64,000 nucleotides of DNA from an uncultured Acidobacteriaceae bacterium (GTDB lineage Bacteria > Acidobacteriota > Terriglobia > Terriglobales > Acidobacteriaceae): assembly GCA_963714225.1 (NCBI GenBank), contig CAVQNY010000010.1, positions 59,002-123,001 on the forward strand. Reading direction: 5' to 3'. The position numbers and the translations under genes are program-made. Shown in pieces: positions 1 through 64,000 of the stretch; position 1 is the stretch's first letter, and each line of letters starts with the position of its first letter. Under the pieces are notes generated by a model. The model had not been told where the DNA came from and searched no databases. It saw nothing but the letters and a program-made list of their open reading frames with translations.

Positions 1-183
1 CAAGAGGCTGCTTCACAACTCGGCTTGAGCTGCAGTTCAGTCTATCGCTTGCTTGCGCGTTATCGAGACCGCCCCCAGGTTTCCTCTTTGCTGCCGATGA
101 AGCATGGACGGAAACAGCAATCACGTTTTCTGGACGCGGCAAGGGAGAAGATCATTGACAGCGCCATCAAGGATTTCTTTTAG
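1..183 (+). pseudogene. Truncated N-terminal HTH fragment of a Mu/TniA/TnsB-like transposase. It is open from the window edge and stops at 181-183.
   Basis: Frame 1 is open from nt 1: QEAASQLGLSCSSVYRLLARYRDRPQVSSLLPMKHGRKQQSRFLDAAREKIIDSAIKDFF*. The HTH followed by LLP..GRK.. and E.II..AI pattern resembles transposase N-termini. No catalytic domain follows. Confidence 0.3.
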
Positions 184-246
184 AATGCGGTTTTCTACGC
201 CCCGATTCGCCCAAATCTCCCCCATTGTTTACAATAGAAGTTTGCC

Positions 247-1413
247 ATGGACCTGGCTGCCATCCAATCTGCGCTGCGCGAACGCAACATCGACGCGTGG
301 CTGTTCTACGACCACCATCATCGTGATCCCATCGCCTATCGTGTACTCGGCTTGCCCGCAGCTCTGATGGTGACGCGGCGCTGGTTCTATCTGGTGCCGG
401 CGCAGGGCGAACCGGTGAAGCTGGTCCACAAGATCGAGGCTGGCCACCTCGATTCCCTGCCCGGAAGCAAGCGCCAGTATTCCGGATGGCAGGAACTATT
501 CGACAGCCTGAAGTCGATCCTTGCTCCTTTCCGCGATATCGCCATGCAATATTCGCCCAACAACATCGTCTTCACCATTTCCCTGGTCGATGCCGGGACC
601 ATCGAGTTGCTGCGCGGTTTGGGAAAGAACATCGTCAGCTCCGCCGACCTGGTCGCACAGTTCGAAGCCACGTGGAGCGAAGAACAGATTGAGACCCATT
701 TTGCCGCCCGCGACAGCGTCGATTCAATCGTGGCCGCTGCCTTCCAGGAAATCGGGCACCGGGCCCGCAACGGTGGCACCACGGAGCACGAAATCCAAAG
801 CTGGTTCATGGAAGCGTTTAGCCGCGAAAACCTGCTCACCGACGATCCGCCCATCGTCGCCGTCAATGCCAACGCCGGCAATCCGCACTACGAGCCGCGC
901 GCCGATCCTCCGGTTCCCATTCGTGAGGGCGATCTGGTGCTGCTCGACGTGTGGGCAAAGAAGGACCTTCCCGGAGCGGTGTACTACGACATTACCTGGA
1001 TGGGATTTGTCGGCAAAGCGCCGTCGGATCGCATGCGCGAGGTGTTCGAGATTGTGCGCGATGCGCGCGACGCCGGGGTGAAAACTGTGACCGATGCGAT
1101 CAACTCCGGGCGCCACATCGCGGGATGGGAAGTGGATCGCGCCACTCGCAACCACATCAAGCAGAAAGGCTACGGCGATTATTTCATTCACCGTACCGGA
1201 CACTCCATCGGCACCGACGTCCATTCCAACGGAGCCAACATGGACGACCTGGAAATTCACGATGAGCGTCAGATTCTTCCCAACTCTTGCTTCTCCATCG
1301 AGCCCGGAATTTATTTGCCGGAATTCGGCGTGCGCAGCGAGGTCAACATGCTGGTCAGGCCCCAGTCAGCGGAAGTCACCGGCAACATTCAACGCGAGAT
1401 CGTAATTATCTGA
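247..1413 (+). CDS. M24 family metallopeptidase (Xaa-Pro aminopeptidase/dipeptidase-like)
   Basis: 388-aa ORF with a creatinase-like N-domain and pita-bread motifs (DITWMG, HRTGHSIGTDVH, SIEPGIY, RSEVNML). Confidence 0.88.
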   Translation: MDLAAIQSALRERNIDAWLFYDHHHRDPIAYRVLGLPAALMVTRRWFYLVPAQGEPVKLVHKIEAGHLDSLPGSKRQYSGWQELFDSLKSILAPFRDIAMQYSPNNIVFTISLVDAGTIELLRGLGKNIVSSADLVAQFEATWSEEQIETHFAARDSVDSIVAAAFQEIGHRARNGGTTEHEIQSWFMEAFSRENLLTDDPPIVAVNANAGNPHYEPRADPPVPIREGDLVLLDVWAKKDLPGAVYYDITWMGFVGKAPSDRMREVFEIVRDARDAGVKTVTDAINSGRHIAGWEVDRATRNHIKQKGYGDYFIHRTGHSIGTDVHSNGANMDDLEIHDERQILPNSCFSIEPGIYLPEFGVRSEVNMLVRPQSAEVTGNIQREIVII

Positions 1414-1835
1414 TGGCAAATCAAACTACAGCCAAGACCAAGGCAGCCGAACCGGCGCAACCCGCCGCCAGCATGATGGCCGTAATCGCGCCTGCGGTGG
1501 GCTGGCTGGTGCCGGGCGCGGGCCACATCATTCAGAGGCGCTGGATTCGGGGCGCTCTGCTGCTCGTCTCCATCGGAACCCTGTTCGTCCTCGGCCTGAT
1601 GATGCAGGGCCACATCTACAAAGCGAATGGCGGCGACATCCTCGACATGCTCGGATTCATCGGCGACTTGGGCGCGGGCGGAATGTACATCGTGACCCTG
1701 GCCATGAACTTGGGCCAGGGCGCGGCCGCTTTCGCCGTGGCTGATTATGGAACCAAATTCATGATTGTCGCTGGACTGCTGAACTTTATCGCGGTGGCCG
1801 ACGCCTACCACATCGCCATCGGGAAAAAACAATGA
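1413..1835 (+). CDS. Hypothetical integral membrane protein
   Basis: The ATG at 1413 overlaps the upstream stop (TGATG). The product MANQTTAKTK... has about four hydrophobic helices. The longer 1287 ORF would overlap the peptidase gene. Confidence 0.65.
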   Translation: MANQTTAKTKAAEPAQPAASMMAVIAPAVGWLVPGAGHIIQRRWIRGALLLVSIGTLFVLGLMMQGHIYKANGGDILDMLGFIGDLGAGGMYIVTLAMNLGQGAAAFAVADYGTKFMIVAGLLNFIAVADAYHIAIGKKQ

Positions 1836-2014
1836 CCATCCCGCTCACCCACTTCAGTGCGGCTTTTGTGTTCGCGCTGTTTGCCTCCATCGTCTTCGGC
1901 ATTACCCATCGCGAAACCACCCGCGACATGATCCGCTACGGCCTGTATTGTTTTGCCATGTTCTTGGGCGGAGTTTTCCTAGCAGGCTGGGCCATGTGGC
2001 TGGTGCGAAGATAG
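1832..2014 (+). CDS. Small two-helix membrane protein
   Basis: ATGA overlap with the preceding gene. 60 aa with two hydrophobic segments. Confidence 0.5.
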   Translation: MTIPLTHFSAAFVFALFASIVFGITHRETTRDMIRYGLYCFAMFLGGVFLAGWAMWLVRR

Positions 2015-2111
2015 CCATCCGCTATCCGCCGTCAGCGCAACCGTAGTATCGAGCGGGTACAAGACACCAAAGTTGATGGTTTTGGGGTGCAGCTGAGGGT
2101 TGACGGCTGTT

Positions 2112-3056
2112 TCACCCCTCCCACACGAACGCATCGAAGACTCGCTTCGAATCAAAATGCAGGCGACGGTAGAGAGCCACGGCCCCGGCGTTGGCCTCGG
2201 TCACGGTCAGCGAAAGCATCGAGAAGCCGCGCTTGCGCAGATTGGTGGAGGTCGCAGCCAGCAGCGTCTCGCCGATGCCGCGCGAACGGTACTCCGGCAA
2301 TACGCACACCTGGGTTACATGGCCGACGTCGCCGCGCACGCGCGAGCACAGGATCAGTCCAATCAGATTTTTCGCCTTACGATCCACGGCGGCATAGGAC
2401 GATTCCGCATCGAACACTCCGCATCCCGGAAAACGCACAATGTTATTCAGAAAACGCAGCGATCCGCTCAGCGTGTGGTATTGGTCGTTGATCTGGGCGT
2501 CGACGTGCCCGCGATAAGCCGCGGTTATCACCGCGGCGGCAGGCTGGTAGTCGGCTTCGGTCCAACGCCTGATTTCGACATCCGGATGCGTCGCCGTCGC
2601 CTGCGCACCCCTCTCGCCCAACCCGAGGACCATAAACAGCCGCGGATGACGCTGGAATCCCTGATCCAGAAACGGCCGGGCAACGCTCCCCGCTTCATGC
2701 GCAAGCAACTGGGCTTCGACCCGATGGATTCCGGGAGACTGCTGTAGCGTCTCGATCACGTGCGTTAGCAGCTTGAGTTCTACTTCGCGCGCGTTGGGAA
2801 GGCGGCCGCCGTTCGCCACGAAAAGATCGCCGACCACTCCCTTGCTGCCTTCATACACGAAGAAGCTGTAACCGAAAATGCGGCCCCGATCGATGGCGGC
2901 GTATCCGGGAAGAATTTTTGCGTCGACATAGCGCAGGATCATCTCCGCCGACCCGTGGTAGTCCCAGGAGAGCAGACTCGCCCAGGCTCGCGTCTCATCG
3001 TCGAGCAGCGGACGCATATCCACGGAGGAAAAATGCCTGAGGTCGAGAATCTCCAC
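2112..3056 (-). CDS. GNAT family N-acetyltransferase (two-lobed)
   Basis: 314 aa. The C-terminal half carries an acetyl-CoA-binding-like motif (VLPEYRSRGIGETLL ... AVALYRRLHF). Confidence 0.82.
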   Translation of the reverse strand: MEILDLRHFSSVDMRPLLDDETRAWASLLSWDYHGSAEMILRYVDAKILPGYAAIDRGRIFGYSFFVYEGSKGVVGDLFVANGGRLPNAREVELKLLTHVIETLQQSPGIHRVEAQLLAHEAGSVARPFLDQGFQRHPRLFMVLGLGERGAQATATHPDVEIRRWTEADYQPAAAVITAAYRGHVDAQINDQYHTLSGSLRFLNNIVRFPGCGVFDAESSYAAVDRKAKNLIGLILCSRVRGDVGHVTQVCVLPEYRSRGIGETLLAATSTNLRKRGFSMLSLTVTEANAGAVALYRRLHFDSKRVFDAFVWEG

Positions 3057-3093
3057 GGGGCTCCTGCAAAGTCAGCCGCAAAAAGACGCAGCC

Positions 3094-4818
3094 TTATTCG
3101 GGGCGGCAGAACTCCGAGTTTAGTGCGTTCCAGGACGCGAGGCAAACCGCCGGAACACGGGGCGGCAACAGCGAACCTGGAACTGAGTGGGTGGAACCGG
3201 CCGCTGCCGCGGCAATCCAGTAGTAGTCCACACGCTGCGCCGCATAGTGTCCGAGATAAGAGACGCGGCGGCCTGCCACCAGCTTCGCAATCTCCACCTG
3301 CGAATTCTGCGGCGCCACCAATAAGTGCTCTTGCTGGGGAACGCTGCCCCAGTCGTAGTTGAAGGTCAGCCGGTTGCGATAAAAGGTCAGGCCGTATTCC
3401 AGTTCGCGTCGAACATGGTAGACGGCCAGCGGCAGGGGATGGGTTTCCATGCTGGCAATTTCCCGGGCCAGGGGACGTGCCGAGAGCCCTTGGTCCAAAT
3501 CCACGGATCCCAGTCTCAACACAATTCCCACAACCAGTAGAACCGGAATCACGGTTACGAACCGCAGCATGCGGAGACCCGTCTTCCGAACCAGGGTGAG
3601 GGCAATTCCGACACACAGCATAAATGCGACGGCGAGTGCCACCGCCATCGCTTGCCCTCCCGGAAGCCGATGCTGCGTGATCAGGTAGGCAATCAGCAGG
3701 GCCGGAACCATCGGAGCCGCCGCCACGAGCGCGTGCAGCACCACCAGAGCCGTCGCGGGCGGCTCCGCCTCAGTTTGCTCCAACTGTTGGCGCAGATAGC
3801 CGACTAACAGCAGGGCGCCCGCCGGAACTGCCGGAAGAATATAACCGGGCAATTTCGACCGTGAGATCGAGAAAAAGACTACCGGCACGACCAGCCAGCA
3901 GCACGCGAAAATGCCCACTTGCTTTTCGGAATTCGCGTTGGCAGCGTCCACCGGCCTGGGTTTAGCCCACCACCAGCGCACAGACTGCACGAAGGCCGCA
4001 ATCACAAAAACCGTCCAGGGAACCAGGGCCAGCGCCGTTACTGGCAGGTAATACCAGAAGGGCTCGGTATGGTGATAAAGATTCTCCGAAAACCGGCCGA
4101 GATTGTGCTCGACGATGAATTCGTGAAAGAATTCTGGATTGCGCATCTGCACCGCGACATACCACGGCAACGCGATCGCGCAGAACAGGAGAACCCCTGG
4201 CAGCCAGAGCGTCTTCAGAACCAGGCGCGATTCGCCAACCGCAGCCGTGTAGAGAACGATCACTCCCGCGGCGAGAAGCGGCGCGACCGGCCCCTTGGCC
4301 AACATCCCCAAGGCCATGAAGCCATAAAAAACTGCCAGGTAAATCCTCTTTCCGGTTTCCCGCCAGGCCCACCAGCCGAGCATTCCAACAATGAAAGCCG
4401 CGGCCAGCGCCATGTCCATCGAGGCGACACGCGCGAACCCGACGATTCCAGCGGAAGACGCCGTGATCAGTGCGCCATCCAGCTCAAATCCAGGCCAGAA
4501 GCGGCGCAGAAAGAAGTACACCGCCAACACGAGCACAGTGGCATCGAGCACCGAAGGCAGCCGCGCCGCCCAGTCGCTCACCCCGAAGATCGAATAGGCC
4601 AGCATGGCTTGCCAGTAATAAAGTGGCGGCTTTTCCAGCCAGGGCTGTCCACCCAACACAGGAGTGATCCAGTCGTGGCGCTCCAGCATTTCGTGCGCCA
4701 CCTGCGCGTATCGCGGCTCATCGGCCCCGATCAGCCCGAACTGCCCCAGTCCGTACAAGAACAGAAAGGCGCAGAAACCCGCCAGCAGCAGCGAGTCGGT
4801 GCGGGTGCGATTCGTCAT
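3094..4818 (-). CDS. GT39/ArnT-like glycosyltransferase (PMT_2 family), polytopic membrane protein
   Basis: Start chosen at the ATG at 4818 (MTNRTRTDSLLLAGFCAF...). The motif GADEPRYAQVAHEM...LEKPPLYYW is typical of ArnT/PMT-like enzymes. The 5076 start would overlap nrnA and adds a non-protein-like leader. Confidence 0.82.
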   Translation of the reverse strand: MTNRTRTDSLLLAGFCAFLFLYGLGQFGLIGADEPRYAQVAHEMLERHDWITPVLGGQPWLEKPPLYYWQAMLAYSIFGVSDWAARLPSVLDATVLVLAVYFFLRRFWPGFELDGALITASSAGIVGFARVASMDMALAAAFIVGMLGWWAWRETGKRIYLAVFYGFMALGMLAKGPVAPLLAAGVIVLYTAAVGESRLVLKTLWLPGVLLFCAIALPWYVAVQMRNPEFFHEFIVEHNLGRFSENLYHHTEPFWYYLPVTALALVPWTVFVIAAFVQSVRWWWAKPRPVDAANANSEKQVGIFACCWLVVPVVFFSISRSKLPGYILPAVPAGALLLVGYLRQQLEQTEAEPPATALVVLHALVAAAPMVPALLIAYLITQHRLPGGQAMAVALAVAFMLCVGIALTLVRKTGLRMLRFVTVIPVLLVVGIVLRLGSVDLDQGLSARPLAREIASMETHPLPLAVYHVRRELEYGLTFYRNRLTFNYDWGSVPQQEHLLVAPQNSQVEIAKLVAGRRVSYLGHYAAQRVDYYWIAAAAAGSTHSVPGSLLPPRVPAVCLASWNALNSEFCRPE

Positions 4819-4966
4819 GGGAGGGTTCCGAGAGTGGCTGGCGTCATTGCTAAATTGTTGATTTCTGATGGTTGATTGTAGATTGAAACTGGTAAGGGGC
4901 TTAGAGCTTTTCCATCCACAATCAAGCTTCATCCATCCGCAATTCCGCGGGAGACAGCTCGCAAAC

Positions 4967-5914
4967 TCACTGCCGGGAAGGACCGCGGCGCAGCATTTCC
5001 AGAATCTGGCGCACCGCCTGGGCCAGCGGTCCATCCAGCGAGCAGCCGCTGGCGCACTCATGGCCGCCGCCGCCAAAGCACTCGGCTACTCGCGCCACAT
5101 CGAGCTTGCCCTTGCTACGCAGGCTCACGCGAAAACGCTCGTCGGGCAACTCGCGGAAGAACGCGGCCACCTCAACCTCGCCGATCGAAAGCACGTAATT
5201 CACCAGGCCTTCGCAGTCTTCTTCCTTCGCCTCACAAAGTTCCATTTGCTTCTGCGTCACCCAGGTCCAGCCCACGTGGCCTTCGGTATTGAGGTTGCGC
5301 AGTGCTTCGCCGAGCAGCCTCATCTTGGCCACCGAGTGGGCAAAATAAATACTGCGCGCACAATGCGAAGGGTCGGCGCCCGCCAGAACCAGTTCCCGCG
5401 CCAGAGCGAACGTATGCTCGTTCGTTCCCTGAAACATGAACGATCCCGTATCGGTCATCAACGCGGTGTAAAGGCAGGTGGCAATCTCCGGAGAGAACGG
5501 GGTTCCCGCCTCGCGCGCCAGGCGGAACACCATTTCTCCCGTAGCCACGGCATGCGGATCGATCCAGTTCACATTGGCGAACGGCCGTGCGCTGACATGA
5601 TGATCGATGCTGATCAGGAAGCGGTCTTCCAGGCCCTCCAAGCGGGTGCGGTGAATGCTGTCACATTCCAGAATGATCGCCGCCTGGTAGTTGCCGGCAA
5701 CCCGATCGGCCTGCATCACCTGATCGGCAAACGGCAGGGCGCGATAGATCCGCGGCACGCCATCGTGCAGCACCACGTCGGCCTGCTTCCCCATGGAACG
5801 TAAAACCTGGCAGCACGCCAGCGCCGATCCAATGGCGTCGCCATCGGGCCGGGCGTGCGAGGTAAGCACGAATCGGTCGCGCTGCTCGATTTGATGGAGA
5901 ACGTCCTGCAGCAT
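4967..5914 (-). CDS. nrnA: DHH/DHHA1 phosphoesterase (bifunctional oligoribonuclease / pAp phosphatase NrnA-like)
   Basis: Motifs HARPDGDAIGS, IDHH and GGGH. It lies immediately downstream of rbfA with a 2-nt gap. Confidence 0.88.
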   Translation of the reverse strand: MLQDVLHQIEQRDRFVLTSHARPDGDAIGSALACCQVLRSMGKQADVVLHDGVPRIYRALPFADQVMQADRVAGNYQAAIILECDSIHRTRLEGLEDRFLISIDHHVSARPFANVNWIDPHAVATGEMVFRLAREAGTPFSPEIATCLYTALMTDTGSFMFQGTNEHTFALARELVLAGADPSHCARSIYFAHSVAKMRLLGEALRNLNTEGHVGWTWVTQKQMELCEAKEEDCEGLVNYVLSIGEVEVAAFFRELPDERFRVSLRSKGKLDVARVAECFGGGGHECASGCSLDGPLAQAVRQILEMLRRGPSRQ

Positions 5915-5916
5915 CC

Positions 5917-6315
5917 CTATGCCTTCTTCTCACCAGGTCCGGGTCCCGCCTGAGATTTCATTCTCTTTTTCGCTCGCGCCAGCAACTCTTCCACGCGTGC
6001 TTTTTCCCGCTCCGAACGGTCCAGCCGGAAAAACAATTCTGGCGCGCGTCGAATCCGCAAGCGCTCCACCAGTTCATGCCTGATATATTCCCGGGCGGCG
6101 ATCAAGCCCTCGAGACTTCGATCCGCTTCCTGGTCGTCGCCATCCACATCCACCAGAACCTGCGCCGACCGGCCATCGTCGGCCACATGCACCGCTGTTA
6201 CGCCCACCAGCCCGATGCGCGGATCAGCCAATTCGCCTTCCACCAAGGTTTCGATCTCCTCGCGCAAAGCCTCGCCCAACCGCCCGCGATGGTACTTTAC
6301 CCCGCGCTTCTCCAC
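5917..6315 (-). CDS. rbfA: Ribosome-binding factor A
   Basis: 132 aa. RGRLGEALREEIETLVEGELADPRIGLVGVTAVHVADDGRSAQVLV matches the RbfA KH-like fold signature. Confidence 0.9.
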   Translation of the reverse strand: MEKRGVKYHRGRLGEALREEIETLVEGELADPRIGLVGVTAVHVADDGRSAQVLVDVDGDDQEADRSLEGLIAAREYIRHELVERLRIRRAPELFFRLDRSEREKARVEELLARAKKRMKSQAGPGPGEKKA

Positions 6316-6520
6316 CGTTCACCTCGATGTAAAACGCATGAGAATATCAGAAAATCGTCCCGAGGTCTTGGCTCTGAAGTGCTATTGTCGCGCACAAAGG
6401 AATGATCCGGGTAAGTACAGAGGTAACAATCGGATAGCCGCGACTGCTTGGCGGAGCCCTCGGTTTGGTGCGGCGCTCACGTTTGAACGACAGAGCCGTC
6501 CTTTCGAAGGCGGGACGAGT

Positions 6521-8017
6521 ATGAGTATGATTCGTCCTGAGGAGAAACTCGTGAGGAACGGGCTTTTGTTGCTGGCCATGACGGCCACAATTGCCTTACC
6601 GGCCGCAGGGGAACCAGCAACCGTCAAGCGCCTGGACGGCAGCAGGATTACCTCCGCAGAAATCGACGCAACCGTCACACGCGTGATGCATGCCGCTGAA
6701 GTCACGGGAGTGGGTCTGGCGGTTTTCGACCACGGGAAGGTTGTTTACCGGAAGACCTATGGCGTCCGCGACAAAGAGAAGAATCTGCCGTTGACCGAAA
6801 ATTCGGTCATGACTGCGGCTTCCTTCAGCAAGGTTGCTTTCGCGTACATGGTGATGCAGCTCGTCGATGAACGAATGCTCGATCTCGATAAGCCCGTGTA
6901 CCAGTATTTGCCGAAGCCGCTGCCGGAATATCCGGCGTACAAAGATCTGGCCGGTGAGGTTCGCTACAAGCAAATCACGGCAAGAATGTTGTTGAGTCAC
7001 ACCAGCGGCTTTCCCAACTGGCGCTGGATCAATGAAGACCGCAAGTTGAATATCAATTTTGAGCCAGGCTCAAAATACGCCTATTCGGGCGAAGGAATTG
7101 ATCTACTGCAACTGGTCGTCGAGACCGTTACCAACAAACCCCTCGAGGATCTGATGAGGACTTATGTTTTTGAACCCTTCGGAATGACCCGCTCCAGCAT
7201 GGTTTGGGAGAGCCGTTTCGAGAGCGACTATGCCAATGGCTATAACGAGTGGGGGAGGTCCCTTGGTCCCGAAAGGCGCCCCCATGCCGATGCCGCAGGT
7301 TCGATGCAGACGACCCTAGGCGACTTTGCGCGTTTCCTCGAGGCCGTAATGCAGGGCGAAAGACTACGGAAACAAACCCACGAATTGATGCTTAGCCCGC
7401 AGATACAGATCCTGTCGAAGCACGAATTTCCCACGCTGGCCAGCGAAACCACCGAGGAAAACAAATCAATCCGCCTCAGCTACGGGCTGGGTTGGGGCCT
7501 GTACTGGACTCCGTTTGGCAAGGCTTTTTTTAAAGAAGGCCACGCCGAAGGCTGGCGAAACTACAGCGTCTGCTTCGAGAATCGCAAGACCGGCATTCTC
7601 ATTATGACCAACAGCTCGAACGGCGAGGGCATCTATAAGGAACTGTTGGAAACCGTGCTAAACAATACCTTCACTCCCATCGAGTGGGAAGGCTTTACTC
7701 CCTACGACAAGCTCGCTCCCCGGGAGCCGTTCGAAGAGCACAAGGTGGTGGCCATCGATTCCCAATTGCTCGATCGATACGTAGGCCGTTACGGGGAACC
7801 GCCGAATCTCATCCTGACCATCCGGCGCGAAGGCGATCACCTGTCCGTACAGGAGAACGATGAGCCCAAACAAGAGTTATTCCCGGAGAGTGAGCGAGAC
7901 TTTTTCTCGAAGGTCGCTGACGATGTCTTCGCTTTCCAGCTCGACAGCCAGGGGCACGTCACTGGCATGATCCTGCACACGGGTGGGAAAGACATCTCCA
8001 TCAAGCGGATCGACTGA
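6521..8017 (+). CDS. Serine hydrolase of the beta-lactamase/PBP family with a DUF3471-like C-terminal domain, secreted
   Basis: The ATG at 6521 precedes a signal-like segment (LLLLAMTATIALPAAG). SxxK motif (SFSK) and YSGEG motif are present. The longer 6215 ORF overlaps rbfA antisense. Confidence 0.83.
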   Translation: MSMIRPEEKLVRNGLLLLAMTATIALPAAGEPATVKRLDGSRITSAEIDATVTRVMHAAEVTGVGLAVFDHGKVVYRKTYGVRDKEKNLPLTENSVMTAASFSKVAFAYMVMQLVDERMLDLDKPVYQYLPKPLPEYPAYKDLAGEVRYKQITARMLLSHTSGFPNWRWINEDRKLNINFEPGSKYAYSGEGIDLLQLVVETVTNKPLEDLMRTYVFEPFGMTRSSMVWESRFESDYANGYNEWGRSLGPERRPHADAAGSMQTTLGDFARFLEAVMQGERLRKQTHELMLSPQIQILSKHEFPTLASETTEENKSIRLSYGLGWGLYWTPFGKAFFKEGHAEGWRNYSVCFENRKTGILIMTNSSNGEGIYKELLETVLNNTFTPIEWEGFTPYDKLAPREPFEEHKVVAIDSQLLDRYVGRYGEPPNLILTIRREGDHLSVQENDEPKQELFPESERDFFSKVADDVFAFQLDSQGHVTGMILHTGGKDISIKRID

Positions 8018-8119
8018 CTGCACACAATTTAAGTACAGCGCGACATCTGTCCACTGCCAAACGTTGCCGACCAACTGCGATGAACTCCCTTCTAGCGGGG
8101 TTCGGCGAAAAAACCAAAA

Positions 8120-8148
8120 TTGACAAGCCTTTCGGGATGGAATAAAGT
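8120..8148 (+). promoter_or_regulatory. Candidate sigma-70-type promoter
   Basis: TTGACA (8120-8125), a 17-nt spacer, then TAAAGT (8143-8148). It lies about 47 nt upstream of the ATG at 8195, which has a GAAGGAGG RBS. Confidence 0.3.
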
Positions 8149-8194
8149 GCCGCCTTATCATTTACTGGGTCCTTGTGTGCATGAAGGAGGAAAC

Positions 8195-10261
8195 ATGGAG
8201 CGCAGGAATACTTGGGCTTTCACGCTACTCGCAGTTGCATTTGTCTTCTTGCTAGCCTTGCCTGGTATTGCCAGCGCGCAGTCGCGCCCTCGGCTAAAAC
8301 CCATTCCCCCGCGGAGGGGTATTGATCACGCTGCCGCACTTGCCTCCGACACGCGTTCGGAGTGGCAACCCCTGACCAACCAAGCACCGTCGGGTCCCAA
8401 TGGCGTCCAACTCATGATTCAAGGAACGGACGGGTCAATCCTCGTACAAGCCTATGACGGGCAAACCTGGATGAAGCTGACTCCCGATGAGAAGGGCAGC
8501 TACATCAACGGCACGTGGACTACCCTCGCCTCAGAACCTGTTGCTCGACTGTATTTTGCCTCTCAAATCATGCCGGACGACAAGTTATTTGTTGTTGGGG
8601 GTGAGTACAGCGGACCAGCCTTGATACCCGATTGGTCGAACACGGGTGAAATCTACGATCCACTGACCAACAAATGGACTATGATTACCCCTTACCCGGA
8701 CCAGCCTGGTTGCCCTTACATCTATTACGTTTCCGGAAACACTACGACTGGAAGCGCCAAAGTTAAGGGGGTTTATCCCTACACGAGCGGCCTTTCCGTC
8801 GGTGAAGGAGTTTTCGGATCTGGGATTCCAAACGGCGCGACCATCGTGAGCGTTGACTCGCCCAGCCAAATCACCATATCCGCTGCCGCGACGCAGACGG
8901 TCTCAGCCAATTTTATTGTTCTGTCCGCGTACTATCAGCTGACCGGGTGCCTCGGAGATGATCCTTCGATACTGCTTTCGAGCACGAAAATTCTCCAGGG
9001 CGACCTCGTTAACGGCAACACGTACATCTACGATGCTGCCTCGAACTCCTGGAGTCCCTCAGGGACAAAGGTGTACCCCGACTCGAGCGATGAAGAAGGC
9101 TGGACGAGGACCAGCAAGGGAATGATCGTCAACTATGACCTATTCTACAGCATTGCCACGAACGGGGCCTATGCGGAGGAGTACAACCCCGCGACCGGTA
9201 TGTGGAGCAGCATCAGCCCATCTGCTGGCACGGCCAAGGGCACAATTCCCCAACTAAGCGGGTCGAATATAGGGTATGAGCTTGGCGCCTCCCTCCGCTT
9301 ACAGGACGGGCGCGTGCTCGAGATCGGAGCCACCCAGCATAACGCCACGTATAATCCCACCACGAACACCTGGGCGGCCGCACCGGACACCATCGGCACG
9401 CTCAACGGAATCCCATCTCCGTTCGGCTCGGACGATGGTCCAGCGGCCATTTTGCCCAACGGCCATGTGATCTTCGCAGCCGATGCCGGCATCTCCGGAT
9501 TCATATCTTCCGGAAACATTACTTCCGGCTCCGCCGTTATTAAGGGCATTCCCTCCACCGCCATCTTGCAGGTTTACTGGCCCGTGAACGGGAATGGAAT
9601 CCCAGGCGGGGCTTATATCATTAGTGTAGATTCGCCCAGCCAAGTCACGATCAGTAGTCCGGCTACCGCTACGATCACCGGGGATGGCATCAGTTGGGGA
9701 GGCACCTACAGCAATCCCGCGGAACTGTTCGATTTTGATCCGAGGACCAATAAGATTATTCAGGTCACTTCGGCTCTTCCTGACAACAACCTCCCCTACG
9801 AAGGCTCGTATCCCACGCGCATGCTCATTCTTCCCACGGGACAATTGCTCTTTTCCGACGATAGTGCCCAGCTCTGGGTTTACACCTCGTCGGGAGAGCC
9901 CAATCCGCTGTTGCGGCCATTCATCACGAGCGTAAATTATGTCGGTGGCGGCCAGTTCAGGCTTGCAGGATTTCAACTCGATGGGCAGTCTGCGGGCGCC
10001 GCTTACGGCGACGACGACCAGATGGACTCGAACTATCCGATCATCCGCATGGTGAACTTCAGTGGCAATGTCTTTTACGCTCGGACTTTCGACTGGAGCA
10101 AGATCGGCGTGGGGGATGGAACCGGATACGAGACCGTCGACTTTACGCTGAATCCCGCGGTAACTCCCGGCGATTACGCCCTAATCGTAAGCGGTGCGGG
10201 AATTTCTTCGTTTCCCACCTTCATTCACGTTTCAAAGAAGGAGGTGAAGGGGGAAAACTAA
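8195..10261 (+). CDS. Secreted Kelch/beta-propeller protein resembling glyoxal or galactose oxidase, with an Ig-like C-terminal domain
   Basis: GAAGGAGG RBS and signal peptide (MERRNTWAFTLLAVAFVFLLALPGIASAQ). Kelch-like blades (DDKLFVVGGEYSG, GEIYDPLTNKW, AEEYNPATGMW, ATYNPTTNTW). The C-terminal region resembles the DUF1929-type Ig domain of glyoxal oxidases. Confidence 0.68.
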   Translation: MERRNTWAFTLLAVAFVFLLALPGIASAQSRPRLKPIPPRRGIDHAAALASDTRSEWQPLTNQAPSGPNGVQLMIQGTDGSILVQAYDGQTWMKLTPDEKGSYINGTWTTLASEPVARLYFASQIMPDDKLFVVGGEYSGPALIPDWSNTGEIYDPLTNKWTMITPYPDQPGCPYIYYVSGNTTTGSAKVKGVYPYTSGLSVGEGVFGSGIPNGATIVSVDSPSQITISAAATQTVSANFIVLSAYYQLTGCLGDDPSILLSSTKILQGDLVNGNTYIYDAASNSWSPSGTKVYPDSSDEEGWTRTSKGMIVNYDLFYSIATNGAYAEEYNPATGMWSSISPSAGTAKGTIPQLSGSNIGYELGASLRLQDGRVLEIGATQHNATYNPTTNTWAAAPDTIGTLNGIPSPFGSDDGPAAILPNGHVIFAADAGISGFISSGNITSGSAVIKGIPSTAILQVYWPVNGNGIPGGAYIISVDSPSQVTISSPATATITGDGISWGGTYSNPAELFDFDPRTNKIIQVTSALPDNNLPYEGSYPTRMLILPTGQLLFSDDSAQLWVYTSSGEPNPLLRPFITSVNYVGGGQFRLAGFQLDGQSAGAAYGDDDQMDSNYPIIRMVNFSGNVFYARTFDWSKIGVGDGTGYETVDFTLNPAVTPGDYALIVSGAGISSFPTFIHVSKKEVKGEN

Positions 10262-10402
10262 TTCAGGTGCACAATCGCAAGTCAGCCAGCGGGAAAGAAG
10301 GCGATTTAAGGCAATCGTTACTGGCTGCTCGAATCGTTGACACCAAGAGCTTGGCTGTTTCCCACTTCCGGACCGGGCGTGCTCTACAAGATGGAGGCGA
10401 TT

Positions 10403-10600
10403 ATGAAAAGAACGATTCTAGTGTTGACTCTCTCCTCACTGCAGATCTCGCCTTCGCTCAAAACTATAATTTGCCTATCGAGCACATCATCGTGGTCTTC
10501 CAGGAGAACCGGACTGCTTCGAACCTGTTCGGCAATGACACTGCTCTGATCGCCAATGGCTTCCACGTCGTCACATCCGGTCAGTGTGGTATGGCAGACG
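10403..10600 (+). pseudogene. Decayed N-terminal remnant of a phosphoesterase (PLC/AcpA family)
   Basis: The signal peptide MKRTILVLTLSSL is in one frame. The continuation LTADLAFAQNYNLPIEHIIVVFQENRTASNLFG (the family's H.VV..QENRSFD..FG motif) is in another frame. Nothing resembling the rest of the domain follows. Confidence 0.45.
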
Positions 10601-10837
10601 ATCACTCTCAGCCTCTTCGATGTTGTCCACGGCCAGGCCATCACACAGAGGCAGCGACGCTTTTTTCGCTTTGTGCACAAGAAAATTTCAAAAAATAAAT
10701 TTGGCGAACCAGAAAGAGAGTTGATATCGCCTTTCAGCGACGGTCAGAAAAAAATCGGGCCGAGCCAGGGCGGCTGAACAGTAGCGCTCGAGGAGGAATT
10801 TAAGCGTAACGGTTGCTGCGAGCGCTCCTGTTGGGGA

Positions 10838-10883
10838 TGTCGTTATTCCTTAATCTTATTGAATCTCGCATAATATAGTGACA
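10838..10883. repeat. IS630 left terminal inverted repeat
   Basis: TGTCGTTATTCCTTAATCTTATTGAATCTCGCATAATATAGTGACA matches the reverse complement of 11956-11998, apart from two substitutions and a 3-nt indel. Confidence 0.85.
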
Positions 10884-10894
10884 AATGAGAAAGA

Positions 10895-11949
10895 ATGAGT
10901 TATGCTGTGGCTATGAACAAGAAAGTTCGGCCACGGCGTGATTTTCAGGGATTAGAACAGCGACGCAAACGAGCAGCGCGGTACTTTGAGGCGGGCAAAC
11001 TATCCCTGGCGGAGATAGCTCGAGCACTGAACGTAAGCCGGCAAAGTGTAAGTCGCTGGTATGCCGAGTGGAAACGAGGCGGGGCCGCGGCTCTTCGTGG
11101 CGCCGGTCGCGCGGGACGGAAACCGCGGCTTCAGCCCGAACAATTGCAGCCACTCGACGAGGCGCTGCGAGCAGGGGCGCGGGCGCACGGTTTTCAAACC
11201 GATTTATGGACGCTGCCCCGAGTCGCCAAGGTGATCGAGCAATTAACGGGCATCCACTATCATCCCGGTCATGTCTGGAAAATTCTGAAGACCATGCGAT
11301 GGACCTTACAAAAGCCGGCCACACAGGCGCGGGAGTGTAATCCGCAGAAGGTGAAACGCTGGCTGAAGGAAACCTGGCCGGCGCTAAAAAAAAAGCCCGC
11401 CGGCAAAAGGCCTGGATCTTCTTCCAGGACGAAAGCGGAGTCTCCCAACGACCCTCGATCCGTAGAACCTGGGCGCCCAAGGGGGAAACTCCTGTCCTAA
11501 TCCATGCCTTCAACTGGAAGAAGATGTCACTCTCGGCCGCGATCGGCTATCGCTGGGACGGAGCCCGCGCTCGTCTGTTCTTTCAAACTTGTCCGGACAG
11601 CTACAACACCGAACGGCTGATTGCATTCTTGGAAGATCTGCGCCGGGAAGTGCGCGGCCGCAAAGTCATCTTGGTATGGGATGGCCTCCCGGCGCACAAG
11701 AGTTGCGTGATGAAGGAGTATCTCTACGAACAACGAAAATGGCTCACGGTCGAGGCGTTACCCGGCTATGCTCCGAAGTTAAATCCGGTCGAAAACTTGT
11801 GGGGGAACATCAAAGGACAAGAGTTAGCCAACCGATGCTCCGAAGACCTGAGCGAAGCAGCGACCGCCGTGCACCGCGGCATTGAGCGCGTCATCGAATC
11901 CGGCAAACTCCTATTTTCCTTTCTTAACCACGCCAAACTATTTTTTTGA
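10895..11949 (+). CDS. IS630-family DDE transposase, needing a -1 frameshift at A_AAA_AAG (11389-11395) to join orfA (10895-11500) and orfB (to 11949)
   Basis: orfA has the HTH part (LSLAEIARALNVSRQSVSRWY, TLPRVAKVIEQLTGIHY). The -1 frame continues directly after the A9 run as KKARRQKAWIFFQDESGVSQRPSIRRTWAPKGETPVL. It then reads ...VWDGLPAHKS...YAPKLNPVENLWGNIK, giving the D, D, E residues. Confidence 0.8.
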
Positions 11950-11955
11950 TCGTTC

Positions 11956-11998
11956 TGTCACTGTATTATGCGAGATTCAATAATAAGGAAAAACGACA
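11956..11998. repeat. IS630 right terminal inverted repeat
   Basis: TGTCACTGTATTATGCGAGATTCAATAATAAGGAAAAACGACA is the reverse-complement partner of 10838-10883. Confidence 0.85.
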
Positions 11999-12283
11999 GC
12001 TTGTGTCGACGCCGGTCGCTGTGAGAAGAAACGGGCTTGCCACGGTACCGATTGCGCTCTCGACTGCCTCTCCAACCGTAGCGCTCTCAGCCTTCGTGCG
12101 CCCCACGAACGCGCCGCGGGCTTGGCATCCTTTCGCTGAAAACTCTTCAAACTCGCCCACGCTTCCAGCAGCGTTCCGTCCACGGTGAAGTGTTCATCCG
12201 AAAGCAGATTCTGATCCCGTGCCTGCTGCAGCACAGCTTGGAAGAAGGCTTCGGCAAAGAACCCTACACAATTCGCCAGAGTC
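11999..12283 (-). pseudogene. Internal fragment of an IS5/IS1182-family transposase
   Basis: FFQAVLQQARDQNLLSDEHFTVDGTLLEAWASLKSFQRKD is a signature stretch of IS5/IS1182 transposases. The N-terminal domain and the DDE domain are both absent. The fragment abuts the IS630 end. Confidence 0.55.
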
Positions 12284-12571
12284 CTACAGATACTCCACAA
12301 ACGAGTCGGCAACTTCAGCCCCGTGGTTGTTGGCGATGCGCATGGCCTGCCGTTCCACGTTCTTCATCAATCCATCGAGATAGTCGCGTGAATCGGAGAT
12401 GCTGACCACGCCAATGGTGGCGCGATTCCACAAGCCGCCGGCATCGAGTTCAGCGACAGAAACGTTGAAGCTCGACCGCAGACGGTCTTTCAAGCTGCGT
12501 ACGACCTGACGTTTGTCCTTGAGCGATTGCGCCGCTTCGATGTGAAGTTCGAGCGTGAGGAAGGCGATCAA
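12284..12571 (-). CDS. DUF503 (YlxP-like) protein
   Basis: (M)IAFLTLELHIEAAQSLKDKRQVVRSLKDRLRSSFNVSVAELD... matches the DUF503 pattern. I prefer the TTG start at 12571. The ATG at 12655 adds 28 Arg-rich residues not typical of the family. Confidence 0.7.
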   Translation of the reverse strand: MIAFLTLELHIEAAQSLKDKRQVVRSLKDRLRSSFNVSVAELDAGGLWNRATIGVVSISDSRDYLDGLMKNVERQAMRIANNHGAEVADSFVEYL

Positions 12572-13042
12572 AGGCAGTTTCCGGTATCCAGTTTCGAGTT
12601 GCTGTTTTGGCCTGCCGCGCCCGCTTTCGCGTGGACGACGAGGGCGTCGAACCACGCATCACCGTGGAGCGATTTCCAGATCGGGACCCTGCTCATGCTT
12701 AATCAGTTTCGCGGCGCTAGACTACGGTCGACGGACTCGCGCAATCGTCCCTCCAGCGGTGCGGTCTGGGATTACGACTTGGCCTGTATAATGGCCATAC
12801 AACCCCAGCCCCTTGCCGCCAACCAACTATAGCTTTAAGCTGGTTCTCCGAGTTTCCCGAGAATTCCCCAGTGTTCCGCTAAAACCGCTTATCGGTTCGG
12901 ACTGTAAAATTTAGCACAATGTTCCAGTGTTCCAGTCGGAAACATTAAGCCACTCTCAAAACCGCCCCGCGTACGAGGGCTGGCCGATTTCTTCGGACGA
13001 TGTCCGTTGGTGCGAAGTCCGCCCGCAATTGTCAAGGACTGG

Positions 13043-15358
13043 CTACTTCGCAATGACGAAATCTGCGCTCTCGCCCTCGGCGGAGCTGGGACCGATCCAC
13101 ACGGTGGCGCTTGCCGGCTCAACCAAATCCTGCATATCAATGTTCCAGAAGGCAAGTTCATCGCGTCCCAGACTGAATTCGACGCGCTTTGATTCTCCGG
13201 ACGCAAGAACAACCCTTCGAAATCCTTCCAGTTGTCTCACCGGAAGAGCGACGCTGGTTCCGCGAAGGCGGAGGTAAAGTTCTACAATTTCATCGCCAGC
13301 GCGCGATCCAGCATTTCTCACGGTGGTGGACACACGCAGCGCCGGTTCCGTCTTCTGGTTCAGCCCGCTCGCACTCATCTGGGATGTGCTAAGTTCCAAC
13401 GGCGAGTAAATAAACTTGGTATAGCTAAGGCCGTAGCCAAACGGAAACAGCGGTGCATTCGGTTCGTCCACATAGCGCGAACGATATTTTTCGCCGTGGT
13501 TGCCGGGTGGACGACTGAGATCAACGCCGTCGGCAGGACGCCCGGTGTTGAGTTCGTCATAGTGGAGTGGTTCCTGGCCCACGCTATCGGGCATGGAAAC
13601 AGTGAGCTTCCCGCTTGGGCTCACGTCGCCGAAAAGTGTGCGCACGAGCGCCGGTCCGGCTTGCACTCCCGGAAACCAAGCTTGCAAAATCGCCGGTACG
13701 TGACTCGCGGCCCAAGCGAGGGTCAGGGGCCGGCCGCTGAAAACAATCAACACCACCGGCTTCCCGGTCGCGGCCACTGCCTCCAGAAGCGGTTGCTGGT
13801 TTCCCGGCAGACCGAGATGGGCGCGGGAAGCAGCCTCGGCACTCATCGACAAGGAGTCTTCTCCAAGCGCCATGAGGACCACATCCGCCTGTTTGGCGGC
13901 AGCTACCGCTTCGGCAAAGCCGTTCTCTTCGGCAGTTAGAATTTCTGTGCCTTTGGCGTAGAGTAGTTGCCTGCCTGATAGCTGCACGCGCGAAGTCAGG
14001 GCCGCGCGCAAGGTTACGACGTCCGCTGCATTGCCCCTCGCGCGCCAGGGACCCAGCATATCGGCGGCACTATCGGCTAGAGGACCGATCAGGGCGATGG
14101 TATGGACATCCGAGCTCAACGGAAGCGCGGCTTTCCCTTCCGAGTCCCTATTCTTTAGAAGCACGTACGAACGTTCCGCAACCGTGCGGGCGAACTCCAC
14201 ATCGGCAGGATCGAGTTGCGGCACGCCTCTGGTCGCCGGTTCGGCAACGTACGGATGCTCGAACAAGCCAAGGGCGAATTTTATCCGGAGCACGCAGCGA
14301 GCTGCTCGATCCACGGCGCTTTTCGATACGGCTCCGCTTCGTACCAGTTCCGCCAAGTAGCGCGAGAACAAGTTGCTTTCAAGGTCTATGTCGAGCCCTG
14401 AGAGAATGGCTTTGCGCGCCGCCGTTTTGCCGTCTACGGCAACGCCGTGGGCGATCGTTTCCCCCACCGATCCATAGTCGCTGATCACCATTCCCTGAAA
14501 TCCCCACTCTTGACGAAGGATATGGGTGAGGGTAAACCAGTTGGAAGTAGCGGGCACACCGTTGAGGCTATTAAAGGCGCTCATGACCGAGCCGACGCCA
14601 GCTTCGACAGCGGCGTGGAAAGGTGGCAGATAGATTTGACGCAACATGCGTTCGGACATGTCCACCGAGTTGTAGTCTCGACCCGCTTCGGCGGCTCCAT
14701 AGCCAACGAAATGCTTCACGCAGGCCAGCATGGATCGCGGATCATTCAGGTGAGCGCCTTGATATCCGCGCACGTAAGCGACAGCCATTGCGGAGCCCAA
14801 GTATGGGTCTTCGCCCGCTCCTTCCACCATGCGTCCCCACCGGGCATCACGCGCGATATCAACCATGGGGGAAAACGTCCAGCGGATGCCCTCTCGGGTG
14901 GCCTCCTTGGCGGCGATATGCGAAGCCCGTTCCACCATCGCTGGATCCCAAGTCGACGCCATGGCGAGCGGTACGGGGAAGATGGTGCGATATCCGTGGA
15001 TTACGTCCAATGCAAAGATGAGCGGTATGTGCAGCCGGGATTTCGCGACCGCAAGCTTCTGCAGGGCATTGGTCTCGGCCGCTCCGGTAATGTTCTCGAC
15101 GGAGCCGACATGACCCTGTGCGATCTGCTCGCGATAATCGGCGTGCGGAGAACCGGGACCAGTGGAGCTATCCGCGAAGTGCACCGTCTGGGCGATCTTC
15201 TCTTCGAGCGTCATCTGGCTCAGCAGTTGGCTGACGCGCTGCTCGATGGCGGGATCGTCCAGTTGCGGAGGCGTCGATTGCGCTCTGAGAAAGCACACGG
15301 GCCACGTGGACGTAATAGCTAGAAGCAAAATACGAACCAAACGCATTTTGGACCCCAT
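13043..15358 (-). CDS. bglX: Glycoside hydrolase family 3 beta-glucosidase (BglX-like) with a Fn3-like C-terminal domain, secreted
   Basis: GH3 N-domain (KHFVGYG, ISDYGSV) plus the C-terminal sandwich and Fn3-like domain. The ATG at 15358 has a GAGGGA RBS and a signal peptide (MGSKMRLVRILLLAITS...AQS). Confidence 0.9.
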   Translation of the reverse strand: MGSKMRLVRILLLAITSTWPVCFLRAQSTPPQLDDPAIEQRVSQLLSQMTLEEKIAQTVHFADSSTGPGSPHADYREQIAQGHVGSVENITGAAETNALQKLAVAKSRLHIPLIFALDVIHGYRTIFPVPLAMASTWDPAMVERASHIAAKEATREGIRWTFSPMVDIARDARWGRMVEGAGEDPYLGSAMAVAYVRGYQGAHLNDPRSMLACVKHFVGYGAAEAGRDYNSVDMSERMLRQIYLPPFHAAVEAGVGSVMSAFNSLNGVPATSNWFTLTHILRQEWGFQGMVISDYGSVGETIAHGVAVDGKTAARKAILSGLDIDLESNLFSRYLAELVRSGAVSKSAVDRAARCVLRIKFALGLFEHPYVAEPATRGVPQLDPADVEFARTVAERSYVLLKNRDSEGKAALPLSSDVHTIALIGPLADSAADMLGPWRARGNAADVVTLRAALTSRVQLSGRQLLYAKGTEILTAEENGFAEAVAAAKQADVVLMALGEDSLSMSAEAASRAHLGLPGNQQPLLEAVAATGKPVVLIVFSGRPLTLAWAASHVPAILQAWFPGVQAGPALVRTLFGDVSPSGKLTVSMPDSVGQEPLHYDELNTGRPADGVDLSRPPGNHGEKYRSRYVDEPNAPLFPFGYGLSYTKFIYSPLELSTSQMSASGLNQKTEPALRVSTTVRNAGSRAGDEIVELYLRLRGTSVALPVRQLEGFRRVVLASGESKRVEFSLGRDELAFWNIDMQDLVEPASATVWIGPSSAEGESADFVIAK

Positions 15359-15599
15359 GTGCCTGATCCCTCTGCGCAATGGACTTCGCCGGCCAGACGG
15401 ATGCTACGACGCTCAAACGGCCACGGGAACTTATCGCCGCACCGTCCCGCAGCCGCCAAGGGTACGAGAATCTGGTCTTCGATCCTCCATAGAGTCGTTC
15501 CCAACCAGGGCAGATGCTATCAGAAAACCGGTATTCTAGCAATGAATTAGATGGTGCGAAATGGTGCGAGGAGGTGGGTATATGGAACCTAACACACAA

Positions 15600-16616
15600 T
15601 CAGCGCGCCCAAGCTGGGGCTTCTTTCAATGGAATGTACTCGGGGCGATATCGCAGACGGGCCCCCTTGTGATTCTGAGCCGCATCCTTCGTCAGTTCGA
15701 CCTTAAGCCCGTGACGTTTGCCGTCGATCGCAGGGGGAATGAATCCGAGTTCATAGCGAAAGTGCAATTGCATCAGAATCGCGTCCAGTGCGACGGCATA
15801 CCCGGATGGAGAAGTAGAAAAGTACTCCCCACCTGTTTGATCGGCCATGTAGTGCTCGATTTCTCCGATCTCACCGTTGTGGGGCAACGGCCCTTGCGGA
15901 GCCATGCTGTCCTTGATGCCGAAAACAATCCCTGAAGTCTCGAGAAAATCATCAACCACCTGGTCCAACTGCTCCCTAGGTTGGCCTGTGGAGTCGCCGT
16001 CGAGAAAGACGATCACCGGCAGAGGCTGCGGATTTCTCCGATGCGCGTCCTGGATGATGAGCCGAATCACGCGCCGGAACGCGTCTTCCCCGGTGGCGAA
16101 GTCGTTCCCCCAAACATAGGAAACGGGCCTGATGGTTTTGGCCAGCACGGGGACGGGAATATCGTGGTCATGAGTGGGCAGCAGGTCGAGCCTCGTCTCA
16201 CCGTTATCGCACCAATGAGCGACGCCCACGGCGTCGTGTTCTTCCAGATGGTCGAGTGCGGGGCGAAACAACGCGACATCGCCCACAAAATCTGCCGAGC
16301 CGCCAACCTTCTTTTGTTCGTTGCAGAGTAGAACAAGCCAAAGAGCCACGGGCCGCGTATCGTGCGCTTCGCCGTCAAGTGAGGAAACCGGGACTTCGTG
16401 TTTATTGTCAAGAACTCGGAAGTCTTCTTTCTTGAAGTCTCGAACGGGCAGGCCGGTTTTACGATCTCTACTGATTACATCAATCAGGACCATGGAAGAC
16501 TGAACTCGGAAGGTGGGCAGCGCCGGACTCGGTGGTTCAGGCTGTTGTGCGAAACTGGCTGGGATTAGAAACGGAATGAGAGCCAGAGATTTTCGACCTA
16601 GAACGGCAAGTTTCAT
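15600..16616 (-). CDS. VWA-domain protein of the acidobacterial VWFA-related type (TIGR03436-like), secreted
   Basis: Signal peptide, then the family's N-terminal motif (FRVQSSMVLIDVISRDRKTGLPVRDFKKEDFRVLDNKHEVPV), followed by a VWA-like region. Confidence 0.75.
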   Translation of the reverse strand: MKLAVLGRKSLALIPFLIPASFAQQPEPPSPALPTFRVQSSMVLIDVISRDRKTGLPVRDFKKEDFRVLDNKHEVPVSSLDGEAHDTRPVALWLVLLCNEQKKVGGSADFVGDVALFRPALDHLEEHDAVGVAHWCDNGETRLDLLPTHDHDIPVPVLAKTIRPVSYVWGNDFATGEDAFRRVIRLIIQDAHRRNPQPLPVIVFLDGDSTGQPREQLDQVVDDFLETSGIVFGIKDSMAPQGPLPHNGEIGEIEHYMADQTGGEYFSTSPSGYAVALDAILMQLHFRYELGFIPPAIDGKRHGLKVELTKDAAQNHKGARLRYRPEYIPLKEAPAWAR

Positions 16617-16687
16617 CTCGGTGAGCCTCGGCCTTCACGACGTAATTGTAGTGCTCAGCAAAGTAAAAAGTTGAAATATGCAGTGAC

Positions 16688-17767
16688 TTAGGGCTGGGAG
16701 TAGTAGCCGGTACGCGTGCGAGCCGTGATCCCCGGCTCGTCGACCGTGACTCCGAGTGCATGGTACTCATCATACGTCTGGCCCGCCCGGGCGGCCTCGA
16801 ACGAGAGGACGTAAAAGCTATCGGCGTCCGTGATGCATTCCGCGATTGCCGCGGCGAGGTCATTAGTGGAATTCAGCACGCGCCCGCCACTGTGAACCGC
16901 AAGCACCTGCAAGCTCATGTCGCCGACAGCTGCCCGCGAAGGCGAGGTTACACCTTTCAGGAAGTTCTTGTAGTCCGAGATCTGATTTCCCCCTACATCT
17001 GCCTGACCGAGCGGGTCAATACTATAAAGAGTGATGCGAGCCTGCCTAAGTCCGGTGGTAGCGGCCACGATTGAGTTGAAAATCCGGCTCTGGCTTTTAT
17101 GGGAAAGTCTAACGTTGTCTCCCGAGAGCATCGGCCATCCCGGACTGAACCAAATCATCAGCTTCCTGCCGGGTCGTGCTCCTTCGTACGCCACAAGGGT
17201 GGTCAGGGTATTGGTCGACAGGTCAAAACGCTCTACCTCGCCGTAGGACGCCTGAGAGCGAGTAATGGACCGCAGCCCAGTTTGGTATTGGTCGTATAGC
17301 GCCGCAAGGGAATTTCCATCGCGAGAGAACCCGTTTTGCCTCTTCGCCCCAGCATCGGTCAAGACGACGAGCGACATCGGGAGCGCGAGCTTGCCGCCGT
17401 TCTGCAGCAAGAACCTCTTCAGCTCACCTCGTTCGTAACCAACGGCCTGGAAGGAAGCGTTGACGGCGTCAACCACAAGAATGATTTCGACAGGCGGATC
17501 GGCAGTCGAGCCCGTTCCGCTGTCCACCGCACGAAACGAGAGGATGTTCGCCGGCTGTTTATCGTCCAGAAGAGTGAAGTCTTGTTTCTGCAGACCGCGA
17601 ACGGGTGCGCCAGATCTGTCCGTCACTTGCACATCGAGGGTGATTTGCCGGTCCGTACCGCCTGGCGCTGGCCGGGTTCGGAGATGGGGCAAGGAACTAT
17701 CTTGCCCCCATACGGCAGAGAGTGGCAGAAGAAACAGGACAAGAAACAACCGAGAGAATCGGCTCAT
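16688..17767 (-). CDS. VWA-domain protein of the acidobacterial VWFA-related type (TIGR03436-like), secreted
   Basis: Signal peptide. ITLDVQVTDRSGAPVRGLQKQDFTLLDDKQPANILSF motif. Paralog of 15600-16616. Confidence 0.75.
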   Translation of the reverse strand: MSRFSRLFLVLFLLPLSAVWGQDSSLPHLRTRPAPGGTDRQITLDVQVTDRSGAPVRGLQKQDFTLLDDKQPANILSFRAVDSGTGSTADPPVEIILVVDAVNASFQAVGYERGELKRFLLQNGGKLALPMSLVVLTDAGAKRQNGFSRDGNSLAALYDQYQTGLRSITRSQASYGEVERFDLSTNTLTTLVAYEGARPGRKLMIWFSPGWPMLSGDNVRLSHKSQSRIFNSIVAATTGLRQARITLYSIDPLGQADVGGNQISDYKNFLKGVTSPSRAAVGDMSLQVLAVHSGGRVLNSTNDLAAAIAECITDADSFYVLSFEAARAGQTYDEYHALGVTVDEPGITARTRTGYYSQP

Positions 17768-17917
17768 GATGCCTCACTCGCCCTGGAATTGCCCGCCCAA
17801 CAACCGAGTCAGGGCGATGGTACCAGCTGCCGAGTTTGGATAACTGTTCAATTTTGTACACCTGCCGAAATAAATTAGTCCCTCACCTCTTGCAGCTTTC
17901 ACTTTAGAGATCGAGAG

Positions 17918-19711
17918 TCAGCGCCGTGACGCGGCAGCCGGCCGCACCCGTTCGCGGGGCTGAACTCCTTCCCCTTCCTTCACGGCATAGAACGTATCGG
18001 CCGCCAGATTGCTTAAGATTTCGGTTTTGCCCGAGGGCCAGAGAATTTCTACGCGATCCAGGTGGTCGTGGGAACCGAGGCCGAAGTGGATTCGGAGGTC
18101 GTTCTGCGAGAGATAACTTCCACCACTGCGAACTTCATCTACCTGTACCAGGTCACCGGCGACAGCTTTGACGCGTGCATTCAGGGCCAGGCGGTTGCTC
18201 TTGGTTCCCGCGAGTTCGAAAGAGATCCAGTGGTTGTGGGGCCCTGGCGCGTTGCGCCCGTCCTGATTGCGTAAGATCATGGGCTTGCCATCCACATTCT
18301 CGACCACGATGTCGACGCGGCCGTCGTTGAACAGATCGCCGAAGGCTGCGCCGCGACTGACCTGCGGGATCTGAATCGCCGGTCCAACCAGTTCACTGAT
18401 GTTGCGAAACGTGCCGTCGTGACGGTTCAGGAACAGTAGTTTTGGCTCCCGGTATCTGGCGCCAACGTCGAGAGTGTCGACTTGCGGGTAGACATGCCCG
18501 TTCACCATAAAGATATCCGGCCAACCGTCGTTATCAAAGTCGAAGAATGCGTCGCCCCAGCCAACGTATGGAATGGTCGGCGTGGCAACGCCCGCCAGGA
18601 AAGAAACGTCCGTGAAGCTCATCCCACCATCGTTGCGAAACAGTGCGGCATACTCCTCCGAGAAGTGGGTGACAAAAATAGAGAGGCGGCCGGTATGCAG
18701 ATAATCGCCGAGCGCGACTCCCATGCCGGCTTGTTCGGATCCATCCTGGCTCACGGCGGTCCCAGCGAGAAATCCCACTTCCGTGAAATGGCCCTTCCCG
18801 TCATTACGATAGAGGAAGTTTGGCGTGGAATCGTTGGCGACAAAGAGGTCCAGTCGACCATCCTCATTAAAGTCCGACCAAACCGCTCCTAAGCCGTAAT
18901 AGCCGTGTGGATCGTCCACACCGGCAGCCTTCGATACGTCGGTGAAGGTGCCATCCCCGTTGTTATGGAACAGGAGATCGCCGGCACCTTTCAAACCTCT
19001 CGGACCACATTGCACCGCAAGACCGTGATACTGGCAGGTTTTGCTCGAACCAAATTTGGGAAGGTCATCGAGGTGGAAATCGACGTAGTGGGAGACGAAC
19101 AGGTCCACCCAGCCGTCGCCGTCATAATCCCCGAAGGCCGCGCCGGTGGCGAACTGTACATCATTGAGGCCGGCCTGTTTGGTCACATCGGCGAAGGTGC
19201 CATCGCCATTATTGCGGTAGAGGACAACTCCGCCGAGGCAGGTCACCAGCAAATCCGGCCACCCGTCGTTGTTATAGTCCCCGACCACCGCTCCCATGGC
19301 GAAGCAGGGATATCCCACACCCGCCTTGTCGGTGACGTCGGTGAAGGTGCCATCGCCATTGTTGTGGTACAGAGCGCTGCGAGCTTTCTGGCCCGCAAGC
19401 GCCATCTCGACGGTCGGTGCGTTTGTAAAGTAAATGTCGGGCAGACCATCGCGGTCATAATCAATCAACGCTACTCCGCCGGCCATGGACTCAACAATGT
19501 ATTTCTTATCGGAGGACGACAGATGTTCGAATTTAATGCCCGTGGAAGCGGTGACGTCGACGAGCTGCGGAAGTTGAGTGCCGGCTTCCTGGCTCGGGGC
19601 CGCTTGGCCGAGGAGGTTCCTCGAAACGCAAAGCAAGGCACAGAAAGCCACCAGCAGGCCCAGAAGAGCCCCGCGAGACGACACACTGAGCGGAGACATG
19701 GTTGGTCTCAC
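17918..19711 (-). CDS. ASPIC/UnbV domain protein with FG-GAP repeats (CRTAC1 family)
   Basis: Repeated (D/N)xDxDGxxD(I/L)(F/Y)V FG-GAP motifs with LYRNNGDGTF spacers. C-terminal UnbV/ASPIC motif (RSGGSYLSQNDLRIHFGLG...VEILWPSG). The GTG at 19711 overlaps the upstream stop. An alternative ATG lies at 19699. Confidence 0.9.
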   Translation of the reverse strand: MRPTMSPLSVSSRGALLGLLVAFCALLCVSRNLLGQAAPSQEAGTQLPQLVDVTASTGIKFEHLSSSDKKYIVESMAGGVALIDYDRDGLPDIYFTNAPTVEMALAGQKARSALYHNNGDGTFTDVTDKAGVGYPCFAMGAVVGDYNNDGWPDLLVTCLGGVVLYRNNGDGTFADVTKQAGLNDVQFATGAAFGDYDGDGWVDLFVSHYVDFHLDDLPKFGSSKTCQYHGLAVQCGPRGLKGAGDLLFHNNGDGTFTDVSKAAGVDDPHGYYGLGAVWSDFNEDGRLDLFVANDSTPNFLYRNDGKGHFTEVGFLAGTAVSQDGSEQAGMGVALGDYLHTGRLSIFVTHFSEEYAALFRNDGGMSFTDVSFLAGVATPTIPYVGWGDAFFDFDNDGWPDIFMVNGHVYPQVDTLDVGARYREPKLLFLNRHDGTFRNISELVGPAIQIPQVSRGAAFGDLFNDGRVDIVVENVDGKPMILRNQDGRNAPGPHNHWISFELAGTKSNRLALNARVKAVAGDLVQVDEVRSGGSYLSQNDLRIHFGLGSHDHLDRVEILWPSGKTEILSNLAADTFYAVKEGEGVQPRERVRPAAASRR

Positions 19712-21321
19712 GATGGAGGATACGGCGACGAGGACACGGCCGGCCGATCTCCGGGTGGCGTGGGGCTCGCATGCCCTTTGTCTTTCAATTTGCGAAATTC
19801 GTCCATTTCGCGCTGGGCATGATCGGGCTGGTTCAAGCGTGCAAAGAGCAGGCCCAACTGGTAGTGGGTATCCGCAGAATCGGGAGCCAATTCCTCCGCC
19901 CGCGTCAGGTGCTCCTGCGCTTTGACGTAGTCTTGTTGCATCAAGTAGAGGGTTCCCAGCAGAGCGTGAGTTTGGGCATGTTGAGTGTCGATGGCAAGCG
20001 CTTTCTCCAACAGAGAGATAGCGGCGCGATTGTCGCCCTGATCACGAAACATCATGGCCAACTGGTAGTAGGCTTCCGTGTGCTTTGGGTCGAGCTGGAT
20101 GGATTGCTCGAAGTTAGCCCGCGCTGCGGGAAAGTCGTGCAGACTGGCCCCGACCATCCCCAACGCGAGGAAGGCAAGCGGATCTTGGGGACGCAATTTT
20201 GCGTAATTCTCAATGGTACGGCGCGCCCCTTCTGTATCTCCGTTTTGGAGTTGAGCAACGCCCAGCAAATACAAAGCCTCCGGTTCGTCGGGCCGCAGTT
20301 TCACGAGCTGTTGGGCCGCATCCACTGCGTCCGCTGGGCGTCCCGCACGCAGGCTGGCGGCAGCGAACTTGCGCAAAACATCGGGCGAGTCGGGAGCAAC
20401 GGTGCGGGCGCGGGTAAGCAGTTCCACCGATTTCTGCCACTGCTCCTGGCTGGCCAGCATACGCGCCAGGGCTTGCAGCGCGTCGACCGAGGTTGGGTTC
20501 AAGTCTACGGCTCGTTGAAAGTCCTTTTGAGCCAGCTTGAGTTCGCCCTTGCGTTCCCGGGCCCGCCCCAACTCAAAGAACAAATCAGCCGAGGGAGCCT
20601 GCTGCTTCTGGGCGATTTCAAGCAGGGCGAGAGCATCGTTTGTGAAGTCGAAATCCAAGAGCACCTTGGCGAACTCCACCCGGAGGCTAGGATTTTTCGC
20701 CGCGCGCGCAGTGACCTCTGGAGCGAGCGATTGAGCATCCGCGACTCGACCCAGACCCAGATAGCTGGCTGCCAGCAAAGGCAGCACCCCGTCGGGGCGA
20801 TGCGCAGGCGGAATTCGTTCGAGCGCCTCGAGGGCAAGGTGAAAGTCATTCTGCTTCAAATACGCTGCCGCCAAGCTCTGGTTGACCTCTGCATCGTTCG
20901 GAGCCAGACGTGCCGCATCGAGCAGCGCGGCGACCTCCTTCTCGGTTTCACCTTGAGCGTGGAAGACCCGCCCCAAATTCATGCGGGCAGGGAGTGAGTC
21001 TGGAGACAGGCTGATTGCCCGGCGTAACAGTGTTTCCGATTCTGCAAAACGTTTCTGCTGCAAGCGAATGCTTGCCAGCAGGTTCAAGGCTTCGGCGTTG
21101 TCAGGATGCTCGGTTAGCACCTTCCAGAGCAGGACTTCGGCTGCGTCGAGTTTTCCGCCGTGAATCAGCGTGTTGGCCGCAGTCACATTGTTCGCGTCCT
21201 CGTCCGCGACCACGGGTGCACAAAGAAACACAAGCATCGCGACGAGAGCCAGCCCGCAGACCGTGACCTGCACCCACTTGGATCGAACTCCAGGTTTGCG
21301 CAATTCGAGGCGAGTCATCAC
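19708..21321 (-). CDS. TPR-repeat protein with an N-terminal membrane anchor
   Basis: 537 aa of consecutive TPR units after one hydrophobic helix. Its start overlaps the stop of the upstream TPR gene (GTGATGA). Confidence 0.85.
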   Translation of the reverse strand: MMTRLELRKPGVRSKWVQVTVCGLALVAMLVFLCAPVVADEDANNVTAANTLIHGGKLDAAEVLLWKVLTEHPDNAEALNLLASIRLQQKRFAESETLLRRAISLSPDSLPARMNLGRVFHAQGETEKEVAALLDAARLAPNDAEVNQSLAAAYLKQNDFHLALEALERIPPAHRPDGVLPLLAASYLGLGRVADAQSLAPEVTARAAKNPSLRVEFAKVLLDFDFTNDALALLEIAQKQQAPSADLFFELGRARERKGELKLAQKDFQRAVDLNPTSVDALQALARMLASQEQWQKSVELLTRARTVAPDSPDVLRKFAAASLRAGRPADAVDAAQQLVKLRPDEPEALYLLGVAQLQNGDTEGARRTIENYAKLRPQDPLAFLALGMVGASLHDFPAARANFEQSIQLDPKHTEAYYQLAMMFRDQGDNRAAISLLEKALAIDTQHAQTHALLGTLYLMQQDYVKAQEHLTRAEELAPDSADTHYQLGLLFARLNQPDHAQREMDEFRKLKDKGHASPTPPGDRPAVSSSPYPPS

Positions 21322-23570
21322 GGGTGCTCCGTCCCCCGTTCCTTCTCTTTCAGTTTTTGATAATCCTGGAGAGCGTGCTGAGCGTCGTCCACCCTCCCAT
21401 CGCGGCGGTAGGCCGCACTTAACTGAAAGTAGCTATAGTCTTTTGTGGGATCGAGATGCACCGCGATTTCCAGTCTTTCTATGGCAGCTTTTACATCTCC
21501 ACGGTCGAGCAGAATCTTGCCCAGCTGATACTGAGCGTCTGCATAATCCGGTTTGTCGCGAACTACCTCGGAGAGCAAGGTGAACGCCTGATCTTTCTGT
21601 TGCTGCATAAGCAGGGCATAAGCCAAGTGATACTTGGCTCTGGCATCTCCAGGATGCGCCTCGAGCTCTGCGCGAAACTCCCGCACCGCATCGTCAATTT
21701 TGCCTTCGTGAAGCGAAATGATCCCCAACCCAAAATGCGCTGCTTCGATCTTAGGATCGAGTTCGAGGGCGCGCGAAAACTCGGCGAGGGCGGGAGTGTA
21801 CTGATTCTGATCGGCATCCGCCTGGCCCAACAGGACATGGATTTCGGCAACATTCGGATTCTTCTCGATCATGTGCTGGAATACGTGCGACGCCGTCGCC
21901 GAGTCCCCGGTGCGGACCAGCGAGACTCCGAGCGCGTAGAGCACACCCGGGTCATCCGGAAGAGCAGCCAACTCAGGCTGAAACACCTCAACTGTTTTGG
22001 CGAACTTTTCGGTCATGAAATAACTCATGCCGAGGGCATCCCTTGCCTTGATATCGCTCGGCTGGCGGACAAGTTGGCGCTGCAGCGGGCCGATCACTTC
22101 TTCGAACCGTTGGGCGCGGAAGCCGGCCAACCCCCAATTGCGATCAAGTCCCGGCAAATCCGGCTTCCATTGCGCGGCCTTTCGAAAGTACTCGGCTGCC
22201 TTTCCATACTGTTCGTGTCTAGCCTGAATTACTCCCAGGTTGTTGTAGGCATTGGCCAGAATCTCCGCCAGCGTTGCGCGGAGTTCCTGCGCCTTTTTTT
22301 CCTCTGCGGCATCGAGTGGGGGACGACTCTCGAGGAATGCAGGCTTTTCCTGCCCATTCTGAAGTTCCGGAAGCAGCTCGTGCTGTCCCGTTTCCCGAGC
22401 GTCTTGTCTCTCTTTGTCGCTCTGGAATGCTTGCGCCCGCAGTTCCTGCGACCGCTTCAGTTCCGCCTCCGCCTCGTCCTGCTTGCCCATCTTAACCAGG
22501 ATCTGGCCGATCATGGTGTGTGCTTTCGATACCTGATAGTGGTTGTGCGAGGGGTCGGTCGTGAGGCGAATCGATTTCTTCAACGTCTCGATGGCTAAGT
22601 CCGGGCGGTTCGTTTCGACGTACACCTGGCCGAGATAAAGAAGAGGGTCGGGATTCTCGGGCTGCAACTGCACCGCTTTTTTCAGATATTGCTCTGCCAC
22701 GGGAAAATCGCGATCCTCGAGATGAATTACCCCCAGGAAAAAAGTGCTGAAGAACTCCTTCGGATTAATCGCCAATTCTTGCTCAAAAAGCGGTCGAGCC
22801 GTCGGAAAACGTTCCTTTTCTCCCTGGGCGAGGTATGCCAGGGCGAGATAGTAGTGAACCCGAGGATAGTGCGAATCCAGCTCGATCGCTTTCTTGAACT
22901 CGCGGATGGCTTCGTCCAGATAGCCCGTCTCGCGATACGCCCGGCCGATGAGAACATGGAGTTCCGGGGTCGAACCCATGTCGTTCAGCAATTCATCGAA
23001 TAAAAGCTTGGTTTCAGCCAGCTTGTGCTGGCTGAGGTAGGCCAGCGCCAGCGAGTACGCGGTTCCAAAGTCTGCCTGAAGTCCCAGAGCGGTGTGGAGA
23101 TGCTCCGCAGCCCCCGCAAAGTCGCCCTGCGCGAACTCGACGTTTCCCAGCAGTTGCAAGGCTCGAGCGTTGTGCGGATTCGCTTTGACCGCCTCGGCGG
23201 CTTGGGCGCTGGCTTTGTCCAAGTGCCCCGCTCGAAACTGAACCAGGGCAAGATCGATGCGCGCGTCCTCGTAGGCAGGGTCCGCCGCTGCCGCTTCCTC
23301 GAGCAGGCGGACGGCCTCGTCCGAATCGCTCTTCTCGGCAGCCAGAAGATTACCCATGCGCTGCAATGCGAGAGCCAGCACCTGATGGTATTCCGCCTCT
23401 GCGCGGTCCAAGTCTCCCCCAAGCTGGAACGTTTGCGCCGCGCTGTAGTGCTGATTGAGCGGATCCGTCGCCTGCTGGGCGGCAGAAATGTCCGGTATCA
23501 GGAGTGCGCTAAGGAGTAAGGGAATGGCCAAGCGGGACTGAAAACCCAGGAAACCGTCGTGGAAGAGCAC
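21318..23570 (-). CDS. TPR-repeat protein, secreted
   Basis: TPR units run throughout. Start moved to the GTG at 23570 ((M)LFHDGFLGFQSRLAIPLLLSALLIPDISAAQQ, signal-like). Codons of the 23654 start would run through an intrinsic terminator hairpin. Confidence 0.78.
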   Translation of the reverse strand: MLFHDGFLGFQSRLAIPLLLSALLIPDISAAQQATDPLNQHYSAAQTFQLGGDLDRAEAEYHQVLALALQRMGNLLAAEKSDSDEAVRLLEEAAAADPAYEDARIDLALVQFRAGHLDKASAQAAEAVKANPHNARALQLLGNVEFAQGDFAGAAEHLHTALGLQADFGTAYSLALAYLSQHKLAETKLLFDELLNDMGSTPELHVLIGRAYRETGYLDEAIREFKKAIELDSHYPRVHYYLALAYLAQGEKERFPTARPLFEQELAINPKEFFSTFFLGVIHLEDRDFPVAEQYLKKAVQLQPENPDPLLYLGQVYVETNRPDLAIETLKKSIRLTTDPSHNHYQVSKAHTMIGQILVKMGKQDEAEAELKRSQELRAQAFQSDKERQDARETGQHELLPELQNGQEKPAFLESRPPLDAAEEKKAQELRATLAEILANAYNNLGVIQARHEQYGKAAEYFRKAAQWKPDLPGLDRNWGLAGFRAQRFEEVIGPLQRQLVRQPSDIKARDALGMSYFMTEKFAKTVEVFQPELAALPDDPGVLYALGVSLVRTGDSATASHVFQHMIEKNPNVAEIHVLLGQADADQNQYTPALAEFSRALELDPKIEAAHFGLGIISLHEGKIDDAVREFRAELEAHPGDARAKYHLAYALLMQQQKDQAFTLLSEVVRDKPDYADAQYQLGKILLDRGDVKAAIERLEIAVHLDPTKDYSYFQLSAAYRRDGRVDDAQHALQDYQKLKEKERGTEHP

Positions 23571-23583
23571 TAGAAGATTCCCA

Positions 23584-23625
23584 TTCAAAATAATAAGAGG
23601 CGAGACTGTTGTAAGTCTCGCCTCT
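23584..23625 (-). terminator. Intrinsic terminator downstream of the TonB-dependent receptor gene
   Basis: Perfect 12-bp stem AGAGGCGAGACT / AGTCTCGCCTCT with a 6-nt loop (23596-23625). On the minus strand it is followed by TTATTATTTTGA. Confidence 0.72.
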
Positions 23626-23657
23626 ATTAGACGCTGCAACCTCTTACCGGTCAAGAC

Positions 23658-26600
23658 TCAGAAGATAAATCTGATTGCGTACTGAATCTGCCGGGGCGGC
23701 CGCGTATAGCTGGCCTGGCCAAAGCCCGATTCCGAAATGGAATTGGGGGAGAGCAGAGTACTACTGACTCCACCCGGGCCCCGAATTACCTGATACGCAT
23801 TGCTGGGTATCGTTTGGGTTTGGCCGAGTGGATTTCCGAGCAAGTAGCACCCATCGGCATTGAGGGGGCTACTTGGATTCGTTATCGGGTTTGTCGGGGG
23901 ACCAAGCGGGATATAGGTCCCGGTATTATCCGCAAAGCACACTTGAGCGCCCTCAAGAGTGCCGTTTACGCCCTCGAACTGGGTCTTGTTGAACGCGTTG
24001 AAGAATTCAAAGCGGAATTGCACATTCAGCCGCTCTGTAATCTTAAAGTTCTTATGCAGCGCGATATCCCAGTTGTTCTCACCGGGCCCGTAGCAATTCC
24101 CGAGCGAAGCGTTCCCGTCAGTTCCCAGCGGCAATCCATAGAAAGTGAATTTATTGGGATTTAGCCACTGGCTTTCGATTCCTGAATTGTGCGCACGACA
24201 GGGCTGACCAGGCACGACGTTGGGCCGATCCTGACCGGTCCCAACTCCCCAAAGATCAAGACCGGTCATGGGTACGACTGGAACACCGCTCTGGAATGAC
24301 ATGACCGGCTCGATCGACCAACCGGTTGCTACCTCTCGCTCGAATGCATTTCCTGTTTTCCACCCAGGAAGTACATAGACCACCGAGCCGACAAACATTT
24401 GCGGACGATCAAACCCGGAAGGTCCATAGTCAAGATGAGGATTGAGGTTGTCGCTAAAGACATCCGTAGCTCCCTGGCCAATCAGTCCTTGGACGCCTTG
24501 GAGCGCCAGCGACTTCGACCAGGTGTAGGCGAACTGGTAGATCGAGCCTCTTGAGTCAATCCTTCCTCTCCACGTTGCCTGCAGGGCATCGTAGTTGGAA
24601 TAGCCGCCAAAGTTGGCGACGGGTAATGTTGCGTCGCCCGACACGGATTGTCCGAAGTAACCCAGATAGGGACGGAACGGATCGGTCGCGTTGCCCCCGA
24701 TAGTATTTATGTTTTGTTGCGCGAAGTACTGCCGGCAAGTATCACCGACAGGAACCATCACCCCAATTCCTCCGGGCGCGAAAGGGGCTCCGCAAACATT
24801 CTGGTTCGCCGCAGTCGAAACGGGGTTCCCCTTCACCGGAGTTACTTGGGAAACGTCAGTGTAGTCCTGCAAATGGAGACCGCGGTTTCCCACGTAGGCC
24901 ACCTGCATCGTATTGTTCCGGAAGAGTTCCCTTGATATGCTCAAATTCCATTGCCAGTTATTCGGAAGATCACGGTTAAGGGTTCGCCCGAAAATGGGAT
25001 GCCCATATCCGGTGGAGGCTGGCGCAGTTCCATCCAAGTACCTGAGACCGCTGGATTCAGCAACGAACGGAGGATTCTGGGTTCCCTGGATGATGAAAGG
25101 ATCGAGCTGGTAGCGCACGAAGAATTGTCCTGCTCCGGCTCGAATTGAGGTTTTTCCGTCGCCAAATAGATCCCAGGCAACGCCCACCCGCGGGGCAACA
25201 TTGTGGTAGACATTGCCAACGATGGAGCGGCTGGAAGCGGTTTCGGATCCTGGCAATCCCAAGCCATTACAGGTAACTTGGCTCCCTGGAGCAGTAATGA
25301 GCCCATTACAGGCGCTTCCATTCGGCACGTTGGGACTAAAATAGCTGGGGTTGAAGAAAGCAAGTTCGTTGTCCGCCGCGTAGGGCTGCATCAGAAGGGA
25401 CCAACGCAAACCGTAGTTGATCGTGAGGCGACGGGTGGCGCGGAATGAATCTCCGCCATAAAACTCATAGTCCTGGTAGCGGCCGGTAGCGTTGTGCAAA
25501 GCGCTGTTCTCACCGTAGCCCCATATCGAGCCGTTTATCAGAATGTCGGCGATAGCGTTTCCAGCGGGCCCCTTATTCCCCCATAGACTGGAGCAGGTGT
25601 CGCCCGTGGGGCAAGTACCAGGGAACCCCCAAAGGGCAGGCGATTCATTGAAGTCGCCATTGTTCGGCTGGTCCTTGATGTTGTGGGCGACTAAGGCGCC
25701 GAACTTAAATTGATGCTTGCCAGCCACCTTGCTGTAGTCGTCCGTCCAAGTGTAGCGGTCCATCCGGTTGTACCAGGGAGCTGCGTTCCACAGGGTGCTG
25801 TAGCCTCCAGGGCCCCAGAAGACGGGTGGCGCGAGACCCGCTCCCGCAGATTTCGCCGATATCGGGTAGCTTGGGGTCAGGTCCGTGTAAATCTGCTGGC
25901 CCAGAGTGGGGTTGGTTCCTCCAGTGGTAATGTCAATCCTGTTCCCGGAATAGCTAAACTGGAAATCGTTGACCGCAGTGGTTCCCAACGTGCGACTCAG
26001 TCGAATCGCCGCAATCCTCGAGGGCTGCGCCCAGGAAGAATCCACCGCTGGAAATCCAGTGTCGCCCCACTCTCCTCCGGGAAGACTGGGCGCGGGCTGG
26101 GTCCAGTGCGACTGGGTATAGGTGAGCATTAGAGTCGTGGCCCGGTTCACGTTGTAGTCTACGCGCCCAAAGCTTTGCCACAAGTTAACGGGCGAGTTCA
26201 GGATTTGCTTATAGTCGGGATTGGGGCAGGGATTGGCAGCGGTGGGAGTGACGTTGGAGGCTGGGTATAATCTCGAAATCAGTGTACCCGCAGGACTGAA
26301 ACCCTCCGAGGTCTGGCCAATGTTTTGAAAATCGCCGGTTGCAGTCCCGAATGCTATTCCAGTGGCGGGATCGTTCACGGGGAAATCAACAATGCCAAAT
26401 TGGGGAGCGAAAGAATTGTAGTAACAATTGGTCAGGTGGCCACCCGTTGTGGCTCCCGTGAAATCTCCTGCGAGTTCAGCGGCGCTGGGGGTTTGTCCCG
26501 TATGGAGGTCCCCGTCAATCTCCCGGTTGAATTCCTGCGAGAAGAAGAAGAAGAGTTTGTCCTTCTTGATGGGCCCGCCGAGGGTGAAACCAAAGTCGTT

Positions 26601-27458
26601 CCGGCGTAGTTCTCCCTTGGGTATAGCGGGTGTGGTGTTCGAGTTGAACCAGTTGTTGGCGTTCAGCTTGTCATTTCTTCCGAAGTAATAAAGGGAGCCA
26701 TGCAGGCCGTTGGTGCCGGTCTTGGTGACGATGTTGACCTGCCCGCCGCCAGATTGCCCGTACTCAGGGCCGTAATTGTTGGTCACGATCTTGATTTCCG
26801 AGATGGAATCGATCGTGGGGTAAGCCAGAATCGTGCGCTGCGAGCCCATGTCGTTGTTGGGGGCGCCATCCACGGTAAACACGTTGCCGGTGCGCTGGCC
26901 GCCACTGAAAACAATGTCGGAGCCGCCTAAGACGCCCTTGGTACTGGCGCTGAACCCGTCCTGAGTAGCGGCGCCTGGGACCAGCAGCGCCAGACCGATG
27001 AAGTTGAGCCCGTTCAAAGGCAACTCGCGAACCTGCTCTCCCTCCGTGATCGTGCCCAACGTGTCGGTTGTCGTTTCCACCGCGATGGGGTTGGCTTCCA
27101 CCGTCACGGCCTCAGACGCGCTACCGACCGCAAGCTTCACATTAAGAACAACGGTCGAAGCGACGTGCAATTCGACGTCCTGCTGGGTTTCCGTCTTGAA
27201 CCCCTGCTTCGTCACCTTGACGTGATAGTGGCCCGGAGGAAGTTCTGTAAAGGCGTAGCTTCCGTCCTGACCGGTGGTCGTGGTGCGCGAATAGTCGGTC
27301 GTGTCGGAGACGACCGCGACCTCCGCTCCCACCACCACTGCCCCCGCGGCATCCAAGACGCTGCCCTGAATAATGCCATTCGTCTTCTGCGCGACCGTCA
27401 CCGGCGCAAGAATCAGCACCAACCAGCCCACCAGCACCCCAAGACGTGTCGTTCTCAT
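23658..27458 (-). CDS. Large TonB-dependent receptor with an N-terminal carboxypeptidase-regulatory-like domain
   Basis: GGAGG RBS, signal peptide and a CarboxypepD_reg-like motif (GIIQGSVLDAAGAVVVGAEVAVV...DGSYAFTELPPGHYHVKV). Plug-like region. Long beta-barrel ending in ...YAIRFIF. Confidence 0.9.
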   Translation of the reverse strand: MRTTRLGVLVGWLVLILAPVTVAQKTNGIIQGSVLDAAGAVVVGAEVAVVSDTTDYSRTTTTGQDGSYAFTELPPGHYHVKVTKQGFKTETQQDVELHVASTVVLNVKLAVGSASEAVTVEANPIAVETTTDTLGTITEGEQVRELPLNGLNFIGLALLVPGAATQDGFSASTKGVLGGSDIVFSGGQRTGNVFTVDGAPNNDMGSQRTILAYPTIDSISEIKIVTNNYGPEYGQSGGGQVNIVTKTGTNGLHGSLYYFGRNDKLNANNWFNSNTTPAIPKGELRRNDFGFTLGGPIKKDKLFFFFSQEFNREIDGDLHTGQTPSAAELAGDFTGATTGGHLTNCYYNSFAPQFGIVDFPVNDPATGIAFGTATGDFQNIGQTSEGFSPAGTLISRLYPASNVTPTAANPCPNPDYKQILNSPVNLWQSFGRVDYNVNRATTLMLTYTQSHWTQPAPSLPGGEWGDTGFPAVDSSWAQPSRIAAIRLSRTLGTTAVNDFQFSYSGNRIDITTGGTNPTLGQQIYTDLTPSYPISAKSAGAGLAPPVFWGPGGYSTLWNAAPWYNRMDRYTWTDDYSKVAGKHQFKFGALVAHNIKDQPNNGDFNESPALWGFPGTCPTGDTCSSLWGNKGPAGNAIADILINGSIWGYGENSALHNATGRYQDYEFYGGDSFRATRRLTINYGLRWSLLMQPYAADNELAFFNPSYFSPNVPNGSACNGLITAPGSQVTCNGLGLPGSETASSRSIVGNVYHNVAPRVGVAWDLFGDGKTSIRAGAGQFFVRYQLDPFIIQGTQNPPFVAESSGLRYLDGTAPASTGYGHPIFGRTLNRDLPNNWQWNLSISRELFRNNTMQVAYVGNRGLHLQDYTDVSQVTPVKGNPVSTAANQNVCGAPFAPGGIGVMVPVGDTCRQYFAQQNINTIGGNATDPFRPYLGYFGQSVSGDATLPVANFGGYSNYDALQATWRGRIDSRGSIYQFAYTWSKSLALQGVQGLIGQGATDVFSDNLNPHLDYGPSGFDRPQMFVGSVVYVLPGWKTGNAFEREVATGWSIEPVMSFQSGVPVVPMTGLDLWGVGTGQDRPNVVPGQPCRAHNSGIESQWLNPNKFTFYGLPLGTDGNASLGNCYGPGENNWDIALHKNFKITERLNVQFRFEFFNAFNKTQFEGVNGTLEGAQVCFADNTGTYIPLGPPTNPITNPSSPLNADGCYLLGNPLGQTQTIPSNAYQVIRGPGGVSSTLLSPNSISESGFGQASYTRPPRQIQYAIRFIF

Positions 27459-27563
27459 TGAGCCTCCAGGGAAACCCCTCAGTTTTGAGTTTGGGCGCGA
27501 GTAACCCTTTTGTACTACGCCGGTCATTTAGCCCCAAGCTGGCATTCGTTGTCAAGATAAAAA

Positions 27564-27607
27564 TACCGATATTCTAAAATATCTTCCTTCGACAAACCGG
27601 TATTCTA
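27564..27607. promoter_or_regulatory. Candidate operator in the divergent LacI / receptor intergenic region
   Basis: TACCGATATTCTA (27564-27576) and ACCGGTATTCTA (27596-27607) are near-identical direct repeats spaced 31 bp apart. The first overlaps an imperfect palindrome, GATATTCTAAAATATC. Confidence 0.3.
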
Positions 27608-27740
27608 GGCTCCTTTTTGTAGGGCTTCCCGTGCTGGTCCAGGTACGTTTTTGGTCCGATGAGGTAGAATGCTGGCATTTAGCCGCCCCGCCGCCATGGT
27701 GAGGTTCGAAGCGCTGTTTTCCCGGAGGAGCTATGGCCGA

Positions 27741-28835
27741 ATGACAGCCCTGAAAAAGAAGGGGGATAAAAAGAACGGTAACGTCACTTTGAAGATGGTA
27801 GCCGAACGCGTGGGTCTCACCAAGGGGACCTGTTCCGCGGTGCTGAACGGGAGTGCCGCGTCCCGCTCCGTTCCTCCGCACACCCAAGAGCGGATCCTCA
27901 CCGCCGCCCGCGAGTTGAATTACCGCCCAAGTTTCTACGCCCGTAATCTGGGAGTGAAGCGCACCTACATGATCGGCGTGGTCACTCAGGAGATCGGTGA
28001 CTTTTATGGTTCCCCCATCATCAGCGGCATCGAACGATACCTGCGGCAGAAGAATTTCTTCTTCCTTACCGTCGCCCACCGCCACGACCCCAAACTGCTG
28101 GAAACGTATTCGCACCTTCTTCTGGACCGCGGAGTGGAAGGCTTCATTACCGTGGACACCTTCGTCGACCACCCTTTGCCTTTGCCGACGATTGCCATCC
28201 CCGGCCATCGCCACCTGGAAGGGGTCACCAATATCGTGATGGATCATCGCAAAGGAGCATGGTTGGCCCTGAACCATCTGAGCGAGCTGGGCCACAAGGA
28301 AATTGCGCTCATGAAAGGATCGGACACCAGTCCGGATTCGGAGGACCGTTGGAACGCCATCTGCGAAGTGGCGGAGGAACTCGGCATTCCGGTGCGCCCG
28401 GAACTTACGGTTCAACTGCTAGGCGACGATTCAACGCCGCAGTTGGGTTATCCCTTCGCGAAAGAGTTGCTGGCCCGCAAGCAGCCCTTCACGGCCTTGT
28501 TTGCCTATAATGATATTTCCGCGATCGGCTCCATCCGCGCATTTCAGGATCTCGGGCTGCGCGTTCCCGAAGATGTTTCTGTGGTGGGCTTCGACGATAT
28601 CAGAATTGCCGTGCACAACAATCCGAGTCTCACCACGGTGCGGCAACCCTTGCAAAAGATGGGAGAGATCGCCGCCCGAACTTTGTTGAACCGCATCGAA
28701 GAACGCGAAGAGTGGGTGCCGGAAATTGCCATTGAGCCCGAATTCGTCGTGCGCAATTCGACCGCCAGGGCGCTCGCTCTACCCGCAGCCCCGCGCGATA
28801 GAGGGGACTGCCAAGATGTACTGGCGCGGAACTAG
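27741..28835 (+). CDS. LacI family transcriptional regulator
   Basis: HTH (VTLKMVAERVGLTKGTCSAVLNGS...ERILTAARELNYRP) followed by a periplasmic-binding-protein-like sugar-binding core. Confidence 0.9.
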   Translation: MTALKKKGDKKNGNVTLKMVAERVGLTKGTCSAVLNGSAASRSVPPHTQERILTAARELNYRPSFYARNLGVKRTYMIGVVTQEIGDFYGSPIISGIERYLRQKNFFFLTVAHRHDPKLLETYSHLLLDRGVEGFITVDTFVDHPLPLPTIAIPGHRHLEGVTNIVMDHRKGAWLALNHLSELGHKEIALMKGSDTSPDSEDRWNAICEVAEELGIPVRPELTVQLLGDDSTPQLGYPFAKELLARKQPFTALFAYNDISAIGSIRAFQDLGLRVPEDVSVVGFDDIRIAVHNNPSLTTVRQPLQKMGEIAARTLLNRIEEREEWVPEIAIEPEFVVRNSTARALALPAAPRDRGDCQDVLARN

Positions 28836-29976
28836 CAAGCGATTCCTCTTGCGTTTCGCCTCCGCTTGCTTCTTTTTCGCGATTCCTGCTCATTCTCCGG
28901 CTCCGCTGCGGGCGCAGGTAGCGACAGAGGAACGACTCCTCTATCGCGAGTGGTGGCCCAGGCACAGTACTTCATCCCCGGACCAGTACGTTGGACCGGC
29001 GGAGTGCGCCAAGTGTCATGCGGGGAAGGCGGCGACGCAGAAGAACACTCCCATGGCACGCACCGCTTTCCCCGTTGCCGACTCGGACGTTCTGTCCGCG
29101 CACGGCCAATTGAGTTTCCAAGCGGGCAAAATCAGTTACCAGATCGCGACTGCAGCGGGCAAGAGCGTCTACACGGTCACGGACGGTACGCAAACTCTGT
29201 CGGCACCGTTGACCTGGTCGTTTGGGGATGGCCACGTCGGCCAATCGTACCTCTTCGAGAGGGACGGAAATTTCTTCGAAAGCCGCGTTTCCTACTTCGG
29301 TACTTTGGACGCTCTCGATTTCACCCCTGGCCGCAAACTTACTGAGCCGCGCGATCTCGAGCAGGCTATGGCGCGGCCCGTAACCGGGTCAGAGCTCGTC
29401 CGTTGTTTCGCCTGCCACACCACCGCCTCTACGATCAAAGACAAGTTTGAGCGCACTCGAATCATACCGGGGATTACCTGTGAAGCCTGTCACGGGCCGG
29501 GTCTCAATCACGTAATCGCGGAGGAAACAGGACAGCAAATAGGCCTAATCTTCAATCCCGGCGGGCTCAAGCCGTCCGACGCCGCCGATTTCTGCGGAGC
29601 GTGCCATGGCACCTGGTGGGACGTCAAACTCGAGAATCTCGCAGGGCTCGCCAACCTACGCGCCCAGCCTTATCGCCTGGAAAAAAGCCGGTGCTGGGGA
29701 ACCAAAGGGGACGCTCGCCTGGCTTGCGTGGCCTGCCACGACCCGCACCAGCCGCTCGTGCGCGATTCGAGTTCGTACGACAAAAACTGCTTGAGCTGTC
29801 ACCTTACAGCAACTTCGACGAGGCCGGCCCCTGACCATCCAGGCCGTGCCTGCAAGGTGAGCCCAAGAGATTGTGCTTCCTGCCACATGCCGAATTATGT
29901 CGATTCGACAATGCATCGTGCATTTACCGATCACGACATCCGCGTTGTGCGGCCGGGTGCGCCGTATCCCGATTGA
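28816..29976 (+). CDS. Heptaheme c-type cytochrome, secreted
   Basis: Signal-like N-terminus and seven CXXCH motifs (CAKCH, CFACH, CEACH, CGACH, CVACH, CLSCH, CASCH). The ATG at 28816 overlaps the LacI gene end by 20 nt. Confidence 0.85.
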   Translation: MYWRGTSKRFLLRFASACFFFAIPAHSPAPLRAQVATEERLLYREWWPRHSTSSPDQYVGPAECAKCHAGKAATQKNTPMARTAFPVADSDVLSAHGQLSFQAGKISYQIATAAGKSVYTVTDGTQTLSAPLTWSFGDGHVGQSYLFERDGNFFESRVSYFGTLDALDFTPGRKLTEPRDLEQAMARPVTGSELVRCFACHTTASTIKDKFERTRIIPGITCEACHGPGLNHVIAEETGQQIGLIFNPGGLKPSDAADFCGACHGTWWDVKLENLAGLANLRAQPYRLEKSRCWGTKGDARLACVACHDPHQPLVRDSSSYDKNCLSCHLTATSTRPAPDHPGRACKVSPRDCASCHMPNYVDSTMHRAFTDHDIRVVRPGAPYPD

Positions 29977-30063
29977 GCTACGCCGGGAATCTCACAGTTA
30001 ACAGGAAGCGGAACTGAAACCCCGCATCCAGTACTCGCCCGCTCCAGAACCATTACGGCGCCA

Positions 30064-30270
30064 GTTCGGTGATTTTTAGTTTTAGTGTTTGATTGATGCG
30101 GAGATCCTTAGTCACGACCTGTTTACGCCCGAGGGCCAATCGATTTCAATGCGATCTATTTTGGTTGCCTCTCCCAGTCCGAAGTAGAGGGGCAGAACGC
30201 TCTGGGCTAGATATCCCGATTTACCGTCGTTGTACTTCATAAAAGTCCGGTTTCCGGCCTTCGCCCGAAC
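30064..30270 (-). pseudogene. C-terminal ASPIC/UnbV remnant, frameshifted
   Basis: GKSGYLAQSVLPLYFGLGEATKIDRIEIDWPSG, then a stop. The family-like tail (RKQVVTKDLRINQTLKLKITELAP*) continues in another frame. No N-terminal FG-GAP region lies upstream on this strand. Confidence 0.55.
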
Positions 30271-30280
30271 GGTAGCTCCG

Positions 30281-30460
30281 ATGCGACTTGAGACGTACTG
30301 GGCCTGGGGCGTCAGCGTGGGAGACGTAAACGCCGACGGCCGGGACGATGTGTTTGTCAGCCCAGGTATGGGTTTCCCTTTCCCGATTGGATTGGACTCG
30401 AACATGACCGACGATCGGCTCGACAGGGCACCCATAATATTGACTGTTCCGGAACAATAA
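30281..30460 (+). pseudogene. Isolated FG-GAP repeat fragment on the strand opposite the adjacent UnbV remnant
   Basis: WAWGVSVGDVNADGRDDVFVS is a typical FG-GAP calcium-binding repeat. There is no credible start and no continuation. Confidence 0.4.
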
Positions 30461-30714
30461 ACACAAGACAGTTCACAGAATACCGGCCATCGGGCACGAC
30501 CTTCAGCCAATGAATCTGCTTCACCTGGCTACGGCATCAACTCGATGCTCCTGAACAATGCGCCGTGTACATCCAAAATCCACACCCTGCCGACCCTGCC
30601 GAACTCGTCCTTGACTCGCGTCCGGAAGGTGTGCTCCCATCGGAAAAATCGGTTTTCTGGCCTGGGAAACCGAAAGACGCGCAGGCTCGCATTCGGCGCA
30701 GGAAGTAAACACCA

Positions 30715-32259
30715 ATGAGTTTTCGGATGGATGGGAGCTTGGTCTGCCGATCGAGGTGCCTTCTTGCGATCGTGGTTTTGTGGCTGGTCGGCGCAGGACG
30801 ATCCCAGATGGCCCAAGGCGGCTGTAGCGGCGTTTCCAACGACCCGCAAGGGGCGGTTACATGGGTCCCGCAATGGTGCCAGGAATTTAACGCTACTACG
30901 CCAGCTTCACCCGACACCACGGTATGGGCTTTCGATCTCGGAAACGGCGGTTTTGGCAACCACGAATTGGAGACGTATTGTGGACCTCCCGGATATTCGG
31001 GGAACCCGAGTGACTGTCCCACGATTTTCTCGACGACCACGTCCAACGCCTATCTTGACGGCAACGGACACCTCGTGATTCAGGCCATACACAGTTCCGG
31101 GACCTGGTTTTCGGCTCGCATGAAGACCGAAGGCTTGGAGAATTTTCACTACGGCCGGATTGAGGCGAGCATCCAGTTACCCAACACGACCAACCAGGGT
31201 CTTTGGCCGGCCTTTTGGTCCCTCGGCAGCGATATCAACCCCACTCCCTGGCCAGGGTGCGGCGAAACGGATTTTATGGAGGTTTGGTCCCCTCAAGTGG
31301 ATGGTGGGCCGGGTCTGGGAGGGAATAGGACAACAATCCACACGGCGGCGACTGTCGGCTCGGGCCTACAACCGAATGGAGTTTACACGTTCCCGTCAGG
31401 CCAAGCCAATGATTCCGCGTTCCATTCGTATGGCATGATTTGGTCGGCCAACATGCAGCAGTTCTATATCGACAACCCGCTGCAGCCGTACTACATCACC
31501 ACGCCTAGCAACCTCTCCTCGGGAGATACATGGCCTTTTAATGCCAACATTTTCCTGATCATGAATATAGCGGTGGGAGGCACCTTGGGCGGAACACCCA
31601 GCGCGTTAACCCCCGATCCGGGAATCATGACGCTCGACTATGTTCGGCAATATCTGCCTTCCGCGGCTGTGCCCGCTCCGGTGATGGGAACTCCCCCTGC
31701 TATCACCGTGACCGCGGGAGCGACGACTGGCAACAGCAGTGTGCTTACGCCGGCGCTCACACCCAACACAGGCTTTGTCTATTTTTCCTGCGGCACCAAT
31801 GCGCCCAAAGCGATTTGTGCGATCACTACGACTGACCCACTGAATCCCTATGTCGCGAACTCTAACGCCAGCCCCGCCGAGACCGTCACGGTGGCGGTTA
31901 CGACCACGGCGAATACGAACGCATCGAGTACGACCACGGCTAGCTTGATCCCGCCTCCCTTCTTCCTCCATCCCAAAATGCGCATGTGGCTGCCCATAAC
32001 AATAGTGGGGTTTCTCGTGTCTGTGGTCGTGGCGCCCGTTACGCGCAACTTCCTTTATGCCTGCGCGCTGATGGCTGGACTGATTCTTACGGGGGCTGCG
32101 ACCTGGACCTGCGGCGGCGGCAGGAGCACTCCCAGCAATAACGGTACGCCTCCAGGCAGTTACACGGTGACTGTTTATGCGTTTAGTGAAAGCAACCGCA
32201 GCAATGGGGCGAACAGCAATGCCGACTCGAGCGTCGCCATTCCCCTCACGGTGAACTGA
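30715..32259 (+). CDS. Glycoside hydrolase family 16 (laminarinase/beta-glucanase-like) with a Thr/Ala-rich Ig-like tail and hydrophobic segments
   Basis: GNHELETY, GRIEASIQLP...GLWPAFWSLG, and the catalytic-type motif GETDFMEVW (E-x-D-x-x-E). Confidence 0.85.
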   Translation: MSFRMDGSLVCRSRCLLAIVVLWLVGAGRSQMAQGGCSGVSNDPQGAVTWVPQWCQEFNATTPASPDTTVWAFDLGNGGFGNHELETYCGPPGYSGNPSDCPTIFSTTTSNAYLDGNGHLVIQAIHSSGTWFSARMKTEGLENFHYGRIEASIQLPNTTNQGLWPAFWSLGSDINPTPWPGCGETDFMEVWSPQVDGGPGLGGNRTTIHTAATVGSGLQPNGVYTFPSGQANDSAFHSYGMIWSANMQQFYIDNPLQPYYITTPSNLSSGDTWPFNANIFLIMNIAVGGTLGGTPSALTPDPGIMTLDYVRQYLPSAAVPAPVMGTPPAITVTAGATTGNSSVLTPALTPNTGFVYFSCGTNAPKAICAITTTDPLNPYVANSNASPAETVTVAVTTTANTNASSTTTASLIPPPFFLHPKMRMWLPITIVGFLVSVVVAPVTRNFLYACALMAGLILTGAATWTCGGGRSTPSNNGTPPGSYTVTVYAFSESNRSNGANSNADSSVAIPLTVN

Positions 32260-32310
32260 CGCCTGGTAGTTCGCAATGGCACGAGATCGCCATGATAGGA
32301 TTCAGTTCGG

Positions 32311-34033
32311 ATGCGCCGGGAAGAGCTAACAACGCGCTTCATCGCTTGCGGAATCCTTATTTGTGCGTTTCTTGCCCGTGCGCAAGACAAGTCCCCCGCC
32401 TATCGCGGCCCCGTATTTGAAGACGTCGGCCGGCAAAGCGGCCTGACCGTGCCGCATCAATCCTCGCCAGACAAGCGTTACGTTATCGAATCCATGAGTG
32501 GTGGGGTCGGCCTGTTTGATTGCGACAACGACGGCAAACTGGACATCGTGACTGTGAACGGTTCGACCGTCGATCGCTATCGCGAGGGTGGCGACCCAAT
32601 GATCACCTTGTATCACCAGGAGCCGGACGGGACTTTCAAAGACATTACCAAATCGGCGGGCCTCGCTCGGCGCGGATGGGGCATGGGTGTGGCTGTGGCC
32701 GACTTCGACAATGACGGGTGGCTCGACATTTACGTGACGGGATACGGCGGCAACGTGCTGTATCGCAACCTCGGCAATTGCAAATTCGAAGATGTCACCG
32801 AAAAAGCTGGTGTCCGCGGCGGCGGATTCAGCACGGGCGCGGCCTGGGCCGACTACGACCGCGACGGCCATGTGGATCTATTTGTCTCCCGTTACGTCCA
32901 CGTCGATCTCAACGATTTGCCGGAGTTTGGCAAGGGCAAATTCTGCCGCTACAAAGGTGTGCTGGTTCAGTGTGGTCCCTGGGGCCTGCCGGGGGAGAGC
33001 GATCTCCTCTATCACAACCGCGGCGACGGCACGTTTGAGGAAGTTTCCGTGCGCGCCGGGTGTTCACGATTCGGAAGGCCGCTTCGGACTGGGCGTGGTG
33101 TGGGGTGATTACGACAACGACGGCTGGCCAGATCTACTGGTCGCCAACGATGCGGGCGCGAACTATCTCTACCACAACAATCATAACGGGACGTTTACCG
33201 ACGTGGCGCTGCTGGCCGGTGTGGCTTTGAGCGGCGACGGGCAAGAGCAGGGCAACATGGGAGTCGACTTCGGCGATTACAATCACGACGGATGGCTCGA
33301 TATCATCGACACCACGTTTGCCGATCAACCCAAGACGCTCTATCGCAACCTGGGTCACGGGATTTTTGAGGACGTAAGCCGGGCGGCGCAAATCGCTCAG
33401 GCGAGCTTTCCTGACGTAGCCTGGGGAACCGGCTTTGTGGACTTTGACAACGATGGCTGGCTGGATATTCTCATTGCCAACGGCCATGTATATCCGCAGG
33501 TGGATACCATCAGCGAAGGCGCGCGCTATAGCGAGCCAATCTTTCTACATCTTAATAAGCACGACGGGACCTTTGAAGACGCTTCCGCCGCTTCGGGACT
33601 CGCGGTTCTGCCACTGGCTTCACGCCGGGGCGTAGCGTTCGGCGACATTTGGAATGATGGCGCAATGGATGTTTTGATTTTGAACGTCGGCGAACCCCCG
33701 ACTCTCCTGCGCAATCATCTGGCCAACGGCAACCACTGGGTTGAATTCAGCTTGCAAGGCACGAAAAGCAATCGAGCGGCCATCGGCGCTCGCCTCACCA
33801 TTCACGCGGGAAAACTCGTGCAATTCAACGAGGTGCGCGGCGGCGCCAGCTATCTTTCACAAAACGATCTTCGGCTGCACTTCGGCCTGGAGGCGAACAC
33901 CAAGATCGAAAGCGTCGAAATCGCCTGGCCCAGCGGACTCGTAGAGCATCTCAGCAATCTCGCCGTGGATCAGATTTACACCATTGAAGAGGGAAAAGGG
34001 ATCCGCCCGCAGAAGAATCCCGCCATTCCATGA
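32311..34033 (+). pseudogene. ASPIC/UnbV FG-GAP protein (CRTAC1 family) interrupted by a +1 frameshift at the GGG run 33058-33060
   Basis: ORF 32311-33108 and ORF 32792-34033 join as ...FEEVSVRAG|VHDSEGRFGLGVVWGDYDNDG. This parallels ...[30 protein letters not shown] in the intact paralog at 17918-19711. Removing one G restores the frame. Confidence 0.85.
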
Positions 34034-35904
34034 AACGTCGCTCCGGGCTGTTCTTGTCTTCTGGATGGCACAACGTTCCGGGTGGCGGGACACGGGGGCG
34101 CGGGATACGGAGTCGCGCGATATGGATGGTTGGGCTCGCGGCAATCTGTCTGGTTTGCGCGGGTCTGCGGATCGCGGAAGCGCGCCAGACCGGACAAGCG
34201 GTGGCTCAGGCGACGCCATCGGAGCAGTACTTGAACACGCGGCTGGGGGCGGAATATGTCGGCGACGAAGCTTGCCGAAAGTGCCATTCCTCGGTATATG
34301 AAACGTTCAAGCAGACAGGAATGGGACGATCCGTTTCAATTCCCTCTGCCGAAGATCTGCGCGAACTGGCGAAGCCAGTCAGGATCATCAACCAGAAGCT
34401 GAATCGGACCTATTCGATGTATTCCCGCGATGGCAAAATCATCCACGAGGAATCCGAGAAGGACGCCAAAGGCCGCATCGTTTTTTCTGACACCCATGAA
34501 ATTTCCTACACCGTGGGCGCCGGTGATGTAGGAAAGAGCTATCTCGTGGTTAAAGGAGACGGGTTGTTCGTCTCGCCCATCTCGTACTACGAACGCATTC
34601 GGGGTTGGGATTTATCGCCTGGCTACGGCGAAGGCATATTCCGCGGTTTTACGCGTCGCGTGGTGGACTTGTGCGTGGACTGTCATACGGGGATGCCGGA
34701 GCTGGTTGCAGGCAGTCACAACCGTTTCCAGCAGCCTCCTTTTCGCGTTTTGACGGTCGGGTGCGAGCGCTGTCATGGGCCGGGCGCCATTCATGCGCAA
34801 CAGCGGAACCAGGACGCCATGTTCGGAGGATCCTTCGAAGGACCAATCGACTTTTCCATCGTAAATCCCCGGAAGTTACGGCCCGAAATTCGAGACGACG
34901 TCTGTGCGCAGTGCCACTTGGCGGGAGATGCCCGGGTGCTTCAGCCCGGCAAGAATTATCTTGACTTCCGACCGGGAACTCCGCTGGGTGATGTGGTGGG
35001 CATATTTTCGGTTCCCCAGACGATCAAAGGGAATCATTTTGTGGCGCTCGATCAGTTTGAGCAAGTAAAGATGAGTCGTTGTTGGGTGGCCAGCGCTGGC
35101 CGGATGGGTTGTATCTCATGCCACGATCCTCACGTTCAACTCCACGGCGATCAGGCGGCCGAGTTTTTCCGCAACCGGTGTCTGAGCTGCCACTCCACCG
35201 GCAGTTGCCGCGAACCGCTAGCACATCGACAAGCCACCTCGCCGTCCGACAATTGCATTTCATGCCATATGCCGAAGCAGCCGAGCGAAAACATCGGCCA
35301 CTCGTCAATCACAGACCACCGTATTTTGCGGACTTCGTCTGAAATTCCAGCGGTCCTGCAAGGTAGTGCGTCCCCGTCTCCCATGGATTTGCTCTACGAC
35401 ACAAAACCTTCCGGCTCAGGCGAAACACAGTCGAATCTGCGAAACCTGGCGCTGGCTTATGCGCAGGTTGCCGTGCGCTATCCGGAACTAGGCGAGAAGG
35501 GTCTTGCACTCCTGGAGCAGGCCGCTGCCGCACTCCCGGGTGACGCTGAGATCCAGGCGGCTTACGGCTCCGTTCTGCGCGTCGCGCGCCCCAGGGACGA
35601 ACCGCGTGCCGCCCAGGCCTTCGAAAAGGCCATCGATGCCGGCTCTAAATCCGCCGAAGTGCGAACCCAGCTCGCCCGCTTGCGCCTGCAACAGGGGCAG
35701 GTAACCGCCGCCATGGAGCTGTACAAGGAATCGATCCAGATGGATCCGTACTTCACTCCGGCATACTTGGATCTGGCGCAGGTTTACTCGATGTTGAAAG
35801 ATCGGAAAAGCGCTTTGGAAATCCTAGACGCCGTTTTGAAAATAGACCCGGGAAACGATGCCGCTCGTCAGGAGCGGATCAAAGCTGAGGCTCTGCCCAA
35901 CTAG
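34030..35904 (+). CDS. Heptaheme c-type cytochrome fused to a C-terminal TPR domain
   Basis: Seven CXXCH motifs (CRKCH, CVDCH, CERCH, CAQCH, CISCH, CLSCH, CISCH), collinear with the 28816-29976 protein. About 190 C-terminal residues form TPR units. ATGA overlap with the upstream gene. Confidence 0.85.
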   Translation: MKRRSGLFLSSGWHNVPGGGTRGRGIRSRAIWMVGLAAICLVCAGLRIAEARQTGQAVAQATPSEQYLNTRLGAEYVGDEACRKCHSSVYETFKQTGMGRSVSIPSAEDLRELAKPVRIINQKLNRTYSMYSRDGKIIHEESEKDAKGRIVFSDTHEISYTVGAGDVGKSYLVVKGDGLFVSPISYYERIRGWDLSPGYGEGIFRGFTRRVVDLCVDCHTGMPELVAGSHNRFQQPPFRVLTVGCERCHGPGAIHAQQRNQDAMFGGSFEGPIDFSIVNPRKLRPEIRDDVCAQCHLAGDARVLQPGKNYLDFRPGTPLGDVVGIFSVPQTIKGNHFVALDQFEQVKMSRCWVASAGRMGCISCHDPHVQLHGDQAAEFFRNRCLSCHSTGSCREPLAHRQATSPSDNCISCHMPKQPSENIGHSSITDHRILRTSSEIPAVLQGSASPSPMDLLYDTKPSGSGETQSNLRNLALAYAQVAVRYPELGEKGLALLEQAAAALPGDAEIQAAYGSVLRVARPRDEPRAAQAFEKAIDAGSKSAEVRTQLARLRLQQGQVTAAMELYKESIQMDPYFTPAYLDLAQVYSMLKDRKSALEILDAVLKIDPGNDAARQERIKAEALPN

Positions 35905-35921
35905 AATAAAAGGAGGGGGCG

Positions 35922-36330
35922 ATGTGCCGAATCCAAATATCTCAGCCTTGGCGTTTCCCGCTTTTGGTTTTGCTGTCTTTCTCCCTGGGTTGTGGAGGCG
36001 GAAGCATGAATTCCTCCGTTCGCCGACACGGACACAGACAGCGTGGAACTGGAAATATTGCCGGTGGTGAATCACCTGAACAATGGCGACGACAGCGTGG
36101 TGGTGATGGTCGCCAATCATGCAGTCAATTCGCCGAATGACAACAACGGCCCCGGCGCACCGCGCCCCATCAGTATCGACCTTTCCGCGTTGGGCACTTT
36201 CACGTCGGGCAGCCTGCTGACGATCGATGCCAACACCAGCGTGACCTCAGGGCCCGCCGCTTCCTCCATCACGCCGAGTCCACAGATGACGGTTCACAAC
36301 AGAACATCCTTCGCACGTCATCGGAAGTGA
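35922..36330 (+). pseudogene. Small lipoprotein with a beta-sandwich-like domain, frameshifted near 36015
   Basis: AAGGAGGGGG RBS and a lipobox signal (LLVLLSFSLGCGGGS) are in one frame. The plausible mature part (ADTDTDSVELEILPVVNHLNNGDDSVVVMVANH...ISIDLSALGTFTSGSLLTIDANTSVTSGP) is in the +1 frame. It loosely resembles C-terminal sandwich domains of glycoside hydrolases. Confidence 0.4.
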
Positions 36331-36461
36331 CGTGTTCGGCCTGTTCCGATTGGGGTTGAGACCTACGGGCGCGAGCGACGCGTGTATGCTGGTGGTCAGA
36401 CCGAAGCGACGCTCCTCTATCGCCATTTGCCGATGCGAAGCGACAAGGTAGTGCCGGAATC

Positions 36462-37853
36462 ATGCTGATCCATCCAGATCGTCTTTTTCCTGCCGAGCCC
36501 AGTACTCGAAAGATCGCCAGCACGCTCTTTGAGCAGGTGCGAAGCTTGCCCATTGTTAGTCCGCATGGGCATACCAATGCGGCATGGTTTGCGAGAAACG
36601 AACCCTTCCCCGATCCGGCACAACTCTTTGTGCAGCCCGACCACTACATTTTCCGAATGCTCTACAGCCAGGGAATCTCGCTTGAGGAACTGGAGATGGG
36701 ACGGCCGGAGCCGAAGAATCCACGGAATGTCTGGCGCATCTTCGCCAGTCATTACTATCTGTTCCGCGGAACGCCGACCCGCATGTGGCTGGACTTTGCC
36801 TTTCAGGAGCTTTTCGGACTGGAGCAGCGACTCGCGGAAGAGACCGCCGATCTTTACTTCGACACGATCTCGGAAAAATTACGCACGCCGGCGTTCCTCC
36901 CGCGCGCGCTGTACGAGCGTTTCCATTTGGAAGTGCTGGCGACCACCGATTCTCCGCTCGATTCGCTGGCCGCTCACAAGACCATCGGCGAATCGAATTG
37001 GAAGGCGAGGATCCTGCCCACCTTTAGGCCCGACCCGGTTGTCGATCCTGAGTTTGCGGGATTTGCCGAAAATATTTCGAAGCTCGGCGGCAATACTGGC
37101 GAAGACACCTCGACGTGGGCGGGCTACCTGAACGCGCTCCGAGTGACGCGCGTTCGCTTTCGCAAACTCGGCTGCACGGCAACCGACCACGGGCATCCCA
37201 CGGTGCGAACCGCGAATCTTTCCGCAGTGGAGGCTGCTCGACTGTTTCGTCGGGTGATCGCGGGCACTGCCGATGGCTTGCAGCAGGAACTTTTCCGCGC
37301 CCAAATGCTGACCGAAATGGCGCGGATGAGCCTCGACGACGGGCTGGTCATGCAGATTCACCCGGGAAGCGCGCGCAACCACAATCGCAAGCTCTATGAG
37401 CAATATGGCCGCGACGTGGGTGCTGACATCCCGATGCCGACAAATTATGTGGACGCGCTTCGCCCTTTGCTCGATCAGTTTGGCAACGAGCGCGATCTGA
37501 CAATCATTCTTTTCACGCTGGATGAGTCTGCCTACAGCCGGGAATTGGCTCCCCTGGCCGGGCACTACCCGTGCTTGAGGCTGGGGCCACCGTGGTGGTT
37601 TCACGACAGTCCGGAGGGAATGATGCGTTTCCGCGAGCGCGTTACCGAGACGGCGGGTTTTTATAATACCGCCGGTTTCAACGACGATACCCGAGCCTTC
37701 CTTTCGATCCCGGCTCGGCACGATGTAGCGCGGCGCATGGATTGCGCCTTCCTGGCAAAGTTGGTCGCCGAGCATCGGCTGGAGGAAGAAGAAGCTTTGG
37801 CAGTGGCGCAGGATCTCACCTATCGGTTGGTAAAGAAGGCATATCGACTGTAG
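36462..37853 (+). CDS. uxaC: Glucuronate (uronate) isomerase
   Basis: 463 aa. LPIVSPHGHTNAAWFARNEPFPDPAQLFVQPDHYIFRMLYSQGI... is a characteristic UxaC N-terminus. Confidence 0.92.
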   Translation: MLIHPDRLFPAEPSTRKIASTLFEQVRSLPIVSPHGHTNAAWFARNEPFPDPAQLFVQPDHYIFRMLYSQGISLEELEMGRPEPKNPRNVWRIFASHYYLFRGTPTRMWLDFAFQELFGLEQRLAEETADLYFDTISEKLRTPAFLPRALYERFHLEVLATTDSPLDSLAAHKTIGESNWKARILPTFRPDPVVDPEFAGFAENISKLGGNTGEDTSTWAGYLNALRVTRVRFRKLGCTATDHGHPTVRTANLSAVEAARLFRRVIAGTADGLQQELFRAQMLTEMARMSLDDGLVMQIHPGSARNHNRKLYEQYGRDVGADIPMPTNYVDALRPLLDQFGNERDLTIILFTLDESAYSRELAPLAGHYPCLRLGPPWWFHDSPEGMMRFRERVTETAGFYNTAGFNDDTRAFLSIPARHDVARRMDCAFLAKLVAEHRLEEEEALAVAQDLTYRLVKKAYRL

Positions 37854-37862
37854 GATCGCGGC

Positions 37863-39188
37863 ATGGCGGACCCGACGGTTTTCGACAGCCAGACGAAAAG
37901 CGGCTCATCGCACGGGCCGTCTCCGGGCACCGGGCTGGGGCGCGTGCGCTGGACGGTGTGCGCCATGCTGTTCGTCGCCACCTCCATCAATTACATGGAC
38001 CGCCAGGTCATCGCGATCCTCAAGCCCACCCTCGAGCACAGCATCGGCATGACGGAGGTAAGTTACGGCTACATAGTGGACGCATTCCAGATCGCCTACG
38101 CGATTGGCCTGCTGGCCGCCGGCCGGTTGATCGACAAGCTGGGCACGCGCATCGGGTATATGTTGGTGATGGCAGTGTGGAGCGTCTCCGCGATGGGCCA
38201 CGCGCTGGCCAGCACGGTGCTCGAGTTCGGGTTCGCGCGCTTCTTCCTGGGGCTCGGTGAATCGGGCAACTTTCCCGCCGCGATCAAGACCGTGGCCGAG
38301 TGGTTTCCGCAGAACGAACGCTCGCTGGCCACGGGCATCTTCAACTCTGGAGCAAATGTTGGAGCTGTCCTGGCCCCGGCCATCGTGCCATGGGTAACTC
38401 TGCGTTGGGGCTGGCACGTGGCCTTTCTGACTACCGGTCTGTTCAGTATGCTCTGGATTCTGTGGTGGTTTCGCTATTACCGCAGGCCCGCCGATCACTC
38501 CACGCTGACCGGCAAAGAACTGCGCCATATTGATCAGGAGGCGGGCGTGGAACCGGGCCCGTCTCCGTCCATGCCGTGGCGCCGACTATTGAGATGTCGC
38601 CAGACTTGGGCCTTTTCTGCCGCTAAGTTCCTCACCGATCCGATCTGGTATTTCTATTTGTTCTGGCTGCCGTCGTACTTCAGCGCGAAATTCAATCTGA
38701 ACCTTTCCCATCTCGGGCTACCGCTCATTATCGTTTATAACGTGTCGGCGATTGGCAGCATCGGCGGAGGCTGGCTGCCCGCGCCCTTTCATCGTCTCGG
38801 ACTGTCGCACAACTTCGCCCGGCTAGCAGCCATGCTCCTCTGCGGATTTCTGGTCGTTCCCATCTACACGGCCAGCAGTGTCCAGTCGGTGTGGACCGCC
38901 ATTGCGCTGATCAGCGTGGCTGCGGGCGCACATCAGGGATGGTCGGCTAACCTCTTCACAACGTCATCAGATATGTTTCCGCGCAACGCCGTGGGCTCGG
39001 TGGTCGGTATCGGGAGCATGGCGGGATCCGTGGGCAGCGCGCTTTTCGCCCTTTACGCCGGCCACATCCTGCAACTGACGCATAGCTATACGAGCCTGTT
39101 CGCCATTGCGGCCAGCGCTTATCTGTTGGCTCTGATCGTTCTGTATCTGCTCGCTCCGGAGCTAAAGAAGGTGGAATTCGCCGCATGA
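37863..39188 (+). CDS. exuT: MFS transporter, hexuronate transporter ExuT-like
   Basis: 12-TM MFS protein. It aligns by eye with E. coli ExuT (RW...INYMDRQ..., GTRIGY, AEWFPQNERS, WHVAF). Confidence 0.82.
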   Translation: MADPTVFDSQTKSGSSHGPSPGTGLGRVRWTVCAMLFVATSINYMDRQVIAILKPTLEHSIGMTEVSYGYIVDAFQIAYAIGLLAAGRLIDKLGTRIGYMLVMAVWSVSAMGHALASTVLEFGFARFFLGLGESGNFPAAIKTVAEWFPQNERSLATGIFNSGANVGAVLAPAIVPWVTLRWGWHVAFLTTGLFSMLWILWWFRYYRRPADHSTLTGKELRHIDQEAGVEPGPSPSMPWRRLLRCRQTWAFSAAKFLTDPIWYFYLFWLPSYFSAKFNLNLSHLGLPLIIVYNVSAIGSIGGGWLPAPFHRLGLSHNFARLAAMLLCGFLVVPIYTASSVQSVWTAIALISVAAGAHQGWSANLFTTSSDMFPRNAVGSVVGIGSMAGSVGSALFALYAGHILQLTHSYTSLFAIAASAYLLALIVLYLLAPELKKVEFAA

Positions 39189-40465
39189 GCCTCTATTGCG
39201 ATACGGGCACTATCGAAAGCGATCTGTCGGCGCAACTCGAAGACCTGCTTGCGGAGAGCCTGGCCAAGCTCGGAAAACGAAACCGCGTCCTGGTTGTACC
39301 GCCCGACCAGAGCCGCATACATTCCCGCGCCGGCGACCTGACGCACTATGCGTGGCAGTACTACGGCGACCGGCTGCAAGCGGTGCTGCCCGCTCTGGGC
39401 ACGCACGCTGCCATGCAACCGGAACAGATCTCGCGAATGTTCGGGGCCATGCCGCAGGAGCTTTTCCGCGTGCACAACTGGCGAACCGACGTGGAGACTC
39501 TCGGCGAGGTTCCGGCGGAGTTCATCCACCAGCAATCGGAAGGCAAGCTGAACTATCCCTGGCCGGCACAGGTGAACCGGCTCATTGTGCGTGGCGGCTA
39601 TGAATTGATTCTCTCCATCGGCCAGGTCGTGCCCCATGAAGTGATCGGCATGGCGAATTACAACAAGAACATTCTGGTGGGCACGGGAGGCCGCGAGAGC
39701 ATAAACCGCAGCCATTACCTGGGCGCGGTTTACGGGATGGAGCGCATCATGGGCCGCGCTGAGAATCCCGTGCGCAACGTCCTTAATTACGCCTCCGATC
39801 GTTTCCTGCGACAACTGCCCATTGTCTACGTGCTTACCGTAATCGGCCGCGCTGCTAACGGCCAACTTGCAGTGCGCGGCCTTTTCATGGGCGACGACGC
39901 CGACTGCTTTGAGCGCGCCGCCGCGCTGAGCTTGAAAGTGAACTTCGAGACGCTCGACGCGCCCATCCGCAAGGCTGTCGTCTATCTCGATCCGCATGAG
40001 TTTCACAGCACATGGCTGGGCAACAAGGCGATTTATCGAACGCGCATGGCGCTGGCCGACGGCGCCGAACTGATCATCCTCGCGCCTGGAGTAAGAACAT
40101 TCGGCGAAGACCCGGCAATCGATGCTCTCATCCGCAAGTACGGCTATCGCGGAACTCCCGCGACCCTCGAAGCGGTGAATGCCAATATGGATCTCGCCGG
40201 CGACTTGAGCGCGGCTGCGCACCTCATACACGGTTCTTCGGAAGGCCGCTTCACCATCCGGTGGTGCCCCGGACATCTCCGCAAAGAAGAGGTTGAAGGG
40301 GTGGGTTTTGCGTTCGGCGATTTGAAGAGCATGCTGATGCGCTACCGCCCGCAGACGCTTGGTCATGGCTACAACCGCGTAGAGGGCGAAGAGGTCTTCT
40401 TTATTCCAACTCCAGGGCTAGGGTTGTGGGCGTATAGCGGTAAGTTGCTGGGGCGCGACCGATGA
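39185..40465 (+). CDS. LarA-superfamily (DUF2088 / lactate racemase N-terminal domain) protein, a candidate 2-hydroxyacid epimerase
   Basis: RVLVVPPDQSRIHSRAG...LPALGTHAAMQPEQISRMFG and GQVVPHEVIGMANYNKNILVGTGGRESINRSH follow the LarA_N pattern (D.TR..., A.GTHR.M..E, pH...G..GG.K). ATGA overlaps with both neighbours. Confidence 0.72.
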   Translation: MSLYCDTGTIESDLSAQLEDLLAESLAKLGKRNRVLVVPPDQSRIHSRAGDLTHYAWQYYGDRLQAVLPALGTHAAMQPEQISRMFGAMPQELFRVHNWRTDVETLGEVPAEFIHQQSEGKLNYPWPAQVNRLIVRGGYELILSIGQVVPHEVIGMANYNKNILVGTGGRESINRSHYLGAVYGMERIMGRAENPVRNVLNYASDRFLRQLPIVYVLTVIGRAANGQLAVRGLFMGDDADCFERAAALSLKVNFETLDAPIRKAVVYLDPHEFHSTWLGNKAIYRTRMALADGAELIILAPGVRTFGEDPAIDALIRKYGYRGTPATLEAVNANMDLAGDLSAAAHLIHGSSEGRFTIRWCPGHLRKEEVEGVGFAFGDLKSMLMRYRPQTLGHGYNRVEGEEVFFIPTPGLGLWAYSGKLLGRDR

Positions 40466-41016
40466 TCGTGGTCTTGATGGGCGTGAGCGGCGCCGGCAAA
40501 ACGACCGTCGGCTTGTTGCTGGCCGCTCGCATCGGATGGACGTTCGAAGACGCCGACGATTATCACTCGACGGAAAGCCGACAGAAAATGGCCGCTGGAA
40601 TACCGCTCACCGACGCCGACCGATGGCCCTGGCTCAAGGTTCTGCATGAGCGCATGCTCGAGCACCGACAGAAGGGCGAGAACGCCATTTTGGCCTGCTC
40701 GGCGCTGACCGAGCAGTATCGAGAGGTGCTTGCCGGCGGCTTGGCGGAGAACGAAATGCGCTTTGTCTACCTGCATGCGCCGAGCGCTCTGATCAAAGAG
40801 CGAATGAAGGCGCGACATCATCCCTACATGAACCCCGACCTGCTCGATAGCCAACTGGCGACCCTGGAAGTACCCTCAGATGCATGGTCCATCGCTGTAG
40901 CCGGAAGTCCGGAGGAAGCCGTGGAACAGATCCTGGCTCGACTGCGCGGAGCAGGGCTGCTCCCCCCAGGAGCGGAGAAACGGAGAAACCATGACTGCCA
41001 ATATCCTCAGCCTTGA
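40462..41016 (+). CDS. gntK: Gluconokinase
   Basis: MIVVLMGVSGAGKTTVG...EDADDYHS...KMAAGIPLTDADRWPWL matches the GntK/IdnK family. Confidence 0.88.
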   Translation: MIVVLMGVSGAGKTTVGLLLAARIGWTFEDADDYHSTESRQKMAAGIPLTDADRWPWLKVLHERMLEHRQKGENAILACSALTEQYREVLAGGLAENEMRFVYLHAPSALIKERMKARHHPYMNPDLLDSQLATLEVPSDAWSIAVAGSPEEAVEQILARLRGAGLLPPGAEKRRNHDCQYPQP

Positions 41017-41767
41017 AGGCAAAACCGCGGTTGTGATCGGAGGTAGCTCCGGGATCGGACGTACTCTAAGCCTCGGCCTCGCGGATGCTGGAGCTGATGT
41101 CATTGCCTCCGCACGCCGCCAGGAACAGGTTGACGAAACCGCGGCCGGGATCGAGAAGCGCGGACGCCAGACCCTGCGCCTGTGCTCGGATGTGTGCCAG
41201 CGCGCTTCGCTCGAACAACTACTGGCAGCTTCAGTTCAGCGCTTCGGCAAAATCGACATCCTAATCAACTGCGCCGGAATCACTAAGCGGACGCCCACGC
41301 TGACCATGCCGGAAGAGGAATGGGCCCGTGTCGTGGACACGAACCTTACTGGAACCCTCCGCTCTTGCCAGGTCTTCGGCAAACACATGCTGGAGCGTGG
41401 CTACGGCCGCATGGTCAACATCGCCTCTCTCAGCAGTTTCGTTGCGCTCCACGAGGTTGCCGCCTATGCGGCCAGCAAGGCGGGGGTTGTTTCGCTCACG
41501 CGCTCGCTGGCCGTGGAGTGGTCAAAGCAGGGGATTACGGTAAACGCCATCGCGCCCGGCGTCTTCCGCACCGCCCTGAATGCAGACCTACTCGACCACA
41601 CGCCGCGCGGCGAAGAGCTGCTCATGCGGACGCCGATGGGCCGCTTCGGCAGGACCGAAGAACTGGTCGGAGCGGTCGTGTACCTCTGCTCCGATGCCGC
41701 GTCCTTCGTTACCGGGCAGACTTTGGTCGTCGACGGAGGATTTCTGGCCAGCGGCGTCAACCAATAG
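40991..41767 (+). CDS. SDR family oxidoreductase (possible fructuronate or ketogluconate reductase)
   Basis: Rossmann motif GGSSGIG, NAG motif, catalytic YAASKAG. Overlaps the gntK end. Confidence 0.86.
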   Translation: MTANILSLEGKTAVVIGGSSGIGRTLSLGLADAGADVIASARRQEQVDETAAGIEKRGRQTLRLCSDVCQRASLEQLLAASVQRFGKIDILINCAGITKRTPTLTMPEEEWARVVDTNLTGTLRSCQVFGKHMLERGYGRMVNIASLSSFVALHEVAAYAASKAGVVSLTRSLAVEWSKQGITVNAIAPGVFRTALNADLLDHTPRGEELLMRTPMGRFGRTEELVGAVVYLCSDAASFVTGQTLVVDGGFLASGVNQ

Positions 41768-41846
41768 CCGATGGGAGAAATTGAGGCTTACCTTAAGATG
41801 ATGGAACATCGCGGTAGAGAATCTTCTGGATAGCAGGAGGGATGGC

Positions 41847-42854
41847 ATGGGGTACACACGACGCACGGTTCTCGCGGGCTTAGGACTGGCAGGACTCCAG
41901 GCAGCGATATCGCCTCTGGTCAACCAAGCCGCAGCATCTTCGCTCCTGGAACGGTCAGCGGCTGAACCGGACGCGGGCATTTGCCCGTTCAAGCTGGCGG
42001 TGATCAATGACGAGATCACGCAGGACTTCGAGAAGGCATGTCAGATTGTGTCCGGCGATTTCGGCCTGCATTGGATTGAGCTGCGCTCGATGTGGAACAA
42101 GAATGTGACCGAACTCGACGCGAAACAAGTTGAGGATGCGAACAAGATCCTCCAGGAACACACATTGCGAGTCACGGATATTGCCAGCCCGCTGTTCAAG
42201 ACCGACTGGCCTGGGGCTCCGCGGTCATCGCAGAGTGAAAGCCGCGACCAGTTCCATGCGGACTTCGATGCCAGCGCGCAGGATAAGCTGCTGGAGCGGT
42301 GTATTTCGCTTGCCAAATCTTTCAAGACGGACAGGATTCGCTGTTTCGACTACTGGCGGCTGGATGATCAGAAGCCATACCGCGCGGCAATCAATGCCAA
42401 ACTGCAGCAGGCCGCGGAACGCTGCGCTCAGGATAACCTCGTCCTCCTGCTCGAAAATGAAATGTCCTGCAACACAGCAACCGGCGAAGAAGCAGCTGCC
42501 GTGCTGAAGGCGATTCCAAACAAGAACTTCATGCTGAACTGGGATCCCGGCAATGCCGCAGCCATAGGAAGCACGCCCTATCCAACCGGCTATGAATTGT
42601 TGCCCAAACAGCGCGTCGGGCACTGTCACTGCAAGGACGTAGTGAGCAAGCCGGACCACAAATACGATTGGGCTCCGGTAGGCGGCGGTGTCGTGGATTG
42701 GGTTGGGCAACTTCAGGCTTTCGAGCGCGATGGCTTTCGCTGCGGGCTGAGTCTCGAGACTCACTGGCGCGGCGCAGGCACGCCCGAAGCCTCCACACGC
42801 ATCAGCATGGACGGACTCAAGAAAACTCTGACCAGGGCTGGCATTTCCTGTTGA
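41847..42854 (+). CDS. Sugar phosphate isomerase/epimerase (xylose isomerase-like TIM barrel) with a Tat-type signal
   Basis: RRTVLAGLGLAGLQAA twin-arginine signal, followed by an AP-endonuclease-2 / xylose-isomerase-like barrel (LLLENE..., HCHCKD). Confidence 0.83.
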   Translation: MGYTRRTVLAGLGLAGLQAAISPLVNQAAASSLLERSAAEPDAGICPFKLAVINDEITQDFEKACQIVSGDFGLHWIELRSMWNKNVTELDAKQVEDANKILQEHTLRVTDIASPLFKTDWPGAPRSSQSESRDQFHADFDASAQDKLLERCISLAKSFKTDRIRCFDYWRLDDQKPYRAAINAKLQQAAERCAQDNLVLLLENEMSCNTATGEEAAAVLKAIPNKNFMLNWDPGNAAAIGSTPYPTGYELLPKQRVGHCHCKDVVSKPDHKYDWAPVGGGVVDWVGQLQAFERDGFRCGLSLETHWRGAGTPEASTRISMDGLKKTLTRAGISC

Positions 42855-42925
42855 TCAGATTTCTTGTCGGCCCGACAGCTCAAGAATGCCGGACTGCGAC
42901 AGAAGACCCGCTACAAGGAGAACCG

Positions 42926-44246
42926 ATGGTTACAAGACGTGAATTTCTCGATGCGCTTGCTACAGGCGCGGCGGGGCTGGCCGTAGGGAGCACGGCAAAC
43001 AGCTATAGCCAGATCCTCGGTTCGAATGACCGTCTCAACTTTGCCGTGATTGGTCTCAATGGCCGCGCCTACGCTCATCTCTCGGCGCTCAAGGCGAACC
43101 GGAGCGCTGCCCGCATCTCGCATGTCTGCGATGTGGACAGCAATATTCTCAAGAAGTTCGCCGACACTGTGCAGCAGGAAATGGGCGAGGCCCCGGTCGC
43201 GGAGAAAGACTTTCGTCGGATTCTCGAGCAGAAAGATGTGGACGCCATCACGATTGCCACCCCCGAACACTGGCATGCACCGATGGCCATCGCCGGATTG
43301 CAGGCGGGCAAGCACGTCTATGTGGAGAAGCCCTGCAGCCACAATCCTGCTGAGGGCGAGATGCTGGTCGAGGCGCAGCAGAAGTACCGCAAGCTGGTGC
43401 AGATGGGCACACAGCAGCGTTCCTCACCTCACACCATCGAGATCGTCGATAAGATTCACGAAGGCATGATCGGCAGGCCTTACTTCGCGAAAGCTTGGTA
43501 CGTCAATACGCAGGAAGTCGATTGGCGTCGGCAAAGAGGTACCTGTGCCGCCGCAGCTTGATTGGGACCTGTGGCAGGGCCCGGCGCCGCGTCGTCCGTA
43601 TCAGGACAATGTGCATCCTTATAACTGGCACTGGTTCAAGATTTATGGCACCGGTGAAACGCTCAACAATGGCACGCACGAGGTCGATGTCTGCCGCTGG
43701 GCGCTGGGCGTGGACTATCCGGAACGAGTTACCTCGTCCGGCGGCAGATATCATTTCAAAGACGACTGGCAGTTTTATGACACCCTGGTGACCAGCTTCG
43801 AGTACGAAGACAAAATGATTTCGTGGGAGGGCAAGAGCTGCCAGGGAATGAAGTTCTACGGCCGCGATCGTGGTTCGACAATCATGGGAACCACCGGCAC
43901 GGTGCTGGTCGATCGCGGTGGCTATGAGATCTACGACCTCAAGGGCAATAAGACGAGCGAATTCAAGGCCGGCAATGCGACTTCATCCGCGGACCTGATC
44001 GGCCGCGATTCCATGACCGACGCGCACTTCGCGAACTTCATCGCGGGAATCCGTAAAGGCGAGAAACTCAACGCTCCCGTCTCCGTCGGCAATGTCGCGG
44101 TTACGATGCTGCAGCTTTCCAACATCGCGTGGGAAGTCAACCGGGAGCTGCATCTCGACACGAAAGACGGACGGATCCAGGGCGATGCGGAAGCGATGAA
44201 GATGTGGGGACGCGAGTACGAGAAGGGCTGGGCGCCGCATGTCTAG
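42926..44246 (+). pseudogene. Gfo/Idh/MocA family oxidoreductase with a Tat signal, interrupted by a 1-nt frameshift near 43506-43512
   Basis: AAGGAG RBS, Tat signal (TRREFLDALATGAAGLAV) and a Rossmann domain (NFAVIGLNGRAY...TPEHWH). The frame breaks after AKAWYVN. It resumes in the adjacent frame as ...RRKSIGVGKEVPVPPQLDWDLWQGPAPRRPY.... Confidence 0.83.
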
Positions 44247-45120
44247 GAAAAATACTTTCTCCCGTCGCGATTTCGTTCGCTCTGGCGCAATGCTTGCCGC
44301 GGCGTGCGCCGCTCCGAGCGATGTCTTCTCACTGGCTCAGGAAACCGCCATCGACGGACGAAGCATTACCGATTCGTTTGGGTCTGGCCAGCTACACATT
44401 TCGTAACTTCAGCCGCGCGCAGATGATCGGCTTCATGAAGCAGCTCAATGTGTTCGCGTTGAATGCGAAGGACGTCAAAGATCATCTCCCGATGGATGCG
44501 CAGCAAGAGGCGGCTGCGCTTGCGGACTATGCCGCGGCGGGTATCAAGCTGCACGCTGCCGGAGCCATCTATTTCACGAAAGATGAAGATGCGGACATCC
44601 GGACTAAGTTCGAATACTCAAGCGCGCAGGGATTCCGATTATTGTCGCCGGCGACCCCGCACCGCAAACTCTGCCGCGAATGGAGAAGTTCGTGAAGGAG
44701 TACGACATCCGCATCGCGATCCACAATCACGGGCCTGAGGATAAGTTGTGGCCTTCTCCGCTGGATGTATTGAAGGCGGTAAAGAATATGGATCCGCGCA
44801 TCGGCTGCTGCATCGATGTCGGGCATACGGTTCGCGCCGGCACGGATGTGGTTCAGGCGATCCACGAAGCAGGCCCGAGGCTGTTTAACCTACACATGAA
44901 AGACCTCACGAACTTCGAGAGCAAGGAAAGTCAGGTCGCGGTGGGCGACGGCATCATGCCGGTGCGGAAGATGTTTGAAGCCCTCATCGCGACAAAGTAC
45001 CAGGGCTTCGTCGATCTGGAGTATGAGATTCATCCCGACGATCCGATGCCGGGCGTTATCAGCAGTTTTGCTTATATGCGAGGCGTCCTGGCAGGCATGG
45101 GGAATGCGATCCAGGGCTGA
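44237..45120 (+). pseudogene. Sugar phosphate isomerase/epimerase TIM barrel with a Tat signal, carrying two frameshifts (about 44330-44370 and about 44618-44622)
   Basis: Frame a holds the Tat signal (MSRKNTFSRRDFVRSGAMLAAACAAP). Frame b holds ...ALPIRLGLASYTFRNFS...IRTKFEY. Frame c holds LKRAGIPIIVAGDPAPQTLPRMEKFVKEYDIRIAIHNHGPED...VDLEYE.... Confidence 0.72.
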
Positions 45121-45469
45121 GGCGCTGGGGTGGTCTTGGCGGAAACCTTTGCCCCTACAACCGAGTGTGACCTTCCGATGTCCCTCACGGCTTGGCCAGC
45201 GGTGACCGAAGGAACCCCATTTCGCCAATTGACCAATCAAAAGTGGGCCGATCCAGTCAATAACGAGTGAAATGTCGCCCATTTCTTCGATTTCGTCGGG
45301 CCGCAGCTAGTCTCCGTCCCAAATTCCCAACTCGGGCCCCGCGCTGCATCGGTCCTACTCTTCCGCCCCGCCCACTGGCTCCAGCACCCCCTGGTGGCAC
45401 GCTCGGGCCACTTTGCTCCCGGATCGTGCCATTGCGATCCCGCGCTCAGGGGGCGAGACTACTCGTGCC

Positions 45470-45497
45470 TGGTAATAGCACTCTGGTAATAGCACTC
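45470..45497. repeat. Perfect tandem duplication of a 14-bp unit (TGGTAATAGCACTC x2)
   Basis: Read directly from the sequence. It ends 33 nt upstream of the TonB-like gene start at 45531. Confidence 0.9.
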
Positions 45498-45530
45498 CGG
45501 GCAACCGAGCGGCGAATCGAAAGACACGAA

Positions 45531-46325
45531 ATGTTGGAACTGAATCCAAGAACGGAGATGGCCAGACCTCAGGCGGGTTTCGCGACCACGCAGCCTCGCC
45601 GGCTGCAGATGGCACTCGTTCTCCTGATCGTTGCCCTCGCTATTGTCCTCGTGAAGGATCGCGAATTCTGGTTTGGCTCGGACGAGGCGTCCGACACCGC
45701 GGGCTCGGAAAACATCTCCAAACCGGACTCGGCGGCTGCGCCTGTTAAGACCGGCCAAGCCCCCGTGGCACCGGCTGCGACCGAAAAAAAGCATCTTGCT
45801 CAAAAGACTTCCCACGCGCCGGTCGTTACTGCCCCCGCTCAACAAGAAGCGGCCAACCCAAACACCCCAGCAGTCGCGACCAAGCGGACCGTTCTTCCTC
45901 CGTTGGACATTGAAGTGATAGCAGGCGACACGCACCGCACCGTTCGTGCCGGAAGCAACGAGGCGAAAGTCGACATCTCCGCCAATGCAAACCACATCTC
46001 TACGAATGCAGCCGAGATCCAGCGTCTTTCTTCCGAGGGCACTCCAGAACTGCGGCAAACCATCGATTCGACCCTCCCTTGGCTGGGACAGCATATGAGC
46101 GTACAGGGTTCGGTGGTATTGCAAGCGATCATTGGGGTCGACGGCAACATCGAGAACTTGCGCGTGCTTAGCGGCCCTGCCGTCCTGACATCGGCGGCGG
46201 AGCAAGCGGTGCGCCAGTGGCACTTCAAGCCCTATCTCCAGAATGGGCAGCCCGTCGAGACCAAAAGCACAATCACCGTCAACTTCTCGATTCGGGTCTC
46301 CAACAACCCCGCAAAGACGAGCTAG
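45531..46325 (+). CDS. Energy transducer TonB-family protein
   Basis: N-terminal anchor (LQMALVLLIVALAIVLV), Pro/Ala-rich linker and TonB C-terminal domain (VQGSVVLQAIIGVDGNIENLRVLSGPAVLTSAAEQAVRQWHFKPYLQNGQPV). Confidence 0.8.
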   Translation: MLELNPRTEMARPQAGFATTQPRRLQMALVLLIVALAIVLVKDREFWFGSDEASDTAGSENISKPDSAAAPVKTGQAPVAPAATEKKHLAQKTSHAPVVTAPAQQEAANPNTPAVATKRTVLPPLDIEVIAGDTHRTVRAGSNEAKVDISANANHISTNAAEIQRLSSEGTPELRQTIDSTLPWLGQHMSVQGSVVLQAIIGVDGNIENLRVLSGPAVLTSAAEQAVRQWHFKPYLQNGQPVETKSTITVNFSIRVSNNPAKTS

Positions 46326-46421
46326 GTTACCCTAGTCGAAGGTCGCCCAAAATCCCCCTGTCCAAATCGCGGGCCTGGGTTCGAAAAGCGACATCGCCGG
46401 AAATCATGAGGGAAGCGTCTG

Positions 46422-47375
46422 ATGCGATTCATCGACCGTGAAGAGGTTGCCCGCCGGCTCACTTATGAGATGTGCATTCCAATCGTGCGCGATGCGATGA
46501 TTGCATTTTCGAAGGGCGAAACCAAGCAACTTCTGCGGTCGATCCTGCCGCTCTCCGAGGGCCGGTTCTTCGGCGTTATGCCCGGTGCGATGGGCGCGCA
46601 TGCCCCATTCGGCGCGAAGTTGATCAGCGTCTTCTACGAGAACTTCGCTCGTGGAATACAGTCGCACCAGGGCCTCGTCATCCTATTCGATCCCGAAACC
46701 GGCGCCCCCGTCTGCGTCGTCCACGCGGGCGAGATTACCGCCATTCGAACGGCAGCGGCCAGTGCGGTCGCCACCGACGCGTTGGCGCGCGAAGACGCGT
46801 GCCGCCTGGCGATTCTGGGCTATGGCGAACAGGCCGCGACCCATGCGCGGGCGATCGGCAAGGTGCGCGGCCTTGAATCCATCTCGATATGGGGACGCTC
46901 GCCCGAACGCGCCCGGGCCTTCGCTGAGCGGATGCAAGCGGAACTTGCCGTGCCGGTCGCCGACGCAGGCGCCGTGGAAGAGGCAGTCGCCGACGCCGAC
47001 ATTATTTGTACCGTCACTTCGGCGGCCGATCCAATCTTGAAGGGTGCGTGGGTGCGGCCGGGAACGCACTTGAATCTGGTGGGCTCAAGCCATGCGGGGC
47101 CAGCGGAAGTGGACAATGACTTGGTCGTCCGCTCGCGCTTCATTGCCGACAGTCGCGAGGGCGTTATAAACCAAGGCGCCGAGTTTCTCCGAGCCAAGGC
47201 CGCGGGTTTAGTCGGTGACGACCACATCGTCGCTGAAATTGGCCAGGTGTTGGCGGGCGAAATCGAAGGCCGACGCTCCCCGGAGGAGATCACCGCCTAC
47301 AAGTCCCTTGGCCATGTCGTTCAAGACCTGGCGAGCGCGTGGGCGCTCTATTCACAGGCCGAGAACCCGTCCTGA
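46422..47375 (+). CDS. Ornithine cyclodeaminase / mu-crystallin family protein
   Basis: 317 aa. Family-typical layout with the Rossmann motif LAILGYGEQA and GTHLNLVGS. Confidence 0.88.
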   Translation: MRFIDREEVARRLTYEMCIPIVRDAMIAFSKGETKQLLRSILPLSEGRFFGVMPGAMGAHAPFGAKLISVFYENFARGIQSHQGLVILFDPETGAPVCVVHAGEITAIRTAAASAVATDALAREDACRLAILGYGEQAATHARAIGKVRGLESISIWGRSPERARAFAERMQAELAVPVADAGAVEEAVADADIICTVTSAADPILKGAWVRPGTHLNLVGSSHAGPAEVDNDLVVRSRFIADSREGVINQGAEFLRAKAAGLVGDDHIVAEIGQVLAGEIEGRRSPEEITAYKSLGHVVQDLASAWALYSQAENPS

Positions 47376-47521
47376 AGCAGCATCCTGGAACAGGGCAAAG
47401 CGCAGATGATTTTGAACCCGCCATTGCCCCATCTTCGGTTGGTAGTAAAATAACTCCCCACTCGCGCTATGCGGTAGGTTGTCCTGGTCCATAGACGCAT
47501 TCTCGAAACCTGGAGGCAGAA

Positions 47522-48415
47522 GTGGCACTGACGATCACGGGTCTTTCCAAGACTTACCCGAATGGTGTAAAGGCGCTCAAGAACCTGACTCTCTCCATCG
47601 GAAACAGCATGTTCGGCCTTGTGGGCCCAAACGGCGCCGGCAAAAGCTCTCTCATGCGCACCGTCGCCACCTTGCAGGATCCCGACTCCGGGTCCATCAC
47701 GCTCGACGGCATCGACGTCCTGCGTCAGAAAGACCAGGTCCGCCGCATCCTCGGTTACTTGCCGCAGGAGTTCGGTGTTTACCCGAAGATATCCGCGCTG
47801 GACATGCTTCACCACCTCGCCGTCATGAAGGGCATGACCTCCTCGGGCGAGCGCAAGGAGACCGTCGACGCGCTACTGCAGCAGACCAACCTCTGGGACG
47901 TGCGCAAGAAAGCGCTCTCCACTTTTTCCGGGGGCATGAAGCAACGCTTCGGAATTGCGCAGGCGTTGCTCGGCAATCCCCGCCTCATTATTGTCGATGA
48001 ACCCACGGCCGGCCTGGATCCTACGGAGCGCAATCGCTTCCTGAACCTTTTGTCTTCGCTGGGCAGCGACCGCACCGTCATCCTCTCTACTCACATCGTC
48101 GATGACGTGCGCCAGCTTTGCCCCCGCATGGCAATCATTGCCCAGGGCGAACTGCTCTTGGAGGGCGCTCCAGGCGATACCCTTGCGGCACTCAAGGGCA
48201 AGATCTGGTCGAAGCTGGTCACCACCGACGATGAGTTGCGCGCTTTGGAAACTCAGCTTCACGTCATCTCCACTCACCTCGTCGGTGGACAACACGAGAT
48301 TCGCGTGTACGCGGACTCCTCTCCGGGCAATGGGTTCAACCCGGTCGATTCCGATCTTGAGGATGTCTATTTTCTCAACCTCTCGCAGCAGGCCAAGGGA
48401 CAACGTCCGAACTAA
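47522..48415 (+). CDS. ABC transporter ATP-binding protein (ABC-2 subfamily type)
   Basis: GTG start. Walker A GPNGAGKSS, signature FSGGMKQR, Walker B LIIVDEPTAGLD. Confidence 0.9.
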   Translation: MALTITGLSKTYPNGVKALKNLTLSIGNSMFGLVGPNGAGKSSLMRTVATLQDPDSGSITLDGIDVLRQKDQVRRILGYLPQEFGVYPKISALDMLHHLAVMKGMTSSGERKETVDALLQQTNLWDVRKKALSTFSGGMKQRFGIAQALLGNPRLIIVDEPTAGLDPTERNRFLNLLSSLGSDRTVILSTHIVDDVRQLCPRMAIIAQGELLLEGAPGDTLAALKGKIWSKLVTTDDELRALETQLHVISTHLVGGQHEIRVYADSSPGNGFNPVDSDLEDVYFLNLSQQAKGQRPN

Positions 48416-48460
48416 CGCCTCGTAACTATTTTGTTCAGCACCTTGGGAGGAGGAACTGAC

Positions 48461-51400
48461 ATGGCACTGTTTTGGGAGTTCTTCACCTTCGAGATGAGAT
48501 ACCGCTTCAAGAGCCTCTCGACCTACGTCTACTTTGTCCTCTGGCTCACGTTTTCCTTCCTCTGTGTTGCGTCCGAAAGCTTTGGTCCCATCGGCAACAG
48601 CAATGGCAAGGTCCTCCTCAATGGACCCTATGCCAACTCGCTCAACGACATCCTCGTCTCGCTCTTCGGTATCATCGTCATTGCCGCCGTCTTTGGCACC
48701 TCGATCCTTCGTGACTTTCAACGCGACACCTACCAGATCCTTTTCACTCAGCCCATCTCCAAATTCGCCTATCTCGGCGGGCGCTGGGCTGGTTCCTTCG
48801 TCACCACCGTTTTCGCCTTCTCCGGCATGTTGTTCGGCACCTTCCTCGGCACTTTCGCGCCTTGGGCAGACCACACCCGCATCGGTCCGAACCACCTCTG
48901 GACCTACCTCCAGCCCTTCTTCTCCATCCTGGTTGTCCAGATCTTCTTCGTCGGTTCTGTCTTCTTCGCCGTCGCCGCCCTCTCCCGCAAGATCTTCATC
49001 GTCTATCTCCAGGGTGTCGCCCTGTTCATGTTCTACGTCATTGGCATCACTGTGTTCTCCGCCACCCGTTCGCTCGAGCGCTTCTGGTCTGGCATTCTCG
49101 ACCCCGTCGGCCTCATCATGTTCGACGATGTCACGCGCTACTGGACGGTCATCGAAAGGAACACCCTGTTCCTCCCCTGGTCGCACACCTTTTCTCGTGG
49201 CGTATTCCTCTATAACCGCCTGCTCTGGATCTGGGTGGGACTTTTAGCCTTGGGGACGGTCTGGGCGCTGTTTCCGATGTCGGTTGAGGCCCTTACCGCC
49301 CGCTCTCAAGGCCGCCGCGCCGCCAAGGCGAAGATGCGCGATCTTGCGGAGGCCCAGCCTGTGCGATCTCTGGTTGCCGCTCGCCTGCCGCTCGTCCATC
49401 AGAGGTTTACCTCCGGCACCACCTTTGCCCAATACCTCTCTCTATCGCGCCTGCGGCTGCGCAACATTTTTCGCGACATACCATTCTGGGCCATCGTCGC
49501 CCTGCTCGTCGCGTTCGGCATCAACAACGGCCACTTCGCTGGCCGCCTTGCCGAACGGAATGTCTGGCCGGTTACATACCTCATGGTCCAGGCCGTCGAG
49601 GGCAGTGCCCTCCTCTTTCTCTTTATCGTCGCAGCCCTCTATGCCGCAGAACTCCTGTGGCGCGAGCGTGACACCAACTTCAGCGGTATCCATGACGCCC
49701 TGCCCATGCGCGAGTCGACCGACTGGCTCTCCGGTCTCACCGCCATCGTCATCGTCGAGCTCATTCTTCTCGCCGTCGCCATGCTCGTCGGCATTGTCAT
49801 GCAGACCATCGCCGGTTACTACCATTACGAACTCCTCCAGTACTTCAAGGAACTCTACTTTGTTACCTTCCCGCAGGTCCTCAGCTTCATCCTTCTCGCA
49901 CTCTTCGTCCAGACCGTGGTCTCGAACAAGTTTGTGGGCCACGCCATCGTGATCGGCCTCTTCGTTCTTATGCCCATCCTCTACAGCTTCGGATGGGAGA
50001 ACACGCTTTACCTCATCGGCCAGACCCCCGCCTACACTTACTCTGACATGAACGGTTACGGCCACTTCGTCCCCGCCCTGTTCTGGTCAATCACCTACTG
50101 GCTCGCAATTATGGCCGTCCTGGGCGTCATCTCCGTCGCCATGGCGCGGCGCGGAGCGGAGGACTCCCTGCGCATACGTGCCCGCCAAGCCCTTCGCCTT
50201 GCTCCCCGGCTCGCCCCGCTGGCATTGCTGTTCGCCATCGTCGCGGTTGGCGCTGGCTCCTGGTACTTCTACAACACCCACGTGCTCAACGAGTACTTAG
50301 ACTCCCAGGCGCGCCGCGACATTCAGGCCGACTACGAACGCAAGTTCAAACAATACGAAAACCTGCTCCAGCCCAAGGTCACGGCCGTCGACGCCACGAT
50401 CAACCTCTATCCTGACCGCCGTTCCTTCGACGGAAGCGTCCGCATGACTCTCGAGAACAAGACCAACCAGCCGATTGCGCAGATCCATATCACCGATCAG
50501 AAGTACTCGATCACCGACATCAAATTTGATCGCCCGTTCCACCTGGTCAGCTCTGCACCTCGGAACATCTATTCCATCTATGCTCTCGACCAGCCCTTAG
50601 CACCCGGCGAAACCATCACGCTCACGTGCAACGTCGGCCACCAGACCCGCGGCTTCCGCGACGGCAATGAACTCCCAGAGTTCGCCTACAACGGCACCTT
50701 CTTCGACTCCGACTACATCCCTTATATCGGCTACAGGATCGACCAAGAGCTGGACGACCCCCGCCGCCGCCGCGAAGAGCATCTTCCGCCTCTCGAAGAG
50801 ATGGCGCACCGCGGCGACTCCGTTCACTCGGTGAACAATGTCTTTCCCCGCGAGGCCGACTGGATCACCTATCACACCGTGGTCAGCACCTCATCGGACC
50901 AGATTGCCATCGCCCCCGGATATCTGCAGCGCGAATGGCAGGCCAACGGCCGCCGCTTCTACGAATACAGCATGGGTTCCACTCACATCCTCGAATTCTT
51001 CTCCTACATCTCCGCCCGTTACCAGGTCCGCAAACAGACCTACCGCGGGCCCAACGGCGACGTTGCCCTCGAGGTCTACTACGACCCCGCCCACACCTAC
51101 GACATCGACGACATGCTGGCCAGCTCCCGCGCCGGGCTCGACTACTATCAGCCCGTCTACAGTCCGTACCAGTTCACCCAGTACCGCATCCTCGAGTTCC
51201 CCCGCTACCGCGGCTTCGCCCAGTCTTTCCCCAACACCATCCCGTACTCCGAAGCAATCGGCTTCATCGGCCGCGTGCTCAAGCCGACCGATATCGACTT
51301 CACCTACTTCGTCACCGCCCACGAACTGGGCCACCAATGGTGGGCCCACCAGCTCATTGGCGCCGACGTCGAAGGTTCTAACATGATGGCGGAAAGCCTT

Positions 51401-52162
51401 GCCGAGTACTCGGCGCTCCAGGTCATGGCGCACAAATACGGCCGCGATCTGATGCATCGCTTCCTTCGCCACGAACTTGATGGGTATCTCCGCGGACGCG
51501 CTGGCGAGACCCGCCACGAACCGCCACTCGCTCTCGTCCAGCGCGAACCCTACGTCTGGTACCAGAAGGGTGGCCAGATCCTTTACACCCTTGCCGACTA
51601 CATCGGCGAAGACAAACTCAATCTCGCGCTGCACAACTTCCTCATGCAGTACCGCTATGCCAACGCCAACAACCAGGTCGATGCCAGCCCTTATAGGAAC
51701 GACCATACCAGCGCCTCTGCTGCCATCGACGGTCCGTATCCTGATACTCGTATGCTGGTTGACGCCATCCGCGCCCAAACCCCGCCCGAACTCCTGTACC
51801 TGGTCGACGACGGCTTCAATCGCATCGTTCTCTACGACAACAAAGCGATCTCCGCAACTTCACAGAAGACTCCAGACGGAAAATACAAAGTCACCCTTGA
51901 GGTGCAGGCTCGCAAGGTGCAGGCCGACGGCAATGGTGCGGAAACTCCCGTGCCCCTTTCCGACTACCTCGAGATTGGCGTGTTCAGCGGCAAGAAAGAC
52001 GAAGAAAGGCCCCTCTACCTCAAGAAGGAAAAATTCACCGAGGAACACAAAACCTTTGTGATCGTCGTCGACCAACCGCCCACGCTGGCGGGTATTGATC
52101 CCTACAATAAGCTCATAGACAGGAATGCCGATGACAACATGATCGATGTCACCAAGCCATGA
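48461..52162 (+). CDS. Fusion protein of an ABC-2-type permease (about 12 TM) and an M1-family zinc metallopeptidase domain
   Basis: GGGAGGAGG RBS. The N-terminal ~600 aa are polytopic. The C-terminal half carries HELGHQWW...AESLAEY (HEXXH...E). Confidence 0.86.
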   Translation: MALFWEFFTFEMRYRFKSLSTYVYFVLWLTFSFLCVASESFGPIGNSNGKVLLNGPYANSLNDILVSLFGIIVIAAVFGTSILRDFQRDTYQILFTQPISKFAYLGGRWAGSFVTTVFAFSGMLFGTFLGTFAPWADHTRIGPNHLWTYLQPFFSILVVQIFFVGSVFFAVAALSRKIFIVYLQGVALFMFYVIGITVFSATRSLERFWSGILDPVGLIMFDDVTRYWTVIERNTLFLPWSHTFSRGVFLYNRLLWIWVGLLALGTVWALFPMSVEALTARSQGRRAAKAKMRDLAEAQPVRSLVAARLPLVHQRFTSGTTFAQYLSLSRLRLRNIFRDIPFWAIVALLVAFGINNGHFAGRLAERNVWPVTYLMVQAVEGSALLFLFIVAALYAAELLWRERDTNFSGIHDALPMRESTDWLSGLTAIVIVELILLAVAMLVGIVMQTIAGYYHYELLQYFKELYFVTFPQVLSFILLALFVQTVVSNKFVGHAIVIGLFVLMPILYSFGWENTLYLIGQTPAYTYSDMNGYGHFVPALFWSITYWLAIMAVLGVISVAMARRGAEDSLRIRARQALRLAPRLAPLALLFAIVAVGAGSWYFYNTHVLNEYLDSQARRDIQADYERKFKQYENLLQPKVTAVDATINLYPDRRSFDGSVRMTLENKTNQPIAQIHITDQKYSITDIKFDRPFHLVSSAPRNIYSIYALDQPLAPGETITLTCNVGHQTRGFRDGNELPEFAYNGTFFDSDYIPYIGYRIDQELDDPRRRREEHLPPLEEMAHRGDSVHSVNNVFPREADWITYHTVVSTSSDQIAIAPGYLQREWQANGRRFYEYSMGSTHILEFFSYISARYQVRKQTYRGPNGDVALEVYYDPAHTYDIDDMLASSRAGLDYYQPVYSPYQFTQYRILEFPRYRGFAQSFPNTIPYSEAIGFIGRVLKPTDIDFTYFVTAHELGHQWWAHQLIGADVEGSNMMAESLAEYSALQVMAHKYGRDLMHRFLRHELDGYLRGRAGETRHEPPLALVQREPYVWYQKGGQILYTLADYIGEDKLNLALHNFLMQYRYANANNQVDASPYRNDHTSASAAIDGPYPDTRMLVDAIRAQTPPELLYLVDDGFNRIVLYDNKAISATSQKTPDGKYKVTLEVQARKVQADGNGAETPVPLSDYLEIGVFSGKKDEERPLYLKKEKFTEEHKTFVIVVDQPPTLAGIDPYNKLIDRNADDNMIDVTKP

Positions 52163-52361
52163 ACGATCGCGCTTCTGGCGCGAGCCGGTCGAACCCGGAA
52201 GCGATCCGTAAAACGGGCTGATGCGAGACTCAAACAAGTTCCCCTAGGGCTAGGCAACAGGTGAGCGACAATTCCGGCTGCGATAGCCTGCCGCGCAGTG
52301 GATGCGGGAATCTTCAGTTTGATGGGACGGGGTAGGACGCGCCGGCTGAGGGATGACCCCT

Positions 52362-52847
52362 TCACTGCACGTTTACAATCTTTAACGCCGTCACCTGCCT
52401 CACCCATCGCGCCATCCTTTTTTCATCGGGTATAACGATGCGGTATGGCCCCTCGTTATCATCGAGCGGTCTCCCATCTTTCAAGAACGCCAGCACAGTC
52501 TGCTTGTCAGTGAACGCCGGGTCTATTTCAGGTAGTGCAATCACGACACGATACCCATCTGCAGCCTCCACCAACAGGCACGAGGCCAGTCGTTTTCCCT
52601 TCAGCGCCTCCCCAAACTCAACTCCCCCTCTTTCCAATACGGCCTTAAGGGAGACGCCCTCAAATATTGCAGACCGACCTGAGGCACCGCTCGTTACCTT
52701 GATGCGCGGCAAGGCTTCAACATCTGCCCGGGTTAACTGAGTCTGCTTTCCAGTATCCGTTTGAATGATTAGCTGCTGTGAGCGGACCAGGGCCGAGTGC
52801 AGCATCAGAGTGAACAGCAGGGAAGAAAGGAATAAGCGATTCCTCAT
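52362..52847 (-). CDS. Small secreted protein resembling the oxidoreductase molybdopterin-binding domain
   Basis: Signal peptide (MRNRLFLSSLLFTLMLHSALVRSQ). The pattern LTRADVEALP...FEGVSLKAVLERGG...VEAADGYRVVIALPEID...LAFLKDGRPL...GPYRIVIPDEKRMARWVRQV resembles that domain. Confidence 0.55.
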   Translation of the reverse strand: MRNRLFLSSLLFTLMLHSALVRSQQLIIQTDTGKQTQLTRADVEALPRIKVTSGASGRSAIFEGVSLKAVLERGGVEFGEALKGKRLASCLLVEAADGYRVVIALPEIDPAFTDKQTVLAFLKDGRPLDDNEGPYRIVIPDEKRMARWVRQVTALKIVNVQ

Positions 52848-53112
52848 GTCAAACACATTCCAGTATCGGATCCTCAAGAAAATTTGGCCGGAGATGGAAG
52901 TCAACTTAAACCACGATTACGGCGGGAACAACAATATTCCGACCGCCCATCCCGGCCCAACACTGGAATATCTCAGGCCGGGCATGGGGCTCGGCAGGTT
53001 TAACTTGTGGCGTCGCCTGGCTTTCACCGCCGGCGGCGGATTCGAAATCGCCGCAACCTCATTCCATCCCACCAATCCCATTCCTATTCTATCGATACGC
53101 TTTCCGTTCTGA
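52846..53112 (+). pseudogene. Possible C-terminal remnant of an outer-membrane beta-barrel protein
   Basis: The tail ...GLGRFNLWRRLAFTAGGGFEIAATSFHPTNPIPILSIRFPF* has alternating beta-strand character and a terminal Phe typical of OMPs. There is no signal peptide and no upstream barrel. Confidence 0.25.
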
Positions 53113-53215
53113 GATGAGCGGGCCAAGCCGCAGCCGATCCCCCTCAAGCCACTGAGGTTACGCTCCTGCGCGCGTGTAAGAAGAGCCAGCGTTGCTTCAG
53201 AAAAGTCACTGCGGT

Positions 53216-53608
53216 TTACACGGACCAAGCAGACCCGATAAGGCTGTAAGCCAGAACTAAGAGCACGATTGCCGCGACGACGACATACAGGCGGTCTCTT
53301 TCCTCTGCAAATCCGAAGATTGAGAAGGCGACCCGCGCGACCGGAGTCGCGATGAGCAACAGCAGTCCTAGCTGGATGATGCCCCCGCCCCGCAGCGCGA
53401 CCGCAGTACGGAGGATGCCGCCGACGCCGCGAAGGTCCGAAGGCTCGCCACGGAACACCCGGTAGTCAGCCGGGGACTGGCCGTGGCGCACCAGATAAAT
53501 AACGGCACCAAACAATACAAGGAGCGCGGAGAGCAGCACACCAGCGCGGAGAAGGTTCCCAATAAATATTTCCATCCGTTTATCGGTCCAACTTCGGTCG
53601 CTGGTCAT
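53216..53608 (-). CDS. DUF1634 family membrane protein
   Basis: MTSDRSWTDKRMEIFIGNLLRAGVLLSALLVLFGAVIYLVRHG.... It starts 1 nt after the TauE stop, the usual TauE-DUF1634 pairing. Confidence 0.75.
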   Translation of the reverse strand: MTSDRSWTDKRMEIFIGNLLRAGVLLSALLVLFGAVIYLVRHGQSPADYRVFRGEPSDLRGVGGILRTAVALRGGGIIQLGLLLLIATPVARVAFSIFGFAEERDRLYVVVAAIVLLVLAYSLIGSAWSV

Positions 53609-53609
53609 A

Positions 53610-54446
53610 TCAAATCCTCCCTGAAAGTCCCTGGTAGAGCATCTCAATTCCCAGAACGACGATCACGATGCTGAAGACCCGGCGCAACCATTTGGTATCC
53701 GCTTTGACGAGAACCCGAGAACCCAGCAACGATCCGGCTAGAACACCCAGCACCACAGGCATGGAAAGACCGGGATCGATATAGCCGCGAGCTAGATAAA
53801 CCCCTGCGCTGGCAGCTGCCGTGACGCCAATCATGAAGTTGCTGGTCGTGGTCGAAACTTTGAAGGGTATCCTCATCGCCTGGTCCATGGCGAGGACTTT
53901 CATTGCTCCCGAACCGATGCCGAGCAACCCCGACAAGCTTCCAGCGCCAAACATCAGAGTCCATCCCAGTGGCACACGCTGGACGTTGTAGTTTCGAATC
54001 CCATCTACATCGGGAAATCTCCCATTCAACCGCAGTCTGGTGGCAAGCGGGTCGGGCGGAGACTCGCGTTCATTTTTCGAACGGGGCTTCCCGGACAGGA
54101 ACGCGGAGCCTATTAACACCAATCCAAAAACAACGGCGATCGCACGGCTGGAGACGCGCGTTGCCAAGGTTGCACCAAAAAGCGCACCCAAAGTCGTAGC
54201 GGTCTCCAGAAACATGCCGATCCTCATATTGGAAAAGCCTTCTTTCACGTAGGCTGCCGCTGCTCCCGAGGAAGTGGCAATCACCGACACCAACGAAGCC
54301 CCAATTGCGTATCGGATGTCCACTCCAAGAAGCAAACTGAGCATCGGGACAAGCACCACGCCACCGCCCAGCCCGGTCAGCGCGCCCAAGAAACCGGCGA
54401 TGAGTGAACCAGCCCAGACAACGAAGCTAAACCCGAGGATCGTCAT
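53610..54446 (-). CDS. TauE/SafE family sulfite/anion exporter
   Basis: 278 aa with 7-8 TM. Gly-rich repeats (GALTGLGGGVVLVP; GLLGIGSGAMKVL) are typical of TauE. Confidence 0.88.
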   Translation of the reverse strand: MTILGFSFVVWAGSLIAGFLGALTGLGGGVVLVPMLSLLLGVDIRYAIGASLVSVIATSSGAAAAYVKEGFSNMRIGMFLETATTLGALFGATLATRVSSRAIAVVFGLVLIGSAFLSGKPRSKNERESPPDPLATRLRLNGRFPDVDGIRNYNVQRVPLGWTLMFGAGSLSGLLGIGSGAMKVLAMDQAMRIPFKVSTTTSNFMIGVTAAASAGVYLARGYIDPGLSMPVVLGVLAGSLLGSRVLVKADTKWLRRVFSIVIVVLGIEMLYQGLSGRI

Positions 54447-55201
54447 GAACCCTCACCCGGATTCTTCCGAGAACTGCCCACCTTGGCCCAATAAGGCGTA
54501 GCTCGCAATTTCATCTGTTTCTTCCTCCTTTAAGTTGCCCGTCCAATCCCGAAGCCGCGAAGGGAAACGATCTAAGGGCTTGAGTCCAAATCTAGTTCGT
54601 TCACTCATTCGAAAACCAAACTGCAAAGTCACTATATCGCGCGTGCCACCCTCTCGCGGGCACGCTCGTGGGACTATCGGTGCCAGCCAATAGGAGTGGG
54701 TAGTGTCTTAACACTGGGTTGCTGACGAAAGCCTAAAAGACAGGACTGAAAAGTTCGTGACAATAGGGAAGAGTTTCCCTCCCTGGACAAGAGAACGTAT
54801 CGGGAGCTTCTTGTGGAACCGAACCGCAATGCAGGGAACAGAGGAAGGGAAATTTCAAAGTTGGTTCCGGTGTGCCCAGAGTCATTCTCGCAATCACTGA
54901 GTTTCTCTGCCGCTGGCAGTTTGCCCTCCGGCAGCTACAAGAACGGAAGTCTCGCTGCCACCATTTCGCCCACCCTTATGCTTCTCTCCGGTCATTCATC
55001 ATAAATTTACCGGTTCGTAACAGTTCCGTAACATCGCACCTGTTACAACAGAGCCTCTGTTCGCGATCGACGTGTTTCCTCCGGTGGTACGCGTAAATTG
55101 TGCGCCCTGCCGGTGAGTGTTATAACCGGGGACAAGTCCGGGGATCGTGCAAATTCGGGAAGCTTTTACCAATTCAGTCTAAAACCAAAGAGGAGAGTGA
55201 A

Positions 55202-57040
55202 ATGAAATCTGCATGGAAGTTGTGTGTAATCGTGTTTCTGGCGACGTCGCTGGTCGGGCAAACCAGCACGGCACCCAAACCTAAGAAGGCCAAGGCTGCC
55301 ATCACGGCGGCAGACGTGCAGGCACTAAAGGACGCAATTGCCGCACAGCAATCTGCCCTGGCCTCCCAGGAGCAGCAGATTCAGGCGTTGCAGGACGAGT
55401 TGCATCGCAAGGATCAAGCGGCCCAAGCCTCTGCCGCCGACGCAGCCGCAAAAGCGGACGCCGCCCAGGCACAGGCCAGCCAAGACCAGCAGGCGGTTGT
55501 GGCGCTCAAGAGTGATGTCTCGGACCTCAAGACAACCACCAACAACACGGCAATGACCGTGCAAGAGTCGCTGAAAGAGACCAAGAACGTCAGCTCGGAG
55601 TGGGAGACCCCGCTGTCGATCCATCTCAAGGGCGTTACCATTACCCCGGGCGGGTTCGCGGCCGCCGAATTTGTGCGGCGTTCGCGAGAGCTGGGGGCTG
55701 ATGTTATCACTCCTTTCAATAACCTCACCATGCCCGGCGCTTCGCAGAGCACTCTGCCGGAATTCTTCGGCACCGCCCGCCAGTCACGGCCCTCGATCTT
55801 TGTCGGAGGCCGTTTGAAGAATGTGGAACTTTCCAGCTACGTATCGGGTGACTTTCTCTCTTCTGGTACCACCTCCAACAACAACCAGACCAACAGCTAC
55901 ACGTTCCGTCTCCGCCAAGCGTGGGGCCAAGCCAAGTTCAACAATGGCTGGAGCTTCCTGGGCGGCCAGATGTGGAGCCTGGCGACCGAGATGAGGTCGG
56001 GGATCGCCCCCAGCGATGACCTGGGCAAAGTCAATGATGCCCGGCCCACGACGATCGACGGCCAGTATAGCGTCGGCTTCACTTTCGCGCGCCAGTATGG
56101 GCTTCGCCTGACGAAAGACTTCGGCGATAAGGTATGGATCGCCGTCGCCATGGAAAACGCCCAAGGCACGGTCACCACGCACGAAAACGCAGACAATTAC
56201 CTACTGGGACAAGCGGGCGCCACCAACGAAGCCAACGCCTTTAATGGAACTTACACGGCCAATCCTGCGCCCGATATCATCGCTAAGATCGCCGTTGAAC
56301 CCGGCTTTGGGCACTACGAGATCTTCGGCCTCGCCGACCGATTCACCGACCGTATTTTCCCCTGCGTGGAAGCGGGCACCAACCCCATATGTGCAGGCGC
56401 CACTACCGCAACGGGCGCTCATAACGCATCGAAAGAAGGTGGAGGTCTTGGCGTCAACGCCCGTTGGACCTTCGCCAACAAGCACGTCGTTTTTGGTCTG
56501 CACGGTTTCGGAGGCAACGGAGTGGGCCGCTACGGGGCAGCCGGTCTCTCCGATGTTTCGATTCATGCCAACGGAACTCTTAACCTGATCAGGGGCTACC
56601 AGGGGCTCGGTACGCTCGAGTGGCACGGCAAGAAACTCGACCTCTACTCTTACGCCGGAGTGGAATACGCCAGCCGGAGGTATGACTACGATCCTCTGCT
56701 GGACTCGGGGGCGGGAGGGTACGTCGGCTACGGATCTCCCTTCTTCAGCAATGCGGGTTGCTACACCGAAACCGCCCCGGGCACGGGCAACACATTCTCG
56801 GCGGGATTCAACCCGGGCGCGCTCGCCCATTGCACCGCGGACACGCGGGCGATCATGGAGGGTACGCTCGGCTTCTGGTACCGCTTCTACAATGGGCCCA
56901 AGGGCAGGTTCCAGTTCGGCACGCAGTACTCCTACGTGACTCGTCACGCTTGGTACGGCGTTGCAGGGCCAGGAACTTCCACACAGCCCTCAGGACTCGA
57001 CAACATGGTCTTCACTTCATTCCGCTACTATTTGCCGTAA
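55202..57040 (+). CDS. Putative outer-membrane beta-barrel (porin-like) protein with an N-terminal coiled coil
   Basis: GAGGAG RBS and signal peptide. About 100 aa of Ala/Gln-rich heptad-like sequence (ALKDAIAAQQSALASQEQQIQALQDELHRKDQ...). Then about 480 aa with alternating aromatic/Gly beta-strand character. Confidence 0.6.
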   Translation: MKSAWKLCVIVFLATSLVGQTSTAPKPKKAKAAITAADVQALKDAIAAQQSALASQEQQIQALQDELHRKDQAAQASAADAAAKADAAQAQASQDQQAVVALKSDVSDLKTTTNNTAMTVQESLKETKNVSSEWETPLSIHLKGVTITPGGFAAAEFVRRSRELGADVITPFNNLTMPGASQSTLPEFFGTARQSRPSIFVGGRLKNVELSSYVSGDFLSSGTTSNNNQTNSYTFRLRQAWGQAKFNNGWSFLGGQMWSLATEMRSGIAPSDDLGKVNDARPTTIDGQYSVGFTFARQYGLRLTKDFGDKVWIAVAMENAQGTVTTHENADNYLLGQAGATNEANAFNGTYTANPAPDIIAKIAVEPGFGHYEIFGLADRFTDRIFPCVEAGTNPICAGATTATGAHNASKEGGGLGVNARWTFANKHVVFGLHGFGGNGVGRYGAAGLSDVSIHANGTLNLIRGYQGLGTLEWHGKKLDLYSYAGVEYASRRYDYDPLLDSGAGGYVGYGSPFFSNAGCYTETAPGTGNTFSAGFNPGALAHCTADTRAIMEGTLGFWYRFYNGPKGRFQFGTQYSYVTRHAWYGVAGPGTSTQPSGLDNMVFTSFRYYLP

Positions 57041-57049
57041 ACCGAAAAT

Positions 57050-57078
57050 GGTCCCGCGTCGGCGTTGGACGCGGGACC
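57050..57078 (+). terminator. Stem-loop downstream of the porin-like gene
   Basis: GGTCCCGCGTC ggcgttg GACGCGGGACC, an 11-bp perfect stem 10 nt after the stop. There is no clear U-tract. Confidence 0.45.
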
Positions 57079-57406
57079 AACAGGTTTAACCGACAAGGTT
57101 CGACGGACACTCAACTTTCTGAAGGGCGCCTTCCCTTCGGAAACGCCGCCGGTCCGGTTTTGGCTACTCTCCTTTTCCGGGCCGGTGGTGTTAATGAACG
57201 TGTTGGCTCATTTTTCTCAATCACAGTAGGCACCCATTAGCGGCCTTGTGCGCATCAGGCTACCCCCACCATTCAGCACGAGGAAAACCATAAACAAACG
57301 GCGAAATATTCAGCTTCCTATTTTGGAACTACTTGTCCTTTCGGACAGGAGGTCCTGTACCATCGGGACCGAGCCCTCTCGCGGCGCAGCGTTCAAACTG
57401 GATGGT

Positions 57407-59122
57407 ATGCGACGCTCCCAGCTCAGCATCGAATCTCTTCAGGTCCACACCGTCCACTTTCTAACCATCGGGATAGCGATCGCGCTCTTTGCTATGTTTC
57501 CCGTGAGCGCCGGCGCGACTACTCCACAACTCACGGCTTCACCCGCGAGCCTTGCATTTGGCTGGGTCGTTGTTGGTCAGACCGAAACCTTGCTGGTTAC
57601 CCTGACGAATAACGGACAGACGAGTGTGAGGGTCTCGGGAATGGCGGTGAGTCACTCCCAATTCACGGTCTCCAAATCGGGCGTGCCGCTGGTCCTGCCT
57701 GCAGGACAGAGTGTCGATTTCAATGTGAGCTTCACACCCACGATGGGAGTGACGAGAGGAACCGTCGAATTCTCCAGCGACGCCTCGAACCCTACCCTTG
57801 TGCTTGACGTCCGGGGGGGCGGCACGACCAGCGTGTCCCTGACCGCCAGTCCTTCCACTGTGCGATTTGGCCCAGTAGCGATAGGAGCCAGTTCCACCGT
57901 GCCGGTCGTGCTCAGGAACGATCGTTCCTGGGAACTAACTCTCCGGGGCGCCCGCACAACGGGTAGCGGATTCTCGGTGAGCGGCGCCTCATTCCCTTTG
58001 ACTCTGAACCCAGGACAAAACGTCACATTGAACGTCAGCTTCGCCCCGCAATCTGCCGGAACCGTCGGAGGCAGCCTGTTTGTTTCTAGAAACTGGGGGC
58101 GGTTGCGTGAAAAAGTCTTGACCCAAACTGGAATCTCATCCGGAAAGTCCCCCCACGGGAAGGATGTTCCAATCAGTCTAACGGCTTTCCCTACTAGGGT
58201 CGCGCTGACCGTACCCCTCACGGGCACGGGCGCGGGAACCACCCCGACCGTTGGCTCTTTGACCCTCGCTCCAACGCTGGTTAACTTCGGCAATGTGAAG
58301 GAGGGAACAACCCAGACGCTGCCGATGACCATCCGCGCCACCGGCGCAAGTGTCATCGTATCTTCCGCCAGCAGCAGCAGTTCCCAATTTGTCCTGCAGG
58401 GCGCGTCCTTCCCGCTGACGCTCGCCTCGGGCCAGAGCCTGTCCTTTAAGGTGGCCTTTACGCCACAAAGCAGCGGGACGGTGACTGGCTCTCTCAGTTT
58501 TGCCAGTGATGCCTCCGACTCGCAGGCGCTTGCGTCTGTTACCGGCTCCGGCACGACCCCCACCGCCGTTGGCTCTTTGACCCTCGCTCCAACGCTGGTT
58601 AGCTTCGGCAATGTGAAGGAGGGAACAACCCAGACGCTGCCGATGACCATCCGCGCCACCGGCGCAAGTGTCACCGTATCTTCCGCCAGCAGCAGCAGTT
58701 CCGAATTTGTCCTGCAGGGCGTGTCTTTCCCGCTGACGCTCGCCTCGGGCCAGAGCCTGTCCTTTAACGTGGCCTTTACACCACAAAGCAGCGGGACGGT
58801 GACTGGCTCTCTCAGTTTTGCCAGTGATGCCTCCGACTCGCAGGCGCTTGCGTCTGTTACCGGCTCCGGCACGGTGACGCCGACGCCGTTCAGCGTCAAC
58901 CTTTCCTGGAATGAGAGCTCTGGCGCGACGGGTTACAACGTCTATCGCAGCACCACTGCGAGCGGGATATATTCCAAGATCAATTCCCCCTTGGACACAG
59001 CCACCTCGTACACCGATAGCACAGTCGTCTCCGGCCAGACATACTACTATGCGGCCACATCGGTGAGTTCCAGCGGACAGGAGAGCGCCCGCTCGACCCC
59101 TGTGGAGGTAGTAATCCCATGA
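57407..59122 (+). CDS. Secreted multi-Ig-domain protein (choice-of-anchor-D-like repeats) ending in a fibronectin type III domain
   Basis: Signal peptide. Five repeats of the pattern L..sP..l.FG.V..G.t....(v/m)t(l/i).N.G...V.(s/v)S......F......FPLTL..GQs....V.F.PqsaG...GsL. Fn3 tail (LSWNESSGATGYNVYRS...GQTYYYAATSV). Confidence 0.8.
   Translation: MRRSQLSIESLQVHTVHFLTIGIAIALFAMFPVSAGATTPQLTASPASLAFGWVVVGQTETLLVTLTNNGQTSVRVSGMAVSHSQFTVSKSGVPLVLPAGQSVDFNVSFTPTMGVTRGTVEFSSDASNPTLVLDVRGGGTTSVSLTASPSTVRFGPVAIGASSTVPVVLRNDRSWELTLRGARTTGSGFSVSGASFPLTLNPGQNVTLNVSFAPQSAGTVGGSLFVSRNWGRLREKVLTQTGISSGKSPHGKDVPISLTAFPTRVALTVPLTGTGAGTTPTVGSLTLAPTLVNFGNVKEGTTQTLPMTIRATGASVIVSSASSSSSQFVLQGASFPLTLASGQSLSFKVAFTPQSSGTVTGSLSFASDASDSQALASVTGSGTTPTAVGSLTLAPTLVSFGNVKEGTTQTLPMTIRATGASVTVSSASSSSSEFVLQGVSFPLTLASGQSLSFNVAFTPQSSGTVTGSLSFASDASDSQALASVTGSGTVTPTPFSVNLSWNESSGATGYNVYRSTTASGIYSKINSPLDTATSYTDSTVVSGQTYYYAATSVSSSGQESARSTPVEVVIP
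58250..58873. repeat. Tandem duplication with a 318-bp period inside the Ig-repeat gene
   Basis: 58250-58555 and 58568-58873 align without gaps. I counted seven substitutions in about 306 bp. Each copy encodes one whole Ig-like module. Confidence 0.9.
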
Positions 59123-59437
59123 ACGCCCGCTTCATGAATGCGGCGGTTCCAGCATCTCGCTAGCTCACCGCGAGACGCACATCGTCAAGAAAGTGAACCA
59201 ACACTCTGTGATCCTGTTTTGGTTTCCGACTTGTCGGATGCGGGTTGGCTGGCAAATGACTGTCGGCGGAGGGACTGGAGGCGATTCGGGTGTACGAGGG
59301 AGAATTTCCGGTCTGCAGCATCGCCTTGGCATCTTCCAGACCCTGGTGCTTGATCTTGATTCCTTACCATGCCGACCATGCCCAGCACAGCCGGTCCAAG
59401 AACTGGCCCGCTACCTTGATCGGGATCGATAAGCTTC

Positions 59438-60370
59438 TTATCTGATTCCTGGTTTTTCCTGCTCACCGCGGCGCACAATCCAGAGCAGCGAGAATATAGC
59501 CGCCAAAGCGATGAGAAAAAAGATGATCCCACCCTGGCGATGAAGTCTACCAGTCAGGTAGCTGGGGTCGACGCGCGTGGCGAGCACCGCGAGGGTAAAT
59601 ATCCGCAGCCCATTCTTGGCGACAGAAAGAGGGATTGCCACGGCGACGACCAAGACCTTTCGCCATAAGGAACGCAAGAGCAACTGCGCCAGAACCATGG
59701 TTGTGACCAGCAGTATCAAGCTCGAACGGATGCTGCTACACTCCGGAGCAACCTCGACAGTCAGGCCTGGAATGTGCACCAGCGTGCCATGTTGCACCAC
59801 CGGGATGCCCGCCGCCAGGAAGAGCAAATGAGCGGCTGCCGCAGAGCCTTGCTGCAGCAGGGTTACGATCGCATTCAACATGAAGTCAGGAAAAGGAACC
59901 ACCCAGAGCAGGAAACAAAGAGGAAACAGGGCGCGCTGGAAGGCACGAGTGCCAAAACAAAGAATAAAAGCTGCGATCCACCACACTACAAACGCCAGCA
60001 TGTTTGCCGAAAGTTGCACATCGGAGGGCAGCGCCACCCATCTCCATCTCACCATAACAGTCGCCAAAACAGCCAGGACCAGCAGGACCGAACCAATGCT
60101 GGCACCCAATCCGGCGGCTGGTTCGGGCGGTTTCCAATCGAGAAAAATCAAGGCCGCGCTAATGGGGAGAATCAGCAGTATGTGCGTGTATTGGTCGTCG
60201 TGCAGCGCCAGGGCGAACGAAGACGTGAGCGGACCCCACCAGACTGCGAGGGAGATTGCGCTGAGAATGGAAACCAATAAAATCGGCGACAATTGGGGAA
60301 TCGATTCCCGGTGCGTGGGATCCCGCACAATGTAGACTCGAACCTGCTTGGCGTGGCTATCAGGCAGCAT
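59438..60370 (-). CDS. Exosortase family protein (EpsH/Xrt-type transpeptidase)
   Basis: Polytopic membrane protein with the exosortase active-site pattern: VEVAPECSSIRSSL (Cys), AKNGLRI (Arg), LHRQGG (His). Start chosen at the ATG at 60370. Confidence 0.83.
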   Translation of the reverse strand: MLPDSHAKQVRVYIVRDPTHRESIPQLSPILLVSILSAISLAVWWGPLTSSFALALHDDQYTHILLILPISAALIFLDWKPPEPAAGLGASIGSVLLVLAVLATVMVRWRWVALPSDVQLSANMLAFVVWWIAAFILCFGTRAFQRALFPLCFLLWVVPFPDFMLNAIVTLLQQGSAAAAHLLFLAAGIPVVQHGTLVHIPGLTVEVAPECSSIRSSLILLVTTMVLAQLLLRSLWRKVLVVAVAIPLSVAKNGLRIFTLAVLATRVDPSYLTGRLHRQGGIIFFLIALAAIFSLLWIVRRGEQEKPGIR

Positions 60371-60860
60371 TCCTTTCACCTTAACACTACCCAACCTCCT
60401 CGAAGAAAAACGTTGGTTCCTGGACTTTGGAAAGGCTCGTATGCGAAATGGCTGCAGCAAAGAACGTGAAGACCGTTGCAATCACTTCAAAGGGCTGATG
60501 GGAGATACGCCCGAAGCAACGTCGCCCTGTGGAAAATGGACCAGCGAGCCACTACCCACAGCTCGTCCAGCTCTAGACGATCGCGAACTTCTTCCGAAGC
60601 GCGGAAAGGAAAGTACCGAGACTCTCATTCTGGCAGGAGGGCAGGGCTCTCATCCGCAAGGTTGGCAGGGAAATCCATTGCCGCTCTGGCCTCGCCATCC
60701 TGCTGCACCTGCTCTGTAGGGCCGACTGTCTTCATCTTGATTCTCGTGCGGTTCTTGCATTGAATTCGGTGCACACACAATTCCGCCGCGGACACCGCCG
60801 GCACTTCAGCCCCGTGGTCGGGAGGCGTCCCAGCGCGTGACTATGGGGTCCGCTGCTAGA

Positions 60861-61112
60861 CTATGCGGCCGTTGGCCTTCTTACAACAATGGGGAGCTCT
60901 TTTTCGGTCGAGGCGAGGGCGCGAACCTCCGACGCTACGCAGATGACGAAGCAAACAACACTGACCTCAAACAGATTCCGCTGTGTCAGTCTGATCGACG
61001 TAAATAGATCCTTGGCAATGTTCAGATGCAGCAGCCCACCACAGAACAACGCGACCCATCCTACGTAATAAGTAATCCTTCCGACTAAATGCAGCCGAGC
61101 AGATCGATCCAT
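60861..61112 (-). CDS. Small hypothetical two-helix membrane protein
   Basis: 83-aa ORF with an ATG start and two hydrophobic helices. No recognisable family. Confidence 0.4.
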   Translation of the reverse strand: MDRSARLHLVGRITYYVGWVALFCGGLLHLNIAKDLFTSIRLTQRNLFEVSVVCFVICVASEVRALASTEKELPIVVRRPTAA

Positions 61113-61334
61113 GATGCTACCCCCTTGCTATTCTCGACGGGACGGTTAGGACTGCCCAAACTAGGTGCAATCGAGCGCAGCGGCATTCTACACCTCGCGG
61201 TCAATTCTGGGACTTGATTATTTGCGACCCCCAAGCTGCGGCGTTCCCTTGGCTGCGCACGCGCGAGAGCGGCAAGTATGTGCATCTCGGCCGAGTGTTG
61301 CCGCGTTTAAGCCCAGCGCGAGCCTCCGAGCTGA

Positions 61335-61883
61335 CTATTTCACCGTGGCCGGCCCCCGGCATAGCGGTGCCGAGGCTCCGGGGACGGAAGGATTGCTCAG
61401 CTTGTCCTTTGGAATTGCGGCAGGTGCCTCGTTTGAGGTGATACTGGCTGTCCCTTTGGCATTGATCGCCCGCACCACGTAATAGTACTTCTTGTCGTTT
61501 ACCACCAAGTCGTCCGCGCAGCTGGTGCCCGGAAATGGTATAGCGTTGACCCGCTCAGGCGATGGGTCCTTAGATTTCACGCCGCGATAGATGCAATAAC
61601 CGATGGCGGCGCCGTGCTGGGAGTCGGCAGGTGCGCTAGCTTTCCAGGAGAGAATCACTCTGTGCCCTCCTTTCCCCTGGAGCGTCAGGGGTGCCCCGGA
61701 AGAGCCGTAGGTGGGGCAGACCGGACCCGCCGGACTCACCGTTTCCGTCGGCCTCGGAGTTGAACCCGGGCCGGGGACAACCGGACTCTTTGTACAACCA
61801 CTATGCAGTGTGCTGACAAGGGCAAGGACCACAACCACTGCAACGACGGGAGTGCTTCTCCTGAGGCCAAGCCTGTTCATCAT
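61335..61883 (-). CDS. Lipoprotein with a fibronectin type III domain
   Basis: Lipobox (LVSTLHSGC). Fn3 pattern (ILSWKASAPADSQHGAAIGYCIYRG...DKKYYYVVRAINAKG). Confidence 0.68.
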   Translation of the reverse strand: MMNRLGLRRSTPVVAVVVVLALVSTLHSGCTKSPVVPGPGSTPRPTETVSPAGPVCPTYGSSGAPLTLQGKGGHRVILSWKASAPADSQHGAAIGYCIYRGVKSKDPSPERVNAIPFPGTSCADDLVVNDKKYYYVVRAINAKGTASITSNEAPAAIPKDKLSNPSVPGASAPLCRGPATVK

Positions 61884-62428
61884 CGATTTCGAACCCGGTC
61901 CTGCAACCTGCGCGTGACAGCGATCACGCGCCACGCCTGGCGTCTGGACACGACCAGCCATTCTAAGCGGAGTATATCTGCCACCAAAGGATCGCACAAC
62001 GCTCTCACCGCTCCACGTTGGATATTGTGTAGCCGACTTCTATGGTGTGCTAGGGCTTTTCATCCCCCGCCTAGCCCGCAAGCCAAGCTGTCGCATTTGC
62101 CTTTAGCGGGGCTATTGTCCGAACCGGCCTCGCTGGCGTTCCGAATTTGCCGAGATACCCCGGTGCGCGCACAGTAAAGCGTCGCAATTCACGCCTCTGA
62201 CTAGCCTCTCTCCGGTATGACCTGAGCCCTGAATTGCGCTGTCGCTAATTCCTGGAACTCATGCCCAATCCTAGCCGGAACTCAAACTGCACCCGTGCCG
62301 GCTGTTCTCAGTCCACTCCCCGAGAAACCACCCAACGACGTTCTGCCTCGGTCATCCTTGTCCGCACGTCGGGAGATCCGCGCCAAATCCTACTCCACCA
62401 AGAGCTCTTTGAGCGCGCCGGGGTAGGC

Positions 62429-63517
62429 TTATTCCTGATAGAACACTCCTCGCACGTAACGAGTAAGTACAGCAGCAAGGCCTTCGAAGTTGGTCGTGAC
62501 CATGTTTAGATGGGTTCCAGGCACGATTTCGACTTCGAACTCAGCCGCCAGGTTAGCCCAAACTGCAACCGGATCACCGGGGAAGTACGTGTCGCTCTCG
62601 CTCTTCACGAACTTTATCTTGCCCCCGTAAAACTTGGGCTGATAACGCGCCAAAGCCACGTAAGCTTTGTCTTTGACGCGCGGAATGGTCTGCGCGAGCG
62701 TTAGCCGAGACCTTTCCGGAAGAGGCGTGCCGGCGCTGTGAACTCCGGCGATGCGCACTCGACGTTGCAGCCCACGAACGAAGTATGACGTTGCACCACG
62801 GGCCGGCAGTTGCTTCATTTCGAAGATGTGGCGCCTTGCCCGTTGCACGATGAGCCGCAGACGTTGACCCGCCGACAGAAAGCGTGGATAAGGGTAGGCG
62901 TCCACCAGCGCAAGCAGACCGACATTTTCTCCGTCCTGGGACAGGCGTTGAGCCATTTCGAGCGCCACCAGACCCCCGAAAGAGTAACCGATCAGGATGT
63001 AAGGACCGTGGGGTTGTAACTCCTTGATCGAATCAAGATAGTACGTGGCCATATCCTCAATGCGATCAAACGGCTCTTCCATTCCATCGAGGCCCATGGC
63101 CTGAATGCCATAGATCGCGTGCCCCGTTCGAATGTGCTTTGCCAGTTTGAAAAACTGCGCGCTGCCCTCCAGTCCATGAGCAATCAGAATCGGGGGCTTT
63201 TCGTGACCAGCCTTCATTTGGACAAACGGCGAAAATCGCGGAAGCGTGGGCTGCTCCAGCAAGCGCGCCAAGGCCGCGATTGTCGGAGTATGGTAGATGG
63301 TCGCGCTCGGCAGTTCGCGGCCGCACTCCTGCGCGATCTCGGCGAACAGCATGTCGGCTAACCGAACATTGCCGCCGATAGCAAAGAAATTGTCGTCAAC
63401 TCCGATGAATGGCCGGGGCAGTACGCGCTGCCAAATCGCGGTTAACATCTCGGCCATTGGGGACGCGGGTTTGGGACTTACGTTGCACCCTGACGTCGTA
63501 GAATCAAAGAGATCCAT
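62429..63517 (-). CDS. Carrier-protein-like domain fused to a type-II-like thioesterase (alpha/beta hydrolase)
   Basis: N-terminal PP-binding-like helix bundle (LTAIWQRVL...GVDDNFFAIGGNVRLADMLFAEI...PTIAALARLL). Thioesterase with GYSFGG, a VDAYP-region Asp and PGTHLNM His. Confidence 0.8.
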   Translation of the reverse strand: MDLFDSTTSGCNVSPKPASPMAEMLTAIWQRVLPRPFIGVDDNFFAIGGNVRLADMLFAEIAQECGRELPSATIYHTPTIAALARLLEQPTLPRFSPFVQMKAGHEKPPILIAHGLEGSAQFFKLAKHIRTGHAIYGIQAMGLDGMEEPFDRIEDMATYYLDSIKELQPHGPYILIGYSFGGLVALEMAQRLSQDGENVGLLALVDAYPYPRFLSAGQRLRLIVQRARRHIFEMKQLPARGATSYFVRGLQRRVRIAGVHSAGTPLPERSRLTLAQTIPRVKDKAYVALARYQPKFYGGKIKFVKSESDTYFPGDPVAVWANLAAEFEVEIVPGTHLNMVTTNFEGLAAVLTRYVRGVFYQE

Positions 63518-63696
63518 TGCACACCAGCGCTGCCGGACCTCTCAATTATATGGGCGAGCGGGTTCAGCAACCAGATCGGGGATCCTCGGCGAGGCAGCGA
63601 TTTTGTAACCAAAGTACCCAACTTTGATTTCACGGTTGAGTGTGAAATCCTACATTCTTCACGGTGCACCTTTTGCAGGGCAGGCTAAAAGGGCCT

Positions 63697-64000
63697 ATGA
63701 TTCAGGCGGAGTATATCTCTACGACAACGCCACTATTCAGCATTGTCATACCAGTTTACGACGATTGGATACCCCTGGATCAATGTCTGCAATCTTTGGT
63801 GCGGCAAACGAACGGCCCTAGCTTCGAAGTCATCATTGTGGACGACGGCAGCACGGAAACTGCTCCAGAATTCATTCGCAGCTCGACCCATGATCACCAG
63901 TTCACAGTAACCCGTCAGTGTCATATGGGGATTCCATCCGCTAGAAATCTGGGGATTCGGACTTCCAAAGGCACAGTATTGCTGTTCGTGGATGCTGACT
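63697..64000 (+). CDS. Family 2 glycosyltransferase, 5' partial (runs off the window)
   Basis: MIQAEYISTTTPLFSIVIPVYDDW...FEVIIVDDGSTE...ARNLGIRTSKGTVLLFVDAD are the GT2 signature motifs. There is no stop before nt 64000. Confidence 0.8.
   Translation, partial: MIQAEYISTTTPLFSIVIPVYDDWIPLDQCLQSLVRQTNGPSFEVIIVDDGSTETAPEFIRSSTHDHQFTVTRQCHMGIPSARNLGIRTSKGTVLLFVDAD

Follow-up and report, generated by a model that had tools for sequence, protein, structure and literature searches.

Operon layout

Five forward-strand genes (uxaC, an ACS-type MFS transporter gene, a LarA homolog, gntK, and an SDR gene) occupy positions 36462-41767 of the 64-kb window, the whole stretch of DNA that was analyzed. The host of the operon is a soil/peat acidobacterium. 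Coordinates are listed in Table 1.

Table 1. Genes of the operon and of the module downstream of it.
Feature	Position	Strand	Length	Basis
uxaC, glucuronate (uronate) isomerase, operon gene 1	36462..37853	+	463 aa	
MFS transporter, ACS type (ExuT/DgoT-like), presumed hexuronate importer	37863..39188	+	441 aa	
LarA homolog group 18 (gntE-like), putative NPN-dependent D-mannonate/D-gluconate 2-epimerase	39185..40465	+	426 aa	
gntK, P-loop GntK/IdnK-type gluconokinase	40462..41016	+	184 aa	
SDR oxidoreductase, presumed D-fructuronate reductase (UxaD/UxuB role)	40991..41767	+	258 aa	
Xylose-isomerase-like TIM barrel	41847-42854	+		Pfam/NCBIfam
Gfo/Idh/MocA oxidoreductase, frameshifted in window	about 42851-44246	+		Pfam/NCBIfam
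Second TIM barrel, frameshifted in window	about 44239-45120	+		Pfam/NCBIfam

A 9-nt gap separates uxaC from the transporter gene. The junctions on either side of the LarA homolog, GCCGCATGAGCC with the transporter gene and CCGATGATCG with gntK, are 4-nt ATGA overlaps at 39185 and 40462. gntK and the SDR gene overlap by 26 nt, and GGAG lies 7 nt 5′ of the SDR start ATG at 40991. The ORF coordinates and junction sequences bear out the tight five-gene packing and all three overlaps given in the original prediction. One translationally coupled operon is the best explanation, and the overlapping stop and start codons count in its favor.

Protein assignments

UxaC passes the NF002794 equivalog model (572.9 bits, cutoff 387) and matches PF02614 (263 bits). 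The kinase passes TIGR01313 (149.2 bits, cutoff 113.75), scores below the Escherichia coli GntK and IdnK equivalog cutoffs, and shares 42-47% identity with the domains that form the N terminus of naturally occurring GntK::LarAH18 fusions. UxaC and the GntK-type kinase are assigned by curated HMM cutoffs and conserved residues. The MFS transporter matches PF07690 (MFS_1) with 199 bits; among NCBIfam subfamilies it fits TIGR00893 best (D-galactonate transporter subfamily; 243 bits, under the cutoff of 395), which corresponds to the ACS family that also includes ExuT. From context, its substrate is presumed to be hexuronate.

The SDR matches adh_short_C2 (217 bits). Its best NCBIfam matches are all below cutoff: KduD (249 bits), gluconate 5-dehydrogenase (246 bits), and D-mannonate oxidoreductase (235 bits). 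PDB neighbors include 5U9P and 1VL8 (E ~2e-53). The latter, Thermotoga maritima TM0441, is about as near to the SDR as any solved protein; its PDB name is "gluconate 5-dehydrogenase", and we take it to be uxaD, the T. maritima fructuronate reductase, which is encoded next to gntE in that organism's operon. From context, the SDR is presumed to be a D-fructuronate reductase.

The LarA homolog passes the equivalog cutoff of NF052594, "nickel-dependent putative hexonate epimerase" (638.5 bits, cutoff 500), and matches PF09861 (31 bits, cutoff 23.3). Acidobacterium capsulatum ACP_2683, with which it shares 77% identity, was assigned to LarAH group 18 with the labels "G2E3" and "putative hexonate epimerase" (Desguin et al. 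2020). The NF052594 family is LarAH group 18 of that study, and its NCBIfam name retains "putative". Of the 20 group-18 signature positions, 19 were located, with the I220-equivalent left out, and all are identical to the group-18 row: D41, R44, H74, H151, E152, V153, K161, H177, W277, L278, N280, K281, S342, A344, A345, L347, I348, H349, and S351. Among them are both catalytic His residues, the Lys that tethers the cofactor, the His that binds Ni, and the E-V, W, and A-A-H motifs of GntE type. In alignments of 22 and 24 sequences, 17 of the 19 positions never vary and I348 hardly does; S342 falls outside those 18. The protein is thus assigned by its HMM cutoff and conserved residues to group 18, related to GntE, and has no essential difference from members such as ACP_2683 and Ca. 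Koribacter Acid345_4308.

T. maritima GntE2 (4NAR) is the closest solved structure; it is the Foldseek top hit, reaches E = 5.6e-32 in phmmer and 8.5e-41 in a profile search, and shows ~23% identity in the Foldseek structural alignment. Lactiplantibacillus plantarum LarA (5HUQ) is of the same fold family, and 5HUQ, 6C1W, and 2YJG are in the top 10 Foldseek hits. Identity to L. plantarum LarA is ~14%, and equivalents of its D72, R75, H108, H174, K184, and H200 are all present, whereas its pocket residues F175/F176 are replaced by E/V and its alpha-14 residues by the GntE-type A-A-H motif. All catalytic and cofactor-binding residues are in place, among them the cofactor-binding His and Lys that the original prediction proposed to check by alignment with characterized LarA homologs.

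GntE activity has been demonstrated in sister groups, in 2020 and 2024. It was enzymatically validated for LarAH19/20 (PMC7583248), and in vitro epimerization of D-mannonate to D-gluconate is on record for GntE2, GntE1, and LarAH15. Corynebacterium glutamicum GntE1 (LarAH19) and Phytophthora nicotianae LarAH15 are NPN-dependent and carry the GntE pocket signature, and belong to phylogenetic groups other than group 18. For GntE1 the Km is 120 mM and the native substrate may differ; the authors of that work themselves doubt mannonate. By analogy with these sister enzymes and from gene context, D-mannonate/D-gluconate is most likely the substrate pair of the window epimerase.

Gene neighborhoods and fusions

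In 80 related Acidobacteriota loci, neighbors were counted up to 6 kb away from the LarA homolog. UxaC, lying upstream, is found in 47, an MFS transporter in 45, an SDR in 40, UxaE in 32, GntR in 20, GntK in 12, and a GH28 polygalacturonase in 9. The LarA homolog has none of these neighbors in 17 loci, and the compact uxaC-MFS-gntE-gntK-SDR variant occurs in only 1 of the 80. The recurrence of UxaC, MFS, SDR, and GntK argues that the operon is not a chance juxtaposition. Gnd lies in the 10-kb flanks of 5 loci (TIGR00873, 788 bits). The published group-18 context comprises an SDR, Gnd, a ribokinase-family kinase, an MFS transporter, UxaC, and KduI (Desguin et al. 2020). The neighbor set, with Gnd, mirrors the T. 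maritima gnd-uxaRED-gntEK operon.

Natural GntK::LarAH18 fusion proteins form four 50%-identity clusters (P0123, P0125, P0137, and P0151). In L084, a locus of independent lineage, a fusion gene (NF052594, 563 bits; TIGR01313, 164 bits) lies immediately after uxaC (528 bits) and an SDR gene whose product scores 360 bits against the D-mannonate oxidoreductase model, above its cutoff of 281, which marks mannonate as the intermediate there. The pairing and even fusion of the epimerase with a GntK/IdnK-type kinase, together with Gnd in 5 loci, points to gluconate or its C2 epimer as the metabolite. Neighborhoods and fusions link the epimerase with gluconokinase, UxaC, and mannonate oxidoreductase.

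The same evidence bears on two other substrates. In the first case, the epimerase would convert D-fructuronate (5-keto-D-mannonate) to 5-keto-D-gluconate, and the SDR, as a gluconate 5-dehydrogenase-type reductase, would make D-gluconate for GntK. Gluconate 5-dehydrogenases are among the top named PDB and NCBIfam neighbors of the SDR and, on chemical reasoning, fructuronate is a 2-hydroxyacid with the C2 configuration of mannonate. We nevertheless consider this most improbable, given the L084 oxidoreductase, our reading of TM0441 as UxaD, and the acceptance of mannonate by sister GntEs. In the second case, the substrate would be some other sugar acid, be it a further hexonate, an aldarate, or a uronate; the SDR would be KduD-like, and the locus would handle mixed pectin products and not form a linear route. 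For group 18, Desguin et al. go no further than "a hexonate", and for group 19 they propose aldarates (PMC7583248); KduI lies near 12% of group-18 genes (Desguin et al. 2020). The top NCBIfam match of the SDR is KduD, though under cutoff, and related loci contain PfkB KdgK-like kinases and GH28 enzymes. Tight pairing with the kinase, Gnd, and the retained GntE-type pocket residues make this quite improbable.

The TIM-Gfo-TIM genes downstream of the operon are intact in contig L081, which is 99.5% identical. In 8 acidobacterial loci, no more than 6 kb separates the first TIM-barrel gene from the LarA homolog. In L084, such a trio adjoins the fusion gene, and its Gfo is just 22% identical to the acidobacterial Gfo. 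The relation of this three-gene module to the pathway is uncertain.

Gene absences in the window

A Pfam/NCBIfam scan of ~60 ORFs (a greedy set of at least 90 aa and a few overlapping alternative ORFs) detected no mannonate dehydratase (uxuA), PfkB/KDG kinase (kdgK), KDPG aldolase (eda), 6-phosphogluconate dehydrogenase (gnd), UxaE, LarB, LarC, LarE, or nickel transporter in the 64-kb window. The window also has no GntR regulator. All these absences are valid for the window, not genome-wide. The prediction that larB, larC, and larE are not visible here holds at this scale. That of an operon without uxuA, kdgK, and eda stands within the window and not beyond it; a KdgK-like PfkB kinase adjoins the same genes in 8 related loci.

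Unlike in L. plantarum, larBCE genes are not alongside the LarA homolog, and they are likewise missing from the typical ±3-gene context of group 18. This would fit an epimerase gene left non-functional because the nickel-pincer cofactor cannot be made, with the operon served by a canonical uxuA-kdgK-eda branch elsewhere. Such a scenario is highly unlikely. The genes for Lar cofactor synthesis often lie apart from those for LarA homologs (Desguin et al. 2020). The gene is intact and coupled, with 2 substitutions relative to a second assembly, and its catalytic and cofactor residues are all invariant in 71-95%-identical relatives, which indicates purifying selection.

Proposed pathway

By analogy with characterized systems, the operon probably converts D-glucuronate (hexuronate) to 6-phospho-D-gluconate via a nickel-cofactor epimerase, bypassing the part of the classical isomerase pathway that runs through the dehydratase and KDG. 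Uronate would be imported by the MFS symporter, UxaC would convert D-glucuronate to D-fructuronate, and the SDR, using NAD(P)H, would reduce this to D-mannonate. The LarA homolog, a GntE-like member of LarAH group 18, would invert C2 to yield D-gluconate. The nickel-pincer nucleotide would be held covalently on Lys161 with His177 as nickel ligand, and the C2 hydride would pass to the cofactor and come back from the other side, while His74 and His151 serve as acid and base. GntK would phosphorylate D-gluconate to 6-phosphogluconate, which may enter the pentose-phosphate or Entner-Doudoroff pathway through gnd or edd/eda from elsewhere. This route, as originally predicted, is the best-supported reading, given the group-18 placement, the residues, the GntE2 relative, the TM0441-like SDR, and the neighborhoods and fusions. 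Counted against it are the about equal nearness of the SDR to the KduD, gluconate 5-dehydrogenase, and mannonate oxidoreductase models and the high Km values of GntEs for D-mannonate (9.4, 17, and 120 mM; 2020/2024 studies). The lack of gnd, larBCE, and a nickel transporter in the window, the 17 loci in which the LarA homolog has none of the counted neighbors, and the L. suebicus extracts described below also weigh against it.

The Ashwell isomerase pathway (E. coli UxaC-UxuB-UxuA-KdgK-Eda) has in common with the proposed route UxaC, fructuronate-to-mannonate reduction, and an ExuT-type importer. Mannonate would be epimerized here, not dehydrated; the window has no dehydratase, KDG kinase, or aldolase; and the window reductase is an SDR whereas that of E. 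coli is of the long-chain UxuB type. The T. maritima gnd-uxaR-uxaE-uxaD-gntE-gntK operon follows a common logic: reduction of what the hexuronate isomerases produce to mannonate, LarA-type C2 epimerization, phosphorylation, and 6-phosphogluconate dehydrogenase, and its GntE2 and TM0441 are the best or near-best solved relatives of the window epimerase and SDR. However, GntE2 is LarAH group 20, and the sugar kinase found in the context of group 20 is of COG1070 (FGGY), not of the P-loop GntK/IdnK type. The window operon also encloses uxaC and the MFS importer and has no uxaE, gnd, or GntR regulator.

In the galacturonate pathway of Lactobacillus suebicus, entry via UxaC, UxaE, and fructuronate reductase leads to 6-phosphogluconate, as proposed here, and the route is similarly redox-neutral to ribulose-5-phosphate (PMC6978723). 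The last steps run in the reverse order, mannonate kinase and then 6-phosphomannonate 2-epimerase, and are known from extracts (PMC6978723). The window "GntK" could likewise be a D-mannonate kinase and the LarA homolog a 6-phospho-D-mannonate 2-epimerase yielding 6-phosphogluconate. L. suebicus extracts do not epimerize free mannonate, which is phosphorylated first; they need ATP for mannonate conversion and turn 6-phosphomannonate into 6-phosphogluconate and vice versa, and the proteome is rich in a gntE homolog (PMC6978723). The millimolar Km of characterized GntEs for free mannonate and a kinase that passes the broad GntK/IdnK subfamily model only, not the E. coli equivalogs, point the same way; the kinase::epimerase fusions are compatible with either order. 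Against this, three GntE-branch LarA homologs epimerize free D-mannonate in vitro with kcat of 59-197 per second, and a phosphate-binding sequence feature was not found. We know of no LarA-family enzyme that acts on a phosphorylated substrate. The swapped order is less likely than epimerization before phosphorylation and is its strongest competitor.

The idea of a mannonate-to-gluconate bypass is sound and not new: the prediction dates from 2012, biochemical work on sister enzymes has borne it out, and NCBIfam already names the family. As recounted in PMC6978723, Rodionova et al. 2012 proposed it for the T. maritima uxaRED-gntEK operon and remarked on homologs in Acidobacterium and Terriglobus. 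The present analysis adds new support for the bypass in the form of synteny across the 80 Acidobacteriota loci, GntK::LarAH18 fusions, and the uxaC-oxidoreductase-fusion locus L084.

Operon organization and gene assignments

Five genes on the forward strand are packed into one overlapping operon that encodes a uronate isomerase, a candidate fructuronate reductase, an epimerase and a gluconate kinase together with a transporter (Table). ORF tables, profile searches and junction sequences define this arrangement. A 9-nt gap separates uxaC from the MFS gene, the next two junctions are ATGA stop/start overlaps, and the last two genes overlap by 26 nt. The start codon of the SDR gene, the last of the operon, is preceded by GGAG, 7 nt before. 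The gene order and overlaps are exactly those described in the original prediction.

Table. Features of the operon and its flanks, with profile matches
Feature	Position	Strand	Match or remark
IS630-type transposase, HTH part	10895-11500		separate ORF
IS630-type transposase, DDE_3 part	11524-11949		separate ORF
Gene cluster	17918-27527	-	FG-GAP/ASPIC-UnbV and TPR-containing proteins; 1289-aa CarboxypepD_reg/outer-membrane beta-barrel protein
Gene cluster	28726-35904	+	FG-GAP/ASPIC-UnbV and TPR-containing proteins; GH16 glycanase
Multihaem c-type cytochrome-like protein	28726-29976	+	
FG-GAP/ASPIC gene	32311-34033	+	split by indel; intact in L081
Multihaem c-type cytochrome-like protein	34030-35904	+	haem-motif matches fused to TPR repeats
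Spacer upstream of uxaC	35905-36461		558 bp
95-aa ORF	36043-36330		no Pfam match; also called in L081
uxaC	36462-37853	+	NF002794, 573 bits (cutoff 387)
MFS transporter	37863-39188	+	best NCBIfam subfamily TIGR00893 (D-galactonate transporter), 243 bits, under cutoff
LarA homolog	39185-40465	+	NF052594, 638.5 bits (cutoff 500)
GntK/IdnK-type gluconokinase	40462-41016	+	TIGR01313, 149 bits (cutoff 113.75)
SDR	40991-41767	+	profile searches; under cutoff for every specific model
TIM-Gfo-TIM module	41847-45120		three genes, listed below
TIM barrel	41847-42854		AP_endonuc_2
Gfo/Idh/MocA oxidoreductase	~42851-44246		twin-arginine-like N-terminus; split by indel; intact in L081
Second TIM barrel	~44239-45120		split by indel; intact in L081

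The assignments as UxaC, GntK-type kinase and LarAH18 (LarA homolog group 18) are backed by curated thresholds and conserved residues. Sister enzymes and context suggest probable substrates for the epimerase, SDR and transporter. TIGR00893 belongs to the anion:cation symporter (ACS) family, which includes ExuT. For the SDR, no solved protein is appreciably closer than T. maritima TM0441 (PDB 1VL8, E = 2.5e-53). The NCBIfam scores of the SDR, none of which reaches cutoff, are 249 bits for KduD, 246 bits for gluconate 5-dehydrogenase and 235 bits for mannonate oxidoreductase, and its role as a fructuronate reductase is suggested by context. A KduD-like SDR would belong to a reading in which the epimerase acts on some other hexonate or an aldarate, which we consider improbable.

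About 60 window ORFs were scanned against Pfam or NCBIfam; they comprise a greedy set with a 90-aa minimum length and a few alternative ORFs that overlap it. Neither mannonate dehydratase (PF03786), PfkB/KDG kinase or KDPG aldolase nor LarB, LarC or LarE was found among these ORFs. The original prediction had reported uxuA, kdgK and eda missing and larB, larC and larE not visible, and the scan agrees for the 64 kb. No 6-phosphogluconate dehydrogenase (gnd) or UxaE was detected in the 64-kb window using tblastn and Pfam scans, and tblastn found no degraded copies of the UxaE, GntR, PfkB, GH28 or GH79 genes of relatives in the window. A literature search on larBCE in Acidobacteria yielded nothing usable.

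A promoter and terminator scan of window positions 35800-43000 returned no more sites than shuffled sequence and is therefore uninformative on transcript boundaries. The window DNA is present in soil and peat metagenomes, and no RNA runs with the window sequence were found.

The LarA homolog

The LarA homolog contains a Lar_N domain (PF09861, 31 bits, cutoff 23.3). It exceeds the cutoff of NF052594, the NPN_18_hexonate equivalog model named "nickel-dependent putative hexonate epimerase", and the next LarA models score at most 34 bits. In the classification of Desguin et al. 2020, NF052594 is the counterpart of LarAH group 18. The supplementary table of that study places A. capsulatum ACP_2683 and Ca. 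Koribacter Acid345_4308 in group 18 and labels them "G2E3", "putative hexonate epimerase" (PMC7583248). The window protein is 77% identical to Acidobacterium capsulatum ACP_2683.

Signature residues were located using the 20 positions of Desguin et al. 2020, in L. plantarum LarA numbering (PMC7583248); 19 were located, all except the I220 equivalent. The located residues are D41, R44, H74, H151, E152, V153, K161, H177, W277, L278, N280, K281, S342, A344, A345, L347, I348, H349 and S351, and all 19 equal the group-18 row. Across 22-24 relatives, 17 of the 19 are invariant and I348 nearly so; S342 is absent from this list. The catalytic His pair (LarA H108/H174) corresponds to H74 in a GTH motif and H151 in a VPHE motif. 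Each of them is aligned to its His counterpart in 4NAR, agrees with the group-18 row and is invariant in 24 relatives. The original prediction had pointed to the cofactor-binding His and Lys, and these are present as H177 and K161. The NPN (nickel-pincer nucleotide)-tethering Lys (LarA K184) is K161, at H151+10, and the Ni-ligand His (LarA H200) is H177, at K161+16, each with the same spacing in LarA. The D72/R75 equivalents are D41 and R44, within PPDQSR. D41, R44, K161 and H177 are invariant among aligned relatives. A non-functional epimerase without cofactor is very unlikely because the cofactor-binding residues are all strictly conserved.

The GntE (D-mannonate/D-gluconate 2-epimerase) pocket signature comprises E-V/S after the second catalytic His, W in alpha-11, and A/V and H in alpha-14. 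It is present as H151-E152-V153, W277-L-G-N-K281 and S342-A-A-A-H-L-I-H-G-S351. These residues agree with the published group-18 row and description of GntEs, and 4NAR has HES, W..GK and AAH at the aligned positions. The sole solved relative by sequence is 4NAR (T. maritima Q9WYS3; E = 5.6e-32 with a single sequence, 8.5e-41 with a profile), which we take to be the D-gluconate epimerase apoprotein structure mentioned by Desguin et al. (PMC7583248). An AF2 model from a 22-sequence alignment (71-95% identity) had a pLDDT of 58, with the C-terminal half below 50, and this low-confidence model served for a coarse fold search alone. The ten best Foldseek PDB matches were all LarA-family structures, with 4NAR first (E = 1.9e-17).

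The closest 50%-identity cluster representatives of the LarA homolog are P0121 (632 aa, 58% identity) and P0128 (531 aa, 55% identity). Both look eukaryotic because of their long low-complexity insertions and tails and their large contigs. Eukaryotic LarA homologs have been assigned to the GntE branch in a published remark, which a eukaryotic origin of P0121 and P0128 would fit. P0157, an 823-aa protein from metagenomic data with 44% identity to the window LarA homolog, joins a LarAH18-like domain to a C-terminal N-acylglucosamine 2-epimerase (AGE, PF07221, 157 bits), a second kind of sugar epimerase/isomerase.

Gene neighborhoods and fusion proteins

The 80 closest genomic loci, with 71-87% protein identity, are nearly all labelled Acidobacteriota (Acidobacteriaceae, Terriglobales, Terracidiphilus, Ca. 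Sulfotelmatobacter and Silvibacterium). Cultured relatives with the cluster include A. capsulatum ATCC 51196 and Silvibacterium bohemicum S15 (locus L061). Neighbors within 6 kb of the LarA homolog were counted by tblastn of the 80 loci using the window proteins and representatives of recurrent neighbor families. UxaC was found in 47 of the 80 loci, MFS in 45, SDR in 40, UxaE (PF16257) in 32, a divergent GntR/FCD regulator in 20, GntK in 12, a GH28 polygalacturonase in nine and a KdgK-like PfkB kinase in eight. The most frequent layout is GntR< UxaC> MFS> LarAH18> UxaE> SDR>. The window layout, with GntK where UxaE usually stands, occurs in one other locus among the 80, and the LarAH18-GntK pair alone in five. 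Five loci encode, within their 10-kb flanks, a 6-phosphogluconate dehydrogenase of the decarboxylating type (TIGR00873, 788 bits). In 17 of the 80 relatives the LarA homolog lies in an unrelated context. The acidobacterial set is the counterpart of the T. maritima gene set, whose pectin-induced unit is aldH-pelB-gnd-uxaRED-gntEK.

In the window, no GntR/FCD regulator precedes uxaC. A 360-aa PfkB kinase takes the position of GntK (LAR> PfkB> SDR>) in eight related loci and is KdgK-like, yet far under family cutoffs. Its gene adjoins LarAH18 or Gnd (e.g., L013, L031, L041, L064 and L020; in L020 and L064 it directly adjoins gnd), and the PfkB kinase and GntK never occur in one locus. It may be a true KDG kinase or may have taken over from the gluconate kinase by non-orthologous displacement.

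Four clusters of 588-612-residue GntK::LarAH18 proteins (P0123, P0125, P0137 and P0151) emerged when 1.84 billion cluster representatives were searched exhaustively. All four have a GntK-type kinase domain at the N-terminus followed by a LarAH18 domain, and the domain pairs were confirmed using Pfam and NCBIfam. The kinase domain shares 42-47% identity with the window GntK in the two clusters measured (P0123, E = 2e-42; P0125, E = 5e-38), and the LarAH18 domain shares 48-55% with the window LarA homolog. Several members from different contigs fall into these clusters, including a Pirellulaceae protein named gluconokinase by NCBI. In locus L084 (GCA_038247415.1), a fusion gene lies directly 3' of uxaC (528 bits) and an SDR gene. 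This SDR exceeds the cutoff of the D-mannonate oxidoreductase model NF006132 (360 bits, cutoff 281), so the four activities are adjacent in an independent lineage, with kinase and epimerase physically joined. Mannonate is clearly the predicted intermediate in that lineage. The mannonate oxidoreductase of L084 also disfavors a pathway in which the epimerase works on fructuronate and a 5-keto-gluconate reductase follows, which is very improbable.

The most serious alternative to epimerization before phosphorylation has the same net conversion with the last two steps swapped. In L. suebicus, extracts phosphorylate mannonate first, 6-phosphomannonate is epimerized afterwards, and a gntE homolog is highly expressed (PMC6978723). 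The GntK::LarAH18 fusions and the high Km of characterized GntEs for free mannonate, 9.4-120 mM, are compatible with this order and are no proof of it. We regard phosphorylation first as unlikely, with a real minority chance, and a phosphorylated hexonate as the native substrate of these "GntE" enzymes as slightly less probable still. If so, a nickel-pincer enzyme would for the first time have a phosphosugar acid as its substrate.

Near-identical contig and flanking genes

Contig JBAUTN010000092.1 (GCA_049582225.1, L081) matches the window over 21 kb at 99.46% identity. It encodes the LarA homolog residue for residue, and its operon differs by two substitutions only. Single-base indels relative to L081 occur at window positions 33056, 43510, 44339 and 44620, and also at 30464 and 32111-32113. 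They split three genes; assembly errors may explain them, as may pseudogene formation at the strain level. The two ORFs of the IS630-type transposase represent either an interrupted or a frameshift-using gene.

The TIM-Gfo-TIM module is weakly "glycoside 3-dehydrogenase"/IolG/IolE-like. It adjoins uxaC/LarAH18 genes, in variable orientation, in at least eight acidobacterial loci (L001, L002, L009, L011, L021, L026, L031 and L042), and possibly feeds into the uronate pathway. In the unrelated lineage of L084 (2762-5698), too, a TIM-Gfo-TIM trio neighbors the GntK::LarAH18 fusion gene, but its Gfo protein is only 22% identical to the acidobacterial Gfo, too low to establish homology of the modules. 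The first TIM-barrel gene was considered as a UxaE substitute and rejected, with nothing found in its favor; it matches AP_endonuc_2 and not PF16257 and travels with the Gfo/Idh/MocA gene as a separate module.

Proposed route and significance

A mannonate-to-gluconate bypass is already in the literature and in NCBI naming rules, and the original prediction re-derived it correctly from sequence alone. From gene context, Rodionova et al. 2012 proposed that the T. maritima LarA homolog GntE epimerizes mannonate to gluconate, and that hexuronates would reach pentose-phosphate metabolism through gluconate kinase and 6-phosphogluconate dehydrogenase (quoted in PMC6978723; that work is also represented here through PMC3750489, PMC6353982 and PMC7583248). 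According to PMC6978723, they further pointed out that Lactobacillus, Acidobacterium and Terriglobus have gntE homologs. D-Mannonate/D-gluconate 2-epimerase activity was shown for GntE2 (LarAH20, T. maritima) and GntE1 (LarAH19, C. glutamicum) by Desguin et al. 2020 (PMC7583248), and a 2024 study added Phytophthora GntE (LarAH15). Ni/NPN-dependent conversion of D-mannonate to D-gluconate has been shown for LarAH19, LarAH20, LarAH15 and LarAH10 only.

In the proposed route, the ACS-type MFS symporter would import uronate, UxaC would convert D-glucuronate to D-fructuronate, and the SDR would reduce D-fructuronate to D-mannonate. The NPN-bound LarA homolog would then transiently oxidize C2, transfer the hydride to the cofactor and return it on the opposite face to give D-gluconate, with H74 and H151 as proton donor and acceptor. 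GntK would phosphorylate D-gluconate to 6-phosphogluconate, which Gnd, or Edd/Eda, from elsewhere in the genome would take onward. With Gnd, conversion of uronate to ribulose-5-phosphate would be redox-neutral, as in the related L. suebicus pathway (PMC6978723). The operon looks dedicated to glucuronate because the window has no UxaE, and galacturonate could enter only if uxaE is located elsewhere in the genome. The predicted route from glucuronate to 6-phosphogluconate is supported by the NF052594 match, signature residues, acidobacterial synteny and fusions. These comparisons support the operon as a clean case of the GntE bypass in an acidobacterium, with a putative group-18 epimerase.

Glucuronate and galacturonate are major constituents of hemicellulose and pectin, and in acidic soils and peat the dominant degraders include Acidobacteriaceae. 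Many database copies of these genes are still named "lactate racemase", which gives the assignment practical value as an annotation correction. Group 18 is a large third branch of GntE-like enzymes, putative epimerases, for which the compact operon and the fusion proteins are good candidates that could decide whether epimerase or kinase acts first. If the route operates, it would carry uronic acids into the pentose-phosphate pathway by a redox-neutral path with a nickel-dependent step, in place of the textbook KDG branch, and would bear on metabolic models, nickel-requirement predictions and automated annotation.
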